64,000 nt of DNA from a virus. Each line of letters opens with the position of its first letter. Position 1 is the first letter of the stretch. The notes beneath the pieces are model-generated. The model was not told where the DNA came from and ran no database searches. It saw only the letters and a program-made list of their open reading frames with translations. The stretch is taken from the IMG/VR virus record IMGVR_UViG_3300045988_141072, positions 64,001-128,000 of that record; one strand, given 5' to 3'. Positions 1 through 64,000 of this stretch are shown one piece after another. Position numbers and translations under genes: made by a program.

Positions 1-888
1 GTTGAATGGACTAAACTGTGTAATGACATTAGTCATCGCACCAGAGATGGTATTGGGCTTTCCAAGTAAAATGAAGGCATATGAAGAAGAATTATTTCCA
101 TAGAAATTAGTCGTATAATCTTGTCCTAATGTTAAATCAGTAAATTTAACTTTTTGATGTGTTTTATAATCTGTTAAAAAGTAGGATTGGGAATTATTAA
201 TTGATACTGTTACGTCCCAATCATCATAATATGACTGAATATATTTCATTTTTTCTTTTGGTATATTAAACCCAACTTCCAAATCAAAGTATGGAGCAGT
301 GTCGCTATCTGTCAATGGAGTATAATCTTTATTAATAATGTTGATATTAATAATTTTATGCGAATCGTTTTCTGTAATTGATACATCATTGATAATCGGG
401 ACATAGTTAATTTCCATATCTTGAACTCCGGGGATTATTCCAGACCTGTCACCATTTAACATCGTAACCAAATCATCACAATTGAACGATACTGTATTTT
501 CAGTGGCAGAGTAACTATAACTCGCATCCTGAATTATATATACGCCTAATGGATAGAATTTCATATTCTCAACATAGTGGTTTAAAACCCCAATGTAAGC
601 AATTACAAACTTATTTAGCCACATATTTTTATTGCTGGCAATTTGAAAATTGTCATTTTGTGCATAAAAGGTTGTACTAAAAGTTCTCCGAATATCAGAG
701 GTAGAATCAGATGAATACGAGCCATTTAATAATTCTCCACTGATATCAGCAATTGGTTTGAAAGAAGAGTTAAAGACTTTCTTACCGTTTTCATAATTAT
801 AAATATTAGCAATTTCAAATTTAATCCAAACAGTAGAAACACGAGCCTTCAACATATCAATATCAATCTGTTGTATTTCGTAATTCAT
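1..888 (-). CDS. tail-module structural protein, partial (3' end beyond window start)
   Basis: Not in ORF track because it runs off the window. My translation: ATG at 886-888 (MNYEIQQIDIDMLKARVSTVWIKFEIANIYNYENGKK...), GGAG-type RBS at 891-900, frame open for 296 codons to position 1. Co-directional and tightly packed with 904..1914. Confidence 0.6.
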   Translation of the reverse strand, partial: MNYEIQQIDIDMLKARVSTVWIKFEIANIYNYENGKKVFNSSFKPIADISGELLNGSYSSDSTSDIRRTFSTTFYAQNDNFQIASNKNMWLNKFVIAYIGVLNHYVENMKFYPLGVYIIQDASYSYSATENTVSFNCDDLVTMLNGDRSGIIPGVQDMEINYVPIINDVSITENDSHKIININIINKDYTPLTDSDTAPYFDLEVGFNIPKEKMKYIQSYYDDWDVTVSINNSQSYFLTDYKTHQKVKFTDLTLGQDYTTNFYGNNSSSYAFILLGKPNTISGAMTNVITQFSPFN

Positions 889-903
889 CTCAATCTCCTT
901 TCA

Positions 904-1914
904 CTAATATTTACGTCTAAGAATTTCATCGTACACATTATTAATACTATCATTAATATAATTTTGTAATATGGTTTTATTAATAACGAGCGTATCTGAC
1001 TGATTAGCCTTATCATCAGAAGAATAATAATTAATAAATCCGTTTTCGTATAAATCATTTGTTGATTCTAATGAGCCAATCTCAGACCAATTGAATGTTA
1101 CTATATTCTTAGAAATGTGCTCAGAATCATCTTCTTGAACTTCGCCATTAACTGTTACAATAAAGTTACGTCCGTCATAATATTTAAGAATTTTAGGTTT
1201 TCCATTACACAACCATTCTCGTAAGTATTTTCTATATCTCCATGTTGTATTGTTTGATGTACTATAATCGTAGTCACATATATCTCCCGGCACAAACATA
1301 CCTGTTGCCGTGCCGCTAACATAGTTTTTCTCTCCACCTTTAAAAGCATAAGCATATTTACTGTTAAATGGATTAACAACAGTAGTACCACTATTCTGAG
1401 TAATACCACTTAATTTCGCTTCTAGTATCGTATAAAAAGATATATCTTGATCTTCAATAACTAATCCGTCTAAAGTACATTTAACACTATATTCCGTTGT
1501 TGAGCCAGTTGTTTCAATCCCATACAGCATAGGAACAACCATATATTCATATTCTTCATTAGGAATAGTTGTTTTGTCCGTATAATTAATCTTAACAAAA
1601 TTTTTATCTCGAATAATTTCATTCCCCGGTACATACCCAACGCAATCCCATGCAATATCCGATACTAGTCGTCTTTTTATTAAGAAGGCTGCATCTTGTG
1701 GAGAATCACCTTCTTTAAAGTCAATACCTCCTCCAATGATAGTACCATTAAAAGTAGAATGTAGCTGAATATCATCAGTCCATTCATCAGGATATTCGTC
1801 AAAATAATCAATATCCGAATCACTTGAAAGCACGATTTCATCAAAAATAGCATTTGATAATTTTATACTATCAATGTCTTCTCCAAAAGGAGATTCAATA
1901 AATTCAATTGCCAT
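904..1914 (-). CDS. hypothetical protein, distal tail module
   Basis: 336-aa ORF, ATG preceded by AAAGGAGA RBS, TAG stop. Function inferred only from position downstream of the tape measure. Confidence 0.6.
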   Translation of the reverse strand: MAIEFIESPFGEDIDSIKLSNAIFDEIVLSSDSDIDYFDEYPDEWTDDIQLHSTFNGTIIGGGIDFKEGDSPQDAAFLIKRRLVSDIAWDCVGYVPGNEIIRDKNFVKINYTDKTTIPNEEYEYMVVPMLYGIETTGSTTEYSVKCTLDGLVIEDQDISFYTILEAKLSGITQNSGTTVVNPFNSKYAYAFKGGEKNYVSGTATGMFVPGDICDYDYSTSNNTTWRYRKYLREWLCNGKPKILKYYDGRNFIVTVNGEVQEDDSEHISKNIVTFNWSEIGSLESTNDLYENGFINYYSSDDKANQSDTLVINKTILQNYINDSINNVYDEILRRKY

Positions 1915-1927
1915 AAAAATCTCCTTT

Positions 1928-3385
1928 CTAAATTTCTTTAATTCTTAATGAATAGTTTGAATCTTTTCTTTTTATATTTATCTTAAATTTCTTATTTTCA
2001 TCTATTTTAAATTTTTTGGTCGTAAAATCATAATTCAACGGATACGTTTGGTCAGAAATACACGTATAATGATTATTCTTATCGTGTAAAACAAATCGAA
2101 GAGAAGCAGAATCAACAGCATTGATATACACAGAATCCCCTCTGGTAAATGAATTTGGCTCTATATTAGTCTTTTCGCCATAATTAAATGAAATTACTAT
2201 CTTTTCATTTAAATCTGAACCTGCCTTATTTTTTGGGAAACCAAAACGAATAAAAGAATACTTAGATGTATCATATTCTGTATTAATTTCACTTATAATC
2301 AATGTATTAATCTTGTTATATTCACTATCATAACAATATACCAAAAAGTCCCCATCGTATTTACGAGAAACAGCTATTTTAGGTGGTGCTATACAATAAT
2401 TGGTATCAACATAATATGTACCAGAACTACTTTCCACACATTCAGAAGTACCAGTTACCCACTGAAAATTCTTTAAAATCAATGGATAGTCAATATATTC
2501 TTTAACCATTTCTGTAGACAAGACAATATCATTACCAATCGTCAGAATATCGGTAAACATGTTTTCGAAACATTGAACATTTCTTAATGTAGTAACAACA
2601 TTAAAGTCATCTAACTTGTTATAAAAGGAATACTTAATATATTTATTATTAAGGAGACTAACTTCTTCATTATTAATAAATTCCAGATTATCAGATGATT
2701 TAGTATGCAATCTTAAACACGTTGTATTGATTGTAATATTTCCATCCTTTGTTGGAAAGGCTGATACTGTATTTTTTACTGGTGCGGTATTAGTCCGAAC
2801 AGATACTTTATATATAACTCTTAATTCCATACCATACACAGTTTCACCGATTGCTTCAATATAATAATCAGTGCTATCATTAAGATTTCTAAAAGTATAA
2901 GAAGAATTATCATTGTTATAATAGAAGACTTTACTGCTTTCAATCACCGTAAGTCCAGAAGAATCATATAAATTGAATTTATAGGTTGACAAATCCATTC
3001 CATTTCCTGAATAATCTATTGCAACCGTACAACTCGATGAATTTAGAATAATTCCATCATATAAGTTATTAATCCTAAATAAAGGAGTAGCATAACATTT
3101 CAATATGAATTGTTGACTGGTTTCACTTACTGCAATTCCGTCATAATTAATCATTGTAATTGTTGCGTGATAAGTTGTTCCATTTTTTAGACCGAGTTCT
3201 TTAGCAACTTCGGGAGTGATGATATGATAAGTTGTAGATATTCCAGTTGTATCATGGTATAGCCCGGTTTCAACAATTGTCAACCTATTACCTGCAACTA
3301 AGCCACCATTCCAACTAAAATTAATCGTACAGGTTGATATACCAACATCCCAAGCGGTCAGAGTACCACTAATTATAGGTTTCAA
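1928..3385 (-). CDS. hypothetical tail structural protein
   Basis: 485-aa ORF, TTG start 7 nt after AGGCGGTG, in-frame TGA immediately upstream. Position-based call. Confidence 0.6.
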   Translation of the reverse strand: MKPIISGTLTAWDVGISTCTINFSWNGGLVAGNRLTIVETGLYHDTTGISTTYHIITPEVAKELGLKNGTTYHATITMINYDGIAVSETSQQFILKCYATPLFRINNLYDGIILNSSSCTVAIDYSGNGMDLSTYKFNLYDSSGLTVIESSKVFYYNNDNSSYTFRNLNDSTDYYIEAIGETVYGMELRVIYKVSVRTNTAPVKNTVSAFPTKDGNITINTTCLRLHTKSSDNLEFINNEEVSLLNNKYIKYSFYNKLDDFNVVTTLRNVQCFENMFTDILTIGNDIVLSTEMVKEYIDYPLILKNFQWVTGTSECVESSSGTYYVDTNYCIAPPKIAVSRKYDGDFLVYCYDSEYNKINTLIISEINTEYDTSKYSFIRFGFPKNKAGSDLNEKIVISFNYGEKTNIEPNSFTRGDSVYINAVDSASLRFVLHDKNNHYTCISDQTYPLNYDFTTKKFKIDENKKFKINIKRKDSNYSLRIKEI

Positions 3386-3402
3386 TAATAATCACCGCCT
3401 TT

Positions 3403-3675
3403 CTATGCTCTACTTTCGATATATATTTGATTCCAATTGTTGCGTGGGATTCTAACTCTCACTTTGTTACCAATTGAATAATTTTCTGTAGAAATTATGT
3501 TATATCTGTCTTTTTCAATTATGACAGTATATTTATAGGAAGTGGAAGAAGTTTGTGTTTTGTTAATTATCCTCGTCAAGTATGTTCTATCATAGGGAAG
3601 TTTATTAAGTTTTTCGTTACTTATTATGGTATTAATGGCTTTAATAAGTTCATTCTGTAAATCTTTTGAATCCAC
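3403..3675 (-). CDS. hypothetical protein
   Basis: 90-aa ORF, GTG start after AAGGAGGG RBS, directly downstream of the tape-measure distal half. Confidence 0.55.
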   Translation of the reverse strand: MDSKDLQNELIKAINTIISNEKLNKLPYDRTYLTRIINKTQTSSTSYKYTVIIEKDRYNIISTENYSIGNKVRVRIPRNNWNQIYIESRA

Positions 3676-3733
3676 TAAAAACCCTCCTTTTTAATAAGGC
3701 TGTGCCACATTTCTGCAACACAGCCTATGTTAA

Positions 3734-6700
3734 TTATCTTTTATTTGCTTGTTGATGAGCATATGAACTAAGACCAGCCAACGCATTAAATACATCATTA
3801 GCTTTTGATAAGTCGTTGATATTTGGCAAAGTAACTGTTCCAATAGAAACATTATTATTAACCATTTTATCACCAGTATTTTTAACCAAGTTGCTCATAT
3901 CAGGTATTTGAATATTGTCTAATATCATTTTTGTTGGATTAACACCAAATTTCCACAAGTTATCTGTAATATCATGTGGTAATATCTGGTCACCAGAATT
4001 AAGTAATCTTAACTCAGCACCTCCATCACCAACTATAGACATTCCACCCTTAGCATATTTTGTACCGGTTGCATATTTAGGAACACTGGCTGTAATCTTA
4101 CCATTCTTATCAATAGAAAAAGTAAGACTGTTAAACATTTTCTTGACACTATCTGACATTCCCTCAGTCATTCCCTTAGTTACAGCTCTAACTGCTTCAT
4201 CCACGGTCTTATACAGAGGTTTGCCATTTTCGTCAAAGAAGTTTACATCATCTTTGTGGTCATTTAGCCAATCTAAAATCTTGTTTAACGTATCGAGTTG
4301 TTCCTGATTATAATAGTCGTCAAGATTGTCTTGTGCTTCCTTAACTGCACTATTATCAGCCTCATAATTAAAACCATAATCCTCGTGATAGATTAAATTC
4401 TTTTTATTTTGTTTAGCACTCTGTAATGCCTGTTGAAGTTTTTCAAGTTCAATGGCTTTAGACTGAGCATCATTAAGGTCATTAATTTTGTCAATTAAAT
4501 CCTGAATTGAATTAATCCAAGGTGTCAACAAATCGTCATAGTTGTTCTCAATTTCTGCCTGTTTGTCAAGAATATCTCCGTCAAGACCATCAACTTCTTG
4601 AAGTTTATCCCGAAGTCCATCCCATGAATCAAAAGTCTTTTTAGAGATACCAAGTTTGCTGATACTCTTATAAAATTGGTCAACAGTAATAGTACCTTCA
4701 CGCATTCCTTCATACAAAGCCTTAAACTGCTTCTTCTGAGAAGAATTCAATCCTTTGTCTGATAACGTTTTGTTAATTTGACTCCATTTTTCATCACGTT
4801 CTTTTTTAAGCTGAGATAACCCATTAAGACCGATGGAAATCTGTTTTGTGATTTGCGATTCGTTTTTAGTATGTCCCTGTGACTCCCAGAATGAGATTAT
4901 CTTTTCATAGCGACTAGAAATAGCGTCAAGAACATTTTTAAACTTCTCGAGATTTTGATACGGTAATTCAGATATTGACTTATTCCATTCTAACTGGTTT
5001 TTCTCAGCATCGGATATATTTTTATCAATATCCCGAATTTTCTGCTTAATATCCTGATATTCATCTGAAGTCTTTGCGATATTATTGTTTTTGAGATATG
5101 CCTGATATGCCTTTTTCTCCTGATTCCATTTGTTAATCTGTTTCTTAGAATTAGAGATTTCTTCCTTATAATCACTCTTGGTTGCAGCAAAACCTTTTGT
5201 CTCATTTTTGTCAATTCGACTCTGTGTTTTATCTGCTTCATATTGTAACAAATCTAAATCGTCTTCTAAGTCAGAAATATCATCTTCCAATTGTTTTTTG
5301 ATAAGTTCACGTTTATTTTGTTTTGTTTCTGTAATGTTGTCTCTAGCACTAGTATACTTATCCCAATATTCCTGATAACTGTCGATTGCATCCAATACAG
5401 ATTTTTGTGACTTTTTACTTTTTCCCTTTTTAGCAGACTCTTTAATTGTTTGGATCGAATAATCACCGCTCTGAATCTTCTTTTTTAAATCAGAAGAAAG
5501 ATTAATGCTGTCGAGTTTTTTCTTGTATTTCTTTGCAGCTATTTCATATCCGTGTAATAAATCATCATACTGTTTTTTCGCCTGTTTAAATAAACCGTTT
5601 TTAGTTTTCTTAGAAGCGTAATCGTTTATCTTGTCAACAGTCTTCTTAACTTTATCTTCTAATCGTTTTAAACGAACCTCAATCCAATCAAACACTTTGT
5701 TAGAGGAAGAAGAATCAGAACCAGAACCAGAGCCAGTTACTTTGGGAAGAGAAAGGTCAATATCAATTTTTGTTTTAGTCTTTTTGCCCTTTTTATTTAA
5801 TTTGTTGCCAACTTGATCCTTTGCCATCTTTTTAGAATATTCGTCAACGGTCATTCCATTAGCTCTTGCAGCTGCTTCTAAACTCGAACCCTGATATTTA
5901 GAAGGATTGTTGTTTACATCTTGTAACAAACTAATATTATTAGCAGCAATTCCAGCAGCTTTAGCAATGTTATTTAACTGTTCTATGGTTTGGGTAGCGT
6001 CTAAATCTGACCAATTGGTTGTTTGATAAGCAAGTTTCGCAAGTTCAATTCTTGCCTTTTTAGAACCATTAGCTTCGCCAAGTAACATAGCAATATCAGT
6101 ACCCGACATTTCTGCCAACTCTTCGCCACTTTTAACAGTTTTCTTTTGTTCTTTGCTAAGAGCAGAATATGCAAGATTTAAACTTTTTGCTTTATTTTCA
6201 AGTTGAGTAGTAACAACTTCCTGTGCATTCTTTATACCTAAATCTTTTAACTGACTTGTATAATAATCCTTGTTTTCTTCTGTAAGCTGAGATAAGAAGT
6301 TGTTAGAATTAACGTATTCACTTGCAAGTTTATTCTGTGCTTCCTGACAGTCTGTAAGAGCAGAAGTAGTAGAACCAAGTGTGTTTTTAAATTCATTCCA
6401 AGACTTAAGTTTACCAAATTCAGGTTCCATACCGCTAAGAGTATCTGCACCGGCAACACCATTATCACGCTTATCGGCATATGCATCCTGAATTGATTTA
6501 ATGCTTGATTTAAGGGAATTTAACTGTTTGGAGCTATCAACCAAATCATTGATTTTCTTAATTGCAACATCAGCATCAATTCCTATTTGTGATAACCAAG
6601 TTTTTGCACCTTCTGTTGCTTCAAAGGTTTTCCTTGTAAGTTTACCTGATTCAGCAAGAGTAGTAAGGTCTTTCTTGGTATTTTTCATACCGGAATCATC

Positions 6701-8755
6701 GTCTGCGTTATCAAGGTCTGACCATGCATTCGCAAATTGCCTTTTTGCATCTATCTGTGATTGTTTAACAAATCTTTCTCTTAAATTTTTAAGTAATGTA
6801 TCACTTATATCTTTTTTAGCAATTTGAATAGCTCCGTCTTCACCAGAGAAGTGCATAAGACGACCAACAACTTCTGCCCAATTTCCATTGTTATCATAAT
6901 CTTGACTTGCACTAATAGCTGCATAAATACCATGTACAAAAGTATCACCAATTTTCATACCTTGAGCATCAAGTTTCTTTAATTCGTCATCTGAAACTTT
7001 ACCATCATCAGCGTATGCTTTTTGTAAAATAGTGTTAATATACTTTTCAACAGTGTCTTTTGATAAGAAAGTTCCATCGGGAAGAATAGGAGTAAATGCA
7101 ACCTCCCAACCATTACCATCTAAGTTTTCTCCAAAACGATCAGAACCACCAAATACAGTATCAATAGAGCCTACTTCTGGATTATAATCCCAACTTGCTA
7201 ATGCATCAGCATAAGTTTGTTTAAGCTCATCTGACCAATGGATAATTGTACGCTTATCCATATCAACGTTACCAAATTGCGATAATTTGTTTTTCTTAAT
7301 TGCATCTGCATAATCATCAAGTCCCCAATCAGAAATTTTCTGATATTCATCTTCGAGATTTTGTTGTGCTTCCTCAAATTTTTTTATTTGCTTTTGGGTA
7401 GCATTATTCTTAAAATCATTAATTATATTCTCGTCTATATTAGAAAAATCGGTTATGCTTTCTATTTCTTCATATTTTTTTAAAAGTTTCTGATAGTGCT
7501 TAGATTTTGTTGAAGCATATTCATTAACAGTGTCATCCAAACTATCTTGTGATTTTTTAGAACCTTCATCTATTCCGGAAAATAAATCATCAAAAACAGC
7601 CTTTCCACCGGATACAGTTTTGTTAATATCCTTAACCTTGTTTTTTACTGCGTTAAGATTTTTCTTTGCCGATTCGACACCTTTTCCTGAAGCTAATGCT
7701 TTATTATATTTTTCAACAGCATTTGTAGCTTCGTTATACATTTCTCTGGTGTCATCTCTTGACAAGATTTCTGCTTCGGCATATTTTTTTACATTATTTT
7801 TTGCCTTATTAATCTTGTCTTGATCAAAATCTGAGTCATTCTTTAAATCAGTAATCGTAGATTTATAAGAAGCTTTATATTTTAAATCAGAATTAGAAAT
7901 ATCATCAAAAAGGTTAGTCAATTGTTCTAAAATTTGTTCACGAGTTCCATTTGTATCAAGTCCGTAAAATCCATTTTCCGCACGATAAAATCCTAGATTT
8001 TTATACTTACTTACAATTTTTTCAAGCTTTGATATTTCAGAATCGTCAATCTTTCTTGTAACTCCCAAAACTGTGGATCTAATTAGTTCTTCATTTAAAT
8101 ACTTTTTATCTTCTTTGATATTATTATAGTTAGTAGAAACATAATCACTAGCTTTTTTCTTTGAAATTTTCTCTAGTTTACCTAGTTGCTCATCATATTT
8201 TCCATTAACTAAATCAAGTTTTTCAGCTTCATCACCATATTTTTCATTTAACTCATCTTGTATTTGAGTTAACTGTTCTTTGGTTGTTTTTATTTCTTCA
8301 TTAGAAAGAGAAGAATCTGCTAATTTGGTTTTTAATTCCTTATATTTAGATATAGATTCATCAAGTGAAGAATTTTCTTCATTCCAAGATTCGGTGAGCT
8401 CATTAGATTTTTCACGAGCTTTTTCCGATGCATGAACTAGATTATCTATTCCGGTTACAACTAGACTAATAACTTCTCCGATAGCCCATGCAGCAATCAT
8501 GTTTCCTGCCATGGATAATGCTTTCATACCAACGGACGCAGCTTTGGCACCAATAGTCATTTGTTTTAATCCGTTATTATAAGCAATAGCCGATTGTTTT
8601 GCTGCATTCTGAGCATTTTTTACATCATCAAGAGATACTTTTGTTAAGTTATTTTCTTGAACAAATCTTGATTGCCATTTTTCGCCTTCTTTTAATCCAT
8701 TAAAATAATCTTGCCAACTGCTTTGATTTGCATCTACTAATTTTTTCTGTGTCAA
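3734..8755 (-). CDS. tail tape measure protein, distal (C-terminal) portion. The annotated TTG start has no RBS and the frame is open upstream to 9043
   Basis: 1673-aa coiled-coil-rich ORF with hydrophobic segment (GAKAASVGMKALSMAGNMIAAWAIGEVISLVVTG) and typical C-terminal GGMSIVGDGGAELRLLNSGDQILPH region. See finding on split gene. Confidence 0.7.
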   Translation of the reverse strand: MTQKKLVDANQSSWQDYFNGLKEGEKWQSRFVQENNLTKVSLDDVKNAQNAAKQSAIAYNNGLKQMTIGAKAASVGMKALSMAGNMIAAWAIGEVISLVVTGIDNLVHASEKAREKSNELTESWNEENSSLDESISKYKELKTKLADSSLSNEEIKTTKEQLTQIQDELNEKYGDEAEKLDLVNGKYDEQLGKLEKISKKKASDYVSTNYNNIKEDKKYLNEELIRSTVLGVTRKIDDSEISKLEKIVSKYKNLGFYRAENGFYGLDTNGTREQILEQLTNLFDDISNSDLKYKASYKSTITDLKNDSDFDQDKINKAKNNVKKYAEAEILSRDDTREMYNEATNAVEKYNKALASGKGVESAKKNLNAVKNKVKDINKTVSGGKAVFDDLFSGIDEGSKKSQDSLDDTVNEYASTKSKHYQKLLKKYEEIESITDFSNIDENIINDFKNNATQKQIKKFEEAQQNLEDEYQKISDWGLDDYADAIKKNKLSQFGNVDMDKRTIIHWSDELKQTYADALASWDYNPEVGSIDTVFGGSDRFGENLDGNGWEVAFTPILPDGTFLSKDTVEKYINTILQKAYADDGKVSDDELKKLDAQGMKIGDTFVHGIYAAISASQDYDNNGNWAEVVGRLMHFSGEDGAIQIAKKDISDTLLKNLRERFVKQSQIDAKRQFANAWSDLDNADDDSGMKNTKKDLTTLAESGKLTRKTFEATEGAKTWLSQIGIDADVAIKKINDLVDSSKQLNSLKSSIKSIQDAYADKRDNGVAGADTLSGMEPEFGKLKSWNEFKNTLGSTTSALTDCQEAQNKLASEYVNSNNFLSQLTEENKDYYTSQLKDLGIKNAQEVVTTQLENKAKSLNLAYSALSKEQKKTVKSGEELAEMSGTDIAMLLGEANGSKKARIELAKLAYQTTNWSDLDATQTIEQLNNIAKAAGIAANNISLLQDVNNNPSKYQGSSLEAAARANGMTVDEYSKKMAKDQVGNKLNKKGKKTKTKIDIDLSLPKVTGSGSGSDSSSSNKVFDWIEVRLKRLEDKVKKTVDKINDYASKKTKNGLFKQAKKQYDDLLHGYEIAAKKYKKKLDSINLSSDLKKKIQSGDYSIQTIKESAKKGKSKKSQKSVLDAIDSYQEYWDKYTSARDNITETKQNKRELIKKQLEDDISDLEDDLDLLQYEADKTQSRIDKNETKGFAATKSDYKEEISNSKKQINKWNQEKKAYQAYLKNNNIAKTSDEYQDIKQKIRDIDKNISDAEKNQLEWNKSISELPYQNLEKFKNVLDAISSRYEKIISFWESQGHTKNESQITKQISIGLNGLSQLKKERDEKWSQINKTLSDKGLNSSQKKQFKALYEGMREGTITVDQFYKSISKLGISKKTFDSWDGLRDKLQEVDGLDGDILDKQAEIENNYDDLLTPWINSIQDLIDKINDLNDAQSKAIELEKLQQALQSAKQNKKNLIYHEDYGFNYEADNSAVKEAQDNLDDYYNQEQLDTLNKILDWLNDHKDDVNFFDENGKPLYKTVDEAVRAVTKGMTEGMSDSVKKMFNSLTFSIDKNGKITASVPKYATGTKYAKGGMSIVGDGGAELRLLNSGDQILPHDITDNLWKFGVNPTKMILDNIQIPDMSNLVKNTGDKMVNNNVSIGTVTLPNINDLSKANDVFNALAGLSSYAHQQANKR

Positions 8756-9119
8756 AAGTCCATTTAAAATGTCATCTGGATTTTGTTCGTATACAGATAA
8801 ATCTTTTAATTTATCTTGTATATCAGATTTAGTAATAATAAATTTATCACTTAGGTCTTTTTTAATAGAAGAATTTTTCCACGCATTTGCAATATTAGAA
8901 ATTGTATAATCATTTGTTGCGATTAATTCTTCTGAGACTTTTTTAAACCTATTGCCAATATCTTCAAACGATTTTCCAAATATACCAAACTGAGATGAAA
9001 ATGTATCTTTATCACTGTCAAATGTTTTGAATATCGTACTATATTAATACAAGCTGTTTGAAGACTTGTTGAATTTAATTATATGTGATACAATTTTCAT
9101 AAATTGGAGGTGTGCAATC

Positions 9120-9602
9120 ATGTTAATGTATTGTAAAAAATGTGGAAGAGTATGGATAAAATTTGGTACTGAAAAAGACAATTGTGATATATGTGATTCA
9201 ATTTGTTATCCTGTGCCAGATAAGTATTTATTGGTCTGGAATGGAGAAATTTATAAAAATAATTTGAATGAAAGCAAAAAAGATCAATTCATAGAAGAAT
9301 GCGTAAAATCTTCGCCAGAATTTGATGAATATCTCTTTAATAATCGAGACAGAACCAAAGCACAAAAATCTGCTGAATATGAACGAGATTTGGCTATCGG
9401 TGATGCAATACGTCAAGGTGCAGATGTTAAAACAGCTTTTCGTAATGGTGGACAAAATATTCCTAAATGTCCTACCTGTGGTTCGACAAATATTCAAAAA
9501 ATCTCCACCACAAGGAGATTGGTAACTACAGGTTTATTTGGATTAGCAAGCAGTAATGTTGGTAAAACTATGCTTTGTAAAAATTGTGGTTACAAGTGGT
9601 AA
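9120..9602 (+). CDS. double zinc-ribbon protein
   Basis: ATG 8 nt after GGAGG (9107-9111). CKKCG...CDICD at N-terminus and CPTCG...CKNCG at C-terminus. Confidence 0.65.
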   Translation: MLMYCKKCGRVWIKFGTEKDNCDICDSICYPVPDKYLLVWNGEIYKNNLNESKKDQFIEECVKSSPEFDEYLFNNRDRTKAQKSAEYERDLAIGDAIRQGADVKTAFRNGGQNIPKCPTCGSTNIQKISTTRRLVTTGLFGLASSNVGKTMLCKNCGYKW

Positions 9603-9693
9603 ACAATATCGAATGCATGTTCAGGCTATCCTCATTTGGTAATTAGTGGTAAAATATTCCTATAAAAATAATGTACAGAGGAGGAAGTTTACT

Positions 9694-9999
9694 ATGACAA
9701 CTAATGAACAATGTATGAAAGATATTCTTACTTTCATTGACGAAAACACAAGCGTAAAAGTTAGGACATCTAGCAATAATGATATTGAATTGCGAGCACC
9801 TGGAATTTCATCAATATTAACAGCTTTGAGCAAAGATAATAAATATTCTATTGAAGAAGTTGCTTTTAATCTTGTAAAATGTGATAAATTACATCTTATA
9901 GATGCAAACTTATATACTCAAGGGAATACTATTAAATCTGCTCAAAGTGATATTTATGGTATTACATGTTACGGAGAACAATTTATCAAAGAAAAATAA
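9694..9999 (+). CDS. DUF2513/YjcQ-like small winged-helix protein
   Basis: ATG after AGAGGAGGAA RBS. C-terminal ...ITCYGEQFIKEK resembles the GHDFL motif of DUF2513; paralog of 11244..11684. Confidence 0.45.
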   Translation: MTTNEQCMKDILTFIDENTSVKVRTSSNNDIELRAPGISSILTALSKDNKYSIEEVAFNLVKCDKLHLIDANLYTQGNTIKSAQSDIYGITCYGEQFIKEK

Positions 10000-10025
10000 T
10001 CTACTTTTATGTTTTTATCGGTGTT

Positions 10026-10208
10026 TTAAATTTCTGATTCATCATCAGGAAATCTTAAATATCCTGTACATTTTAAGCGATCAAGTGAATTATTTAAAAA
10101 GACTACGGCTTGGAAATAATCCAAGTCGTTTTCTTTGAATAACAATAATAATCCACTATATAATTGTTCTATTTTTTCATGAGTACCAATACTTAATTTA
10201 TTGTTCAT
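10026..10208 (-). CDS. hypothetical small protein
   Basis: 60-aa MNNKLSIGTHEKIEQLY..., ATG after GAGGTGA RBS. The longer track ORF lacks an RBS. Confidence 0.45.
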   Translation of the reverse strand: MNNKLSIGTHEKIEQLYSGLLLLFKENDLDYFQAVVFLNNSLDRLKCTGYLRFPDDESEI

Positions 10209-10272
10209 AATTATCACCTCATAATAAATTGCTAAAGAGTATACAAAGTCGAAATAGAATAGGAGAACTAAT

Positions 10273-10710
10273 ATGTTATCAGATGAACAATTACAAAGAT
10301 TATCTGAAATCATAAGTTCAGCAGAATACAAAAATTATACAGCCAGCCAGATAAAGGAACAGACATATAAAAATCTAAAACAAAATAATATTCCAGATTT
10401 TGAAAATCCAATAGTAACAGAATTAAAAACTGCTAACAGTAAGATTGATGAATTATCAGAACAGTTGGATTATTCATATACACAACTTAAACAAGCAAAT
10501 GATAAAATTTCTTCTCAGAATTTATATATAAAAGAGTTGAAATCTGATTTAAAAGAAGAAACTGAGAAAAGAGTAATTGCCGAAAATAAGTTGGGTAGTA
10601 AAGATTGGAAAACTGCACTGATTTCGTTTGGGTTTGCTTTACTTGTTTTGATAATAGAACATTGGAAAGACATTTTAACTTTTATACTATCCCTAATACA
10701 CGCAAGATAG
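10273..10710 (+). CDS. coiled-coil protein with C-terminal transmembrane segment
   Basis: 145-aa ORF after AGGAGAA RBS. C-terminal WKTALISFGFALLVLIIEHW hydrophobic helix. Confidence 0.55.
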   Translation: MLSDEQLQRLSEIISSAEYKNYTASQIKEQTYKNLKQNNIPDFENPIVTELKTANSKIDELSEQLDYSYTQLKQANDKISSQNLYIKELKSDLKEETEKRVIAENKLGSKDWKTALISFGFALLVLIIEHWKDILTFILSLIHAR

Positions 10711-10819
10711 TAATCCCAACACAATACCCTAAAATAGTTCCTATACCTTGGAAAAATATTTGTCGTTTTATTTCTTTAGACATATTGACTCCTTTCTTTG
10801 AAATAAATACTGTCATTCA

Positions 10820-10936
10820 ATGAACACTTCTAAAATTGGCACAGTAAGTCGTATGATTTCGACCACTATGTTCGGATTAGCAAGTAAGAAAATGGGTAAA
10901 CAATGGCACTGTAATAGCTGTAAGAGTGATTTTTAA
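10820..10936 (+). pseudogene. 38-codon remnant paralogous to the C-terminus of the 9120..9602 zinc-ribbon protein
   Basis: SRMISTTMFGLASKKMGKQWHCNSCKSDF versus ISTTRRLVTTGLFGLASSNVGKTMLCKNCGYKW. No RBS, N-terminal CxxC missing. Confidence 0.3.
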
Positions 10937-10969
10937 AAATAGAATAATTCACTTAAACATATGTTCCGA

Positions 10970-11185
10970 CTAACAAAATCCATCAACATGATTTAATGCC
11001 ATTACAACATCGTTATCAACATGGTTCGTTTTATGACCACTAAAATAATCATCATATATTGCATATTCTAATTCATTACGTTGTTCCTTAAACTTATCAG
11101 TGAGAAGCGTAAGAATTTCTTCGACTTCAGAATATGTACATTTGTGATTTTTTAGCATTTGAGAAATTTCAACTGAGAGATACAT
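10970..11185 (-). CDS. hypothetical small protein
   Basis: 72-aa MYLSVEISQMLKNHKCTYSEVEEIL.... The upstream part of the track ORF overlaps the RBS of 11244..11684. Weak RBS. Confidence 0.35.
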   Translation of the reverse strand: MYLSVEISQMLKNHKCTYSEVEEILTLLTDKFKEQRNELEYAIYDDYFSGHKTNHVDNDVVMALNHVDGFC

Positions 11186-11243
11186 TGTTTTTGAGATATA
11201 TTTATTATCCAATTTATCACATCCTTTCAATGGAGGTATACTA

Positions 11244-11684
11244 ATGAAGCTTAATCCTGATTGCATGAGAATTATACTTAAATACTGTGTAGAACATATT
11301 GATTATAAAGACATTGGTCTTAATCAGTGGCATGAAAATTCTGTTACACTTGCTATGCTATATAATAGTGATGAACTCAAAGAGTTTGAGAAGAAAGAAA
11401 TTATGTATTCTGTAATGAAACTTTATGAGTATAGGTTTATTACCGTATCTAAAATTCAGCCAACAAACGGACAACAATATTTTGACAGTTGTGAAATAAC
11501 AGACGTAACGGTTTATGGTCACGACTTTTATAATTCTATTCAAGAAGATACCATCTGGAATAAAACTAAAAATGTTGTTGGTCAAGTTGGAAATCACACA
11601 TTGAAGTTCATCGAAGATGCTGCTCAAAAAATTGCAATTGAGTCTGCGAAACAAGCTGTAACTATTACGATGATGCAAAAATAA
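11244..11684 (+). CDS. DUF2513-like winged-helix protein
   Basis: ATG after GGAGGT RBS. ...VTVYGHDFYNSIQEDTIWNKTK matches the GHDFLD..r.D..W.k motif as I remember it. Followed by hairpin plus T-run at 11708-11736. Confidence 0.5.
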   Translation: MKLNPDCMRIILKYCVEHIDYKDIGLNQWHENSVTLAMLYNSDELKEFEKKEIMYSVMKLYEYRFITVSKIQPTNGQQYFDSCEITDVTVYGHDFYNSIQEDTIWNKTKNVVGQVGNHTLKFIEDAAQKIAIESAKQAVTITMMQK

Positions 11685-12033
11685 TATTTAGATCAAATAG
11701 AATAGAAGAGTAGTGAGAAATTACTACTCTTTTTTAGACAAAAAAGAGCAACTATAAACATATAGTTGCTCATAAAAGAAATATCTTTTTATATAATTCA
11801 CTGGCTCAATGCCAAATAGCGTTAGGAAAATGGTAATCCTAACATATCAATTCACTGTCCTTATTGACTATTTAACTATGACACATTTATTCTTTTTCGT
11901 CAACAATGTTCTTTTTCAATTGTATTATATGCGATATGAGCCAAGTGTAATAGTTGTGGGCATACTTGATAGAAGAAGAACAATAGAAGAGGAGTAGACT
12001 ATATCGCCGCTCTTTGCTTTTATGTAAAATAAA

Positions 12034-12062
12034 ATGAGAGCAGGTCACACCTACTCTCATTC
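12034..12062 (-). terminator. intrinsic terminator downstream of DUF3800 gene and GGTCACACCT motifs
   Basis: Minus strand AUGAGAGUAGGUGUGACCUGCUCUCAU followed by UUUAUUUU. Its loop contains a third copy of the GGUGUGACC core. Confidence 0.55.
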
Positions 12063-12145
12063 TTTCTACTGATGATATTTATCTCCCTGCTTCGTGGTCA
12101 CACCTCTATCAGTTCGACTACCGTACCTCGTGGTCACACCTCTAT
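12043..12145 (-). repeat. three copies of GGTCACACCT core; two 17-nt copies (CGTGGTCACACCTCTAT) exactly 36 bp apart
   Basis: Copies at 12043-12052, 12093-12109, 12129-12145 read directly from the sequence. They lie between the DUF3800 stop and the terminator. Confidence 0.7.
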
Positions 12146-12192
12146 TACGGTATTAATATCATAATAAATATATTCTATGATGTCAATGTTTA

Positions 12193-12918
12193 TCATAAAA
12201 TATTTTTTATTCCCAATATCTCCTTATATTCTGTATCTACATTATAAATTTTAGCTCCTAGTATTTTTGCTAATTTATGAAAATCTTTTTTAACATTCGC
12301 ATTATATCTAAGCATTTGTGATGGAACTATATCTGCTATTTGCAAACCAATGCAATTATCACCTTTCACAGTAAAACCAATAGAAGATAAGTAGTTACTA
12401 ACTTCTTTTTCATCAAAATAAATAGAGCCATTTTGTAAATATCTATAAAAGACATCTAAGACATTTTTATTTTCATTAAAGCAACGTGACTCAACACAAA
12501 TTTGACCATAACCACCTTTATCTCTTAGATAATATGTAAACATATCTAATAAATGATAAAATCCAATATTATAATTATTACCGGCTTTCCCATATCGCAA
12601 TTTAGACATTTTATTATTATCAAAGTAAATACATAAAATATCAAGTTTTGCCTCTGATAGAAGTTTTGCGTAATCATCCCAAAACGGTTTTCTTATCTTT
12701 TCATCTTGTAGACAAGCAAAATCTTTTTTATTCTTTCGCATATCGGTATAGTGAAAAACAATATCGGTACGACCAAAATGTTTTTGCTTTAATTGGTTTA
12801 CAAGTTTTGTTAATTCCTTTTCGTAATATTCTCTCTCAACGACAATTCCAGCAAAACAAAAGTTTGAATAATGTTTATCTGGTTTAGTTTCGTCAACAAA
12901 GAGCAAATAATCAGCCAT
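12193..12918 (-). CDS. DUF3800-family protein
   Basis: ATG 7 nt after GGAGA. N-terminal LLFVDETKP (DE[ST] motif) and C-terminal LQIADIV motif, as I recall for DUF3800. Confidence 0.6.
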   Translation of the reverse strand: MADYLLFVDETKPDKHYSNFCFAGIVVEREYYEKELTKLVNQLKQKHFGRTDIVFHYTDMRKNKKDFACLQDEKIRKPFWDDYAKLLSEAKLDILCIYFDNNKMSKLRYGKAGNNYNIGFYHLLDMFTYYLRDKGGYGQICVESRCFNENKNVLDVFYRYLQNGSIYFDEKEVSNYLSSIGFTVKGDNCIGLQIADIVPSQMLRYNANVKKDFHKLAKILGAKIYNVDTEYKEILGIKNIL

Positions 12919-13052
12919 AATATATTCTCCAATCATTAGTATTATAATTCCCCATTATATACCAATAATCGACAGAATACTATTCAGAACGTTTGTTTAT
13001 AGGTGAATAGAATAGAAGAGTAATGAGAAATTGTTGCATAATAAAAGACACC

Positions 13053-13589
13053 TTAGTTGGTGTCTTTATTGTTTTGGTACATCTTTGCTAATTGCTCCAT
13101 ACCTTTGAAATCAATGCAACGCTTGGAAATAGTATTTTCTGGTTTATCATATTTTAGACTATAAAGCTCCAAAGCCTTAGTACCTAAGTCTAATTTGTTG
13201 ATTGCCTTCAGCTCTGAATCTAACAGATTAATATATCTGCTTTTAGCTTCTTCTGACTCAAAAGACCTGTATGTATCTATTTTCTTTTTCTCAAATTTTT
13301 GTGTACATTCTTTTGGAATTGGAAACATATAATTCAAATTTACGACAGCAATTAGTCTTTTTGGATTTTTGAGATCAAACAGTTTATAGAAATCTTTCTG
13401 TTGTCCCATTTTTTGATGTCGCTTTTGTGGATGAGATACTTGTGTTATATAATATAAACCGTCTTTTTCAAAAAGAACTCCGAAGAATGGCTTATATTTG
13501 TCTGTCCCATAATCTGTTTTTGGTATTCTTTTTTCTACATTTCTCAAATAATCTAAATAATTTTCATTTACATGAATCCATTTCATCAT
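13053..13589 (-). CDS. toxN: ToxN/AbiQ-family type III toxin endoribonuclease
   Basis: MKWIHVNENYLDYLRNVEKRIPKTDYG..FFGVLFEKDGLYYITQVSHPQKRH..VVNLNYMFPIP pattern parallels AbiQ/ToxN. AGGAGA RBS. Preceded by repeat array and terminator. Confidence 0.8.
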   Translation of the reverse strand: MMKWIHVNENYLDYLRNVEKRIPKTDYGTDKYKPFFGVLFEKDGLYYITQVSHPQKRHQKMGQQKDFYKLFDLKNPKRLIAVVNLNYMFPIPKECTQKFEKKKIDTYRSFESEEAKSRYINLLDSELKAINKLDLGTKALELYSLKYDKPENTISKRCIDFKGMEQLAKMYQNNKDTN

Positions 13590-13606
13590 ATGTCTCCTAA
13601 ATAAAA

Positions 13607-13625
13607 GGAGCTGTAACACAGCCCC
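13607..13625 (-). terminator. intrinsic terminator between antitoxin repeats and toxN
   Basis: Minus strand GGGGCUGU-GUU-ACAGCUCC (8 bp) followed by UUUUAUUU, then the toxN RBS. Confidence 0.75.
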
Positions 13626-13627
13626 TT

Positions 13628-13731
13628 ATTAATACGATTTTTTACATGCTTCGTAACATCTATTAATACAGTATTTTTACATGCTCTGTAACATCTATTA
13701 ATACGATTTTACGGCTTCGTAACCGCTATTA
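13628..13731 (-). ncRNA. toxI: toxI-like antitoxin RNA: 3 full and 1 partial tandem repeats of 31-35 nt
   Basis: Head-to-tail units 13628-13661, 13662-13696, 13697-13727, partial to 13731. TATAAT -10 on minus strand at 13760-13765. Confidence 0.75.
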
Positions 13732-13899
13732 TAGAAATCATTTCTGATTTCTTACTTATATTATACACAATTATGAGAAAAAATCTATGCTTTTTTTGAA
13801 AAACTTTTAAATTTTTTAAGTCAATAAAAGTCGAAAAAATACGATGAAAAATTGTATCGCATTTTTGCAAAGTATTATATAATTATTTAGGGGGGGAGA

Positions 13900-14499
13900 A
13901 CAAAAGTCCATAGATTTAATTCTGTGGGCTTTGTTTTTATGTGTGTTTCTTTCAAACTTACGGTACACACGAACCCTACTGTTGTCCTATTAACAATGTG
14001 CTATTTAATAAGGTGAGAGCAGTAACACTCTTTTACGCTTTTATATCTCAGTCACGAGAGTAGTACGATAACTACGTATGGAGTCCCTTTTACAAGCTAT
14101 CTTATGATAACTCAAAATCGTTTAGACTCTCTGAACACCTCCATTATAATATTCTCTATTATAATAGAATCCGTTGCTGATTGCCGATTTAGTTCATATA
14201 GAACCGATACTTAGGGTTGCCCCATATATCCGAATAACCTCCATTTCTAGATTTGACTTTTCTTGTTGTCACCAACATCCTTTCGGAATACATTCACGCT
14301 CGCCATTTCTAGCCACGTTGTAGTGTGTTATTTTATATATACGGTATATTTTATTTCTTCCCAGCACTGTGAGATAGCAACTCACAATTACGATTTATTT
14401 TAAAACATCTATAGGCTGACTAGACCTAATCTTCCCAACTCTTGATTGTTATCTTGAGTTAGGTGGGCATATTCAAAACAATAACAACGATTTGAAAAA
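13900..14499 (-). ncRNA. candidate structured RNA (about 600 nt) directly downstream of tape-measure proximal half
   Basis: No ORF of 60 aa or more on either strand, many stable hairpins, duplicated CUAGAAAUGG, ends in hairpin plus U-run near 13900-13935. Identity unknown. Confidence 0.3.
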
Positions 14500-17400
14500 T
14501 TACGCACTCACGTAACATTTACCGATGTTTTTAAAACTAAGACCTGCTGCAATAGCAGCAAAAATATTTGGAATCAAACGCCCATCTTTTATTACAGTAT
14601 CAAGAGCGCTAATTAATTTTCCAGCATTATCAATAGCACCCTTTAAAAAGTCTGATGATAACGCATCATTTGCTAATTCTTCTAGTTTAGCTTTTGTAAC
14701 ATCAATAGAATACTGAATTGATTTCTGATAATTTTCTTGTTCTTTTTGTGCAGAACCGGCAGAGTTTTCGGCTGTTTTATATACATTTTCTAATTGATCA
14801 ATATTCTGCATAACAGAATATAAAACATTGGCATTTCGTTTTCCAGCCAAAGCCTCTCCAAGAGAAGACTGTTCTAAGTCTGTAAGATTATTCCACTCTT
14901 TTCCTATTCCAAGTAAAATATCGTATATTGACTTAAAAGTATTTTCATCTTCCATAATATCAAATCCAGTAAGGGATTTGATCAAATCTCGTAATTTTGA
15001 AGTTGTTTTGGTATATTCATCTGTTTCTTCGCCAAGATTTTGCAATTCTGTTTCTGCACCACGAATACGTGCAGAAAGTGTCTTAAATGTTGTACCGATA
15101 CTGTCTGGATCTTGCACTACAGCATTTGCAGTAGTAACTAAAGCTATACTTTCAGATAAACTCGTGTTTGCAGCATTAAACGAAGCAGCAGAACGTTTCA
15201 AAGCTTCGCCAATACCTTGTGTGTCTATTGCATAGTGGTTCGCAACCTCATTAAATTTGTCAATTATGCTTTCGGCTTTACTTGCATCTAACTGAAAACC
15301 TTGAAGTGTTGAAATAAGATTTTCACTTGCAGTTTCTGTAGACATATTGTCGCCGACATTAACATAAAGCTGTGTCGTTTTCGCTAATTTCTCTGCGTCT
15401 GGAATAGAATAACCAAGTCTAGCCCAATCTGCTTGCAATGATACAATGTTACTAATTGAAGAACCTAAATCTTTTGCATCGACTGTCGCCTGTTCAAGAG
15501 CATTATTTAAGTCCGACTCTGTTCCGTCAGACACCTTTCTTAATTCAGTGACACTTTTATTAATTTCATTAACTAAATTAAATCCTTGCTGTAGATATCT
15601 TATCCAATCTTGCCAACTCAAAAACTGAGCAACAAACTTGCTGTTCATATCAGTAAGACGACTACCAATTTGACTAAAGAAGTTTTTGCCCATATTACCA
15701 GTTGAAGCAACATCTGCCTTTAATCCAGAAAAAGATATTTTAATCTTTTCAATTTCTTGTGCAGTTACTTTACCAGCGTTTTTAAGTTCTTCTGCATAAT
15801 CAATAATACTATCTAAATTCTGCTTCTGAGATGAAGACATATTGGTGTTTTGCGATCTAAAAATCTTCATCTGTGATATAATATCAGCAATCTTAGAATC
15901 TTGTTTAACAAGTTTATTCTCTAACAATTTTGAATCGTCAACTATTTTTTGAACTTCACTATCAATCGCCTTTAAGCGGGCAACGTCTTCTGGTTTTGTG
16001 ATATTAAGCCGCTCAATTTCTTTCATTTTTGAGCTAACTCGCTCAATAAATTCAGGAGTATATTTAGAAGCATTAGTGTATGTAGATAATTTTTGTACTT
16101 CATCATTTTGAATTTTTAAAAGACTATTATCGACTTTTTGTGCATTTTTTTGCTGAATCTCCGAAATAGTTTTATCTATTTTATCCAACTTATCCTGTGC
16201 ATTAGATAATTGTTTAGACGATAATATGGTGGCAGAACCATCTGCTTTTCCCATAATTTCATTTATTGTTTTCAATAATTCTTGGGAATCTTTTTTATCG
16301 TTATTAAATGCCTTGTCATTTGCCATTCGTTTTCTTATAGAAGCATATTCATCTATGGCAATATTTAACTCTTTGAATTTTTGAATTTGCTTGTCCGTTT
16401 TAGGTATTTTTATTTCATCTTTTCCAAAGTTTGTCAACTCATTATCAAGATTATTAATCCCCTTAGTAATAGTTCGAAATCTTTGAGAAAACATATTTCC
16501 ATCTGCGTCAATTCTTGCAGAAAATGTTTTCCAAGTTCCATCAGCGTCTTTTATTTTTGCACTTACCTTTACAAGACCATCAACAAGTTCAGTGTTTACT
16601 GTTTCTCCAAGAATTGTATATCCAGAATTTAATAACTTCTCATTAACTCTATTAGGAGAGTAATTTAAGAAATCTTCTTCTGATATTTTTTTTCTTTTTG
16701 TATATCTATCCTTTTTAGGTGGAGTAGGTGGAGTTGTATTTCCCGATGAAATATTCGATTCTTCTGATGGAAGAGTAGTATCATCTTTTGGTATTTTTAA
16801 TTTAGGAATATTTTCTATCTTTTCTACCAATGGATTTAAAGCATCAATAATTTTCTGAATAGATTTGACTTCAGCCCTTGCAGCTAATTCCATCGTATTA
16901 GCTTCTATCTTAATTGCTTCAGTTTTTATATTAATAGTAGAAGTTAAAGTATTAACAGAATCTTCTACTTTATTAAACCCTTTTGCTTCATTCGTGACAG
17001 AAGTTCCATCTTTTTTTGAATTCATCTGTTCATAGACTTTGTTCATTTTTTTAATGGTTTCTGTGTTGTCTGTTAAATCAAAAGGTGTTTTCATACCGCC
17101 AGCGTTTACATACTTTTGGTACATTTCAACTAATTCTTGAATATCTTTCTTCTGCTTAGATAAATTGATTTTACCAGATTCATCAGCAATGGATTTGAAT
17201 TTAGATTCAATAGAAGACCACTGTTTATCTACATCGCTAATAGAAGCGTCTTTGAACATTTTCCAAAATGTATTACCAATATCTCTTGTCAAATTTATCA
17301 TACGGTCAAGTCGAGAAATAACATCATCAAGAGTAGAAGATACTGATTCCAATTCATTGTCTGCTTTGTCTACAGAAGATGTATCTACTTTCTGGGAATT

Positions 17401-19293
17401 TAACTCTTTAACTTTTAAAAGAATAGTATCTATGATATTCTTGCTATCTTCAAGTTTCCCAACCCTTCCAATAGAAGACAACTCATTAGTGCCGCCCATA
17501 TTGAGATATTTATTATATTCTGAAGCAAGCTTATCCACATTTGCATTTTTTCTAAAAGTACCATCTAATTTGATAGAATTTTCAATTAACTTAGATACAT
17601 TCTTCCACTGCGTTTCGATGTCGGTGACACTACTTACACCCGATGCTCTTGCAAGAGTAGATTCTATATTCTGTAATGTCTTTAACATTGACTGCAATTC
17701 GGTTAATTGACCAAGACTTTTTGAAATTTCTTCTGCAAATTTATCAAATCCTTTAAAACTAAAATTCTTTGAATCTGCTGAATTTAATAATTCATTAACC
17801 TCTACAAGTTTGTCAGCAAGTTCATTAACCTCTTTTTTTGATTCTGCTATTTGACCTGTAATATCAATCTTTTTACCAGAATCGGAAGAAAGAAGTGCGT
17901 CTGATATTTTTTTGAATTCTTTTTCATTAAAATCAAAACATAATTTAATAGGAGAAATTTCAAATATATTTTGAATTTTACCAATTGTTTTCTTAGAATA
18001 AGAAACAGCCTCATCCATTATAGAAGTAAATGTCTTCTTATAAACACCTTCTAAATCAATAACTGCATCTTCACCAGTTTTTGCTAATTCTCTTTGATAT
18101 TTTTTTGAATAAGACTTGCTTACAGTTCCGACTTCACCTTTTTTCTCAGAAGATACTGCATTTGGTGCTACTACAAGTTTTACAGGAGCAACAACAGGAT
18201 TATTATTAAGATCATTCTGCAAATTATCAAGAATAGGAGAGAGCTTCTTCCATAATTCAGACGAAGTGGTTTCAATTGTTACACCAGTTACTAATTCTGC
18301 TGAATTTGGATTGAGTTTATCTGATATTTTTGCGGAAGCTGTTTTAGACGAAGTAGGTTTTATCATTTTTTCTAATTCTTCACGAGTTTTGATAGCCGAT
18401 TCACGAATTTCATCTAAAGTACCCTTTACGATTTTTCCATATTCAGATACTTTTTTGTCAACATTGTCATCAGAAATAAGTATTGAATCGCCAAATGTAT
18501 ATTCCCCTGTTTTATCAGGAATATCCATTAACTGTTGAATAGAATCATGTAAATCGGCAGCTTTTAATTTTAATATATTAATTTGGTTAATTGTTTTTTC
18601 AAAACCAATACTGTTTTTATCAAAGTTTGAAAGTTCCGATTCAGATTTTTCGATTAATTCAAGAGTGTTTTTTAAATCCCTGGCAAGAACATCTAATTCT
18701 GCTTGAGCTTGATCTGTATCAAATAATTCATATTTTGAACCTTTTGCATCACTGAATTCATCTGTACTTTTAAGTAGTTTATTAATTTCTTTTATCTGAG
18801 ATTTTGCTTGATTTACTGCGTTATCATCAAATGACATTAATGAAATGCCTTGATCATTAAGCTTCTTAATCATTGTATCAATAGCATTATTTGTATTCTG
18901 TACATAGTCTTGGAAATCTTTAAATTGACTACTTATTTTACTTATATCAATACCATTTCCAAGTATTTTTATTTGTGAATTTATAGTTGAAACAGCTAAA
19001 TCTAATCTATCAATTTCTGCACGAACAGATTCAAAATTCTTATTAACAGTTTGCTTAAAAGCCTTAAAACTGTTTTTATCCACTTTTCCGATACTTAAAT
19101 CAGAAAAAGATTTTTCCATATCTGCCTTAAAACGTTTTAATTCAGCAATAGTGTTATCAAATTGTGCCTTCATTCCTTTTGATAACTTATCACTTGAAGC
19201 CATCTCGGTTAAAGCAGATTCGTAATCACGAATCATCTGATTAAGCTCATTCTTATAATCAATAGCAATACTTACTACACCATCTTTTGCCAT
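14500..19293 (-). CDS. tail tape measure protein, proximal (N-terminal) portion
   Basis: 1597 aa, ATG after AAGGAGGAA RBS. Long coiled coils plus TP901-type core ...LKRSAASFNAANTSLSESIALVTTANAVVQDPDSIGTTFKTLSARIRG... Confidence 0.8.
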   Translation of the reverse strand: MAKDGVVSIAIDYKNELNQMIRDYESALTEMASSDKLSKGMKAQFDNTIAELKRFKADMEKSFSDLSIGKVDKNSFKAFKQTVNKNFESVRAEIDRLDLAVSTINSQIKILGNGIDISKISSQFKDFQDYVQNTNNAIDTMIKKLNDQGISLMSFDDNAVNQAKSQIKEINKLLKSTDEFSDAKGSKYELFDTDQAQAELDVLARDLKNTLELIEKSESELSNFDKNSIGFEKTINQINILKLKAADLHDSIQQLMDIPDKTGEYTFGDSILISDDNVDKKVSEYGKIVKGTLDEIRESAIKTREELEKMIKPTSSKTASAKISDKLNPNSAELVTGVTIETTSSELWKKLSPILDNLQNDLNNNPVVAPVKLVVAPNAVSSEKKGEVGTVSKSYSKKYQRELAKTGEDAVIDLEGVYKKTFTSIMDEAVSYSKKTIGKIQNIFEISPIKLCFDFNEKEFKKISDALLSSDSGKKIDITGQIAESKKEVNELADKLVEVNELLNSADSKNFSFKGFDKFAEEISKSLGQLTELQSMLKTLQNIESTLARASGVSSVTDIETQWKNVSKLIENSIKLDGTFRKNANVDKLASEYNKYLNMGGTNELSSIGRVGKLEDSKNIIDTILLKVKELNSQKVDTSSVDKADNELESVSSTLDDVISRLDRMINLTRDIGNTFWKMFKDASISDVDKQWSSIESKFKSIADESGKINLSKQKKDIQELVEMYQKYVNAGGMKTPFDLTDNTETIKKMNKVYEQMNSKKDGTSVTNEAKGFNKVEDSVNTLTSTINIKTEAIKIEANTMELAARAEVKSIQKIIDALNPLVEKIENIPKLKIPKDDTTLPSEESNISSGNTTPPTPPKKDRYTKRKKISEEDFLNYSPNRVNEKLLNSGYTILGETVNTELVDGLVKVSAKIKDADGTWKTFSARIDADGNMFSQRFRTITKGINNLDNELTNFGKDEIKIPKTDKQIQKFKELNIAIDEYASIRKRMANDKAFNNDKKDSQELLKTINEIMGKADGSATILSSKQLSNAQDKLDKIDKTISEIQQKNAQKVDNSLLKIQNDEVQKLSTYTNASKYTPEFIERVSSKMKEIERLNITKPEDVARLKAIDSEVQKIVDDSKLLENKLVKQDSKIADIISQMKIFRSQNTNMSSSQKQNLDSIIDYAEELKNAGKVTAQEIEKIKISFSGLKADVASTGNMGKNFFSQIGSRLTDMNSKFVAQFLSWQDWIRYLQQGFNLVNEINKSVTELRKVSDGTESDLNNALEQATVDAKDLGSSISNIVSLQADWARLGYSIPDAEKLAKTTQLYVNVGDNMSTETASENLISTLQGFQLDASKAESIIDKFNEVANHYAIDTQGIGEALKRSAASFNAANTSLSESIALVTTANAVVQDPDSIGTTFKTLSARIRGAETELQNLGEETDEYTKTTSKLRDLIKSLTGFDIMEDENTFKSIYDILLGIGKEWNNLTDLEQSSLGEALAGKRNANVLYSVMQNIDQLENVYKTAENSAGSAQKEQENYQKSIQYSIDVTKAKLEELANDALSSDFLKGAIDNAGKLISALDTVIKDGRLIPNIFAAIAAGLSFKNIGKCYVSA

Positions 19294-19308
19294 TTTAATT
19301 CCTCCTTA

Positions 19309-19785
19309 TTAAATTTTGCATCTATTCTGCATGTCTTTTATTAATTCATTTTTATATTTTTCCATTTCGTTATAAATATTAAAACTTGCAGCAACTCCAT
19401 ATCCACCATGCCAATCACCACCATGCCAAGTACCAGATGGATTATAGATATATGTACTCAATAAATATTGTCCTGATATGGAATCATTTCTAATTACTGG
19501 ATAATCTTTCATAGTAGTACCATCAATACGAACACCACCATAAAATCTATCAGTTCCATTTTTGTAATATTTATGCGCTGATCTATATAAATTGAAGGTA
19601 CGACTATAGTATGGTTCATCGTATTTATTCAATTTTGGTTGATAATCGGCATAATACCAATCGAGTAAGGTAATATAATGGTTTGTTAATTTTTCAGAAG
19701 CCTCATGTGCTAATTTTTTTGCTTTTTCTTGGCATTGTTTTTCTATCTTACTTATAAAATTCTGATCTAGTCTAAATGAACCCAT
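19309..19785 (-). CDS. hypothetical protein upstream of tape measure
   Basis: 158 aa, ATG after GGAGGTGA RBS. Confidence 0.6.
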   Translation of the reverse strand: MGSFRLDQNFISKIEKQCQEKAKKLAHEASEKLTNHYITLLDWYYADYQPKLNKYDEPYYSRTFNLYRSAHKYYKNGTDRFYGGVRIDGTTMKDYPVIRNDSISGQYLLSTYIYNPSGTWHGGDWHGGYGVAASFNIYNEMEKYKNELIKDMQNRCKI

Positions 19786-19962
19786 TTATCATCACCTCCA
19801 AAATTTCACTATTTTTACACTAAAATAGGAGAGTAGTAATACTGCTCTCCATAAGAAAAGCTCTATATGCTTTGATACGTATAGAGCCTGTTTATTTTAT
19901 TTATTATATATGATATAATTATTGCACCTGTGGTAAATATAGGTAGATAAGGAATTGCTGTA

Positions 19963-20049
19963 ATGGAAATCGCTTGTTCAGTCGTTTCTGCCTGTGTTGC
20001 AGTCTTAGGGCTTGTATATACAGTATACAGAGACAATAAAAAGAAATAA
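19963..20049 (+). CDS. 28-aa hydrophobic peptide (type I toxin-like or membrane peptide)
   Basis: MEIACSVVSACVAVLGLVYTVYRDNKKK, AAGGAA RBS. Plus strand inside a minus-strand block; too short for the ORF track. Confidence 0.35.
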   Translation: MEIACSVVSACVAVLGLVYTVYRDNKKK

Positions 20050-20216
20050 TATAACCTATTATTTTAAGTACCACAGATGCGAGTATCTACTTGATAAGGT
20101 TGACGTGATAGAGCGGTAGAAGACCAGTCACCTTCTGCTACACAAAACTATAATAACAAAACCTATATTTACATAGTTCTTGAGGGACAACCTAACCAAG
20201 TAGAGAAAGTATTTGC

Positions 20217-20244
20217 TTGACAATACGATTATAAATGTTATAAT
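20217..20244 (+). promoter_or_regulatory. near-consensus sigma-A type promoter
   Basis: TTGACA (20217-20222), 16-nt spacer with TGT, TATAAT (20239-20244). Confidence 0.6.
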
Positions 20245-20250
20245 CAACAA

Positions 20251-20405
20251 TAGAACAAGCAAAATAATAAAATCCATTATATGTACTAATCCATATCTTC
20301 ATTGCAATCTGACTAATTGTAGCCGAAGACTTAAAGAAAAGAAGTACATCAGGAGGCAGGAGATAGCATCATATTATTCGTAATGTGGTGCTATCTCTCG
20401 TTTTA
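20251..20405 (+). ncRNA. candidate small RNA (about 155 nt), antisense to the surrounding operon
   Basis: Runs from the promoter above to hairpin GAGATAGCA...TGCTATCTC (20360-20397) plus TTTT. No plausible ORF. Confidence 0.4.
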
Positions 20406-20423
20406 ATAAGAAATTTGAATTTC

Positions 20424-20699
20424 TTATACATTTATATATGTATTTGTTTCTTCATCTAATTTTAAAAATGCATGAGCCAACGTAGCTTTTCTATCATCCT
20501 TAGAAACAAGAGTAATATATAAGTCTTCTGATCCATCATCCTTTTTCAAAAGTTCGCTCTCCGACCCAATTTTATTTTTATTTTCCTGTTCTAATCTATA
20601 TTTTGCTAAAAGCATTAGAGCCTCACCACAAGTTCCGTTGAAATCATCTGGAAGATTAAACCAACATTCTTCTATATAAAATAGCTTGTTTGATACCAT
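20424..20699 (-). CDS. hypothetical protein
   Basis: 91-aa ORF packed 3 nt after 20703..21329. Confidence 0.55.
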   Translation of the reverse strand: MVSNKLFYIEECWFNLPDDFNGTCGEALMLLAKYRLEQENKNKIGSESELLKKDDGSEDLYITLVSKDDRKATLAHAFLKLDEETNTYINV

Positions 20700-20702
20700 A
20701 TT

Positions 20703-21329
20703 CTATACCTCTTTAAAATTTGCGGTACTGCTAAGTTTATAATCATCAAGAATCTTTCTCAACTCATCATTGGATAAACTATCAAGTTTCTTATTCACAA
20801 CATCAACAAGTGGTGTGAGAGTAGCTTCGCCAAGAGTTTTGAATCTATCTACCTGTCTTTCGATAAAAGCCTGTGGATCAGAATAATTTTTTAATGTATC
20901 TGAGACTTTCATATCTAGTACAGTCCTAAATTCGCCTAATTCACTTATAGGAATAAGTGGATCAGCTTTATCAGAACCAACCATTAAAATATCGAGTAAG
21001 CCAGATGATTTAAGTGCATCATATTCTTTAATAAAACTTCCGTCTTCAATCTCAAGATTAGTATATAATTCAATCACTGCACGGCAGAACTGTACATACT
21101 GCGCAACTGAATTTAGATTAATTTTGTCTGTTTTACGATACTTTGTTTTACCATTGTCATCATAAGATTCCTGCTTAAACATTGTTTTATCTACAATTAA
21201 CTGTGCATAAGTATCTTTTTTTATTATTGATACATATGGACTTATCTTAATTTTTTCTTCGATGAATCTATCTTTTGACTGTTGTGTAGCTATATCGTTA
21301 TATCTTTTTACAAATTCTAAAATTTTCAT
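20703..21329 (-). CDS. hypothetical protein (possible tail assembly chaperone by position)
   Basis: 208-aa ORF after AAGGAA RBS. Position between tail tube and tape measure. Confidence 0.5.
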   Translation of the reverse strand: MKILEFVKRYNDIATQQSKDRFIEEKIKISPYVSIIKKDTYAQLIVDKTMFKQESYDDNGKTKYRKTDKINLNSVAQYVQFCRAVIELYTNLEIEDGSFIKEYDALKSSGLLDILMVGSDKADPLIPISELGEFRTVLDMKVSDTLKNYSDPQAFIERQVDRFKTLGEATLTPLVDVVNKKLDSLSNDELRKILDDYKLSSTANFKEV

Positions 21330-21359
21330 ATATTATTCCTTTCTTTCCAATACAAAAAA

Positions 21360-21383
21360 GAGACTGGTCACAAAACCAGTCTC
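21360..21383 (-). terminator. intrinsic terminator
   Basis: Minus strand GAGACUGGU-UUUGUG-ACCAGUCUC followed by UUUUUUG. Confidence 0.7.
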
Positions 21384-21402
21384 CCTTAGATAATTTTATT
21401 AT

Positions 21403-21594
21403 TTAGTTTTTTGTTTTTAATGCGACTTCGCAAGGTAGTAATAGCCACTTTGCATTTTTGTGTTTATGTATATTTTGTTCAACAAAGATGTGAACTTCAT
21501 CTAAAGTTGCCTTATTTACATCTTCCAAAACCTTATACTCAAACACGTCATTTTCATCAACACATACAAGTTTAAAGAATGTCGAGTTTCCCAT
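21403..21594 (-). CDS. hypothetical small protein
   Basis: MGNSTFFKLVCVDEND... after AAAGGGGTGA RBS. Confidence 0.5.
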   Translation of the reverse strand: MGNSTFFKLVCVDENDVFEYKVLEDVNKATLDEVHIFVEQNIHKHKNAKWLLLPCEVALKTKN

Positions 21595-21610
21595 ACTGTC
21601 ACCCCTTTCT

Positions 21611-21805
21611 TCATTTGATACAAAACAATTCATAAAGATCTACGTGTAAAATTTTGGAAAGAGTAATGGCATTCCTCAACATAATATCATTCGTATATCC
21701 ATTCTCGATACGGTTTAATTCTGCAACAGAGATTCCACTTAATCGAGATAGCTCTTGTAATGTTATATTATTTTTATTTCTATAATACCATAATTTATTT
21801 TCCAT
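21611..21805 (-). CDS. XRE-family helix-turn-helix regulator (Cro/CI-like)
   Basis: 64 aa. ITLQELSRLSGISVAELNRIENG is a classic HTH_3 motif. Confidence 0.75.
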   Translation of the reverse strand: MENKLWYYRNKNNITLQELSRLSGISVAELNRIENGYTNDIMLRNAITLSKILHVDLYELFCIK

Positions 21806-21861
21806 AATTTTAATGTGTTCAATATGCTTATTGTTTATACATGAATTATATAATGGAAAAA

Positions 21862-21877
21862 TTTACATTCGTGTAAA
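21862..21877. promoter_or_regulatory. palindromic operator candidate upstream of XRE gene
   Basis: TTTACA-TTCG-TGTAAA overlapping a -35-like TTACAC, with TATAAT downstream on the minus strand. Confidence 0.4.
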
Positions 21878-21908
21878 ATTAGTTATAGTATAATATTATT
21901 TTGTGTGA

Positions 21909-22409
21909 TTAGATATGCGTTTCTTTTATAAGCAAATCAACATCATATTTATATCTAGTTCTTTTTTTATTATTTTGAATTCGAGTTGCGTTATAATCTT
22001 CTAAATCCTTTATGTTAAAAGACTTCTTATTTATATTTTTCATCATATCCATAAAATCACTAATCTCAATGAAGAATGTATCGTTATTGTTATTACGAAA
22101 ATTACAAATAAAGCCTGCGACAAGATTGTGTTTACTTGCTTCTTGTAAAGATTTTATTTGATTGTCTCGAATCATTGAAAGTGAAATACTCGTATTTGAA
22201 GTCGATTTTAATTCCCACAAAAACAATGTTTGAGTTAAATCATCAAAACATATATAATCACATATGTTACTACTTGCGAATCTGGTGTTATTACCATTTC
22301 CAAATGAAGCAGCGTTATCTCTTAATCTATATATCCAACAAGTGTCAGGAGCAGACACTTTAAAATCCGATTCAAAAAGTTTTCCTGGATTTTTAGTTAT
22401 GTTAATCAC
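21909..22409 (-). CDS. RecU-like Holliday junction resolvase (PD-(D/E)xK)
   Basis: GKLFESDF..., ICDYICFD...LFLWELKST resembles the RecU D...E.K core. Start codon ambiguous (GTG lies inside the AAGAGGTGA RBS). Confidence 0.5.
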   Translation of the reverse strand: MINITKNPGKLFESDFKVSAPDTCWIYRLRDNAASFGNGNNTRFASSNICDYICFDDLTQTLFLWELKSTSNTSISLSMIRDNQIKSLQEASKHNLVAGFICNFRNNNNDTFFIEISDFMDMMKNINKKSFNIKDLEDYNATRIQNNKKRTRYKYDVDLLIKETHI

Positions 22410-22551
22410 CTCTTGATTATTATTTAAGGGTAGGAGAGTAGTCTAGCCACATACTCTCCAAAAACAAAATGCCCTTACCACATGGCTAGATAGTGGTAAA
22501 GACACTTTACAGAATAGAAGAGCGATTCCCAAAGAAACCGCTCTTTCAAAC

Positions 22552-23064
22552 TTAAAAATTACCATTTTTCATTTTTTCTTGATAAGCCTCATTAATGATT
22601 TTCATCGAATTTTCAACTTCACCATTTTTTAAACCATGTTCAGTTAATATTCTTTCATATGATTCATAAGTTTTAAAACAATGCTTAAAACAATCTTTAT
22701 TACATGGTTTATTTTCAGATATTTTTGTCGCAAAATTATTAATTTCCCAGCGATAATCGTTAATTTCTTTTTCAACAAACATCGTTGTTAATTTTGCTAA
22801 ATCATCTTTTATTGCCTTATCATGTTTTATAGCACGTTCCGTATCTTTTGCCTCTTTATCTTTTAATTCATTGAGTGCTTCCGAAGTTTTGATAAGCAAT
22901 TCATGTTCTTCACGTTTTAGTCGCATAGACCTCGTTTCCAAACCCAACAATTTAATGAACCAATCAAACAACGTCCACATAAATTTAAATGCTAACAAAA
23001 TAGTACAAATGGAAATAATTAAAGTACCATAATTAATCTGTGTAAGTTCCTTTATTGCATCCAT
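22552..23064 (-). CDS. membrane-anchored coiled-coil protein
   Basis: N-terminal LIISICTILLAFKFMWTLFDWFIKLL helix followed by a charged coiled coil. Confidence 0.5.
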   Translation of the reverse strand: MDAIKELTQINYGTLIISICTILLAFKFMWTLFDWFIKLLGLETRSMRLKREEHELLIKTSEALNELKDKEAKDTERAIKHDKAIKDDLAKLTTMFVEKEINDYRWEINNFATKISENKPCNKDCFKHCFKTYESYERILTEHGLKNGEVENSMKIINEAYQEKMKNGNF

Positions 23065-23072
23065 TCATACTA

Positions 23073-23381
23073 TTACCTGCTTTCTTTAATCTTTTTTAAT
23101 ATTTCTTCAATATCTTCAGCAACCAATTCACCATTCTTAATTGAATCGGTGATATTCTGGGCAATCTGAGAAGCAGGTGTTACATTGAAGTTTTTATATG
23201 TATTATACAATGTCATTATAATTAAAAATACAATTGACACGATTTCTGATGCTTCATCATTTGTAACAGGAATTGTATTAATTCCGAATATCTGTAATAC
23301 TGCATTGATTAATGCTATAAGTAAAACAACTATTCTTGTAATCGCTTCGGGAGTAATTCCCTTTAAATTTATTTTCTTCAT
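23073..23381 (-). CDS. phage holin-like membrane protein
   Basis: 102 aa with two hydrophobic helices (IVVLLIALINAVLQIF, IVSIVFLIIMTLY) and a charged C-terminus. AAGGAGGAAAA RBS. Confidence 0.55.
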   Translation of the reverse strand: MKKINLKGITPEAITRIVVLLIALINAVLQIFGINTIPVTNDEASEIVSIVFLIIMTLYNTYKNFNVTPASQIAQNITDSIKNGELVAEDIEEILKKIKESR

Positions 23382-23559
23382 TATTTTCCTCCTTGTTTTT
23401 ATTTAACCAAGACCAATCTTGAATTTGTCCACAAGAACAAACTTTTTGCCGAGGCGATATTTCTTCACCACAACGTACACAAACCGCATACCCACCATCA
23501 AGCTCTATGTATGGTTCTAATGGTGTCTTTTTTGAAATATTATCTATACTCATATACAC
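23278..23559 (-). CDS. small zinc-ribbon protein
   Basis: CVRCGEEISPRQKVCSCG. The 3' part overlaps the holin start by about 100 nt in another frame. Confidence 0.4.
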   Translation of the reverse strand: MYMSIDNISKKTPLEPYIELDGGYAVCVRCGEEISPRQKVCSCGQIQDWSWLNKNKEENNEENKFKGNYSRSDYKNSCFTYSINQCSITDIRN

Positions 23560-24653
23560 GACCTCAAAATTTCAATATTTTTTTTCAAATTTTTACAGAA
23601 GCACTCTAATTCTTTTTTTGTTTCATTTCCATTAAAAGTAATACGAATACAATTGTTAATATCATTTTTATCTATATTTATTGCAGTAAGGGTAGAGGAG
23701 GGTGATAAATCACCACTTGCACAAGCACTACCAGTGCTAACCTGATAATCATTCATATCTAGTAAAATCATCAACGATTCACCGGGGACGTTTTTAAAAC
23801 ATATATATAAATTATGTGGAAGCCTATGTTGTAATTTTGAACCGATTAAATAACAATCTGATATATTATTAATAATATAATTATAGACATAATCTCGACT
23901 ACACGATGTAATAGAAGAATAATCATAGTTTTTAATTGCTTTACCTAACGCCCCAATACCAAACACGTTTTCTGTACCACCAAACAATCCTTGTTCCTGC
24001 GAACCATATATAAGGGGTTCGAGTTCGATTGATGATTTTTTATATAAAACACCTGTCCCCTTCAATGCTCCAAGTTTATGAGCAGAAAAACCCAGACCAT
24101 CAACATCTAGTGCTTTGACATCAACAGGAATTTGACTGATTGATCCTGTACAATCAACATAGATGATTGCATTATAAAAGTGAGATATCTCAATAATCTG
24201 TTTTACATCCTGAATTGTTCCTATCTCAGAGTTGGCATATTCTATAACTACAAGCTTCTTCATTGTATCCATAGATAAACATTCTTTAAGATCCTGAATA
24301 TCTATCTTACCTGTATAGTCGACTTTGAGTGGACTCTTGTATTTAAGTGATTCTACACATTTTAATACCGACTTATGAGAAGTAGGGGAGTATAATACTT
24401 TACATTCATTTTTCTGAGTATAACCTTTAATAAACAGTGTATTATTGGCTGAACCACCGGATGTAAAGATAATGTTTTGAGAATCTGCGTTGATAAATTT
24501 CACTACATTATGTCGTGCGTCATTAATTATTTGTTTAGTTGCAACACCAGACTGATATAGCGATGAGGGATTTTGATATATATCCAACAAATAAACAATA
24601 AAATCTTTAACTTCTTGTTTTAGTGGGGTAGTAGCAGCATTATCTAAATACAT
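23550..24653 (-). CDS. cysteine desulfurase (NifS/IscS-like class V aminotransferase)
   Basis: YLDNAATTP N-terminus, PLP-lysine motif FSAHKLGALKGTGVLY, catalytic loop STGSACASG. Confidence 0.8.
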   Translation of the reverse strand: MYLDNAATTPLKQEVKDFIVYLLDIYQNPSSLYQSGVATKQIINDARHNVVKFINADSQNIIFTSGGSANNTLFIKGYTQKNECKVLYSPTSHKSVLKCVESLKYKSPLKVDYTGKIDIQDLKECLSMDTMKKLVVIEYANSEIGTIQDVKQIIEISHFYNAIIYVDCTGSISQIPVDVKALDVDGLGFSAHKLGALKGTGVLYKKSSIELEPLIYGSQEQGLFGGTENVFGIGALGKAIKNYDYSSITSCSRDYVYNYIINNISDCYLIGSKLQHRLPHNLYICFKNVPGESLMILLDMNDYQVSTGSACASGDLSPSSTLTAINIDKNDINNCIRITFNGNETKKELECFCKNLKKNIEILRSCI

Positions 24654-24667
24654 AAAACAATCACCAC

Positions 24668-24889
24668 CTAATCTAATTCATAATTACACCACTTTTTATA
24701 AACATCAGTAGTATCTTCTTTTAAAAATACCATAGCAAGAATGGCATTGTTTTTATCATCAATACTCGTATAAATATCAATAGGGAACACATTGTTTTTT
24801 ATATAGAGTAACATTTGCTTAGGGTTAATTATTCTGATAACCTCGTGTGGCAAATAATTTCTTGCTTTTTTTAAATTTGTTTCAATCAT
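24668..24889 (-). CDS. hypothetical small protein
   Basis: 73-aa ORF immediately upstream of the desulfurase. Confidence 0.5.
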   Translation of the reverse strand: MIETNLKKARNYLPHEVIRIINPKQMLLYIKNNVFPIDIYTSIDDKNNAILAMVFLKEDTTDVYKKWCNYELD

Positions 24890-25009
24890 TTTAGTTATTT
24901 TTCCTTTTATTCCTTTTTTATTTGAAAATCCTATTCATTTTCGTAAAAAATAGGGAATATAAAACTAATTGAATAGTAATTATATCCCCTATCAGAATTT
25001 TTTAAATCA

Positions 25010-25393
25010 CTATTCAACATTACGAAATCCTTTCTTTTTTACAGGATTTTTAAATACCTTATCTGAATTTTCAATCATTTCAGTTTTTTCATTTTTAACA
25101 ATTTTAGAAGTTTCTGTTGAATTCATTTTTTTGACTTCAACAGAAATTTTCTTTAAAGTGTTTTTATAACTTTCACCAAAATTATCTTTTTTAGATAAAT
25201 CTAGTTTTGATAATTTTTCATTTGCCGTTTTTGCATCAATCTGACCATTTTCATATGAAGATGTTATTTTATAAATATCTTTACAATTTTCACAACAATA
25301 TGAAAACATCCATGTTGGAAGTTCTTTGTGACATATATTGCAATATTCATACTGATTATGACAAACACAGCAAGTTCTTAAATTTTTAGACAT
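25010..25393 (-). CDS. cysteine-rich (zinc-binding) protein
   Basis: MSKNLRTCCVCHNQYEYCNICHKELPTWMFSYCCENCK after AAAGGAG RBS. Confidence 0.55.
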   Translation of the reverse strand: MSKNLRTCCVCHNQYEYCNICHKELPTWMFSYCCENCKDIYKITSSYENGQIDAKTANEKLSKLDLSKKDNFGESYKNTLKKISVEVKKMNSTETSKIVKNEKTEMIENSDKVFKNPVKKKGFRNVE

Positions 25394-25468
25394 TAAATAC
25401 TCCTTTAAATACAAATAGAAGAGTAGAATATATCCACCCCTCTATTTGTGTATTATTTAATTACAAAA

Positions 25469-26260
25469 TTAATCAGCATCTTCTTCTTCATCTACAAAAT
25501 AGATTTCTACCATATCCTGTGATGCAGAACATGCGTCTGTAAGAATAGCACCTTTATAATCCATATTCTGTGAATCTCCACCTTCAAGAGCAATAGATAC
25601 CTCTGGACTTGGAATAAATGATGGAATATGAATAATTACTGCACGGAAACTACCTACATTACACTTATCAACAGCGAGTGCCTTAAAGTATAATTCGTGA
25701 GCCTTTGGATACTTATCACCAGAAATTGTAATCTTTGCACCACTCTTAACATTTTTCTTAAATTTAACAAGATACTGTGTTTCATTTGTATCTGTAGGCG
25801 GTGTAAAAGTATGTCCTGCTGTATCTACTTTAAATTCTGTTTCAGATGCATCAGTTCCCTTTGTATATTCTTTACCAAGTGAACCATTTATAGAAAGTGC
25901 ATTAACAATAAATGTGTCTTCAACTGCATCAGTAATATCAAGTGTTTCACCAGCTTTAATAATCTTAAAGATAGGCATAACAATAGCCTTTCCTGCATCA
26001 GCAATTTCAGCACTAGTTGCAGAAATAGCTTCAATAACTGCAAGATTTAAGAATGCGTTTGTAGCAGTAATTTCTCCACTTTTACCAGAGTATTTTCTGT
26101 ATACTAAATTACCATCCTTATCTTTAATATCTGTAGAATCAGCAGTAATGTCGATTGTTGCGTTTGATAACTGTGTAAGAGCATATAAAGCTTTTGTTTT
26201 TGTAGCACCATAACCAAACTGTAAACGGTCAATAATTACGTCACCTAATTTAAATGCCAT
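25469..26260 (-). CDS. major tail (tube) protein, position-based
   Basis: 263 aa, strong RBS, flanked by terminators, acidic C-terminus. Lies between the head-tail genes and the tape measure. Confidence 0.5.
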   Translation of the reverse strand: MAFKLGDVIIDRLQFGYGATKTKALYALTQLSNATIDITADSTDIKDKDGNLVYRKYSGKSGEITATNAFLNLAVIEAISATSAEIADAGKAIVMPIFKIIKAGETLDITDAVEDTFIVNALSINGSLGKEYTKGTDASETEFKVDTAGHTFTPPTDTNETQYLVKFKKNVKSGAKITISGDKYPKAHELYFKALAVDKCNVGSFRAVIIHIPSFIPSPEVSIALEGGDSQNMDYKGAILTDACSASQDMVEIYFVDEEEDAD

Positions 26261-26325
26261 AATTTTAATCCTCCTTATATTTTAATTTTTTGTATTAAAA
26301 AAGAGCGACATCAAATCGCTCAAAG

Positions 26326-27165
26326 TCACACATTATTTATTTCTCTCATAAAATTAAACTGTTCTTTAGGTACTTTAGATGTATCGCAGAATCCACTATA
26401 ACTTCCACCCATAAGTGCATGGGTAGATTCATATATTTGTAACCTCTGCACGGAGTCCATAAATTCGTAAATTCCAACGTCTCTAAGTTCCTGTAGTTTA
26501 TATTTAAATCCTGGATGATTAATACAAGCTGATATGAGTGGCAAAAGAGTAGAAGTATTTTTATCTTCTTTTTGCGTAGCCATATTCATTCTATCTTCAT
26601 CTATCATCCATTGTTTTGTAGTTTTGCCTTTAGCTTTTTCTATTTTTGGGTGTATATTTAATAGAGTCCTAATATATTCAGCTATTTCCATGTATTCAGA
26701 TTCTTTTAATAAGAAATCATTTTTTTCATCATACAAACATAACTCTGAATTTTCTGAATTAGGATATTTTATTGATACCAATTCCATATTTTCAACTTGA
26801 TAATCGGGGAACAATAATCGAATAACAGGGCGATCAATACCTGTATTTTTTAACATAGCGAACACTTCTATATCACTAACCTTGCACCAATCTATTCGTT
26901 GTGGCAAATCCCATAACATTACACGAATAGAAGTAGAATTATATAGAAAAGGCGAAAGACCAGAATAAAATTTTGACTCACCTATATCGAGAATATTACC
27001 TATCGTTGGTTGTATAATACGAATACCTTTAACAAAGTAATCTTCTCTAAAATACATTTTAAGTGGATCAAATTTATATTCTTGTGTATTCTCTTTTTTC
27101 TTTTTCGCTTCAGCTATAACGGCAGCTTGAAGTCCATCCAACATATCAGTATTTTGCTGCGCCAT
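26326..27165 (-). CDS. hypothetical structural-module protein
   Basis: 279-aa ORF, followed by terminator at 26303-26321. Confidence 0.55.
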   Translation of the reverse strand: MAQQNTDMLDGLQAAVIAEAKKKKENTQEYKFDPLKMYFREDYFVKGIRIIQPTIGNILDIGESKFYSGLSPFLYNSTSIRVMLWDLPQRIDWCKVSDIEVFAMLKNTGIDRPVIRLLFPDYQVENMELVSIKYPNSENSELCLYDEKNDFLLKESEYMEIAEYIRTLLNIHPKIEKAKGKTTKQWMIDEDRMNMATQKEDKNTSTLLPLISACINHPGFKYKLQELRDVGIYEFMDSVQRLQIYESTHALMGGSYSGFCDTSKVPKEQFNFMREINNV

Positions 27166-27169
27166 AACA

Positions 27170-27820
27170 TCACCGCCTTAACTGATAGTTATTTACACTC
27201 GTTATACCATCTGTTGTTTTATGAATTCCATTAGTATCGACAACTTGGAATACAAGAGTGCGAACAAGATAATTATTATCTGTCGTAGATTCCTTTGATG
27301 AGATAAGATGTGTTTGCATTCCAAATATATTAGACCAATTAAATCGCTCTCTTATAATAGAAGCAATAAGATCATGTCTTGGAATTCCTGTTAATTTGTC
27401 ATTCCTATCATTACCATGAATAAAAATAGTAAATGTAACATTTGTGTATTTTAATGTATCCTGATAGCGAGGCATTTCATCAAAAGATACTTGATAACAG
27501 ATATAATGTTTTACCTCAGTCTGAGTATCTGGGATAAATAAATAAGGACGGATATTTGAATTTCCACCAAAATATCTATCCCATTCTCCAAGAGGTTCGT
27601 ATTCCTTTGTTTTTTCGTTCCATTCCCAATTAATATTACCATCACCATCGAAAAGTTCTGATTCTAATGATTTCTCATTGAGTGCATATAAAAGACATGG
27701 ATTAAGCATAAGTGCTTTCTCAATCTTTTTCTTATACTGAATATTTTCATCATCAGGAGTAGTCTTATATGCACGAAGTTTGTTTAACAAATCATTCTTT
27801 GTAACTAATTTTTCTGCCAT
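27170..27820 (-). CDS. hypothetical structural-module protein
   Basis: 216-aa ORF after AGGAGGTG RBS. Confidence 0.55.
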   Translation of the reverse strand: MAEKLVTKNDLLNKLRAYKTTPDDENIQYKKKIEKALMLNPCLLYALNEKSLESELFDGDGNINWEWNEKTKEYEPLGEWDRYFGGNSNIRPYLFIPDTQTEVKHYICYQVSFDEMPRYQDTLKYTNVTFTIFIHGNDRNDKLTGIPRHDLIASIIRERFNWSNIFGMQTHLISSKESTTDNNYLVRTLVFQVVDTNGIHKTTDGITSVNNYQLRR

Positions 27821-27830
27821 AAAACACCTC

Positions 27831-29096
27831 CTATTCGATTAATTCTAGTGACAAAATTTCAGATTCAATCGGCAAATTATCTTTAACAATTTCACACTTA
27901 ACAGATAATATTTTGCCAATAACAGAAGTATCACTAGGAAACTTTACTTTCTTTTGGTTGTACTCTGTGCCAGCTCGCCATGTTACTTTATCAGTCCAAT
28001 CTTCATCGTCAATAGAGCAAGTCCATGTAAAAGTTGCATCAGCATATCCGGTTGTAATATCTTCATTGGAATCATTAAATAGATTTACTGTGAGAGTTTT
28101 ATAGCTGCCACCAACTTTAATAGTTGAAGTGGATGCTGAAATTCTTGCTGCAATAGAAGATGGGGGAGTGGTTGAAGTAGACGGATCTGTTGGGGCAGTA
28201 CCACCAAAATAGTTAGCCCAAAGACCTGTGATAATACCGTTTTTATCTTTCTCAATGTAATCAGTATTGCTATTGAATGGTTTCTGATATAGAGTAAGTT
28301 TTGTCCTTCCTCGGACATTTACTCGTTCCACCTTACTCACCACCCATGTATTAGGTGTCCAATTCTCAATCGAATAGTTTGGAATGTCTACAATGAGCCG
28401 TTGATTATTATTGTTGTCTTCAGAAACGTAATAGATTGTATCAGATATTTCATTTGTTGGAATGAACAAAAGTTCCTGATTCTGTTGACTTGATGTAACT
28501 CGATCAGTCCAAATTCCGCTATTGTATGATGACTGTGATTTTAAAACGCACCACATACTTCTCTTATATCTTTTATCTGCTTTGGTCTGAATCCACTGCA
28601 AGAGATAATCGCAAGGTAAAATGAAATACTTCTGGAAATCCTGTTCTACGTCTTTCATACAAATTAAATGTTTATGATAAAGTCCGTCTTTATCTGGTAT
28701 ATCAAGATACATACCCACAAAAATATCGACTAATTGATACTTCTTTCTATATTCTTCCATGTAGAATAATTCATCGTCTTCCGTGAAATATTCTTTCTGT
28801 TTTGGTCTGAATTGACATTGTAGAGTAGGAGAGTCCTTATCAATAGAACCATACTTACTTACAAGTATCTTCGCATCAATCGGTGTCTTTGTGGTATTCT
28901 CATATGTCATACCAACATTTATATCTGGCGAATCGTCATGTTTCCAATCATAGATATAGCATTTTTTACTCTGCTTATCATTGTCCCAAGTCCAATTCAT
29001 CATGTCGTCAGACTGTTCCTTATAAATCTGACCAATCGTTTTAGCACCGTTGTTCTTGGCGTTTGCGACACGCCTAGCTGTTTGTAGACTCGGCAT
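27831..29096 (-). CDS. hypothetical structural protein with C-terminal Ig-like region
   Basis: Start MPSLQTARR. C-terminal STIKVGGSYKTLTVNLF...FTWTC resembles Big_2-type domains. Confidence 0.5.
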   Translation of the reverse strand: MPSLQTARRVANAKNNGAKTIGQIYKEQSDDMMNWTWDNDKQSKKCYIYDWKHDDSPDINVGMTYENTTKTPIDAKILVSKYGSIDKDSPTLQCQFRPKQKEYFTEDDELFYMEEYRKKYQLVDIFVGMYLDIPDKDGLYHKHLICMKDVEQDFQKYFILPCDYLLQWIQTKADKRYKRSMWCVLKSQSSYNSGIWTDRVTSSQQNQELLFIPTNEISDTIYYVSEDNNNNQRLIVDIPNYSIENWTPNTWVVSKVERVNVRGRTKLTLYQKPFNSNTDYIEKDKNGIITGLWANYFGGTAPTDPSTSTTPPSSIAARISASTSTIKVGGSYKTLTVNLFNDSNEDITTGYADATFTWTCSIDDEDWTDKVTWRAGTEYNQKKVKFPSDTSVIGKILSVKCEIVKDNLPIESEILSLELIE

Positions 29097-29439
29097 CGCA
29101 ACCCACCTCCTCAAACATCTGCTTAATATATCCGTGAGAATCTAAGATTGCCCTACGGAATTTTTTGTAACTAAAATGGTCGCTCTTGAAATTATCCATA
29201 GCACCTTGTAAAGTTGCCATAAGAGTTACCATAAGTCCGTTATCATTAAATAAGGTTTTTGTGCCACCTAATTTAAACATAACGTTTTCAAAGAAGACGA
29301 GAAATGCTTCATCATCTTCAAATATTTTCTCTTCAATTGTTTTGTCTTTATAGAGCAGTAGTTTGTGAATGTCACCATGCATTGCACGAACTGCTTCATT
29401 GATTTGCTTGTCTGTGAAGTCACCATATATGTATTGCAT
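29074..29439 (-). CDS. hypothetical head-tail joining module protein
   Basis: Start MQYIYGDFTDKQ directly after the stop of 29441..29896. Confidence 0.5.
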   Translation of the reverse strand: MQYIYGDFTDKQINEAVRAMHGDIHKLLLYKDKTIEEKIFEDDEAFLVFFENVMFKLGGTKTLFNDNGLMVTLMATLQGAMDNFKSDHFSYKKFRRAILDSHGYIKQMFEEVGCDAESTNS

Positions 29440-29440
29440 A

Positions 29441-29896
29441 TTAGGACTCCGTTGACGAATATGGTTTAAAAGCAAAACCATAATCACGAATAAGTTTCTG
29501 CTGTTCAATTTTCATTTCTTTCAGCAATGCCTTATTCAATGAATAATCGTCTTTCAATTTTTTCTCTTCTTTCCCACCAAAAAATCTTACAGTATTTTCC
29601 AACGATGTAACTTTTGGTTCAAGCCATTTTATAGCCATACCTTTGCTAAACAGTTCAATAACAAATTCTTCATCAGAATACTCGTCAACAGAAGTTGTTA
29701 ATTCAAATTCAAGTTGCTGAGTTTCGTCATCAAGTTTTAATGTGGAAAATAATCTACGAATAAATGGACTAGAGATAGCGGAGTGTAATCGCCCTGCTAA
29801 TATTTCATACAAATCAGACTCTTCTAAAGACAATTCTTTGACATCATCAATTAATCCAAAATATCTGTCAAATACTTTTTCATAGGAGATATTCAT
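29441..29896 (-). CDS. hypothetical head-tail joining module protein
   Basis: 151-aa ORF after GGAGGTG RBS. Confidence 0.5.
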   Translation of the reverse strand: MNISYEKVFDRYFGLIDDVKELSLEESDLYEILAGRLHSAISSPFIRRLFSTLKLDDETQQLEFELTTSVDEYSDEEFVIELFSKGMAIKWLEPKVTSLENTVRFFGGKEEKKLKDDYSLNKALLKEMKIEQQKLIRDYGFAFKPYSSTES

Positions 29897-29913
29897 ATAA
29901 CACCTCCAATATA

Positions 29914-30483
29914 TTACTCAGCAAGTAACTTCAAATCAGTACCGCATTCCTCATCAATAATCTTGATTTTATTCATACTGTCAAAAGTTCCTTCTGAAAT
30001 CATTTCAGAAACCATTGTTGCGATTGTACTCTTGAAACCAGATGGAAGTTTTCTAAACTCTTCACTAAAATGCATAGTTGGAAGATTGATGAGAGTTATT
30101 AAATCCTCTCTATCATATAAACCATCATATACTTTCTTTACTTCCTGCCAATGTACGTTTTCAAGCAACTCTTCATCCTCAATAATGATATAAGGTGCAA
30201 ATAAAGACTTCTTACGGACAAGTAAAGCTGAGAGTAAGTCCTGATACTCAATATATCTGAAATCACCCATGTTACTAAACTCATATGTAATTTTTGTCTT
30301 ATCACCAGTAAATAGAAGAGTACCTGCGTACATAGAACGACATGGAATTAAATCATCTGGTTCATACTTCTTAGGTTTCTTAACCTCTGCAACTGTTTCC
30401 TTTACTGTATCTTTTTCAACCTTTGTATCTTCTGTCTTTGTTTTTGCGGCAGAAGTAGTTGTAGCTTTCTTCTGATAAGCCAT
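29914..30483 (-). CDS. hypothetical protein downstream of capsid gene
   Basis: 189-aa ORF with Lys/Thr-rich N-terminus. Confidence 0.5.
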   Translation of the reverse strand: MAYQKKATTTSAAKTKTEDTKVEKDTVKETVAEVKKPKKYEPDDLIPCRSMYAGTLLFTGDKTKITYEFSNMGDFRYIEYQDLLSALLVRKKSLFAPYIIIEDEELLENVHWQEVKKVYDGLYDREDLITLINLPTMHFSEEFRKLPSGFKSTIATMVSEMISEGTFDSMNKIKIIDEECGTDLKLLAE

Positions 30484-30514
30484 TTATATTTTCTCCTTTC
30501 ACTCAATTCAAAAA

Positions 30515-30543
30515 GGACTGCATATCATTTAGATATACAGTCC
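30515..30543 (-). terminator. intrinsic terminator after capsid gene
   Basis: Minus strand GGACUG...CAGUCC followed by UUUUUG. Confidence 0.65.
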
Positions 30544-30558
30544 AAATATTTCTATGGA

Positions 30559-31659
30559 TTACGCACCGATTGTCCAAGTACCAAATCTTGTGTTAGTCAT
30601 AGTCTTGATACCAAAACGAGACTTGAACTCGTACTCTTTTGTATCATCGGCATTATCACCAGACTCAGATACTTCCTTAGTCTCATCCATTCCCTCATAG
30701 TACATCTTAACAAACTTGTCGATGTTAGATGGGAGAATAAGAAGCTTTGTATCGTCTTCAAGGTAATGCTCTACGTCATTCTCCTTAAATGCCTGTGGAA
30801 GCTCGATAATCTGAGTACCCTCAAATGTACCAATTCTACCAGTGTTATAAACATCGTTCTTTGCAGCTTCAGAAACCCACTGAATATCTCCAAGATTCTT
30901 TAATCCTGCGAGAGCAACCTTTGTACCAACTATAGTAGCAACACCACCTGTAGCAAGCTGAACATCAGAAATAAGCTTTACAAACTTATCATGGTTAGCT
31001 GCATTTAACTCACCACGGATATTCCACTTAGCAGGAACAGGAAGAGAAGTACCAGCACTCATAACAGCTTCATGAAGAAGAGTATTGATTAATCTTGTGA
31101 AAGCTTCCGCAATCTTATTGATTAACTCACTCCAATCCTCAACGCCCTGAAGGAATCTTGACATTTCCATGTAAACCTTTGCACCATAAGACTTAACGCT
31201 TACACCAAAATCCTTACCAGCACCAAGTCTCTGTCTCTCAATACTGTGATGACCATCAGCAATCTCAGCAACAGTGATAATGCAAGGATCTTTTGTATAA
31301 AACTTGTTTGTCTGTCCAAGAGCGAGAGTCTTAACTTCTACATACTTCTGGAATACAGGTGAACTTGTCCAACCAGATACAAGAGTATCCTCAACGGTCT
31401 CTTCAATAACCTCGAATACGGCTTCTCTTACAGACTGTTTCTTAAATGCCTTTCTTACCTCATTAGGAGTAGGAGACTCAGAAAGACCTGCCATCTCGAT
31501 AATTGTCTTACGAATCTTATCATTTGCTTCTTCGATAGAATACTGTTTTACAGTACCTTTTGCTGTGTCAACGCACAGACGAGAGAAGTTCTTATATTTT
31601 GTTTCATCAAACTTTTCAACGATTACATCGCTCATTTCATTAAATCTTAATCTCTGCAT
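30559..31659 (-). CDS. major capsid protein (position and size based)
   Basis: 366 aa with strong RBS and its own terminator. Lies downstream of portal/protease-scaffold in the usual order. Confidence 0.6.
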   Translation of the reverse strand: MQRLRFNEMSDVIVEKFDETKYKNFSRLCVDTAKGTVKQYSIEEANDKIRKTIIEMAGLSESPTPNEVRKAFKKQSVREAVFEVIEETVEDTLVSGWTSSPVFQKYVEVKTLALGQTNKFYTKDPCIITVAEIADGHHSIERQRLGAGKDFGVSVKSYGAKVYMEMSRFLQGVEDWSELINKIAEAFTRLINTLLHEAVMSAGTSLPVPAKWNIRGELNAANHDKFVKLISDVQLATGGVATIVGTKVALAGLKNLGDIQWVSEAAKNDVYNTGRIGTFEGTQIIELPQAFKENDVEHYLEDDTKLLILPSNIDKFVKMYYEGMDETKEVSESGDNADDTKEYEFKSRFGIKTMTNTRFGTWTIGA

Positions 31660-31686
31660 AGTATATTAATCCTCCTTTCTACCGAA

Positions 31687-32208
31687 TTAAGCATATACCT
31701 GGGCATTCTTATCTACCCAAATACGATAATTTCCATTTGCAGCAATCTCGTAGATATGTCCTACAAAACCATATTCAGTCATACTTGGCTTCTCACCAGT
31801 AGTAAGCTTAAAGTCTGTACCATCTACGAATACATATTTTCCAACCTCTAATACAGCATCTGATGCAAAAGCTTCAGTAGAGAGTGTGAATCTATCAGTA
31901 TCCTGAATCTCGTAAGCTCTCATAACTTCACCCTTACCGTTATAGAAGTTAGATTCCTCCTGCATCTTTGTTGTATATTCCTCATAAATCTTTGGAGCAG
32001 TTAAAATGAGAACAATTTTGTCTCCCTTTGCAGGAACTTTTGCCTCAAATACATCTGCTTTCTTTCTGTCACCAATTACAGCAACAGAACCATTGTCAAT
32101 ATCCTTAGACTCATTTACTAAGTTGTAGTGATGACCAACTTTTGTAGCCTTTAAAAGTGTTGATTCAGCTACACCGTGCTTAGTATATGAAATGAAATTA
32201 CTAGCCAT
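31687..32208 (-). CDS. hypothetical head protein (decoration or scaffold candidate)
   Basis: 173-aa ORF between the protease/scaffold-like gene and the capsid gene. Confidence 0.45.
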   Translation of the reverse strand: MASNFISYTKHGVAESTLLKATKVGHHYNLVNESKDIDNGSVAVIGDRKKADVFEAKVPAKGDKIVLILTAPKIYEEYTTKMQEESNFYNGKGEVMRAYEIQDTDRFTLSTEAFASDAVLEVGKYVFVDGTDFKLTTGEKPSMTEYGFVGHIYEIAANGNYRIWVDKNAQVYA

Positions 32209-32306
32209 AGTTTTATTTCCTCCTTAAAATTTTTAATTTTGTGCAATAAAAACACCTATGGATTTTCCATAAGTGCCAATTCATAAAAGTTATTTAGTTT
32301 TTTGCT

Positions 32307-33998
32307 TTAATCAAACAGATCACCATATGGTTTATATGTATCTTCTGTTTCTTTTTCCGCATTAAAAGCAACTCTGCTTACATGTTTCTTCTGTGGTGTT
32401 TCACTTGCAAAAGAGAATGTCTTATTCTTTTTAACAAGTTTTCCAAGAGTAGCATCAGCCTTCTCAGATAACTCTTCCTTAGAATATTTATTTACAGAAT
32501 CTTCAGACATAAGTGTTTTAAACTCATCTGTATCAAGATACTCTGAATATGCTTCGTCATCAAATACAGTCATCTTGTCTGCAAATACTTCAGCAGATTT
32601 ATATGTATTTAATTCCTCTACAACAGAAGAGTAGTTGGAACGCATCTCATTAAGAGAAGCATCTTCTTCGTCAGTTACCCATACAGAGTGAACAGCAACT
32701 CTATCGCCTACTAATGAGAAATTATCTCCATCTCTATTGAATGACTGTCTGTAATACTTTCCATTCCAATAATCAGACATAATAAGAGTATTATCTTCAT
32801 AAACAGTTACGCCATAATAAGCATTATCTGCTTCCCCATACATCTGATTAACAAGATTGTAAAGAGACATAGTAATCTCATCTAATGATAAAGAAAACTC
32901 TTTTACAGAACCGTCAGACATTGTTACAGAATATTTTTCTGGATTTACAGATTCATTCTCTGTTACACCTGTATCTGGAGTTTCATCCTGTGTATTTTCA
33001 ACTGGATCTTCTTCGGCATTTTCAGTTGTTTCTTCGGAGGTTTCATCGACTGTTTCTTCAGATTCATTCTCTGTTACAGTTACTTCCTCCTCAGTGGTTT
33101 CTTCTATTTCAGTCACCTCTACAGTTTCAGTAACTTCCTCTTCAAATTTTTCCTTTTCCACTTCGATTGTTTCCTCCTTTCCACTAATATCATTTTTATT
33201 ATTGAAACAAGCAGACTCAAGTTTTTCGAGTCGTTCTTGTAAATCAATTAAAGTAGAATCATAGTCTGAAAATAGACTATTATTTTTTGCATTAAAATCA
33301 GCAATGTCTAACCTTGCATTAAGCATTCCTTCACCAATATCTTTTTTGGTGTCTGGATCTTTGCCAAGTAAAGTCGCACCCATAATAACAACATCAGTTA
33401 ATTCAAGAATCTTATTTTTCCCAGAATATTCCATCTCATTAACAGCAAGTTCTACGCTAATCTTTGTTCCATTTTTTCTTTCTATAATTGAAGCTGCATC
33501 AGTATAATCAACTGGAATAGCACAATATCCGTATAAAAAGTTATGTCCAGTTTCTTCTTCAACTTCAAAGAATGGTTTATCAGATGTAAAACAACCAACC
33601 TGTTTTTCGATGTAATTTACCGAGCCATCATCGTTTAATTCCATATCATGCGAAGTGAAATCTTTTAATGTCTCACCAGTTTCTTCATCTTCATATTCCA
33701 TAAAATTTGCCAATACAGGCTTGTATGCCAATGTTTTTGAAGCTTTCTTTAATGCTTCATCTGTTACGCTAGAATGATTTCTATTCTCGCCAGAATGCAT
33801 TAACTTGACTTTGCAAAACAGAAGTGATTCATCCTTATAATCAGCGTTTCTATCTACTTCAAATTCGGCAGGTACTTGTACGAAAATTTGATGTCCTGAT
33901 TTTTCTGCACTAAAATGTGTTGAACGCTTATATTTATTTGAATAAAAATCATATAAATCTTCCATAAATAAAAGACGTTTTGTATTCTTCTTAGCCAT
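32307..33998 (-). CDS. prohead protease/scaffold-like protein (XkdF-like N-terminus, acidic linker)
   Basis: 563 aa. N-terminal KVKLMHSGENRNHS region, long Glu/Thr-rich acidic tract, position after portal. Confidence 0.45.
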   Translation of the reverse strand: MAKKNTKRLLFMEDLYDFYSNKYKRSTHFSAEKSGHQIFVQVPAEFEVDRNADYKDESLLFCKVKLMHSGENRNHSSVTDEALKKASKTLAYKPVLANFMEYEDEETGETLKDFTSHDMELNDDGSVNYIEKQVGCFTSDKPFFEVEEETGHNFLYGYCAIPVDYTDAASIIERKNGTKISVELAVNEMEYSGKNKILELTDVVIMGATLLGKDPDTKKDIGEGMLNARLDIADFNAKNNSLFSDYDSTLIDLQERLEKLESACFNNKNDISGKEETIEVEKEKFEEEVTETVEVTEIEETTEEEVTVTENESEETVDETSEETTENAEEDPVENTQDETPDTGVTENESVNPEKYSVTMSDGSVKEFSLSLDEITMSLYNLVNQMYGEADNAYYGVTVYEDNTLIMSDYWNGKYYRQSFNRDGDNFSLVGDRVAVHSVWVTDEEDASLNEMRSNYSSVVEELNTYKSAEVFADKMTVFDDEAYSEYLDTDEFKTLMSEDSVNKYSKEELSEKADATLGKLVKKNKTFSFASETPQKKHVSRVAFNAEKETEDTYKPYGDLFD

Positions 33999-34042
33999 TT
34001 ATCCTCCTTTCCGACAAAATAAAAAGCCGTCTAGGAAGACGA

Positions 34043-34225
34043 CTAAAATGTAAGTATGTTTGTACTTTTTACTTTATTTATATCAACACTATCTGAAAAA
34101 CTAATTGAAGAATTATTCAGAAATGTGTAGATGTTTTTATTACCAGTTTTCATTTTCTGAAAACCACATTTCACAAGAGCAGAAGCAGTAGTAGCATCTG
34201 CTGTGATTAAAAATTTTCCTTCCAT
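34043..34225 (-). CDS. hypothetical small protein
   Basis: 60-aa ORF after portal, followed by terminator at 34026-34043. Confidence 0.45.
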   Translation of the reverse strand: MEGKFLITADATTASALVKCGFQKMKTGNKNIYTFLNNSSISFSDSVDINKVKSTNILTF

Positions 34226-34236
34226 TCAACTACTCC

Positions 34237-35829
34237 TTATTTTCCTGCCTTAGTTGTTTCATTCTTTCCTGCGTCACGAGTTTCCTCTGTTGAGTCTGCA
34301 ATTTGATCATCTTTCTTAGTCTGACCGCCACCTTCATTATCACTCGTACCACTTTGCGTATATGAAGATGAGAGAGGAGTAAAGTAATTCATTAATCCTA
34401 ATGACCTCATCATAAAAGCATTATTAACAACTCTTGAAGGTGAAGAACCATCCAACGTTGCATAATCCATTGTATCTATACCCAACGTAGCTTTATCTTT
34501 TCTTTGAGACATCTTTTCATCAAGGTCAAATACAGATACATAATGGAAATAAAATTCAAAATCCTCTGTGATATTTAATTTGACATATCTCTGAATGTTT
34601 GCTTCAATTCTTTTTAATAATTCCATAGGGAGCGTCATATCAACTGTAATAGAATGTTTAAGACCAACAGAACCAGATTTTTGACCATTGAATATCATTT
34701 CCGATATACCAAGAGAAGAGAATAAGTTCTTTATTGCCTGTGAATATACATTGGTATCATCAACCTGATTTTTATTACCAAACTCAATCTTTTCGACTTC
34801 ACATGGAGTCCATGCCGAACCAACAAGACTTGGTAATACTTCATCAATCGCAGCTTGAGTAGCCTGTACAATCTCAAGGTCTACGGCAAAGTCATTTACT
34901 TCGCCTGAGTTTTCATTCATAGGGATTTTTGATAAGAGAAGAACATAATTTTCAAGTTCTGTTTTAGAACGAATAAGAGCTTCGTAGTCAAGCAAGTCTA
35001 AGAGTGATACGAATACGGGTAAGAAGTATGGCAGTGGTACAACTGGATCATCACCACATATAATACAGATAGTTTTCTCTGGTGGTAATTCAAACCATTT
35101 ATAGTCATTACCTTTTGATTTATATGTTTCGTAGCCTTCTACAAAAACATCATCCCATAAGCCTTCTTCTGAATCAGTTTCACTATCAGTACCATATAAG
35201 AAATCCTTGTTGTTACCAGAATCAAAATAAGAGGCATCGAATTTTACAATCCATGTATCTTTTTCTGCACGAGAACCGATTTTGTAATATTTTGGATCAA
35301 GTGGATGTATAAAGAACGAATCTCCATCATCGTAACAAAATCCACAATAGATACCATCTCTTAAACAAGTGGCAATCATTTGTGAACCCATTTCTTTCAG
35401 ATCCATTTTATCTAACCTGGTACAAAGTTCTTGATATCCTTTAATGTATTCGGATGCATCCTGTGGGGGATTTGCCCAATCGGGAGTATTGTAAGATACG
35501 TTATAACTAAAGATAGGAGTGTAAGCATAATATTCTATAATCTTTTTATAGTTATGACTGATACGATATAAGAAAGCAGATATATCACGAAGATTGTCAA
35601 TATTGGCAAGAGGACTTTTTATGTATGATTGAAGTTTCTCTTTTGTGTATTGAGTATATGTCTTCGATGTACCTTTTGATATATTTTGTTGTAAGATACG
35701 TTGTAATTCCTGAAAGTTAATCATCTGTGCATACTTCTGAGTAGAAGTAGTCAGCTCATTTTTACGAGTTGGCGATAGTTCTGTCTGCACTGATTTCTTT
35801 GCAGAATTATTTGTTTTCTGTGTTGCCAT
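34237..35829 (-). CDS. portal protein
   Basis: 530 aa immediately downstream of the large terminase. Size and order are typical. Confidence 0.7.
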   Translation of the reverse strand: MATQKTNNSAKKSVQTELSPTRKNELTTSTQKYAQMINFQELQRILQQNISKGTSKTYTQYTKEKLQSYIKSPLANIDNLRDISAFLYRISHNYKKIIEYYAYTPIFSYNVSYNTPDWANPPQDASEYIKGYQELCTRLDKMDLKEMGSQMIATCLRDGIYCGFCYDDGDSFFIHPLDPKYYKIGSRAEKDTWIVKFDASYFDSGNNKDFLYGTDSETDSEEGLWDDVFVEGYETYKSKGNDYKWFELPPEKTICIICGDDPVVPLPYFLPVFVSLLDLLDYEALIRSKTELENYVLLLSKIPMNENSGEVNDFAVDLEIVQATQAAIDEVLPSLVGSAWTPCEVEKIEFGNKNQVDDTNVYSQAIKNLFSSLGISEMIFNGQKSGSVGLKHSITVDMTLPMELLKRIEANIQRYVKLNITEDFEFYFHYVSVFDLDEKMSQRKDKATLGIDTMDYATLDGSSPSRVVNNAFMMRSLGLMNYFTPLSSSYTQSGTSDNEGGGQTKKDDQIADSTEETRDAGKNETTKAGK

Positions 35830-35854
35830 TTATATTTCTGATTTCCTCCTTTCC

Positions 35855-37858
35855 TTAGTTATAGAATCCCCATTTTTTAGGGCGTTTTGAGACACCGACC
35901 ATTTTGGTGATGTCGAAGTTGTTTGTACGTTTCTTGTTTATAATATTTTCACGTCTCATATTAGACAATTGAAATCCTAGAAGGGCAGCGACATATGCCT
36001 TATCATCGTTTAGCTTTCCTACTTTATCAGGAGCTAAATCAAATCTGTCTCGTCCGTTACTTTGTTTAAATCTATAGATATTTACAAGCTCTGTTTTCAT
36101 GCTGTCTATTTGCTTTAAAGCAACTTCTTCGTCTACTTCGAGATGACGAACTTTCGTTTCTATAGTTACACCTTTTTTTCGGAGTTCCTTTTCCTCTTTT
36201 TCAGATGGATATGTATATCTCTGTTTCAGTTCACCATTTGGATATTTTTCATAAAGCAGGGTTAAATATCCTTTATTCATATATTCTTCTGTAAACTCAA
36301 TCAAATTCTGTTGCATCATTTTAATTAACGCCTCAAATAAATCTGGTTTATATTTAGCAGGAGAAATAAGATGTAGAATACCGTCTATTGCATTTGGAAA
36401 CTTTGACTTCATTTTTTCATCTGGTCTAAACTCTGAATCAATAAGACCACGATGCATAACACCATTATCATCTTCCCAATCTTCACAAAGGAAATCCGTG
36501 ATTGGCACACCTGCACCTCCAGATCCGCTATCCACTAGAATAGCAAGTATGTTTTCATAATCTGCATTTCCATCTCCATTATAATCAAGAATAATTTGTT
36601 TTAATGCCTTTACTTGGTTTGGTGTACTCATTGGTGTTTTCTTTTTCGTAAGCATATCTACAAGAGAGATAACATTTACAATACGAGCTTTCCAACCAAA
36701 ATTCTCATCCATATATACTTCGGCAACGAGAATTACGGCTCTATCTGCAAGTCGTGCAGGATCATACATTAAAACATATTTAGAAGCCCTATCTTTATTT
36801 TTCAAATCAGGAACACGAGGTACTGAATTACGAATAATGTCGGCACGTCTAATAATCTGACCATCACCACCCTCTGAAGTGAAGATGTTCCCGTATTCTC
36901 TTAGACCAGCTTCTTTATCTTCACGCATACGAGCGTCAACAACTTCTTGAGTAAGAAGAGGCTTTGGCATTAAAACGCCACCTTTTGTTGCTTTAATAAC
37001 CGTATCAGCGTTTATATCAGCACAAAAATAACGCTTGTCACCAGCGTCCATATGCAAACTGCATTCTCTATATTTTCGAAATAAATATTGGTCAGTACGA
37101 CCAGCAGAGGAAGCGTAGATAAGCTGATTAGGAAACATTGGTGGCTCAATTAAAGCGTCTGTTGCATCATAATCAACACCATCACCAAATTCGGAGTTCT
37201 GAGTACAGAATGGTTCAGAGGTTTCAAATAATTCATCTGGCGAATTCATACATTCATCATAAAAATTGCAATTTGAACGTTTTGATCTGTTGTTGTCATA
37301 GCTACCATTTAATGTATAAACTGCGCTATTGTTATAAAGATGGAACTGATAGCTTGATGGATTATGTGTGAATCCGTTGCTGTTCGCTTGGCTTTTTACA
37401 ACTTCACCTTGAAAAACATCTGTTAATGTTTTGAAAGATGGGATAGCGTTAAAAGTTAATTTCTCTATCTTGGAAAATAATTCTATACTTTGGGATCCGA
37501 CACCGCAGAGTATATATGCAGAAAAATTGGGCACGAGTAAAGTACGTGTCATTAAATAGATTGCACCTAAAATAGATTTTCCTGAGTTACGTCCCATACA
37601 CCATACAACAAATTGTGCATTCCACGTATTCATAAAAACATAACGTTGATAGTCCATCATAGAAATTCCGAATATTTGTTCCGCAAATAAAACTGGATTG
37701 CGCCTGCCCCATTGTATAAATTCAGAAATTTGCTTTTGTTCTTCTAATTGTTTTTGAGTTAGTCCATAATTTAATTTAGAATCAAAAAACTTATAATCAT
37801 CTGGAACTAAAATTCCACTATCAGTCGTTTTCAATAATTCTATAATTCTCATCAACAA
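35855..37858 (-). CDS. terL: terminase large subunit
   Basis: Walker A-like CMGRNSGKS, Walker B-like NFYDECM, C-terminal nuclease-like acidic motifs, 667 aa. Confidence 0.8.
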   Translation of the reverse strand: MLMRIIELLKTTDSGILVPDDYKFFDSKLNYGLTQKQLEEQKQISEFIQWGRRNPVLFAEQIFGISMMDYQRYVFMNTWNAQFVVWCMGRNSGKSILGAIYLMTRTLLVPNFSAYILCGVGSQSIELFSKIEKLTFNAIPSFKTLTDVFQGEVVKSQANSNGFTHNPSSYQFHLYNNSAVYTLNGSYDNNRSKRSNCNFYDECMNSPDELFETSEPFCTQNSEFGDGVDYDATDALIEPPMFPNQLIYASSAGRTDQYLFRKYRECSLHMDAGDKRYFCADINADTVIKATKGGVLMPKPLLTQEVVDARMREDKEAGLREYGNIFTSEGGDGQIIRRADIIRNSVPRVPDLKNKDRASKYVLMYDPARLADRAVILVAEVYMDENFGWKARIVNVISLVDMLTKKKTPMSTPNQVKALKQIILDYNGDGNADYENILAILVDSGSGGAGVPITDFLCEDWEDDNGVMHRGLIDSEFRPDEKMKSKFPNAIDGILHLISPAKYKPDLFEALIKMMQQNLIEFTEEYMNKGYLTLLYEKYPNGELKQRYTYPSEKEEKELRKKGVTIETKVRHLEVDEEVALKQIDSMKTELVNIYRFKQSNGRDRFDLAPDKVGKLNDDKAYVAALLGFQLSNMRRENIINKKRTNNFDITKMVGVSKRPKKWGFYN

Positions 37859-39038
37859 GACCTCTGTTACGAAGATAATCTTTCAAATCCTTATTTTCCA
37901 TAAGTAATTTTCGAGCATCCTCAACTGCCTTGTCCCTTTCTTTGCTCAACTTTTCGACTAACTCAACTTTTATATCTTTTATTTCTTGAGCAATATTTTC
38001 ATCATATCCAATTTGCTTATGACGAGCAGCCTCACTAATTTCTGCTACTTGTCTCATACCTTCACACGTACCTATATCAAAGGAATTGATTTTTGCATCA
38101 CGCAAGCCTATTTCTGTTAATTTTTTAATTTTACCAGATAGGGTATTAGCACCTTTGGATTTATTATTGTTAAAATTAACCGATATACCATTATCTTTCG
38201 CAAGAGTAGAAGCAACGTTCATAAGTTTTTGTGAGCTACTTGCCATTTTATCAATTAAAGGCATGTTATCAGCAGTATGAGATGAGTCGCTAATATATTT
38301 ATCAATCTGATCATTCAGTTTTTCAGCTTGATTGAGCTTTTTAACAATCTGAATGACGGCACCCATTTTCATACCATCATTTTTTGTCTCGTCATCAATA
38401 AATGAATTCAACTGAGCATATAAAATAGGCTTATCTTCTTCGACAGGATAATTCTCAAATGGATCATAACCAATAGCATGAATTGTATCTCGTCTATTCA
38501 TTTTGTACTGCTCAATAATTTCTTCATTCTTTTCTCGTACAATAGTATTGTTTTCCTTTTGTGATTCTTCAATTTTTTCTGGTTGCTCGGTTTGCAATCC
38601 ATCAGAATCCTGGTACGTTAGACAATTCCAGTTTCCCATAGCGATATTTTTTGAATACGCCGCCCAAACATTTGATTTAATTTTTCCTGAAGCAAGATTT
38701 TCAGACTCAGCAATACTAGCATCCCATACTGTCTCTAAAAATGGTTTGTTAAGGTATCGCAGAGCAAGTCGTACTGAAGTTTTATCTGGCTCATGTTCAA
38801 CTTTATCTTTACCAATTGATAATGCCAAACGTTTTGCACAGTCTTTGCAAATAGGAGTAAGACCACTTTTATTTAATGGATCTGTACTTACATAAAACTT
38901 ATCCCTTGCTTTATGTGTATTACATAGATAGCACCACGCACCATCTTTTAATGTTTGTACTTTATTTTCCAAATCTTCAATTCGTTTCTTAGCTTGTGCA
39001 ACTGTCATTTTCGTTGCAGATTCTTTCGCTGTTGCCAA
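37821..39038 (-). CDS. hypothetical protein upstream of terL (possible small terminase/DNA-binding protein)
   Basis: 405 aa, CxxC...CxxC (WCYLCN...ICKDCA). Position only. Confidence 0.35.
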   Translation of the reverse strand: MATAKESATKMTVAQAKKRIEDLENKVQTLKDGAWCYLCNTHKARDKFYVSTDPLNKSGLTPICKDCAKRLALSIGKDKVEHEPDKTSVRLALRYLNKPFLETVWDASIAESENLASGKIKSNVWAAYSKNIAMGNWNCLTYQDSDGLQTEQPEKIEESQKENNTIVREKNEEIIEQYKMNRRDTIHAIGYDPFENYPVEEDKPILYAQLNSFIDDETKNDGMKMGAVIQIVKKLNQAEKLNDQIDKYISDSSHTADNMPLIDKMASSSQKLMNVASTLAKDNGISVNFNNNKSKGANTLSGKIKKLTEIGLRDAKINSFDIGTCEGMRQVAEISEAARHKQIGYDENIAQEIKDIKVELVEKLSKERDKAVEDARKLLMENKDLKDYLRNRGLVDENYRIIEND

Positions 39039-39067
39039 TAACAGTCACTTCCTTTCTTTCCAATAAA

Positions 39068-40324
39068 TTAAGCACTCTCTGCAATAACAGTAAGAGTGCT
39101 TTCCAAATATTCTACATAATCGTAGTTGATATTTATTTGTAAATTGTTTTTCTTAAACCATTCGTCAAATTCCCCAATATCAATTCTATATACAAAATCT
39201 AAGAAGTCATATGGAGAGAATTTGGTATATCCATAATTATCATGAAATAGTTTATGTACATCTTTATTTATACACGCTCCAAACCCATAAATTATATGTA
39301 AATCCTTTAATTCGTCTCTTAAATGTTGAAACTCATCTTCACTATAATCACATACTTGTTGTTTGACTTCTATGCCAGTCAACTTAAAAACTTCATCAAC
39401 AATATCTCTAAAAGCGGTAGTATGATGTACATTATCAAATTCTCCACCAGTAATTACACATTTATAATTACAAAATTCCATTGATTCATTAAACCAATCT
39501 TTTGTATCAGAGCGAAGTTCCGTATATGTAGGTAAAATACCGCCTTTCCAACGACCATTAAGTTCTCCATTTAAAGGATTGATATGTCTTGGATTCTTGT
39601 CGCCAGCCCATTTGCCTTTCATACGTTTACTAATAGCTTTACATTGTTCAGGACTTCGTTTTCTACCTTTCCACCAACTATCATGGGTTTTGTAATATTC
39701 TTTTTTGGTGGCAGAAATTTTATCTCTTGCCTCTTGTGAAATAATTCTTCCTTTTAATTTTTCACTGCATTTTAAACTCCTTGCAATATTAGCTCTATTT
39801 TGTGCTTCATAATTTTTACCTGAAATTCCCAAAACACCTGCATGACATTCAATTGATCTTACGGTTCTATTTGGAAAGAATATATTATGCAATTCTTCAC
39901 CTGTAAAATCTTTATAATTTTCATACATTATTTTATCTTCAGCTTCAGACCATTTTTCAAAAACCGTATAATCAGGATCTAAAAATCCAGATTCTTTTTT
40001 ACTACATTCTCTACATACATTTCGTAATCCGTCTATACAAGCTAAATCAATTGGAAAATATAATTTATTATTAGGTAGATCACGTCCACATTTTTTACAA
40101 TGACGAGTACCAGAATAAAATAAATCTTTTTCTTTATTTTGTTCAATAATTTTTAATCTTTTTTCTTTATTGATTATTGCTTGACAGTTTTTACACACTG
40201 CATTCAATCTACCAATTCTCTTATTTGCATAAGAAAAATATTCATTTGTATTTGGATATTCTGCATTACATTTAGTACATATTCTTGTCTTCGAATCAAC
40301 AGTAGTACCATGTGTATATCCCAT
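39068..40324 (-). CDS. HNH homing-type endonuclease with NUMOD3-like repeats
   Basis: Multiple CxxC zinc ribbons, GRIISQEARDKIS and GRKRSPEQCKAISKRMKG (NUMOD3-like), HNH core NVHHTTAF...NKDVHKLFH. Confidence 0.75.
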   Translation of the reverse strand: MGYTHGTTVDSKTRICTKCNAEYPNTNEYFSYANKRIGRLNAVCKNCQAIINKEKRLKIIEQNKEKDLFYSGTRHCKKCGRDLPNNKLYFPIDLACIDGLRNVCRECSKKESGFLDPDYTVFEKWSEAEDKIMYENYKDFTGEELHNIFFPNRTVRSIECHAGVLGISGKNYEAQNRANIARSLKCSEKLKGRIISQEARDKISATKKEYYKTHDSWWKGRKRSPEQCKAISKRMKGKWAGDKNPRHINPLNGELNGRWKGGILPTYTELRSDTKDWFNESMEFCNYKCVITGGEFDNVHHTTAFRDIVDEVFKLTGIEVKQQVCDYSEDEFQHLRDELKDLHIIYGFGACINKDVHKLFHDNYGYTKFSPYDFLDFVYRIDIGEFDEWFKKNNLQININYDYVEYLESTLTVIAESA

Positions 40325-40347
40325 AAAAATCACCTATAACCTTTCGT

Positions 40348-40443
40348 CCTAACCTCAAATAACAACTAAAAATAGCAGTAGAAGTGGGGAGGTTAGGTGT
40401 AAAACCCACATACACAAGAATGATCAGTTCTTATGTCTACTGC
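40348..40443 (-). ncRNA. structured element E1 (paralog of 43014-43099)
   Basis: Stems GCAGUAGA/UCUACUGC and CCUAACCUC/GAGGUUAGG around the conserved CUUCUACUG.UAUUUUUAGUUGUU. Confidence 0.45.
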
Positions 40444-40613
40444 CATATTCCAACTATCTGCAACCGAAACAGTAACAATCCTCTCATAGTTGGCTATATA
40501 TTTATTCTCTTTTTAAATTTCATCACAATATAAAAGAAGCCACTTAATACGAAATGACTTCTCATAATTTCCAATATTAAATTTCCAATGAAAGTGCAAT
40601 TTACTTCACTTAA

Positions 40614-40686
40614 CACACCTTCTACGATTTGAACATAGACCTGACAATTTTGGAGATTGTTGCTCTACCAATTAAGCTAAAGGTGT
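40614..40686 (-). tRNA. tRNA-Trp (CCA)
   Basis: Hand-folded cloverleaf: acceptor ACACCTT/AAGGTGT, anticodon stem ACAAT/ATTGT, loop CTCCAAA, T-loop TTCAAAT. Confidence 0.85.
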
Positions 40687-41143
40687 AAAATCATCACATT
40701 GACTTCGCTAATCAAACAGACTATAATATATCTGCCATAATTGGCAGAAAGGAATGGTGATTATGTTAAAAGCCGTTTTGAATATGCCCGTTCTGAGTAA
40801 AAGTCAATGCGATGGCAATAATAGTATTACAGATCCCAACTGCTAAAGTGAGGTTGCCTTGATTAAGACAAGATTTCACATCAACCTATTTACAAAGTGG
40901 TGTAAAATGTGTACACGCACCGTCAGGAACAAAAGGATAAAAGCTCAATGACGGTACTGAGCTTACCACAATGCAAATTGCACCAAGGTCTTAGAAAAAA
41001 AAATTGGGAATAAGGCTGTCAAAGTGATGTGCTTGATAGCCTTATTTTTAATAAAGCGAGAGAGTAGTGATGAGCTACTCACATCTAAAAGTTGTATGCA
41101 TCCCACTAATAGATTTTCATCTTCAGGACTTCTCGCATAATAG

Positions 41144-41217
41144 CGACTCTAATGGGACTCGAACCCATAATCTTCTGATAGACAGTCAGACGAATTAACC
41201 AATTCTTCCATAGAGCC
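41144..41217 (-). tRNA. tRNA-Asp (GTC)
   Basis: Acceptor GGCTCTA/TAGAGTC, anticodon stem TCTGA/TCAGA, loop CTGTCTA, T-arm ATGGG-TTCGAGT-CCCAT. Confidence 0.8.
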
Positions 41218-41879
41218 ATACGCAAATGTCAACATAAAGCACCAACTAGTTGACTTGAACTGTACACATCCAGTTATTTAGAATAAAAAGTTAGACAATT
41301 CATTCATGCTTTCTAAATCACTTCAATCATATTTACTCGCTAACCAACGCACGAGAAGGAGATTGCTACCTGTGCCACCCAAAATACATTGCGCTTATGT
41401 AGTAACACTCCATATCTTTACCTCAAAAATAAGTGAGTATCATAGCTACACACTTACATACAGCAACTTAATAACCCGGTAAAATAATTGGTTTGGTTAA
41501 AAGCTTGACTAGGTGCAAGCACCTCTTCAAGTAAAAATCCAAAGATTTTTTGTTCATTATCGTTTCTCATTAACGCAGAGAATCACGGACATCTTCTCAT
41601 TTTGAAGGATGAGAATAACCAAAGAATCTAGATGTCGATAGAATAGAAGATTGGACTTATAATGCTACATGGATAGCAAATGCCAAGATATGATAACATT
41701 AATAATCAATAGTAAAAATCTATCAACGAATTGATAGACCACCCTTACTCTCATGAGAGTGTAAGCAGCTTGTAATATATTATTCTCTACATTGTCTCCA
41801 CCTCTCGGCTCAAATATCACGTTACTATGCTTTCTTGTTGAAATTGATTTTGGTTAGACGAAGGCTTCATCAGCATCTT

Positions 41880-42914
41880 CTATAAATCAGAAAGTGATTT
41901 TTGTTCAACCTTTTTAATTTCTCCGTCTGCAAAATATTTTGCAAATTGCTCATCAGCATCAATATCCTTGTACACCGCAACCATATCAAGCGAATTCCAA
42001 CCGACTAGCATTTGAATTACATCATCAGGAAGACCACTTCGAGAACAAGAAGTTGTAAAGAAATGACGAAGGCTGTGAAAATAGAAGTCTTCTCCTAAAT
42101 GTTTGCTGAATGTATCAGCCCAACTGTCAAGAGTGCTTGAATCCATAGGTTCATCTATATATTCTCCATTTACTTTCTTTGGAAATAACCATTCTGATTC
42201 AATTCCGTGTTCTTTTCTATAATTCATCCACAAATCAAAATATGGTTTAAACGGTTTTGCAAGTGTATATACCGTCAACATTTTGCCCCTAGAGCCTTTT
42301 CCCTTTGTTTGGATCTTTTCAGGCGTTTTATATAAAGAACCATATATAATATTTTCATCATTGAAATAAGATACTTTGAAACGTGGCAATTCACTCTTAC
42401 GTCTACCGCTAAATGCAGCTAATGCTAAAATACAAGCCTTGTCATACTTACCTTTTTCAACCCAATAATCAAGCATTCCCTGTACTTGTTCATCAGATAA
42501 CACAGTTTTAGTGAATACTTTCTCATTTGCAGGATTTTCAATTTTGCGTATAATCGGTTTAAAGTTCTCATACTCATCATCTAATATAGCTTCGACATAA
42601 TTTGAAAGAGAAGAGAGAGTAGATTTTACTCTACGCATTCTAGCTGGCGACCATTTATATTCAGTAAGGCAAAAACTCTGATAACGAGCAATATCCCTCT
42701 TAGATAAATCAATAAAGAATTTGTTGTCACAATGCTGAAGTAAATACACCCAGAAAATGTAAAGGTCACGCCTATACGCATTAATTGTATTCGGAGATCT
42801 ATCCACTGAACGAAGATAATCCAAAAAGTCATTTCCTAACTCTATATTCTCTTTATTGCACTGAGCCAATAGCTCATCAGTAACAATATTGTTATGCTGT
42901 ATTTTTCTACTCAT
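41880..42914 (-). CDS. tyrosine recombinase/integrase
   Basis: SAM-like N-domain (NTINAYRRDLYIFW), SGRRKSE (Arg), HSLRHFFTT (H-x-x-R), LVGWNSLDMVAVY (catalytic Tyr). Confidence 0.85.
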   Translation of the reverse strand: MSRKIQHNNIVTDELLAQCNKENIELGNDFLDYLRSVDRSPNTINAYRRDLYIFWVYLLQHCDNKFFIDLSKRDIARYQSFCLTEYKWSPARMRRVKSTLSSLSNYVEAILDDEYENFKPIIRKIENPANEKVFTKTVLSDEQVQGMLDYWVEKGKYDKACILALAAFSGRRKSELPRFKVSYFNDENIIYGSLYKTPEKIQTKGKGSRGKMLTVYTLAKPFKPYFDLWMNYRKEHGIESEWLFPKKVNGEYIDEPMDSSTLDSWADTFSKHLGEDFYFHSLRHFFTTSCSRSGLPDDVIQMLVGWNSLDMVAVYKDIDADEQFAKYFADGEIKKVEQKSLSDL

Positions 42915-43013
42915 TAAATCTCACTTCCTTTCACACATAAAAAAGAAGCAGTAATACTAATTAACTAACTGCTTCTAAGCAACATTTTCTATATTTAAAA
43001 AATCAAATCTTTC

Positions 43014-43099
43014 CCTATGCCAACAACTAAAAAATAGAACAGTAGAAGAGAGGCATAGGTTCTCATATACTTGGTAGCTACTCCAAGCACCTACTGTTC
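43014..43099 (-). ncRNA. structured element E2 (paralog of 40348-40443)
   Basis: Stems GAACAGUAG/CUACUGUUC and CCUAUGCC/GGCAUAGG around the same conserved loop sequence. Confidence 0.45.
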
Positions 43100-43182
43100 C
43101 ATAAATCCCACAATCAGCTATGACGCCAATTATGAGCACATATTTATATTCTCTGTTTCCATTCATAAAAACATCGAATCAA

Positions 43183-43256
43183 TGGGCATAAAGGGACTCG
43201 AACCCCTGATCTACCGGTTAAAAGCCGGTTGTTCTAACCAACCGAACTACATACCC
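43183..43256 (-). tRNA. tRNA-Lys (TTT)
   Basis: Acceptor GGGTATG/TATGCCC (2 G-U pairs), D-stem GTTC/GAAC, anticodon stem ACCGG/CCGGT, loop CTTTTAA, T-loop TTCGAGT. Confidence 0.85.
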
Positions 43257-43313
43257 AAAACAAAAGAGTGCATAGAAAACTACACACTCTCTATAAATTC
43301 AAGATTTAACATC

Positions 43314-43892
43314 TTACAAACTTAACAAATCTATCCATCTATTCATTTCATCACAAAAATCCTGATATCTGGCATCTATTTCAGCCATAGCATCTTCGTA
43401 TTCTTCTTTACTAGCAGATTTGTTATTTACAAAATAATTAGTGGTAGAAGTAGAAGATATAGGTTTACCATATAATTCGCAGTTCTCACAATCGTAATCT
43501 TCTTTGCCTATAACAACTTCATATATATTGTCACTTTCTAAATGTGATAATACTTTAGATGAACAATTACTTAATACATAAATATACTTTGATTCATCGT
43601 CTATATAATCATCATCTTGTTTAAAAGGTTCAACATATAGTTCGCTATTCATAATACTAATAATATATTCATCACTATATTCTTCAGGTGAATGATTAGG
43701 ATTGATAAAATTATCAAAAGAATGAATATCATATTCACCAATATTAATTAATGATTTAATGATTTCGTTTGCTTCTTTATACTTTGCAATAATAGATATA
43801 TCGGCAAAATCTGCCTTATTTAATACATTTTCATACATAGCATTAACACTAACGGCAAAGTCTAAAGCATCTTCAAAATATATTGTTTCCAT
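43314..43892 (-). CDS. hypothetical acidic protein
   Basis: METIYFEDALDF.... Start choice uncertain (ATG 43892 versus GTG 43907). Confidence 0.5.
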   Translation of the reverse strand: METIYFEDALDFAVSVNAMYENVLNKADFADISIIAKYKEANEIIKSLINIGEYDIHSFDNFINPNHSPEEYSDEYIISIMNSELYVEPFKQDDDYIDDESKYIYVLSNCSSKVLSHLESDNIYEVVIGKEDYDCENCELYGKPISSTSTTNYFVNNKSASKEEYEDAMAEIDARYQDFCDEMNRWIDLLSL

Positions 43893-43912
43893 AATTAAAA
43901 ACACCACCCAAA

Positions 43913-44188
43913 CTAAATATTTTTATTTGCTTTTGACATTGTAAACTTGATTTCATTATGGGCTTCTGTATGCCAAGGCTTACCATTAATAGCACTTACA
44001 CCGTCTTTTGCAGGTACTGCCTTCACTGAGAATGTACCAAGCTTTCCAAATTTAATCTTTTCAGTTGAATCTGACTTTAATGTATCAAAAATAACGTCTT
44101 CAAAAGTATCAATAATTACCTTAATATCTGCCTTTGAAGCACCTTCAACTCTATTTGCAATTTCTTTTAATAATAAATCTTTAGTCAT
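43913..44188 (-). CDS. HU/IHF-family DNA-binding protein
   Basis: MTKDLLLKEIANRVEGASKADIKVIIDTFEDVIFDTL...FGKLGTFSVKAVPA, typical HU fold signature. AAGGAGA RBS. Confidence 0.8.
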   Translation of the reverse strand: MTKDLLLKEIANRVEGASKADIKVIIDTFEDVIFDTLKSDSTEKIKFGKLGTFSVKAVPAKDGVSAINGKPWHTEAHNEIKFTMSKANKNI

Positions 44189-44527
44189 GTTTGTCTCCTT
44201 TTTTCTCAATTAATTTCATTTTGCCTTTTTCAGCAATTTTGTTTTATTTTTTATAACTAAAAAGAGGGTAGCAGCTCAGAATGAGTCTACTCCCTCATAA
44301 ATTTCGTATCCTAACAGCGCTCCTATGGAATTACCCAATGGTCTGTCACCCGTAGGTTCAGGGATTCTGGTGTGATACGAACTACTATAATCCCTTTTTT
44401 GTAATAACCTAAGTTATTCTCGTTTGTTAATGCCAGTCGAGTTCTGATTTATATTTTATTGCAGTTGTATATGTATCGGTTCATTACACTTAGCCAAGCC
44501 AAACCGAATGGCGGACTGCAATATTAT

Positions 44528-45754
44528 TTAATTTAATTTAATATCTTTTATCATTTCTACTTCGTTTTCCTTTAAAATAACAATTGTTTGTGAAGCAGAA
44601 CTAGCACAAAAGAAATTTTTAGAATAGTCGTTAAATCCACTTAAACATCCACTGGAAATTACATAACGACCATGATTTTCTGATTGAACAGAAAAATTAT
44701 GTAAATGACCACTAAAAATTAAATCATAAAATTGATTATCACTTGAAATGATTTTAGCAAAATTACCTTTATCATTTTTATATTTATCACCATGTATAAA
44801 TTTACAAGATAAACCTGAAATCATTATGTTAATGTCTGAATCAGAATAATTTGTTTCTAAAATAGAAATTCTAGTTGAACCACTAACTTCAATCAAATCT
44901 TTAATTTGTTCAGTGATAAGCACATTAGCATTATCACCTTCAAAACTTTTCTTTTTATCCCCAGACATTCTATCGTGATTCCCGGCTATACCACCATAAA
45001 CGACATTACAATCTTCGGCTAAAGAAACTAATAATCTATATATTAATTTAGTTGCTTTATGTATCTGCATTGATTGTAGAAATTCACAATTATGTTCTTG
45101 GGTGTTTCGCATATATACTTGTTCAATCATATCACCAGTTGATATTACAAATATTTTTTTGATGTCATACATATCTATATATTTTTTACATTCAGATATA
45201 TATTTATTAATTCGTTCATTTGCAATTTCCCAATTAAAATAATTACCGTTGCAATTATTAATTACGTATCCTATATGCCAATCTGTAATATGGCATACCA
45301 TCGTATATTTAGAATTATCTACAATGGGTTTATACATATATTCAGGTATTTTCAATGAAAAATCATTATCTTTCATATACTGTTTTAATTCATCAGCAAC
45401 AGTAAGACATGGAACTAAATCTCGTTTCATTTTATTTAACTTTAATCTGTCGTTGTGAATTTGCTGTTTAACAATATACTGTTCACCAAGAATCTCTTTT
45501 GCGTCATCAAGGGTAAATGATTTTTCAGTTATATTTTTAGATTTTAAATACTCTCTTACAAAATAATTACCAAAGATAGTCTGACTAGCTTTTCTTACGC
45601 TGTCATAATGGCATTTAATACCATATTTATCTACAAGTTCTTTCCAGTCTATATCCGAAAGACCAGACATTTTATTAGAAATTTCTGTTAATACTTGTTC
45701 ATAAGTAGTAGGAGTTAGTCCATATTTTGCTAATTCTTCTTCGAAATTATACAA
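44528..45754 (-). CDS. calcineurin-like metallophosphoesterase (SbcD/Mre11-like)
   Basis: Motifs DWHIG, GDMIE, GNHD, GHLH in canonical order. Confidence 0.75.
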   Translation of the reverse strand: MYNFEEELAKYGLTPTTYEQVLTEISNKMSGLSDIDWKELVDKYGIKCHYDSVRKASQTIFGNYFVREYLKSKNITEKSFTLDDAKEILGEQYIVKQQIHNDRLKLNKMKRDLVPCLTVADELKQYMKDNDFSLKIPEYMYKPIVDNSKYTMVCHITDWHIGYVINNCNGNYFNWEIANERINKYISECKKYIDMYDIKKIFVISTGDMIEQVYMRNTQEHNCEFLQSMQIHKATKLIYRLLVSLAEDCNVVYGGIAGNHDRMSGDKKKSFEGDNANVLITEQIKDLIEVSGSTRISILETNYSDSDINIMISGLSCKFIHGDKYKNDKGNFAKIISSDNQFYDLIFSGHLHNFSVQSENHGRYVISSGCLSGFNDYSKNFFCASSASQTIVILKENEVEMIKDIKLN

Positions 45755-45769
45755 TTACTCACCAACTCT

Positions 45770-45979
45770 CTATTCATCTTCTATAGGCTCATCAAGTTCT
45801 TCTTCGTCTTTAACTTTCACATTAATTTCAATGGCAGCACCATCAAAATCTGAAAGAAGAGTAGAAAGTTTCTTTTCTTCACCATCTACATCAATTGTCA
45901 TTGTGTCTGTATTTATAATTCCTGCTATTTTCATTGCAGTAGTTGTAGTCTTTTTATATGTAAAATTCATCCTTTTCAT
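45770..45979 (-). CDS. hypothetical acidic small protein
   Basis: 69-aa ORF after AAAGGATGAAAAGG RBS. Confidence 0.5.
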   Translation of the reverse strand: MKRMNFTYKKTTTTAMKIAGIINTDTMTIDVDGEEKKLSTLLSDFDGAAIEINVKVKDEEELDEPIEDE

Positions 45980-46015
45980 CCTTTCACGACTAAAATAAGA
46001 GAGTAGAACAACTCT

Positions 46016-46249
46016 CTAAAAATCATCATCTTCATAATATTCTTCATCAGGAATCTGAAAACCAATAGCGCAAGTATTAACCGGCTCAGACTGTTCTTGA
46101 ATATCTTGAAGTTCATTGTTTATTTTCATAACTTTTTTGCTTAACTTACCTTTTGGTACTTCCAATGCCACTTGCAATAGTTCTGTGAGAGAATCCCAAA
46201 TTGGCAATAAGCACACACCTGTTACAAAACCTAAAATATATTTCTTCAT
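46016..46249 (-). CDS. small membrane protein with acidic tail
   Basis: MKKYILGFVTGVCLLPIW.... Its AGAGG RBS abuts the right end of the IS element. Confidence 0.5.
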   Translation of the reverse strand: MKKYILGFVTGVCLLPIWDSLTELLQVALEVPKGKLSKKVMKINNELQDIQEQSEPVNTCAIGFQIPDEEYYEDDDF

Positions 46250-46261
46250 AGGCAATTACCT

Positions 46262-47776
46262 CTACGTGAGCACTCACACCACTAAAGTGACGTGCTTCCA
46301 ATTCTTTAGAAATCGGATTACTTATCTACTATACAGTTCTTAACTCAGATATTATGCAGCTATACCACATAAATCCGCATTAAGTCTAATTAACGTAGAC
46401 AAAGTGCGTGTTGCTCCCGTACCATAATCAGAATCTTTTGTCTGACTAGGCAACCTTCTCATCACTGAGTCGGATTTTAAAAGTTCTCTTATAAAATATC
46501 TTGCTCCAATATTATAAGTTGCGTTTAAATCACAATGGTATTGTTTACCATTTTGAAAAGTACAGATAGAGTAGTTATACTTTTCTTTACCATTTTGAAT
46601 ATAAGTTCCTCTTTCTACTCTGCCAGAACCATCAAATGCTAATCTACTTGTGTTCCAAGCACAAATCCTACTAATTCTTATTCCTAAAATGTGAGCATGA
46701 TGTTCCACGATTCTTTGAATTTCTTTCTTACGCCACAAAGCAAGTTTTTGTTTACCTTTTCCAGATTTCTTACCTTGTGTATCTAAGAACTCAAATACAA
46801 TAACATCCGCATTGTATAGAACTGCAAAGTCTATAATTCCTTTTGCCGCCTTACGACTAATATCTGTGTTTAAGTCATTTACGTGTTTCCAAAGAGTAGG
46901 ACATTTTCTTGTACCATTTTGTTGTGCTTTCTTAACTCTGTTTAATGCTTTGTATAAATGGTCTTTTTCTGTTGCAAGATTGATAAATTTTCTTCCAACG
47001 ACAGTTCCATCACTCTGCATTATTGAACAGGTTGCATTATTATTTAATCCTAAATCAACTGCACAAATAATCTGATCTTGAATATCTACTTTTTGAAATT
47101 TCGCATCGTCTGAAAATGGAAATACAAGATACCAACATTTTCCTTGTTTCTTTAACGTTGGAACATATTCTTTTTTCAATTTACAATGTTTCTGAATGTA
47201 TTTCACATCCTGATTTTTTAATTCCACATTCAACCAAACCCAATCATTCTTGTGAAAGATTTTGATTTGAGCATGAGTTTCATCAGTACGAATATACATA
47301 TTATCTTTATATAATACTGGCATAACACTTCTGTCCAATTGTAAGATTGGTTTTTTACCTGTTGGGTTTTCTTTCCAATTCTGAAAATTAGAATAATAAG
47401 AAGAATAACATCCTGTAGCTATATTAATAGCGGAGCGCCTTAGATAAGATGGCATCTTATAAAACATTGCATTGAAATCGTATTTTGGATTCGGATTCGG
47501 ATTCTTTTTAGTAGATAGAGATAATCTCTCAATTTCTCTGCAACGCTCAAGATTCTTTATGTCTTTCAATATGACCCATTCTTTATCACAAATATTTATA
47601 AAGAAGGATACTGCTTCACGATATATCTTTACTGTATCATTAAATATCTTGTTGTAATTTTTGATTTTTACTTTATACGATGAATATACTTTCATTGACA
47701 AATATCCTCCTCTCATTATATTATTCTCTATTTCGCTCACTTACTCATGACTAAAGTCACGAGTGTGCGTTCACAG
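46262..47776 (-). mobile_element. IS200/IS605-family element carrying tnpB only (IS1341-like); ends approximate
   Basis: Subterminal imperfect hairpins with a shared TTTAG loop: LE CTCGTGAC-TTTA-GTCATGAG (47744-47763), RE CACGTCAC-TTTA-GTGGTGTG (46275-46294). No tnpA. Confidence 0.65.
46352..47695 (-). CDS. tnpB: TnpB (RuvC-like RNA-guided nuclease family)
   Basis: MKVYSSYKVKIK... N-terminus, RuvC-I ICAVDLGLNN, RuvC-II VIVFEFLD, RuvC-III HCDLNATYNIGARYF. GAGGAGGA RBS. Confidence 0.8.
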   Translation of the reverse strand: MKVYSSYKVKIKNYNKIFNDTVKIYREAVSFFINICDKEWVILKDIKNLERCREIERLSLSTKKNPNPNPKYDFNAMFYKMPSYLRRSAINIATGCYSSYYSNFQNWKENPTGKKPILQLDRSVMPVLYKDNMYIRTDETHAQIKIFHKNDWVWLNVELKNQDVKYIQKHCKLKKEYVPTLKKQGKCWYLVFPFSDDAKFQKVDIQDQIICAVDLGLNNNATCSIMQSDGTVVGRKFINLATEKDHLYKALNRVKKAQQNGTRKCPTLWKHVNDLNTDISRKAAKGIIDFAVLYNADVIVFEFLDTQGKKSGKGKQKLALWRKKEIQRIVEHHAHILGIRISRICAWNTSRLAFDGSGRVERGTYIQNGKEKYNYSICTFQNGKQYHCDLNATYNIGARYFIRELLKSDSVMRRLPSQTKDSDYGTGATRTLSTLIRLNADLCGIAA

Positions 47777-48838
47777 TTACATCAAATCAGCCAACTCACT
47801 GAGTTCTGATCTATAATTATTTTTTAACTTAACGCAGCCAAAACTTTTGTGTCCTTTAAATACCTCGATTAAACGATTCATGCCAATGTTTTGAACATTA
47901 GTATCTTTCTGTTCAATTACGTCCCCTTCATAAATCTGTTTACAACCAGACTTACAACGTTGAATAATTGTTTTGAGAGTATAAACATCTAAGTTCTGAC
48001 TTTCTGTGGAGAGTAAAATACTGTTTTCTGGACACTCCCAACCACGTATATTTGCAGTAGGAATAATTTCTAACATATCTCTATCTATCATATATTCAAC
48101 TTGCTGAATATCTCCGAATTTAGATGAAAGTATGTTGCCAATAGAAGCAGAGTAAATTAATTTTGTAATATGGTCGCCCTTTTCAAACCCAAGTGTTTTT
48201 GCACCCTTTAATGGTTCATAAGAATAAATTACATAACATTTTTTATATCTGCCTTTTTCAATTTCCTGCATAATATAATTAAGTGGAAGAGTAGTTTTAC
48301 CACTTCCTGCTTTGCCATATAACACAGTAATATCATTAGTGTTGATTGAATCCATAGCAAAAGCTTGGATATCGTCTAATGGTTTAAGTGTTCCAAACGA
48401 GTTTGATTTATAAGGTTTACACCTGATTGTTTGATAAGTTTCTCCATCCCATTTTAATTTATCAACAACGTTATTATTTAAATCTTTGAGAATGACATAT
48501 TCGTTTGTTAATAAATTTAACGTGTTCTCGTTTAAGTTTTCATAAAAATGAGCCATTTTTTCTTCATTTAAAGTTACTTCACGATAACCTTTATAAATAT
48601 CTGTATTATTCTCAGAAACACTTTTAACAGATAGGTTAAATATCTTACTTGCAATCATTTTGCACGCAATGTCATTAGTTACAAAAATTATTTCATCGTT
48701 TGAATATAATTTTTCGGCAAAAGAACAACATCCAACTATTTTTGTATCTGGTGTAATTTCCATATTATTAGCAAGTATGTGATTTTCAATAGTATTGTCA
48801 TAAATAATTACATCATATTTATCCGTATTTTCGTCCAA
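47777..48838 (-). CDS. phoH: PhoH-like ATPase with N-terminal PIN domain (PhoH2-type). True 5' end lies upstream of the annotated TTG
   Basis: Walker A GKAGSGKTT. The frame continues open upstream to about 49135 and encodes KKFFLDTNAILKL (PIN N-terminus) with no ATG/GTG/TTG. Confidence 0.75.
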   Translation of the reverse strand: MDENTDKYDVIIYDNTIENHILANNMEITPDTKIVGCCSFAEKLYSNDEIIFVTNDIACKMIASKIFNLSVKSVSENNTDIYKGYREVTLNEEKMAHFYENLNENTLNLLTNEYVILKDLNNNVVDKLKWDGETYQTIRCKPYKSNSFGTLKPLDDIQAFAMDSINTNDITVLYGKAGSGKTTLPLNYIMQEIEKGRYKKCYVIYSYEPLKGAKTLGFEKGDHITKLIYSASIGNILSSKFGDIQQVEYMIDRDMLEIIPTANIRGWECPENSILLSTESQNLDVYTLKTIIQRCKSGCKQIYEGDVIEQKDTNVQNIGMNRLIEVFKGHKSFGCVKLKNNYRSELSELADLM

Positions 48839-49041
48839 TAAATGTAAAACTTTTCTGGAATTATATTTAACTTCTTCGTCTTTTTTTGAAGATATTTTAA
48901 TAGATTCTAGTTCTTCTAATGTTACAGAACTAATAATAAAATGATTTTCAAATGCATTATCTTTTAATTTTAAGATAGCATTTGTATCTAAGAAAAATTT
49001 CTTTCCGATGGTTTTCGACCACCTTTCCTTATATATTTCGT

Positions 49042-49173
49042 CTATCTGACGATTTTGTTTTTTCTGATTTTGTTTAAAGTTCTCAGGGCTCTTGGATTTT
49101 CTGTAAGATAATACTTTGGATGACGTGTTTTTGACTTATGAAGCATTTCGCTGTCACCAAATTTAAATCCCAT
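49042..49173 (-). CDS. 43-codon upstream ORF overlapping the PIN-PhoH open frame (0 frame of a possible -1 frameshift)
   Basis: MGFKFGDSEMLHKSKTRHPKYYLTENPRALRTLNKIRKNKIVR. Contains A_AAA_AAC in phase at 49063-49057. Weak RBS. Confidence 0.3.
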   Translation of the reverse strand: MGFKFGDSEMLHKSKTRHPKYYLTENPRALRTLNKIRKNKIVR

Positions 49174-49264
49174 AGAATTTAATTCTAAGGCTTCGTTTTT
49201 ACTAATCTGAATTATGTTAATTCACATCCTTTATAATATATTTTCCACAAGTAGTGGAAGAGAA

Positions 49265-49336
49265 CTGGCATAGCAGGATTTGAACCTGCAACTTTCGCAT
49301 TAACAATGTGCTGAACTACCATTGTTCTATATGCCA
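49265..49336 (-). tRNA. tRNA-Asn (GTT), anticodon stem imperfect
   Basis: Acceptor TGGCATA/TATGCCA, D-stem GAAC/GTTC, loop TTGTTAA, T-arm GCAGG-TTCAAAT-CCTGC. Two mismatches in the anticodon stem. Confidence 0.65.
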
Positions 49337-50167
49337 AAAATGAAAAATCCCGTGTAAAACACGAGACTTTTATTTAATATGAGCTGAGATATTGACTCAT
49401 TACACTAACGCCTACCATCGTTGGAAATGGTTTATCACACTGTCGATTAGACAGTAGTTAGCAACAACACCAATTTTGTGAAAATTGGCAAACTCTTACC
49501 ACAAAGTATTATAGATTTTCTTTCTGCACATTCTTCCTTGCGAGATTCATAGGTTGCAGCCTATTAGAGTTGCACGTACTTGTACTTTCTCATATAACAC
49601 CTTGCGAGTGTTACATGTCACCATATTGCAGGTGAATAAGTTGTTTTTCTCTCTGTGGTCGTACACACTTTTGCTGTTTTGTAATTTTCTTTTAAATATT
49701 ATTTACCCAAAATAATTTGATTTCTTTCAAAAGTATGTACTTATTATGGACGATGAGGTGTACATTTGACCATCCGTACCTTTTGAGTACAGCCCAATCA
49801 TCACCATCCTGCTCGGATTGCGATCTCCTTACTTTTTGATTCCATCCCTGTTTTTCAACTTAAGAGATATTACCAAAATCCTACTAGCAGTTACACTTGC
49901 GGCATTCCCACCAATAGTACACAAATCATACCCACATTTCTGCGTTACTACAGTGCCTATTTCAAGACACCCACCAATCAACCATATTCGCCAACAGTTG
50001 TCCTTGAATAGAAGGTTGGGCGTAGATTTTATGTGTTTTCCGTTAAACTGTATTTCTACAGTCGCAGCTTTGTAATACGACAAAACCACTTTATACATGT
50101 CGCCATGCTTATTTTGAGATTTAACATCTCCTGATCCGAAACCAACCAGTCCTACAAAAGTAGGAGA

Positions 50168-50245
50168 GTTGCTGAAGCACAGGAGTCGAACCTGCTATTA
50201 CATGGTTATGAGCCATGTGTGATAATCCGTTTCACTCGCCAGCAA
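50168..50245 (-). tRNA. irregular tRNA-like element with CAT anticodon (Met/Ile2-like), possibly degenerate
   Basis: Good anticodon arm CATGG-CTCATAA-CCATG and T-arm GCAGG-TTCGACT-CCTGT. But 3 extra nt lie between T-stem and acceptor, C at position 8, and the D-stem has 3 bp. Confidence 0.35.
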
Positions 50246-50603
50246 TAATATTTAGAGAATAGTCGGCAACCATACTACCAGAACAGTAGTACAGTCACCA
50301 ACAAGAAAAGAGTACACAATATGAATAATTGCGTGAATTAATGTCACTTAAAACAAAGTATGTAATTAATACCCTATAGGCAAAGTTTTATCTATAAATT
50401 TTAGTCTGTAATGCTACTTGAAAAGTAGCAAAACAGACATACAAAGATTGTCGGTTTGTTTCTTCCAAGACAATCGTTTTTGTATTTGAAATTGTATATA
50501 TGTTACTATATACCATTCAAAGAAAAACGAATTTTTTGTAAAAAATGCACAAAAAAGCCTTGTTTTTAAGGGGAAAATGGAGTTTTCTATTTATCGACAA
50601 AAA

Positions 50604-51365
50604 TCAATTTCTCGTCTTATTTTTATATTTTCTATCAGATTCTAATTGTTTTTCTTCCGCACATTTTTTACAATACATTTTTTTATTTCCTGTATCTTTT
50701 ATCTTTTTTCCACAGCATTTGCATTGCTTATAACCCTTTTTAAAATTACCTATATATTGATTTCCAATATTTTCAAATTTAATGATTTTATAAGCGATGT
50801 CATCATTAGTGTCGCTTAAATCAACTCTTATATTAAGATTATTTACCTTTTTACCAAAATGAATATACCCATTGCTATATAATTCATATAGTAATTTATT
50901 CTTTTTCTCAGATGAGAGAGTAACGTTAGCAAGTTTAAATACTTCAGAAAGACCTTTTAAGTCTTTTTTATTTATCCAGCCTTCACAATTCATATATCTT
51001 GCTATAGCAAATAATGTAAACATAAATTTCTTTTGGCGATCATTTGGAAGAGATTCCACGACTTTTAATTCTTTTTCATAGATAGGAACGTATTCAAGTT
51101 CCCTAAAGAGATTCTTTGATTCTGATTCATATAGCTCAGTGCATGATTTTTTGATTTTATTGGCATATCTATATTCTTGATAACCTTCAATATTAAATTC
51201 AAGCATCTTTTGCTTGACTATATCAATTAGCGCGTTTGGATTTTTCCCTCTGTCAAAATAATATTTGGTAATCAGTGTTATTAGATATCCATTCGAGATA
51301 TTGTCTGGTTTGTTGCCAGACGCTAATACCTCTCTAATATATTTTTTTTCATTCAGTATATACAA
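50604..51365 (-). CDS. hypothetical protein with C-terminal zinc ribbon
   Basis: 253 aa. CKCCGKK...CKKCAEE at the C-terminus. Overlaps the end of the polymerase gene by 17 nt. Confidence 0.55.
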   Translation of the reverse strand: MYILNEKKYIREVLASGNKPDNISNGYLITLITKYYFDRGKNPNALIDIVKQKMLEFNIEGYQEYRYANKIKKSCTELYESESKNLFRELEYVPIYEKELKVVESLPNDRQKKFMFTLFAIARYMNCEGWINKKDLKGLSEVFKLANVTLSSEKKNKLLYELYSNGYIHFGKKVNNLNIRVDLSDTNDDIAYKIIKFENIGNQYIGNFKKGYKQCKCCGKKIKDTGNKKMYCKKCAEEKQLESDRKYKNKTRN

Positions 51366-53865
51366 AATTTTCCTCCATTTCTTCTAAACGTTTAATAATT
51401 AGTTCTCCTATGCAGTCCCAACAAAACTGCCGATTACCCCTATATCCATAAGTAATATCAAGAATAATGTTCATACGCTCATCATCGTTTGGACAAATTA
51501 TTTTTGCCTTTTCTTTGATAAAATTACACAAATATTTCCGATTTTCGTTTGCAGTCATCTTATCATTCAAATGCTGTTTCTTTTTGTAAGATGCAACACA
51601 TTCACAATAATATTGTTCGAGTTCTCGAAGTGCTTGTCTATGTTCTTCAGTGCAACGTCTTTTTACCTTTAACACGTTATAGTCAAAAGAAGAGTCTTTA
51701 TGTAATTGAGACTTGTAACCATCTAATTGACTTTCAACATATTTACAAATTTGATTCATAGAACAGTTCCCTGTACCAACTGGCATTTTTCTCTCGTACC
51801 AGAAAAGAAAATCTTTTTGATCTTCTGTAAGATGGTCATTATTATACAAATCTTTAATAGAGCATTTATAGATAGCATAACACTTGGCATTACTCTCTTT
51901 GATATATTGCTTATATTGTCTTTTAGTCTCATCGTAAACATAAATCATAAAATATGGTTTTCTGTATGCACAAAGGGACTGCAAATATTTATTCTCTCCG
52001 CAAGCACCTAAATTATACCAACTGCTTTCCATAGGCTTTGCAATGATTCCCTTGATTTTATCCAATTCATTCTGTTGATAGAGCTGACCACATTCAATTC
52101 TGTATTCCAATTCTTTATATTCAGGCGAATTTTTCTTGAAATGAGATTGAACTTCCATCATAGATGTGACATAGTTTGTAATTGTTCCAACTTGATTTCC
52201 CATACCTGCTTTATTTGTCTTTTTAACAGCAGCTTCGGTAACAACAATTTTTTCTGCATTTCTTTGAACACATTCAATAGCGGGTAAATATCTATACCTT
52301 CTTTTCATAATTGGATTATTAGTAGAAAAATTCAGATCCGAGTCCCAATCTTCCCCATTCTCAGCCATACAGAACGAATCCCAACCATTTATAATCATTA
52401 TAGTGTTCATGTATTGATACCAATATTGGCATTCTTCTGAGTTATTAACACTACACATGCGAATATTATTGTGACTTGTCATTGGACTTCTAAAAAGAAC
52501 AATTTCTTCCTCATTTTTATCAATCCAGAATTTAGAATAACACTCATTTGCTTTTAATAAACCAGTAACTTTCAATCCACAAATAGATTGCATAAGAGCA
52601 AATGGATCACCACTTGCGATCTGATAATTACCGTTTACAAATAATTTGCCGATTTTTGCATCATTCATTTTCTTTTTGATGTATCTATGTACTGAATCTA
52701 TTACATATGGATCTCCTAACATATATTCACTTGTATATAAAGCATGTTGCCATGAATTTACATCTGTGTTTTCATTGATTCCAAGAAACTTAATAGTAGA
52801 AGAGTAGTCACCACACATCGCATCTTTTAGATATTTGATCGTTGGCGCACACAACTCCTCAATATCTTCATCTGTAAATTCATACGACTGAAGATACTGG
52901 TAATTCAATTCTCTCTGTTCCTCAAGAACATGTGGTGAAATTTTTGTTACGGAAAATCCGTATCCACATTCCTTATATGCATTCACATATTGCTCAATGT
53001 TATCATACGCCCCCCATAATTTGAGAGAAGATTCTGTAATAATCATCTCACATTGACGAATATCTTGAATATTACCCCAAATATCTTCAATCATATAATT
53101 TCCATTATTATATTTTTCAATAAATTCATAAATAGGAAACGGATAGAGCATTCCTTTGAGCCATGCATTTCTTAAACATACACCACCGGGAATATAATCA
53201 AGACCTAACGATTCAGTTACCCGCTGCATATATTGAATAGTACAAAGATTAAAACCGTCTGATACATTATTTTCAAGAGGTTTATTTTTAATAAATTCTC
53301 TTGTTGGTTCTTTTGAACCATCGCTATCGTCAAGTGATATAACATCTGCAAAATATTGTGTAATACAATCTTTTACAACTAAAATCCCATGCGGATCACA
53401 AATTGGTTGTGAAGCTGAACATGTTAATGCTTTGTATGCTTCATATTTTGCTGGCACTAATTTTACTTTTGGGTTTCTTTTACATTCACATAGTTCATTT
53501 AACTTGTCTATATATTGTGAATTACAAAAGAGAAGAGTATTATTTTTCAATCCTCCTGTTGTTCCAACAAAACGTCTATAGTTTATTCCATTAACAGTTA
53601 TACCTTTTTTACCAGTTGCTCTTGCAAAATCTGTTTTTCTATCTATTACGATTTGAATAAAAATTTTTGAAAAATCTATTTCATTTATATTCTTATGTAA
53701 TATTTTATTTGCCATAATCAAGAAATGTCTTCCTTGAAACAATGAAATTAATTCTTGATATTTAAAGGCTTCCTTTTCTGTAATCTGTAAATCCCAATTA
53801 GAATATTTTAATTTATTTGTTCCAATTTTAAAAATTTCGTATTGAGGTACGCTAATACCAGCCAT
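51349..53865 (-). CDS. YonO-like single-subunit two-barrel RNA polymerase (eukaryotic RdRP-related fold)
   Basis: 838 aa. IVLFRSPMTSHNNIRM (cf RdRP RNP.lHPGD) and MAENGEDWDSDLNF (DxDxD metal loop, cf DbDGD). Confidence 0.6.
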   Translation of the reverse strand: MAGISVPQYEIFKIGTNKLKYSNWDLQITEKEAFKYQELISLFQGRHFLIMANKILHKNINEIDFSKIFIQIVIDRKTDFARATGKKGITVNGINYRRFVGTTGGLKNNTLLFCNSQYIDKLNELCECKRNPKVKLVPAKYEAYKALTCSASQPICDPHGILVVKDCITQYFADVISLDDSDGSKEPTREFIKNKPLENNVSDGFNLCTIQYMQRVTESLGLDYIPGGVCLRNAWLKGMLYPFPIYEFIEKYNNGNYMIEDIWGNIQDIRQCEMIITESSLKLWGAYDNIEQYVNAYKECGYGFSVTKISPHVLEEQRELNYQYLQSYEFTDEDIEELCAPTIKYLKDAMCGDYSSTIKFLGINENTDVNSWQHALYTSEYMLGDPYVIDSVHRYIKKKMNDAKIGKLFVNGNYQIASGDPFALMQSICGLKVTGLLKANECYSKFWIDKNEEEIVLFRSPMTSHNNIRMCSVNNSEECQYWYQYMNTIMIINGWDSFCMAENGEDWDSDLNFSTNNPIMKRRYRYLPAIECVQRNAEKIVVTEAAVKKTNKAGMGNQVGTITNYVTSMMEVQSHFKKNSPEYKELEYRIECGQLYQQNELDKIKGIIAKPMESSWYNLGACGENKYLQSLCAYRKPYFMIYVYDETKRQYKQYIKESNAKCYAIYKCSIKDLYNNDHLTEDQKDFLFWYERKMPVGTGNCSMNQICKYVESQLDGYKSQLHKDSSFDYNVLKVKRRCTEEHRQALRELEQYYCECVASYKKKQHLNDKMTANENRKYLCNFIKEKAKIICPNDDERMNIILDITYGYRGNRQFCWDCIGELIIKRLEEMEENFVYTE

Positions 53866-53889
53866 ATATCCTCCTTTTATGTTATGCTT

Positions 53890-54210
53890 TTATAAGTATT
53901 TTTTTATTTTATTTAACATGAATTCAACATTATCACCGTTAAATTCAATTTGAATATCATCGTGACTGTACCAAATTTTATATTGACAACTAAATTCCAT
54001 ACAAATTTCATTGATCTTTTTAATAACAGATGTTTTACTGGATTCTGTAAATTTCTTTGGAATAGTGGCATAACAATCATATTCATCGACAACTTCTTCA
54101 GTATTTCCACAAGTAATCTTACTATGTCTAATTCTTGAAGTAGTGATATATTTTAAAGTTTCTTTATAACGTTTCTTAATAGTTCCATCTTTCTTTTGAA
54201 AACAATACAT
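53890..54210 (-). CDS. hypothetical protein
   Basis: 106-aa ORF, early-gene block. Confidence 0.5.
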   Translation of the reverse strand: MYCFQKKDGTIKKRYKETLKYITTSRIRHSKITCGNTEEVVDEYDCYATIPKKFTESSKTSVIKKINEICMEFSCQYKIWYSHDDIQIEFNGDNVEFMLNKIKKYL

Positions 54211-54246
54211 GATTAATTCCTTTCTACATTTTTCAAAAACGACACA

Positions 54247-54468
54247 TTATTCATCCATAGTTTTAACTTCATAACCCAACCATTCAAGTTCATCTTTGGT
54301 GGTAGACATACATTGATAATGGGCTGTCATTCCAAGCCAATTAACAACATAATCATCGCCAACGCAGATATAATCATTACAAAAATGGCAGCGGTTACTA
54401 GTTTTATGTGGTCGTTCATAGTTGGGACAACCCGGTACGCACGGTATTTGATGACATATTTCACACAT
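54247..54468 (-). CDS. cysteine-rich small protein
   Basis: MCEICHQIPCVPGCPNY...CHFCNDYIC. Confidence 0.5.
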   Translation of the reverse strand: MCEICHQIPCVPGCPNYERPHKTSNRCHFCNDYICVGDDYVVNWLGMTAHYQCMSTTKDELEWLGYEVKTMDE

Positions 54469-54469
54469 A

Positions 54470-55033
54470 TTACTTTTCTAACCACACTTTCCAATAACCG
54501 TCACAATATTTTGTCTTTAAATTGTTATAATGAAATTTAAGAAGTTCTTCGATTTGATATATGTAATAACAATAGTCAACTTGTCCACTTCGAATATTTG
54601 ATAATATATCATTAATAAATGAACAATAAGATTGCCAATTAGTACAACCATAATATGCACCTTGCGTTTCTTCATTCCATATTCCAGATTCCTTAGAATA
54701 TTTCCCTGTTAATTTTTTAATATTGGTAGGATGAGGCTTAATAAATAATTTCCTTACATTAAATTCTTTTTGCCATTTGTCATCAGTAAGATTGGAAGAG
54801 GGTCTTCCGTTAGTATTTGAAATAATTCTCATTTCTTTTAATTCTTCAAGTGTCATTTGTTTATATTTTTCCTCCATTTCTTTTTCTTTTTTCTTTTTCA
54901 ATAAAACATTCTGAAGTAATTCAGCTTCTATCTGATTATTTATTCTCTTTTTGTTTGGTGTATTTGTTGAGAAATCGTTTATATCAATAATTCCTCCAAA
55001 ATTGTTATGTCTATTATTTTCAAGTCTTTTCAA
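54470..55033 (-). CDS. hypothetical protein
   Basis: 187-aa ORF abutting 54247..54468. Confidence 0.5.
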   Translation of the reverse strand: MKRLENNRHNNFGGIIDINDFSTNTPNKKRINNQIEAELLQNVLLKKKKEKEMEEKYKQMTLEELKEMRIISNTNGRPSSNLTDDKWQKEFNVRKLFIKPHPTNIKKLTGKYSKESGIWNEETQGAYYGCTNWQSYCSFINDILSNIRSGQVDYCYYIYQIEELLKFHYNNLKTKYCDGYWKVWLEK

Positions 55034-55178
55034 GTTTTTTAATTTCCTTTCTATATTTAATTTTTATTTTTTGTAAATTTTTTTCGAAGTGAAGATGATG
55101 AGATTGTAGAAGTAGTAGATGATTACATATTATTATTCTCTGCTTGGTTGAGAATTTTGTTTAATCCATTGAATCGGA

Positions 55179-55982
55179 TTATTTATTTCCTCCTTTAATT
55201 TCTCCAAACGAATCTACGTTATAGATTTCCAACATCTTTGCAATAGCCCATTCAATTTCCTGTTCATATCCTTTTTTATTAAGTACATATATATTAGGTA
55301 CATTTTGTGGAGGTTTCTTTGAATCAGGTTGAACACTACCAACTTCTTTTTTGATTAGAAGTGGTTTTTTGTCACCAATTGAAGAAGTTAGACACTGAAT
55401 ACATTGATTAATTGTATCTTTTGACATAGAAAGCTCTTTCGACATAGAATCTATACTTTTAAAAAATGCTTCTGGTTTAGATTCAGGGTTTGTCATAGTT
55501 TCATTACCATTTTTATCTCTTTGTCGCACATAAATATATGAATTGATATATAGGAATGCCATTAAGATATTCTCTTTATTAATACTAGATTCATTCATCA
55601 TAATAAAATCAAGTTGAGACGATGTGATTTTTGAAAACTTATCAACGGTATCAAAATTTTCAGGAATAATTTTAATTTCAATTCCAGTATCATATCCTAT
55701 AGAATCAAGGTCTTGTTTTATTTCAATCATCTTATTATTAACCATATATTCTAATACATCGAGAATTTCGTGAAATGCTTTTGGTTTATGTTTGGTTGTT
55801 TTATAGCCATAGAATTCCATTACTTTACGAATAGTAATCCAGCTATAGTCTTCATATGATCTGTATTTATCTATAAGTATGTATGTAATATAAAATTTCC
55901 TACTAACCCCATATTTTGTTTTGATGTTCCCTTGGATATAGCCATTTGGGAAACGTGTAAAATATTCTATTTTTTGTTGCAA
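55179..55982 (-). CDS. hypothetical protein (possible DNA-binding/replication initiator)
   Basis: 267-aa ORF after AAGGAGGA RBS. Two 14-bp palindromic repeats lie upstream. Confidence 0.45.
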   Translation of the reverse strand: MQQKIEYFTRFPNGYIQGNIKTKYGVSRKFYITYILIDKYRSYEDYSWITIRKVMEFYGYKTTKHKPKAFHEILDVLEYMVNNKMIEIKQDLDSIGYDTGIEIKIIPENFDTVDKFSKITSSQLDFIMMNESSINKENILMAFLYINSYIYVRQRDKNGNETMTNPESKPEAFFKSIDSMSKELSMSKDTINQCIQCLTSSIGDKKPLLIKKEVGSVQPDSKKPPQNVPNIYVLNKKGYEQEIEWAIAKMLEIYNVDSFGEIKGGNK

Positions 55983-56295
55983 TTAAAAATCCTCCTTTAT
56001 AGACATTTATTTATTCTCTGTTGTGGATTAAATAATAGAAGTGTCTTGACGAGCGTTCAGCAAATTACACTTTTATGTATGTTTAATTTTGAAATATGAG
56101 AATTTTGACTACACTTTTATGTAGGTCAACTGAACTGAAAGAATATATACAACTTATTTAATAAGACAGACTATTCGTAATTTATTCACTACGTTCATAA
56201 ATTACTCTTTTTAAATTTTGTTTAATTGTTATTGGTTGATTCAATAAGTTGTTTTATTTTTCATTTATATTATTCTCCATCCATTTCATCAATAG

Positions 56296-57111
56296 TTATA
56301 TATTTGCTGCTAATACATCAAATATATTTTCTCTTTTTTGATTTGGTTCTACCTGAAGATTAAATCTATTCATTAATGATAGAAGAGTACAATCAAACAT
56401 ATCTTTTATATCTTTATAATAATTAATAACATCTATTGCATAAGGATTTGTTTCCAATCCAAATTCCTGTTTATACATTTGTACATAATCATTAACTTCA
56501 ATGTCATATGTATCTTCTGTTTCTTGTATTACTAAATGAATAATATCTGATAATTTTAATTCTTCATTAGAGTTACTATTTACGAAATCCATTAAAACTC
56601 TTAGTTTTTCAAATATTTTTGTTTTCCAACGTGAATATTTCTTCTCAGGAATTGCTTTCTTTGTAGATTCTTCTTTTAATATGTTTATATCTTGTTGCAT
56701 TTGCAACAAAGTAGAAGTGAGAGTAGTCAAGTTATCTACTAATGGTTGCATATTTGGAGTTGTATTAAAGTTATTGTGTCTATAATTTTCCACAATATCC
56801 CATACCCAATCCATGAAGAGGTTAGCGTTTCTTTGTCGAGACCAACGGCATATTTCCATTATTCCTCGCTCTGTATAAAGCATTGTGTTATAACATTTTC
56901 CGTCAGTAGCCCTCAGTTTGGTGGTAACTGATAATTCATTTAGCCTATCTCTATGTTTAGAGTGAATATTATCAATTGCTTTCTGTGGATTAGCATATTC
57001 CAATGCTTGCCCAATTTGTTCTCTTGTAAGAAGTATGTCATCATTTGTATTTCTGTAGAAGTTACATGGTAAATTATTGAATGTTTCCGTTGTGATTAAT
57101 TTTAAACTCAT
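56296..57111 (-). CDS. Bro-N domain protein (antirepressor-like)
   Basis: FNNLPCNFYRNTNDDILLTREQIGQALEYANPQKAIDNIHSKH...ERGIMEICRWSRQRNANLFMDWVWDIV fits the Bro-N pattern. Confidence 0.65.
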   Translation of the reverse strand: MSLKLITTETFNNLPCNFYRNTNDDILLTREQIGQALEYANPQKAIDNIHSKHRDRLNELSVTTKLRATDGKCYNTMLYTERGIMEICRWSRQRNANLFMDWVWDIVENYRHNNFNTTPNMQPLVDNLTTLTSTLLQMQQDINILKEESTKKAIPEKKYSRWKTKIFEKLRVLMDFVNSNSNEELKLSDIIHLVIQETEDTYDIEVNDYVQMYKQEFGLETNPYAIDVINYYKDIKDMFDCTLLSLMNRFNLQVEPNQKRENIFDVLAANI

Positions 57112-57243
57112 AAGATTTTCTCCTTTTGTTTTACATAGTTTTATTCTTATATTTATATATTTTGTTAATATTTTTTGACAAAGAAAAAGACAGACTGAAT
57201 TATCAACCTGTCTTTCTATCTTACTTAAACTTATTTGTTTTTA

Positions 57244-58092
57244 TCACTCTGTTTCAATTATATTTTCAGCTATTAACCAATTGGATTCTGGTTTTGCTAT
57301 TAACCTTGCATCCATATATGCCATTTCCATTGATAAACAAGTAGTTGCTTGATAATATCCATTTTTCATTAAATTTAAAACTAATGCGATACTAGGATTT
57401 TTATTTTTACCAAAATATAATGGAATAAGAAGCTGTATTTTATTTTGATAATAATGTGGAACAGCTAATTTATAATTTGCAGTTACTTTCTGAATTGCTT
57501 TGGTTATAACTCCACTTAATGTCTCTAATGGAGTGTCACTATTTTTAATTGAATCTGGTAAACGCTGAGATGTATTTAAATCATCAAGAATATGTTTATA
57601 ATTAACATTTATTTTGTAATGCCAATTGAATACTAATCTATCAGGATTAGAAAAATAATCTGCCCTTTCAGGAAAATCACTTTCTATGTCCATGCTTCCT
57701 AATTCGTATTCATCTTTAAATCCTTTAAAGTACCATCTAGCAGCATTTTCTGCTGTATTTTTATTTAGCTCACCATAAACATAAATAGGAACATAATAAT
57801 GTGAAAATAATCCGGTATTAAATACACAATATGTATCTGTTTCAATAACTTTTCCTTCATCCTGTAATTCATTAAACGTGTATTTTAAATAATTTTTTAA
57901 TATTGAGTTGTCTTCTTTATCTTCAAAACTCCATTTTTCAGGTAAAGCCTTTTCAGCAAGTGCTTGTATTTGAGCATTATAATCTCCCCAATACATGTAA
58001 TCGTAAATATCCATATAATTATTAACCTCCTTATCATTTATTCCAATACTATCATTTTTGTCCACATAAGTAAATGCTTCACTATAGTCCAT
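57244..58092 (-). CDS. DUF3825 domain protein
   Basis: EKWSF...ILKNYLKYTFNEL...VFNTGL...NYKLAVPHYYQNKIQLLIPLY...MAYMDARLIAKPESNWL matches my memory of DUF3825. Confidence 0.6.
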   Translation of the reverse strand: MDYSEAFTYVDKNDSIGINDKEVNNYMDIYDYMYWGDYNAQIQALAEKALPEKWSFEDKEDNSILKNYLKYTFNELQDEGKVIETDTYCVFNTGLFSHYYVPIYVYGELNKNTAENAARWYFKGFKDEYELGSMDIESDFPERADYFSNPDRLVFNWHYKINVNYKHILDDLNTSQRLPDSIKNSDTPLETLSGVITKAIQKVTANYKLAVPHYYQNKIQLLIPLYFGKNKNPSIALVLNLMKNGYYQATTCLSMEMAYMDARLIAKPESNWLIAENIIETE

Positions 58093-58972
58093 TTAAAAGA
58101 ACCTCCTTAAATTTATTTTGTTTATATAATTATTCTCTTTTTTCTTTTATTTTTGATGTTGTATTACGCAAAGTGAATGGAATTGTACATAATATACAAA
58201 AATAAATCTAATTATAAAATATATTTGTGAAACATACACAAAGATAATTTGGTAGGAATATAATTGTGACGTAAAAAATGGTGCCTAATTTGTGATTTTA
58301 GAGATTAAGTGTTCACTTTATTGATTAAGATACAAAATTAAAATTTGGTGGTATTTTTTGCTTTGTGATAAGCGTGGTTAAATGAATGAGGATTTTTGGT
58401 GTTATTTTTACATAATTATGAGCCATAAAATAGATTTTTTCTATATAAATAATGAATATATAGGGTATTTATTTGATGTTTCTGTATAGTTTTTGACAAC
58501 CCCCCCTGTAGGGATAAGAATAACACAAAAAGTGTTATCGAAGAAGATACTTATAAATAAGGAAAAACTCGATTTTTGAACTGGATTTTGGAAATTTGGA
58601 TTTTCAATTTCGGGGTTGTGAAGTGGTTAAAAGGGTTGATTTTTAAGGGATTTGACGATAAAGGGTACGATAAAGGATTTAAGATAGAAAATATCGAGTT
58701 TGGGCTTGAATTTAAAGGTTTGGTGGAGATAAATTTTTAAGTTGGTGTGTAGATGAACTTGCTATACACAATTACTGAAATAATAAGCACTTAAATGGTT
58801 TTTGCCACCCCCTATTTTTACCATATTGAAAACTACAAAAAATAAGCATTTTTGGAAGTTTTGAGCCGAAACAATCTAAAATTTTTTTGTGCTATAGTGT
58901 TTGCAAGCTCAACGGCAAGTGGTTAAGTCGTTGAGTGAAAAAATATTAAATAATTTTAAGGAGGAATTAACC

Positions 58973-59395
58973 ATGAAAACATTATCGAATGCAGTAATCA
59001 TTAATGGAGTATCTTACACAATCAACGCAACAGAAGCAAAGAAAGTCGCTGAACTTTTAGGGCTTGAGACACCCAAGAGTAATCAGAAGGCTACACCAAA
59101 GGCTGAAAAATCTGAACCAAAGACCGAAAAACTTAAAGAATCTACACGGCTTGTAGGCTCATTAGAGCAAGACGGTACTTTTGTTCGTACAGTCAAAGAT
59201 GCATTTATCAGTTCAAAAGCACGATATGCTATCAAGATGTCAGCGACTGAAATGGGTGCTACTAAACTCGGCAAGGGCAATAAAACTTACGATTTTTTGG
59301 CTAAAAACGACAAGTACGTTCAAGTATATCAGTTCAAGACAGTAGAAGATGCTACAAAGTTTATGGACAATCAGCAGAGTCGTATGGCTAAATAA
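58973..59395 (+). CDS. hypothetical protein, first gene of plus-strand arm
   Basis: MKTLSNAVIINGVSY... 7 nt after AAGGAGGAA. The track start at 58901 has no RBS. Confidence 0.6.
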   Translation: MKTLSNAVIINGVSYTINATEAKKVAELLGLETPKSNQKATPKAEKSEPKTEKLKESTRLVGSLEQDGTFVRTVKDAFISSKARYAIKMSATEMGATKLGKGNKTYDFLAKNDKYVQVYQFKTVEDATKFMDNQQSRMAK

Positions 59396-59507
59396 CTCGA
59401 CTAGGCGAGTATAAACCGTGTTAAGCCTAGTGCGTTACTCCCCTTAATGGGGAGTAGGTCACAGATTCTACATCTATCAATCTGCGATGGGTTCTCCATT
59501 CGCTCTA

Positions 59508-59535
59508 TTTTTTGACCTAAATTTTCGTCAAAAAA
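59508..59535. promoter_or_regulatory. palindromic site TTTTTTGAC-N10-GTCAAAAAA (copy 1 of 2)
   Basis: Shares 19 of 21 positions (TTGACYTAMATTTTCGTCAAA) with 59794-59814. Confidence 0.4.
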
Positions 59536-59793
59536 TTAGCTCTAAAATCAACCCAATACATAACATTAAACAAAATAAAATCGTGATAAGCCGTAGAAGT
59601 ACGTCAGACGTTCCCAAACGGTCTATTAAAATTACCCAAAATTCAGATACGCAATATATAAGTCTGTATGTGTGTTTTAACAGATAAACCTACTCGTGCC
59701 GTCAACACATATACATAAAATATGACTGAGAAAGGTGGTGTGCGTGAATAAGTAGGAATAAATAGACTTTAGGTTGCTCTGCCAAGTATAGTA

Positions 59794-59814
59794 TTGACTT
59801 ACATTTTCGTCAAA
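59794..59814. promoter_or_regulatory. palindromic site TTGAC-N10-GTCAA (copy 2 of 2)
   Basis: See copy 1. Both lie in the ORF-free region 59396-60850. Confidence 0.4.
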
Positions 59815-60630
59815 CACATACAAGAATGAGCGTCATACGTTGGATATAGTCGTATAGGGCTGACAAGGAAGTTACGAAGCTTCACCAAGGAACTAGGTCA
59901 GCGATTGTATAACTCTACAATCGGGAAAACTCGGTAAATTGAGCAAGAAGTGGTGTCAAGTGACGAGTACACTAAACATAATGTTTGGAAACATTATCAC
60001 ATAGTATCTTGGTACAAATATGTTGGAATGATTGACACAATTCCACATCAAAATATCCATACGAGTAAACGACAACTCAGTAATTCGTTAGGAGAAGTCT
60101 GTTATTTGAGCATAATAATTTAACGCTTACGAGATATAGTGCAAGATAGTAGTTATTTTAATATTATTACAATCTAATAAAAAGTTTGTAATTAACGTTA
60201 TTATAAATATTATTTTGTTCCCTGAAAGCAGAAGTATTGATTATTATATGAGAATTGAATTGATTACTTAGTTGTACGAGCGAGCGGATATTGGTAATAC
60301 ACAAGAGCCAATGGTAACATTGATACATTTAACCAATGTATTTGCATTGAATACATCTGTCTGTATTCGTGTATGAGGTATGAGCAGTACAATCCCTGCC
60401 TGTAAAACCTATATTCCTATTAAGGATGACAGTATATTCTGTAATCAATCGAAATGTATGAGTGTATGTGGTTTGACACGCATATTTAACACATAAAGTC
60501 ATTGATAAACTGTAATGTCTTGTAATCAGTTGTATAAAACAGTGGTTGAAATACCAAAGATATTCGTAACAGTTGGAGCGAATTAAAATAATAAACTGTT
60601 GACTGTATAAGGGTTAGTTACCGATTAAAT

Positions 60631-60702
60631 GGTGTTTAAAGGTGGAAATTATAGTAGCTAACAACTACATAGTTTTCGTGGGTTCAAATCCCACAAGCAC
60701 TT
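60631..60702 (+). ncRNA. tRNA-like element (acceptor plus T-arm plus anticodon-like arm, no D-arm)
   Basis: Acceptor GGTGTTT/AAGCACT (2 G-U pairs), T-arm GTGGG-TTCAAAT-CCCAC, loop CTAACAA. The D-stem cannot be formed. Confidence 0.25.
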
Positions 60703-60850
60703 TAAAATACCTATGCAATCTATCTGAAATGTATGGGTGTGGCACAACAATTCTTGAAAAGCAAGTGAGTGTCAAACGGAGATAGTGACTTTTATGGTTC
60801 AAAATGTAAACCGTTATTTTTATACTCAAAATTAAAGGAGGTAAAGGCAA

Positions 60851-61021
60851 ATGTATCAAAAAACATTCAAAAATGGACATACAATATCCACGTTTCCGTG
60901 CAACAACGGATATGCAACGGCACTATACGGAAAATACGGAAATCAGTTACAGCTACGATTCACTACAAGCGAAAAGGAAGCAAAGAAAAATCATAATAAT
61001 CTAATAACATTGGTTTCATAA
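60851..61021 (+). CDS. hypothetical 56-aa protein
   Basis: Below the ORF-track cutoff. ATG 7 nt after AAGGAGG; its stop is 15 nt before the next gene's start. Confidence 0.5.
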   Translation: MYQKTFKNGHTISTFPCNNGYATALYGKYGNQLQLRFTTSEKEAKKNHNNLITLVS

Positions 61022-61036
61022 AAGGAGAATATAACT

Positions 61037-61231
61037 ATGTCAGAATGGAAAAAGCAAATAAGAAAGATATGCAGGGATTTCTGCCTACCAAAAGAAACTT
61101 ATAACAAAATTGTAAAAGAGACGGAGAAAAACAAAAGAGAGATGCCACGATTTTACAACGGAGATAAAGACAAATATATGTATGATGTGGCATATTCTCA
61201 AACAAAATCATACATAATGAAAGCATATTAA
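61037..61231 (+). CDS. hypothetical small protein
   Basis: 64 aa after AAAGGAGAA RBS. Confidence 0.55.
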   Translation: MSEWKKQIRKICRDFCLPKETYNKIVKETEKNKREMPRFYNGDKDKYMYDVAYSQTKSYIMKAY

Positions 61232-61244
61232 GGAGGAAAGGAAA

Positions 61245-61577
61245 ATGACAAGGAAAGAACGAAAAGAGCAACTACGCAACAGATACTGTGCGATAGCAAG
61301 TGGAATATTAATAGCAGGTTTTATAATTGGAGCTGTGTGTAACGACCAAAATAATACATATGCAATTCAATCGGAAGGCAAGACAGAGCATTATAAATAT
61401 GTAACTGAATACAAAAATAATGCGACTTATATTGGAGACTATAACTTTCTTGACAAAAACGGAAATACATGGAAGGCAACTGGTGAATACAAGAAAGGCA
61501 AAGAGTATACTCTTATAATGCACGACAACGGAACTAAAAATAATATAACAGATGATGTTATATTGGAAATCAGATAG
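61245..61577 (+). CDS. small membrane-anchored protein
   Basis: 110 aa after AAGGAGGAAAGG RBS. N-terminal AIASGILIAGFIIGAV helix. Confidence 0.55.
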   Translation: MTRKERKEQLRNRYCAIASGILIAGFIIGAVCNDQNNTYAIQSEGKTEHYKYVTEYKNNATYIGDYNFLDKNGNTWKATGEYKKGKEYTLIMHDNGTKNNITDDVILEIR

Positions 61578-61589
61578 GAGGCAATGTAA

Positions 61590-61841
61590 ATGAGATATGG
61601 AGATTTTTTTAATATTGCAAAATATGGAAATGAAAATTGGAGAGGTGGCTATACTCAAAAGGAAGTTGCTTGTAATGCTTACAATTACCTCGTTGAGTTT
61701 GAATATTCAAAGACAAAATCCAAAGTAACGCACCTCATATCATCTTTATTGGAATTGCTTGACGAAGACAGTGATGATGAGTGCAAATATTGGGCAAGTG
61801 AAATAAGAAAGGAGTTAAAATTATGTCAGGTAGAAATGTAA
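61590..61841 (+). CDS. hypothetical small protein
   Basis: 83 aa after TAGGAGG RBS. Confidence 0.55.
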   Translation: MRYGDFFNIAKYGNENWRGGYTQKEVACNAYNYLVEFEYSKTKSKVTHLISSLLELLDEDSDDECKYWASEIRKELKLCQVEM

Positions 61842-61927
61842 AACACCCTTGTATTAACTGCGTTTATTTTGAAACGTGTGGAGAAAAATCACGGACTGCA
61901 CCTTGTAAAGGCAGACAGACAAAAATA
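61823..61927 (+). CDS. 34-aa cysteine-rich peptide
   Basis: MSGRNVKHPCINCVYFETCGEKSRTAPCKGRQTK after AAAGGAG RBS; TAG stop. Overlaps the end of the previous gene. Confidence 0.3.
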
Positions 61928-62008
61928 GAACAGAAAGAAAATAAGGCAACTGCAAAATAATGTAGTTGCTATTTTTATATAAAAATTAATTTTAAGGAGG
62001 ACACGAAT

Positions 62009-62941
62009 ATGTGTAAAAGAGTTTATTTAACAGCGAAAGAAGCAGAAAAGGAAATGCAGGAAGCACGGAAATCAGACGGATTTACAGGAAAAATGGAAAC
62101 AGATTACATTGCCCGAATGATTAAAGATGCCAAAAGAAACAGTATGGTTGGAGATAAGTTACAACTTGTAGTTAATCCAATATACATACATATACCAGAA
62201 TGGCAGAGAAGATTAAAACTTGCAAAAGCATATACTATAGGCAACTCATACAACAAATATAAATGGGATGTGCCAAAAGTATTGTTTTATAAAGGTAAAT
62301 TGTGGGTTATTGATGGTCAGCATAGAATTTACGGTGCATTTAAGGCAAATATGGATTCTGTAGTTATTGAGATTATGGAATGTTCACTTGAAGAAGCAAT
62401 TGACTTATTTATAAATCAGACAAAAGATAGGTCAGGAATGCAACCAATGGATATTTATAAGGCAGCAATTGCAGGACACAAGGCAGATTATATTGCATTG
62501 CAGGAAACTTGTCATAAACATAATGTGGCAGTAAAGGGAGACGAAGATATATCTAATGTGGTAGGAACTCTCACATCTATTTCAGATGGAATTAGCTTGA
62601 TTAGAACAAATCCGGAACTGTTTAATTCAATGCTTTCATTACTTGGAAAACTTGAGTGGAATGGATACGCTGATTCTTATAATGGAAAGGCATATACCGC
62701 TAAAATTATACGTGCTTTAAAAATGGTATACGCATATTTTGATGGCAGAACAGAAGAAATGGAAGATGCATTATTGGAACATTGTAAAGGAACAGAGTTC
62801 TTTGTAGAAAATGTCATAGACAAAACACAGGCACAGATTTTTGATTATCTGTCTGGAATTGTACGTTATGAGATGGAAAGTCCTTTGACACAGAAAAAGA
62901 GAAACAAGAAAACGAAAACAACAAAGGTTTCTGCAATGTAG
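62009..62941 (+). CDS. DGQHR-motif ParB/DndB-like domain protein
   Basis: LWVIDGQHRIYGAF motif. AAGGAGGA RBS. Confidence 0.6.
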   Translation: MCKRVYLTAKEAEKEMQEARKSDGFTGKMETDYIARMIKDAKRNSMVGDKLQLVVNPIYIHIPEWQRRLKLAKAYTIGNSYNKYKWDVPKVLFYKGKLWVIDGQHRIYGAFKANMDSVVIEIMECSLEEAIDLFINQTKDRSGMQPMDIYKAAIAGHKADYIALQETCHKHNVAVKGDEDISNVVGTLTSISDGISLIRTNPELFNSMLSLLGKLEWNGYADSYNGKAYTAKIIRALKMVYAYFDGRTEEMEDALLEHCKGTEFFVENVIDKTQAQIFDYLSGIVRYEMESPLTQKKRNKKTKTTKVSAM

Positions 62942-63011
62942 ATAAGAGAATATATGTATATAAAACTGAGATAACGGCTATACGGTCATATTGAGAAAGG
63001 AAGTGAGATTT

Positions 63012-63218
63012 ATGTCAGGTAGATTACCGGGAATTCCAACACGGAAATTTGTAAATGCATTGGAAGAAAAAGGATTTAAAAAAGACAGGTGTAACAGTGG
63101 GCACGATATTTATGAGCGAACCATCACGGAAAGTGTATCAGTTCCTATTCATTCAAAAGAAATCAAGGGAGCTGTTGCAAGAAAAATATCAAAAAAATAT
63201 GATTTAGGATTGTATTAA
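63012..63218 (+). CDS. hicA: HicA-family toxin (mRNA interferase)
   Basis: TRKFVNALEEKGFKKDRCNSGHDIYER...VSVPIHSKEIKGAVARKISKKYDL follows the HicA pattern (k.l.k.GF...r..GSH..y...vP.H.keI). Confidence 0.65.
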   Translation: MSGRLPGIPTRKFVNALEEKGFKKDRCNSGHDIYERTITESVSVPIHSKEIKGAVARKISKKYDLGLY

Positions 63219-63233
63219 AAGGAGGAAATCAGA

Positions 63234-63569
63234 ATGAAAATAAAACCTAATTTTCACACATATATAAAATTTACGATAAAAACGTATTACAGTATTGAAA
63301 ATTATTTTACGGAAATCAACACAAGAGAAGATATTATATTGCAAATTAATGACGCATTAATGGAAGATGCATTTTGTGATGAATACGATATTATAAATTG
63401 GAATATTGTGTCAGCGGATTATGTACAAAGCAGAGAAAAGGCGATTACAATTTACGAAAAAATGTTCGGTGTATCTCCTTATGAAGACTCGACACACGGA
63501 GAACACGTAACATTAGAGAATATTGTAGATATGATTTATTATAATTTAAATGAAAAAACGGAGGTGTGA
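63234..63569 (+). CDS. hypothetical protein downstream of hicA (antitoxin candidate by position only)
   Basis: 111 aa after AAGGAGGAAA RBS. No HicB-like motif recognised. Confidence 0.5.
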   Translation: MKIKPNFHTYIKFTIKTYYSIENYFTEINTREDIILQINDALMEDAFCDEYDIINWNIVSADYVQSREKAITIYEKMFGVSPYEDSTHGEHVTLENIVDMIYYNLNEKTEV

Positions 63570-63570
63570 T

Positions 63571-64000
63571 ATGAAAGAAAATCATAGAGAAATATTAGTG
63601 GTATCAAACGCAAAAGGTAAAAAGTTCTCTCTTATTGAAACAGATAATAATTATATTGTTGCTTGTGGATACTCTGCTTTAGAAAGATGGGGTAGACAGT
63701 GGGAATATGGTGTGTATTATATGTTTTCAAACGACAAAGAGAAGTTAGTTGCACTTAATAAAGCAACTGAAAAGCTATTTGAAAAGGTAAATGAGAATTA
63801 TATTTCACGTTGCAGATTAGAAGAACTTGCGACACTCTTTAAGGACGGACTTATCTCTGATGATAGAGAAAGTGCGTTAGAATACTTTGATGAGTGTTGT
63901 GAGATGTCAGAGGAAGAGAAAACTTTCTTTGGCATTGAAGAAGATAGTCCAATAGCAAATACAAAGTTTGAAAACCCAATGTACAACAAGGGTTATGACG
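63571..64000 (+). CDS. hypothetical protein, partial (continues beyond window)
   Basis: MKENHREILVVSNAKGKKFSLIETDNNYIVACGY... ATG after ACGGAGGTG RBS. Open to the window end. Confidence 0.55.
   Translation, partial: MKENHREILVVSNAKGKKFSLIETDNNYIVACGYSALERWGRQWEYGVYYMFSNDKEKLVALNKATEKLFEKVNENYISRCRLEELATLFKDGLISDDRESALEYFDECCEMSEEEKTFFGIEEDSPIANTKFENPMYNKGYD

Follow-up and report, generated by a model that had tools for sequence, protein, structure and literature searches.

Group I introns have been described at three sites (TMP-IVS1, TMP-IVS2 and TMP-IVS3) in the tape-measure genes of prophages of the Bacillus cereus group (Tourasse & Kolsto 2008; PMC2504315). They are compact IA1/IA2 elements, most of them without a complete homing endonuclease; different introns share one site with conserved P1/P10, and relatives adapt their P1/P10 (PMC2504315). 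In Clostridia, the IStrons are group I introns fused to IS605/IS607 elements, in which a 5′ ribozyme core is followed by kilobases of coding cargo, at whose far end lies the 3′ splice site (PMC10690162). Both tape-measure group I introns and the 5′-core/3′-cargo layout of IStrons are already published (PMC2504315, PMC10690162).

In the window, by which we mean the whole 64,000-nucleotide stretch of viral DNA analysed, the tape-measure gene is, judged from sequence comparisons, very probably a single gene split by a group I intron (14520..9035, minus strand). Its parts are as follows:

14500..19293 (−): ORF of 1,597 aa, with ATG behind AAGGAGG, ending ...FKNIGKCYVSA*; PF10145 PhageMin_Tail at residues 1272-1484
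3734..8755 (−): ORF called from a TTG
14521..19293 (−): putative exon 1, 1,591 codons with the PhageMin_Tail core, ending ...UUU AAA AAC AUC GGU (GGU at 14523-14521)
9035..14520 (−): putative group I intron of 5,486 nt, from the 5′ splice site behind U14521 to its final base, G9035
9035 (−): putative terminal intron G (omega-G), last base of a codon-like ACG
3734..9034 (−): putative exon 2, 1,766 codons plus stop, starting AUAUUC at 9034

An earlier note on this DNA had taken the two ORFs for one interrupted ancestral tape-measure gene and had proposed a search for an uninterrupted form by alignment of related phages. It was found that about 25 related phage contigs have an uninterrupted tape measure, reading ...K-x-[VILN]-G-[IVF]-F... 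across the junction, and that the spliced product of the window aligns with them without gaps, the K, G and F being invariant. P0029, a single ORF of a distant relative, has both PF10145 and exon-2-like sequence. By this colinearity, ORFs 14500..19293 and 3734..8755 belong to a single tape-measure gene of some 3,360 codons. The run of 96 start-less codons that had been noticed upstream of ORF 3734..8755 is also real: the frame is open up to the TAA at 9046-9044 without an ATG, GTG or TTG, and almost all of it (93 of the 96 codons) falls within exon 2. The absence of a start codon from the second half would be expected if the gene is interrupted by a group I intron, so that exon 2 needs none. 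At the end of exon 1, the last 25 nt or so are near-invariant and the codons further upstream vary. In all TMP-N homologues (35 to 85% identity), similarity is lost directly after ...SFKN(I/V)G, and the tails past this boundary are short and unrelated (KCYVSA*, RVKIVALM*, KDKMFSFFLS*, IDTLVAY*). A search of the 105 closest protein homologues brought up no intron-less allele, which is unusual for a mobile intron.

The splice sites were placed by an unbiased, in-frame boundary scan over all U|...G| combinations, using the pattern [P10 complement]-G-[P1 complement]. Its top solution was the homologous junction in the window and in L076, L071, L081, L098, L097, L062, L092, L138 and L118. The join from 14508 to 9042 that had been proposed earlier is in frame, but its position disagrees with the homology to uninterrupted tape measures, which puts the 5′ end 13 nt upstream (after 14521) and the 3′ end 8 nt downstream (after 9035); KCYVSA and YST would therefore be intron read-through. 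Lineages with an intron at this codon range in intron size from 1.1 to 7.5 kb. In one of them, L098, the intron has a 5′ core, about 1.5 kb of cargo with reverse-strand ORFs, the ending ...AUG|AUAUUCGGUU and a perfect 10-bp P10, AACCGAAUAU. A covariance-model check against Rfam, also suggested in the earlier note, gave for L098 an RF00028 match of 60.7 bits (E 1e-12; gathering score 50) immediately after GGU|AAAC, whereas the window's own core is not recognised by the Rfam group I model (10.5 bits, E 7).

The elements of the predicted ribozyme, those of the core obtained from an alignment of 14 cores, RNAalifold and pair counts, are:

13941..14520 (−): ribozyme core
14500..14515 (−): covarying hairpin UUACG-UGAGUG-CGUAA, holding the stop codon of the exon-1 ORF
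14466..14480 (−): internal guide sequence 5′-UGUUUUGAAUAU|GCC-3′, 41-55 nt into the intron
9023..9034 (−): P10 partner, the first 12 nt of exon 2, AUAUUCAAAACA
14434-14463 (−): P2
14391-14396 with 14115-14120 (−): P3
14361-14365 with 14176-14180 (−): P4
14140-14168 (−): P6
14124-14129 with 14081-14086 (−): P7
14093-14114 (−): P8
14060-14075 (−): P9
13941-13970 (−): terminal hairpin of the core

The core spans about 580 nt free of ORFs, in agreement with the 600 nt or so of hairpin-rich RNA first reported, and its fold has an MFE z of −2.6. Of the cells in the 14-sequence alignment, 98.3% are paired, and compensatory changes were found in 62 of the 136 core pairs. Slid controls gave 6-12 such pairs and the shuffle mean was 19, with 0 of 500 shuffles reaching 62. 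In L091, P3 reads AAGCCA/UGGCUU in place of AAAUCG/CGAUUU, and P7 covaries too; the hairpin at 14500..14515, with compensatory change in 4 of its 5 pairs, is missing from that lineage. Between the window and L008 the core is about 82% identical, whereas the flanking proteins are only about 40-47% identical. These comparisons indicate strong structural selection on the core, and the RNA at 14520-13941 is on this evidence assigned as a group I ribozyme core with P2-P9 and the P3/P7 pseudoknot.

A perfect 12-nt inverted repeat had been noticed as a possible link between the ends of the transcript, and it coincides with the guide and P10. The 64 kb contain exactly two copies of the 12-mer ATATTCAAAACA, one at 9023-9034 (−) and one at 14469-14480 (+), against 0.13 matches expected from shuffles. 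Guide bases 14480-14469 pair with exon 2 (P10), and bases 14468-14466 (GCC) pair with the exon-1 GGU (P1, with a G.U at the splice site). P10 is 12 bp in the window and 7-16 bp over all variants (7 in L017, at least 9 in the others), and covariation of P10 is seen in at least 10 lineages with an intron at this codon. P1 covaries as well (UGUCGGU/GCCGACA, UAGGU/GCCUA, CUGGGU/GCUCAG); the window type is minimal, consisting of GGU/GCC and one isolated U-A, where same-site sister lineages have 5-7 bp. Summed over 13 lineages, P10 rises from 81 bp to 142 bp when G.U is allowed and to 83 bp with the antisense equivalent A.C. Because G.U pairs make sense only in sense-strand RNA and mean nothing in DNA, the end-pairing probably acts in that RNA.

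In the proposed mechanism, the guide would form P1 (GGU/GCC) with the last bases of exon 1, the splice site being marked by the canonical U.G. It would also form the 12-bp P10 with the beginning of exon 2, tethering a 3′ splice site 5 kb away. Exon ligation, through transesterification initiated by guanosine, would then yield ...AAC AUC GGU|AUA UUC AAA... and one tape measure of 3,357 aa (...SFKNIG-IFKTFDSD...). The ligated RNA or cDNA junction is expected as ...AAAAACATCGGT|ATATTCAAAACATTT..., and the junction peptide as NIGIFK.

The stretch from the core to the 3′ splice site, about 4.9 kb, holds variable cargo encoded on both strands:

13627..13731 (−): 3.2 copies of a tandem 35-nt repeat resembling antitoxin RNA, then a terminator-like hairpin (13605-13627)
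13053..13589 (−): ToxN/AbiQ-family endoribonuclease toxin (PF13958, E 2.9e-42; PADLOC AbiQ, 5.5e-21)
12954..12976 (−): promoter cassette TCTGTCGATTATTGGTATATAAT ahead of the DUF3800 gene
12193..12918 (−): DUF3800 protein (PF12686, E 5.8e-11)
11244..11684 (+), opposite strand: DUF2513 protein (E 4.3e-15)
10273..10710 (+), opposite strand: coiled-coil protein with a C-terminal hydrophobic segment (weak coiled-coil matches only)
9646..9999 (+), opposite strand: weakly DUF2513-like protein (E 8.7e-4, short of the curated threshold)
9120..9602 (+): 160-aa protein with a double zinc ribbon, divergent from exon 2

The profile matches agree with the toxIN, DUF3800 and opposite-strand small genes that the earlier note had named in the island; the 35-nt repeats have no ToxI match in Rfam. 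Small membrane proteins are also counted among the cargo. Of the cargo genes, only the zinc-ribbon gene keeps its place beside the 3′ splice site in intron lineages and chromosomal islands alike; its product (AF2 pLDDT 84) has 1,154 homologues, none informatively named, and gave no match at E ≤ 0.001 in a structure search. The DUF3800 family is also cargo in L003, L008 and L106, the exact 23-mer of the promoter cassette was found in 23 of 138 loci examined, always within cargo or chromosomal islands, and GmrSD_N/DUF262 nuclease-like ORFs are the most frequent single cargo in relatives. In L102, TnpB is encoded in the intervening sequence at this same site. Domain, defence-system and structure searches recognised no homing endonuclease in the window cargo. 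On its sense strand the cargo has at least four intrinsic-terminator-like hairpins (13627-13605, 12063-12031, 11771-11746 and 11731-11706); the terminator scan gave 11 against 1.6 expected. Cargo differs between otherwise near-identical introns, its modules are shared with bacterial chromosomes and chromosomal islands at up to 99.5% identity, and 3′ halves occur alone in bacterial chromosomes. The cargo is modular and mobile, and it may serve defence or counter-defence; the intron looks like a vehicle moving defence-type genes around.

RNA-level removal, one of several options listed in the earlier note, is judged the most likely, and we infer that the RNA truly splices, in cis, from a read-through late transcript. 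Read-through would be needed for a 5.5-kb cis precursor because of the sense-strand terminator-like hairpins and antisense cargo genes. The same features separate the core from the 3′ splice site and give some weight to an unlikely alternative, a bipartite intron splicing in trans, in which exon 1 and the core would form one RNA ended by the cargo terminators, and a second RNA, made of the last intron bases and exon 2, would be joined to it via the long guide pairing. This would suit the placement of every catalytic element 5′ of the cargo, the 3′ halves found alone in chromosomes, and a P10 that is unusually long and resembles the extended guides of engineered trans-splicing ribozymes (PMC6155759). 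However, in all phage contigs examined one strand carries both halves colinearly, with 2.8-7.5 kb between them. Cis splicing across a comparable layout is known from IStrons (PMC10690162), and no convincing exon-2 promoter was found, the 84-nt spacer being explained, on our reading, by the divergent zinc-ribbon promoter. Excision of the island from DNA by site-specific recombination, before tail-gene expression or packaging, is highly improbable. The cargo modules are mobile, the L102 relative has TnpB, and IStrons show low-level DNA excision (PMC10690162), but domain and defence-system searches found no recombinase or transposase in the window's island, its boundaries lack direct repeats (ATCGGT|AAATGT versus AGTACG|ATATTC), the end-pairing relies on G.U pairs, and dozens of large viral contigs keep the interrupted form.

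Relatives with two independently initiated genes, which had been named as evidence against an interrupted gene, seem at first to be present, since gene callers start most or many relatives at M-IFKTF. The corresponding explanation, that TMP-N stops at 14500 and TMP-C starts at the ATG/ACG before IFKTF by leaderless or non-canonical initiation, the RNA being a relic or having another role, is nevertheless very doubtful. The triplet is ATG in all five chromosomal island loci starting M-IFKTF (or M-IVKT), and no intron-less allele was found among close relatives; yet it is ACG in the window, L017, L025 and L010 (a sixth chromosomal island locus, with an upstream GTG) and AAG in L018, only the G is invariant, and no relative has a Shine-Dalgarno sequence upstream of it. 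The triplet therefore behaves as the terminal G of a group I intron rather than as a start codon, although in most lineages the last intron triplet is AUG or UUG, either of which could serve as a start, so some independent translation of exon 2 is possible. Intron-less homologues are continuous exactly at the junction, and the RNA appears not to be a relic because the core is structurally selected and the guide follows exon-2 changes by compensatory and G.U substitutions. Production in two pieces by an unrecognised initiation route, or a recently inactivated gene, is unlikely. Almost no credence is left for a group II or other non-canonical intron with the ends GUGCG (14507-14503) and AU (9044-9043), which the earlier note had matched to group II boundaries: the window has GUGCG and that join is in frame, but Rfam gave no group II match at E ≤ 1, and GUGYG is not kept (AAGCGUAUACG in L008, UAGCGUGUAUAC in L018). 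L008 has only 42 nt between the divergent zinc-ribbon gene and exon 2, so there is no room for domains V-VI; its frame also fails, L019 has an in-frame stop ahead of the equivalent site, and the join adds residues missing from intron-less homologues. A group II intron at these boundaries is refuted by the comparative data.

The group I intron proposed here resembles the TMP-IVS introns in lying inside a tape-measure ORF of a Firmicutes phage, in the use of one site by different introns and in the adjustment of P1/P10 to that site. It differs from these compact elements in its 5.5-kb length, long P10 and minimal P1, and in having, downstream of the core and ahead of the 3′ splice site, several genes with promoters of their own on both strands. 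As in the T4 td/nrdB/nrdD, SPO1 and Twort introns, an essential phage gene is interrupted, ORFs lie in the peripheral/3′ region and the nucleotide sequence of the exons around the site is conserved, but the free-standing or embedded homing endonucleases of those systems have no recognisable counterpart in the window. The ToxN-family toxin behind tandem repeats and a terminator-like hairpin is arranged as in toxIN/AbiQ type III toxin-antitoxin systems, except that its location is an intron within a phage structural gene and its repeats match no Rfam ToxI. With IStrons the intron shares the 5′ core, downstream cargo, distal 3′ splice site and Clostridia host range, as well as TnpB in the same-site relative L102. 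In contrast to IStrons, the window cargo has no TnpA/TnpB or omega-RNA by Rfam and domain searches and is defence-type, partly antisense and variable, and insertion occurs at a single fixed codon in one gene, not at the target motifs of transposons.

The two minus-strand tape-measure ORFs of the window had been read in the earlier note as one gene interrupted by an island, and every particular of that observation was borne out by ORF, motif and repeat checks in the window. ORF 14500..19293(-) encodes 1,597 aa from an ATG that follows AAGGAGG, with PF10145 (PhageMin_Tail) at residues 1272-1484, and ORF 3734..8755(-) encodes 1,673 aa with a TTG as the called start. Upstream of this TTG the frame is open for 96 codons, as far as a TAA at 9046-9044, and holds no ATG, GTG or TTG. 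Directly after ORF 14500..19293 there are about 580 nt free of ORFs, and the interval between both ORFs contains a ToxN/AbiQ gene preceded by a 35-nt repeat in 3.2 copies, together with a DUF3800 gene and several genes on the opposite strand. The 12-mer ATATTCAAAACA has two copies only in the 64 kb (0.13 expected), at the two ends of the island, where it had been described as an inverted repeat.

Among homologues of the protein encoded by the first ORF (TMP-N; 35-85% identity), similarity ends in all cases right after ...SFKN(I/V)G, and the tails beyond the G are short and unrelated (KCYVSA, RVKIVALM, KDKMFSFFLS and IDTLVAY, each followed by a stop). When 80 loci were fetched with a profile of the TMP-N C terminus, about 25 contigs among them were found to read straight across the junction (for example, ...LSITKGVG-IFGVEENAKEATRQLTIFGKKW... 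and ...SFKGNG-FFKVIEDE...). The window sequence ...LSFKNIG joined to IFKTFDSDKDTFSSQFGIFGKSF... aligns gap-free to these proteins, with K, G and F invariant, and ligation of the two exons restores the host ORF as it stands in intron-less alleles. The predicted boundaries are as follows.

Predicted exon-intron structure of the tape-measure gene
14523-14521, minus strand: last codon of exon 1, GGU
14520..9035, minus strand: intron, 5,486 nt
9034, minus strand: first base of exon 2, A
Ligated product: 1,591 + 1,766 = 3,357 aa

The ligated RNA would read ...TTTAAAAACATCGGT joined to ATATTCAAAACATTTGAC..., so that the 96 start-less codons comprise 93 of exon 2 and 3 (YST) from the last nine intron bases, and KCYVSA is predicted to be intron read-through. 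In a protein search, none of the 105 closest homologues spans the junction; the intron looks fixed rather than sporadic in this clade, and intron-less forms turned up only in more distant relatives. When the region was compared by Megablast with 50,697 phage records, there was no match.

A protein search with the 96-codon extension and the N terminus of the second ORF returned dozens of relatives with predicted proteins that begin MIFKTFDSDKD..., and these seem to have two independently initiated genes, the result named beforehand as refuting a single interrupted gene, but the DNA of these relatives contradicts this. The codon before exon 2 varies: some phages have ATG, the window and the related loci L017, L025 and L010 have ACG, and L018 has AAG; the last base of the codon, G, alone never changes, and the AUAUUY... 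that follows is conserved. This G, invariant in the loci with introns resembling that of the window (window-type), has the place of the intron-terminal omega-G. A Shine-Dalgarno sequence before the M-IFKTF codon was absent from every relative examined, and this, together with the ACG in the window, speaks against an independently initiated second tape-measure gene. Initiation on a leaderless mRNA from the ATG was also rejected, because the ATG is unconserved and the divergent zinc-ribbon promoter accounts better for the spacer.

The guide of a group I intron consists, from 5′ to 3′, of the complement of the 3′-exon start (P10), a G opposite the splice-site U and the complement of the 5′-exon end (P1). 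In the window, the guide is UGUUUUGAAUAU-G-CC at intron nt 41-55: the 12-mer pairs with exon-2 nt 1-12, the G with U14521 and the CC with GG. This arrangement matches group I logic, and the inverted repeat is therefore interpreted as P10. P1, GGU/GCC with U·G at the splice site as in group I introns, is invariant in 14/14 cores, yet it is just 3 bp; window-type introns have GGU/GCC plus an isolated U-A only, and sister lineages have a P1 of 5-7 bp that covaries between lineages (UGUCGGU/GCCGACA, UAGGU/GCCUA, CUGGGU/GCUCAG and CUAGAU/GUCUA). P10 also covaries; its length is 12 bp in the window and ranges from 7 to 16 bp in other loci.

Length of P10 in related loci
L016: 16 bp
L018: 15 bp
L025: 13 bp
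L047: 12 bp
L008: 9 bp in a contiguous scan; by eye, 11 bp more past a small internal loop
L017: 7 bp

We also used an unbiased scan in which each in-frame U in the last 45 or 130 nt of the exon-1 ORF was combined with each G in the first 200 nt of the exon-2 frame, and the top solution was the homologous junction (G, then I, M, L, Q or S, then F) in ten lineages. Summed over 13 lineages, the P10 length was 81 bp with Watson-Crick pairs only, 142 bp with G·U and 83 bp with A·C, the antisense equivalent; to judge from these sums, the guide pairing is RNA-specific and sense-specific. A cryptic in-frame GUGAGU at 14508-14513(-) resembles a 5′ splice site and pairs at 5/6 positions with guide GCCCAC. 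As the conserved 5′ splice site it was rejected, because L019 has an in-frame stop upstream, the frame fails in L008, and its use adds KCYVS, residues that intron-less homologues do not have; window-type introns could still use it as an alternative site. Splicing after GCGU (phase 1) was discarded because it would need an intron ending in A.

The ribozyme core occupies 13941..14520 at the 5′ end of the intron. Searches with a 26-mer from the ORF-free RNA yielded 18 viral contigs (25-183 kb), and a looser pattern gave 28 contigs from metagenomes. The core of ~580 nt is ~82% identical between the window and L008, whereas the tape-measure proteins there are only ~40-47% identical, and past ~13941 the sequence is unrelated between contigs. 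RNAalifold, applied to an alignment of 14 distinct cores, predicted 135 pairs, of which 57 show compensatory changes, and the final model is this fold minus two invariant long-range pairings, plus a pseudoknotted P3, the 3-bp P1 and a terminal hairpin. The model has 24 helices and contains P3-P9, including the P3/P7 pseudoknot. It pairs 98.3% of cells, compared to 36-41% in controls with partners slid 1-3 columns, and 62/136 pairs are changed on both sides, compared to 19 ± 3 in shuffles (0/500 reach 62) and 6-12 with slid partners. Group I introns have the same order of helices as the model (P2, P2.1, P3, a large P4-P5 domain, P6, P7, P3′, P8, P7′ and P9 with extensions). Covarying pairs number 3/6 in P3 and 2/6 in P7; in the divergent locus L091, P3 changes from AAAUCG/CGAUUU to AAGCCA/UGGCUU and P7 from GAGUCU/GGACUC to GAGCAU/GUGCUC. 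R-like GUUCAGAGAGUCUAAAC and Q-like AAUCAGCAACGG elements were seen by eye in the core.

The Rfam group I model RF00028 (gathering score 50) gave 10.5 bits (E 7) on the window core and nothing at E ≤ 1 over 6 kb, and this sub-threshold score is a genuine weakness of the group I assignment. RF00028 leaves out P7 and copes poorly with large P5 insertions. In a search of species-representative genomes, the core had no match, and matches to the exon-2 junction pattern were limited to two MAG contigs. The two invariant RNAalifold pairings outside the group I model join CGGUA at the 5′ splice site (14520-14524) to UACCG in the terminal-hairpin loop (~13961-13965), and guide UUUGAAUAU (14469-14477) to GUGUUCAGA in J6/7-P7 (~14127-14135). 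Neither has covariation; possible roles are to retain exon 1 or to prevent ribozyme activity before exon 2 has been made.

At the same codon, other intervening sequences interrupt approximately 50 more loci, and many of these sequences have textbook P/Q/R/S elements. In one such locus, L098, RF00028 scores 60.7 bits (gathering score 50) right after GGU|AAAC, and the layout is like that of the window: a core, 1.5 kb that includes reverse-strand ORFs, and after these ...AUAUG followed by AUAUUCGGUU, with a perfect 10-bp P10 (AACCGAAUAU) and a 5-bp P1. The cargo of relatives includes GmrSD_N/DUF262 (common), DUF3800, TIR and PemK; TnpB (OrfB_IS605 plus Cas12f1-like TNB) is present at 11071-12258 of L102, which makes this element IStron-like, at the same site. 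Other RNAs were seen in such loci. L126 has a Fusobacteriales-1 RNA within its intervening sequence (12274-12400), and L132 has a RAGATH-18 RNA (18949-19012) outside its own, about 2 kb further downstream than the exon-2 ORF. On the L097 contig, Rfam certifies a second group I intron (2912-3236; 78.7 bits), located upstream of the gene for the tape measure.

Between the core and the 3′ splice site, the window intron contains the following cargo.

Cargo of the window intron
13627-13731: 35-nt repeats
13605-13627: terminator-like hairpin
13589..13053: ToxN/AbiQ
12976-12954, minus strand: conserved promoter cassette
12918..12193: DUF3800
11244-11684, plus strand: DUF2513 protein
10273-10710, plus strand: coiled-coil membrane protein
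9646-9999, plus strand: DUF2513 protein (weak)
9120..9602: double zinc-ribbon protein
Scattered: small ORFs

The ToxN-fold toxin stands after tandem ~35-nt repeats and a terminator, as in type III toxIN/AbiQ systems, and the antitoxin role is putative. In all window-type contigs, as well as L098 and the bacterial chromosomal islands, the zinc-ribbon gene is the sole cargo gene kept beside the 3′ splice site. Its product has only weak zinc-ribbon matches in Pfam and PADLOC, no informative name among 1,154 homologues and, for a confident AF2 model (pLDDT 84), nothing at E ≤ 0.001 by Foldseek against the PDB; the exact protein sequence is also recorded on a 154,113-bp contig. The promoter cassette TCTGTCGATTATTGGTATATAAT is bracketed by the inverted repeat AATAGTATT/AATACTAAT, and the exact 23-nt cassette occurs in 23/138 fetched loci, across different intron lineages and chromosomal islands (including L001 4921, L008 5745, L011 7013, L080 12145 and 18 more loci). 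The 17-mer TACTCTTCTATTCTATT has two copies (11696-11712 and 13006-13022, minus strand; 0.04 expected), each just 3′ of a cargo gene or terminator, and may mark a cassette boundary. At ~12035-12150(-), downstream of the DUF3800 gene, there are 2-3 TAGAGGTGTGACCACGA-like repeats that end in a terminator-like hairpin (12063-12031). Elsewhere in the window, we found a Pistol self-cleaving ribozyme (RF02679) at 59395-59463(+) (64.9 bits; gathering score 34.5) and five tRNA genes at 40614-50243(-), with Rfam tRNA scores of 39-67 bits, as would fit a phage with a large genome (~154 kb).

Several bacterial contigs have a 5-6-kb island between housekeeping genes, and in each island cargo genes and the zinc-ribbon gene are accompanied by the 3′ splice-site context (..AGUAUG followed by AUAUUCAAAACA) and 305-762 exon-2 codons.

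Chromosomal islands in bacterial contigs
L001: 4900-11323
L003: 6450-10918
L006: 1-3295
L007: 1-3089
L010: 1-2851
L011: 7000-12289

Exon 1 and the ribozyme core were absent from all chromosomal islands examined, and island cargo is up to 99.5% identical to phage-intron cargo. One island protein is named at source as Eshraghiella crossota; the island-bearing bacteria are the likely hosts of the phage, and the islands may be prophage remnants kept for their cargo.

The best explanation is, with good probability, a cargo-bearing group I intron that splits the tape-measure gene, where we infer splicing itself from sequence comparison. The core of the earlier note thus stands (a single gene, interrupted, with its ends paired in RNA), but the group II-like boundaries that it proposed were the wrong mechanism: there is no Rfam match to a group II intron, the GUGYG motif is unconserved and there is no space for domains V-VI. 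Taken together, the group II hallmarks (a 5′ GUGYG, a 3′ domain V/VI and an RT/maturase ORF) do not apply to the window intron. The sense strand of the cargo contains at least 4 terminator-like hairpins (11 in the region, compared to 1.6 expected), and because of these and the antisense cargo genes a cis precursor needs read-through. The reaction may instead be bipartite, in trans, held by the long P10, which would perhaps make the phage intron a natural trans-splicing group I intron; however, the halves are colinear in all phage contigs, 2.8-7.5 kb apart, no exon-2 promoter was seen, and the spacer of 84 nt looks like the promoter from which the divergent zinc-ribbon gene is transcribed. It is quite improbable that the ribozyme uses a 3′ splice acceptor on another molecule, joining phage exon 1 onto exon 2 of the host islands. 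If it did, truncated host exon-2 transcripts, trans-spliced via the 12-bp guide, would give dominant-negative tape measures, a host defence by hijacking of the phage intron.

The group I reading would resolve an annotation trap: in this phage group, gene calls break the tape measure into two ORFs, of which the first ends in a junk tail and the second has a start that is false or missing. The true product would be ~3,360 aa. It implies that a group I intron can carry a bidirectional, multi-promoter island of 2-7 kb between the core and the 3′ splice site, and the distance appears to be offset by the unusual length of the pairing between guide and exon 2. Within an essential structural gene, such an intron would be a safe harbour, where the cargo is silent for the tail gene and imprecise deletion cannot remove it. 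The cargo modules and promoter cassette common to intron lineages and islands point to an unrecognised phage-host exchange route in the gut for defence and counter-defence genes. Natural ribozymes that choose an acceptor 5 kb off by a 12-16-bp guide would also be templates for the design of trans-splicing ribozymes.

Group I introns in tape-measure genes of Firmicutes prophages have been known since 2008, and that study described differing introns at one site with identical P1/P10 (PMC2504315). In the literature searched, no description was found of group I introns with multi-gene, bidirectional defence-type cargo. In the clostridial IStrons, the core is at the 5′ end, kilobases of cargo follow on the 3′ side and the splice site is at the far end; they splice in cis in vivo (PMC10690162). 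The window intron is not assigned to the IStrons, which are marked by TnpA/TnpB, omega-RNA and transposon ends, as no OrfB_IS605/TnpB or transposase is among its cargo proteins, but it is like them in layout, with a 5′ core, 3′ cargo and a distal splice site.
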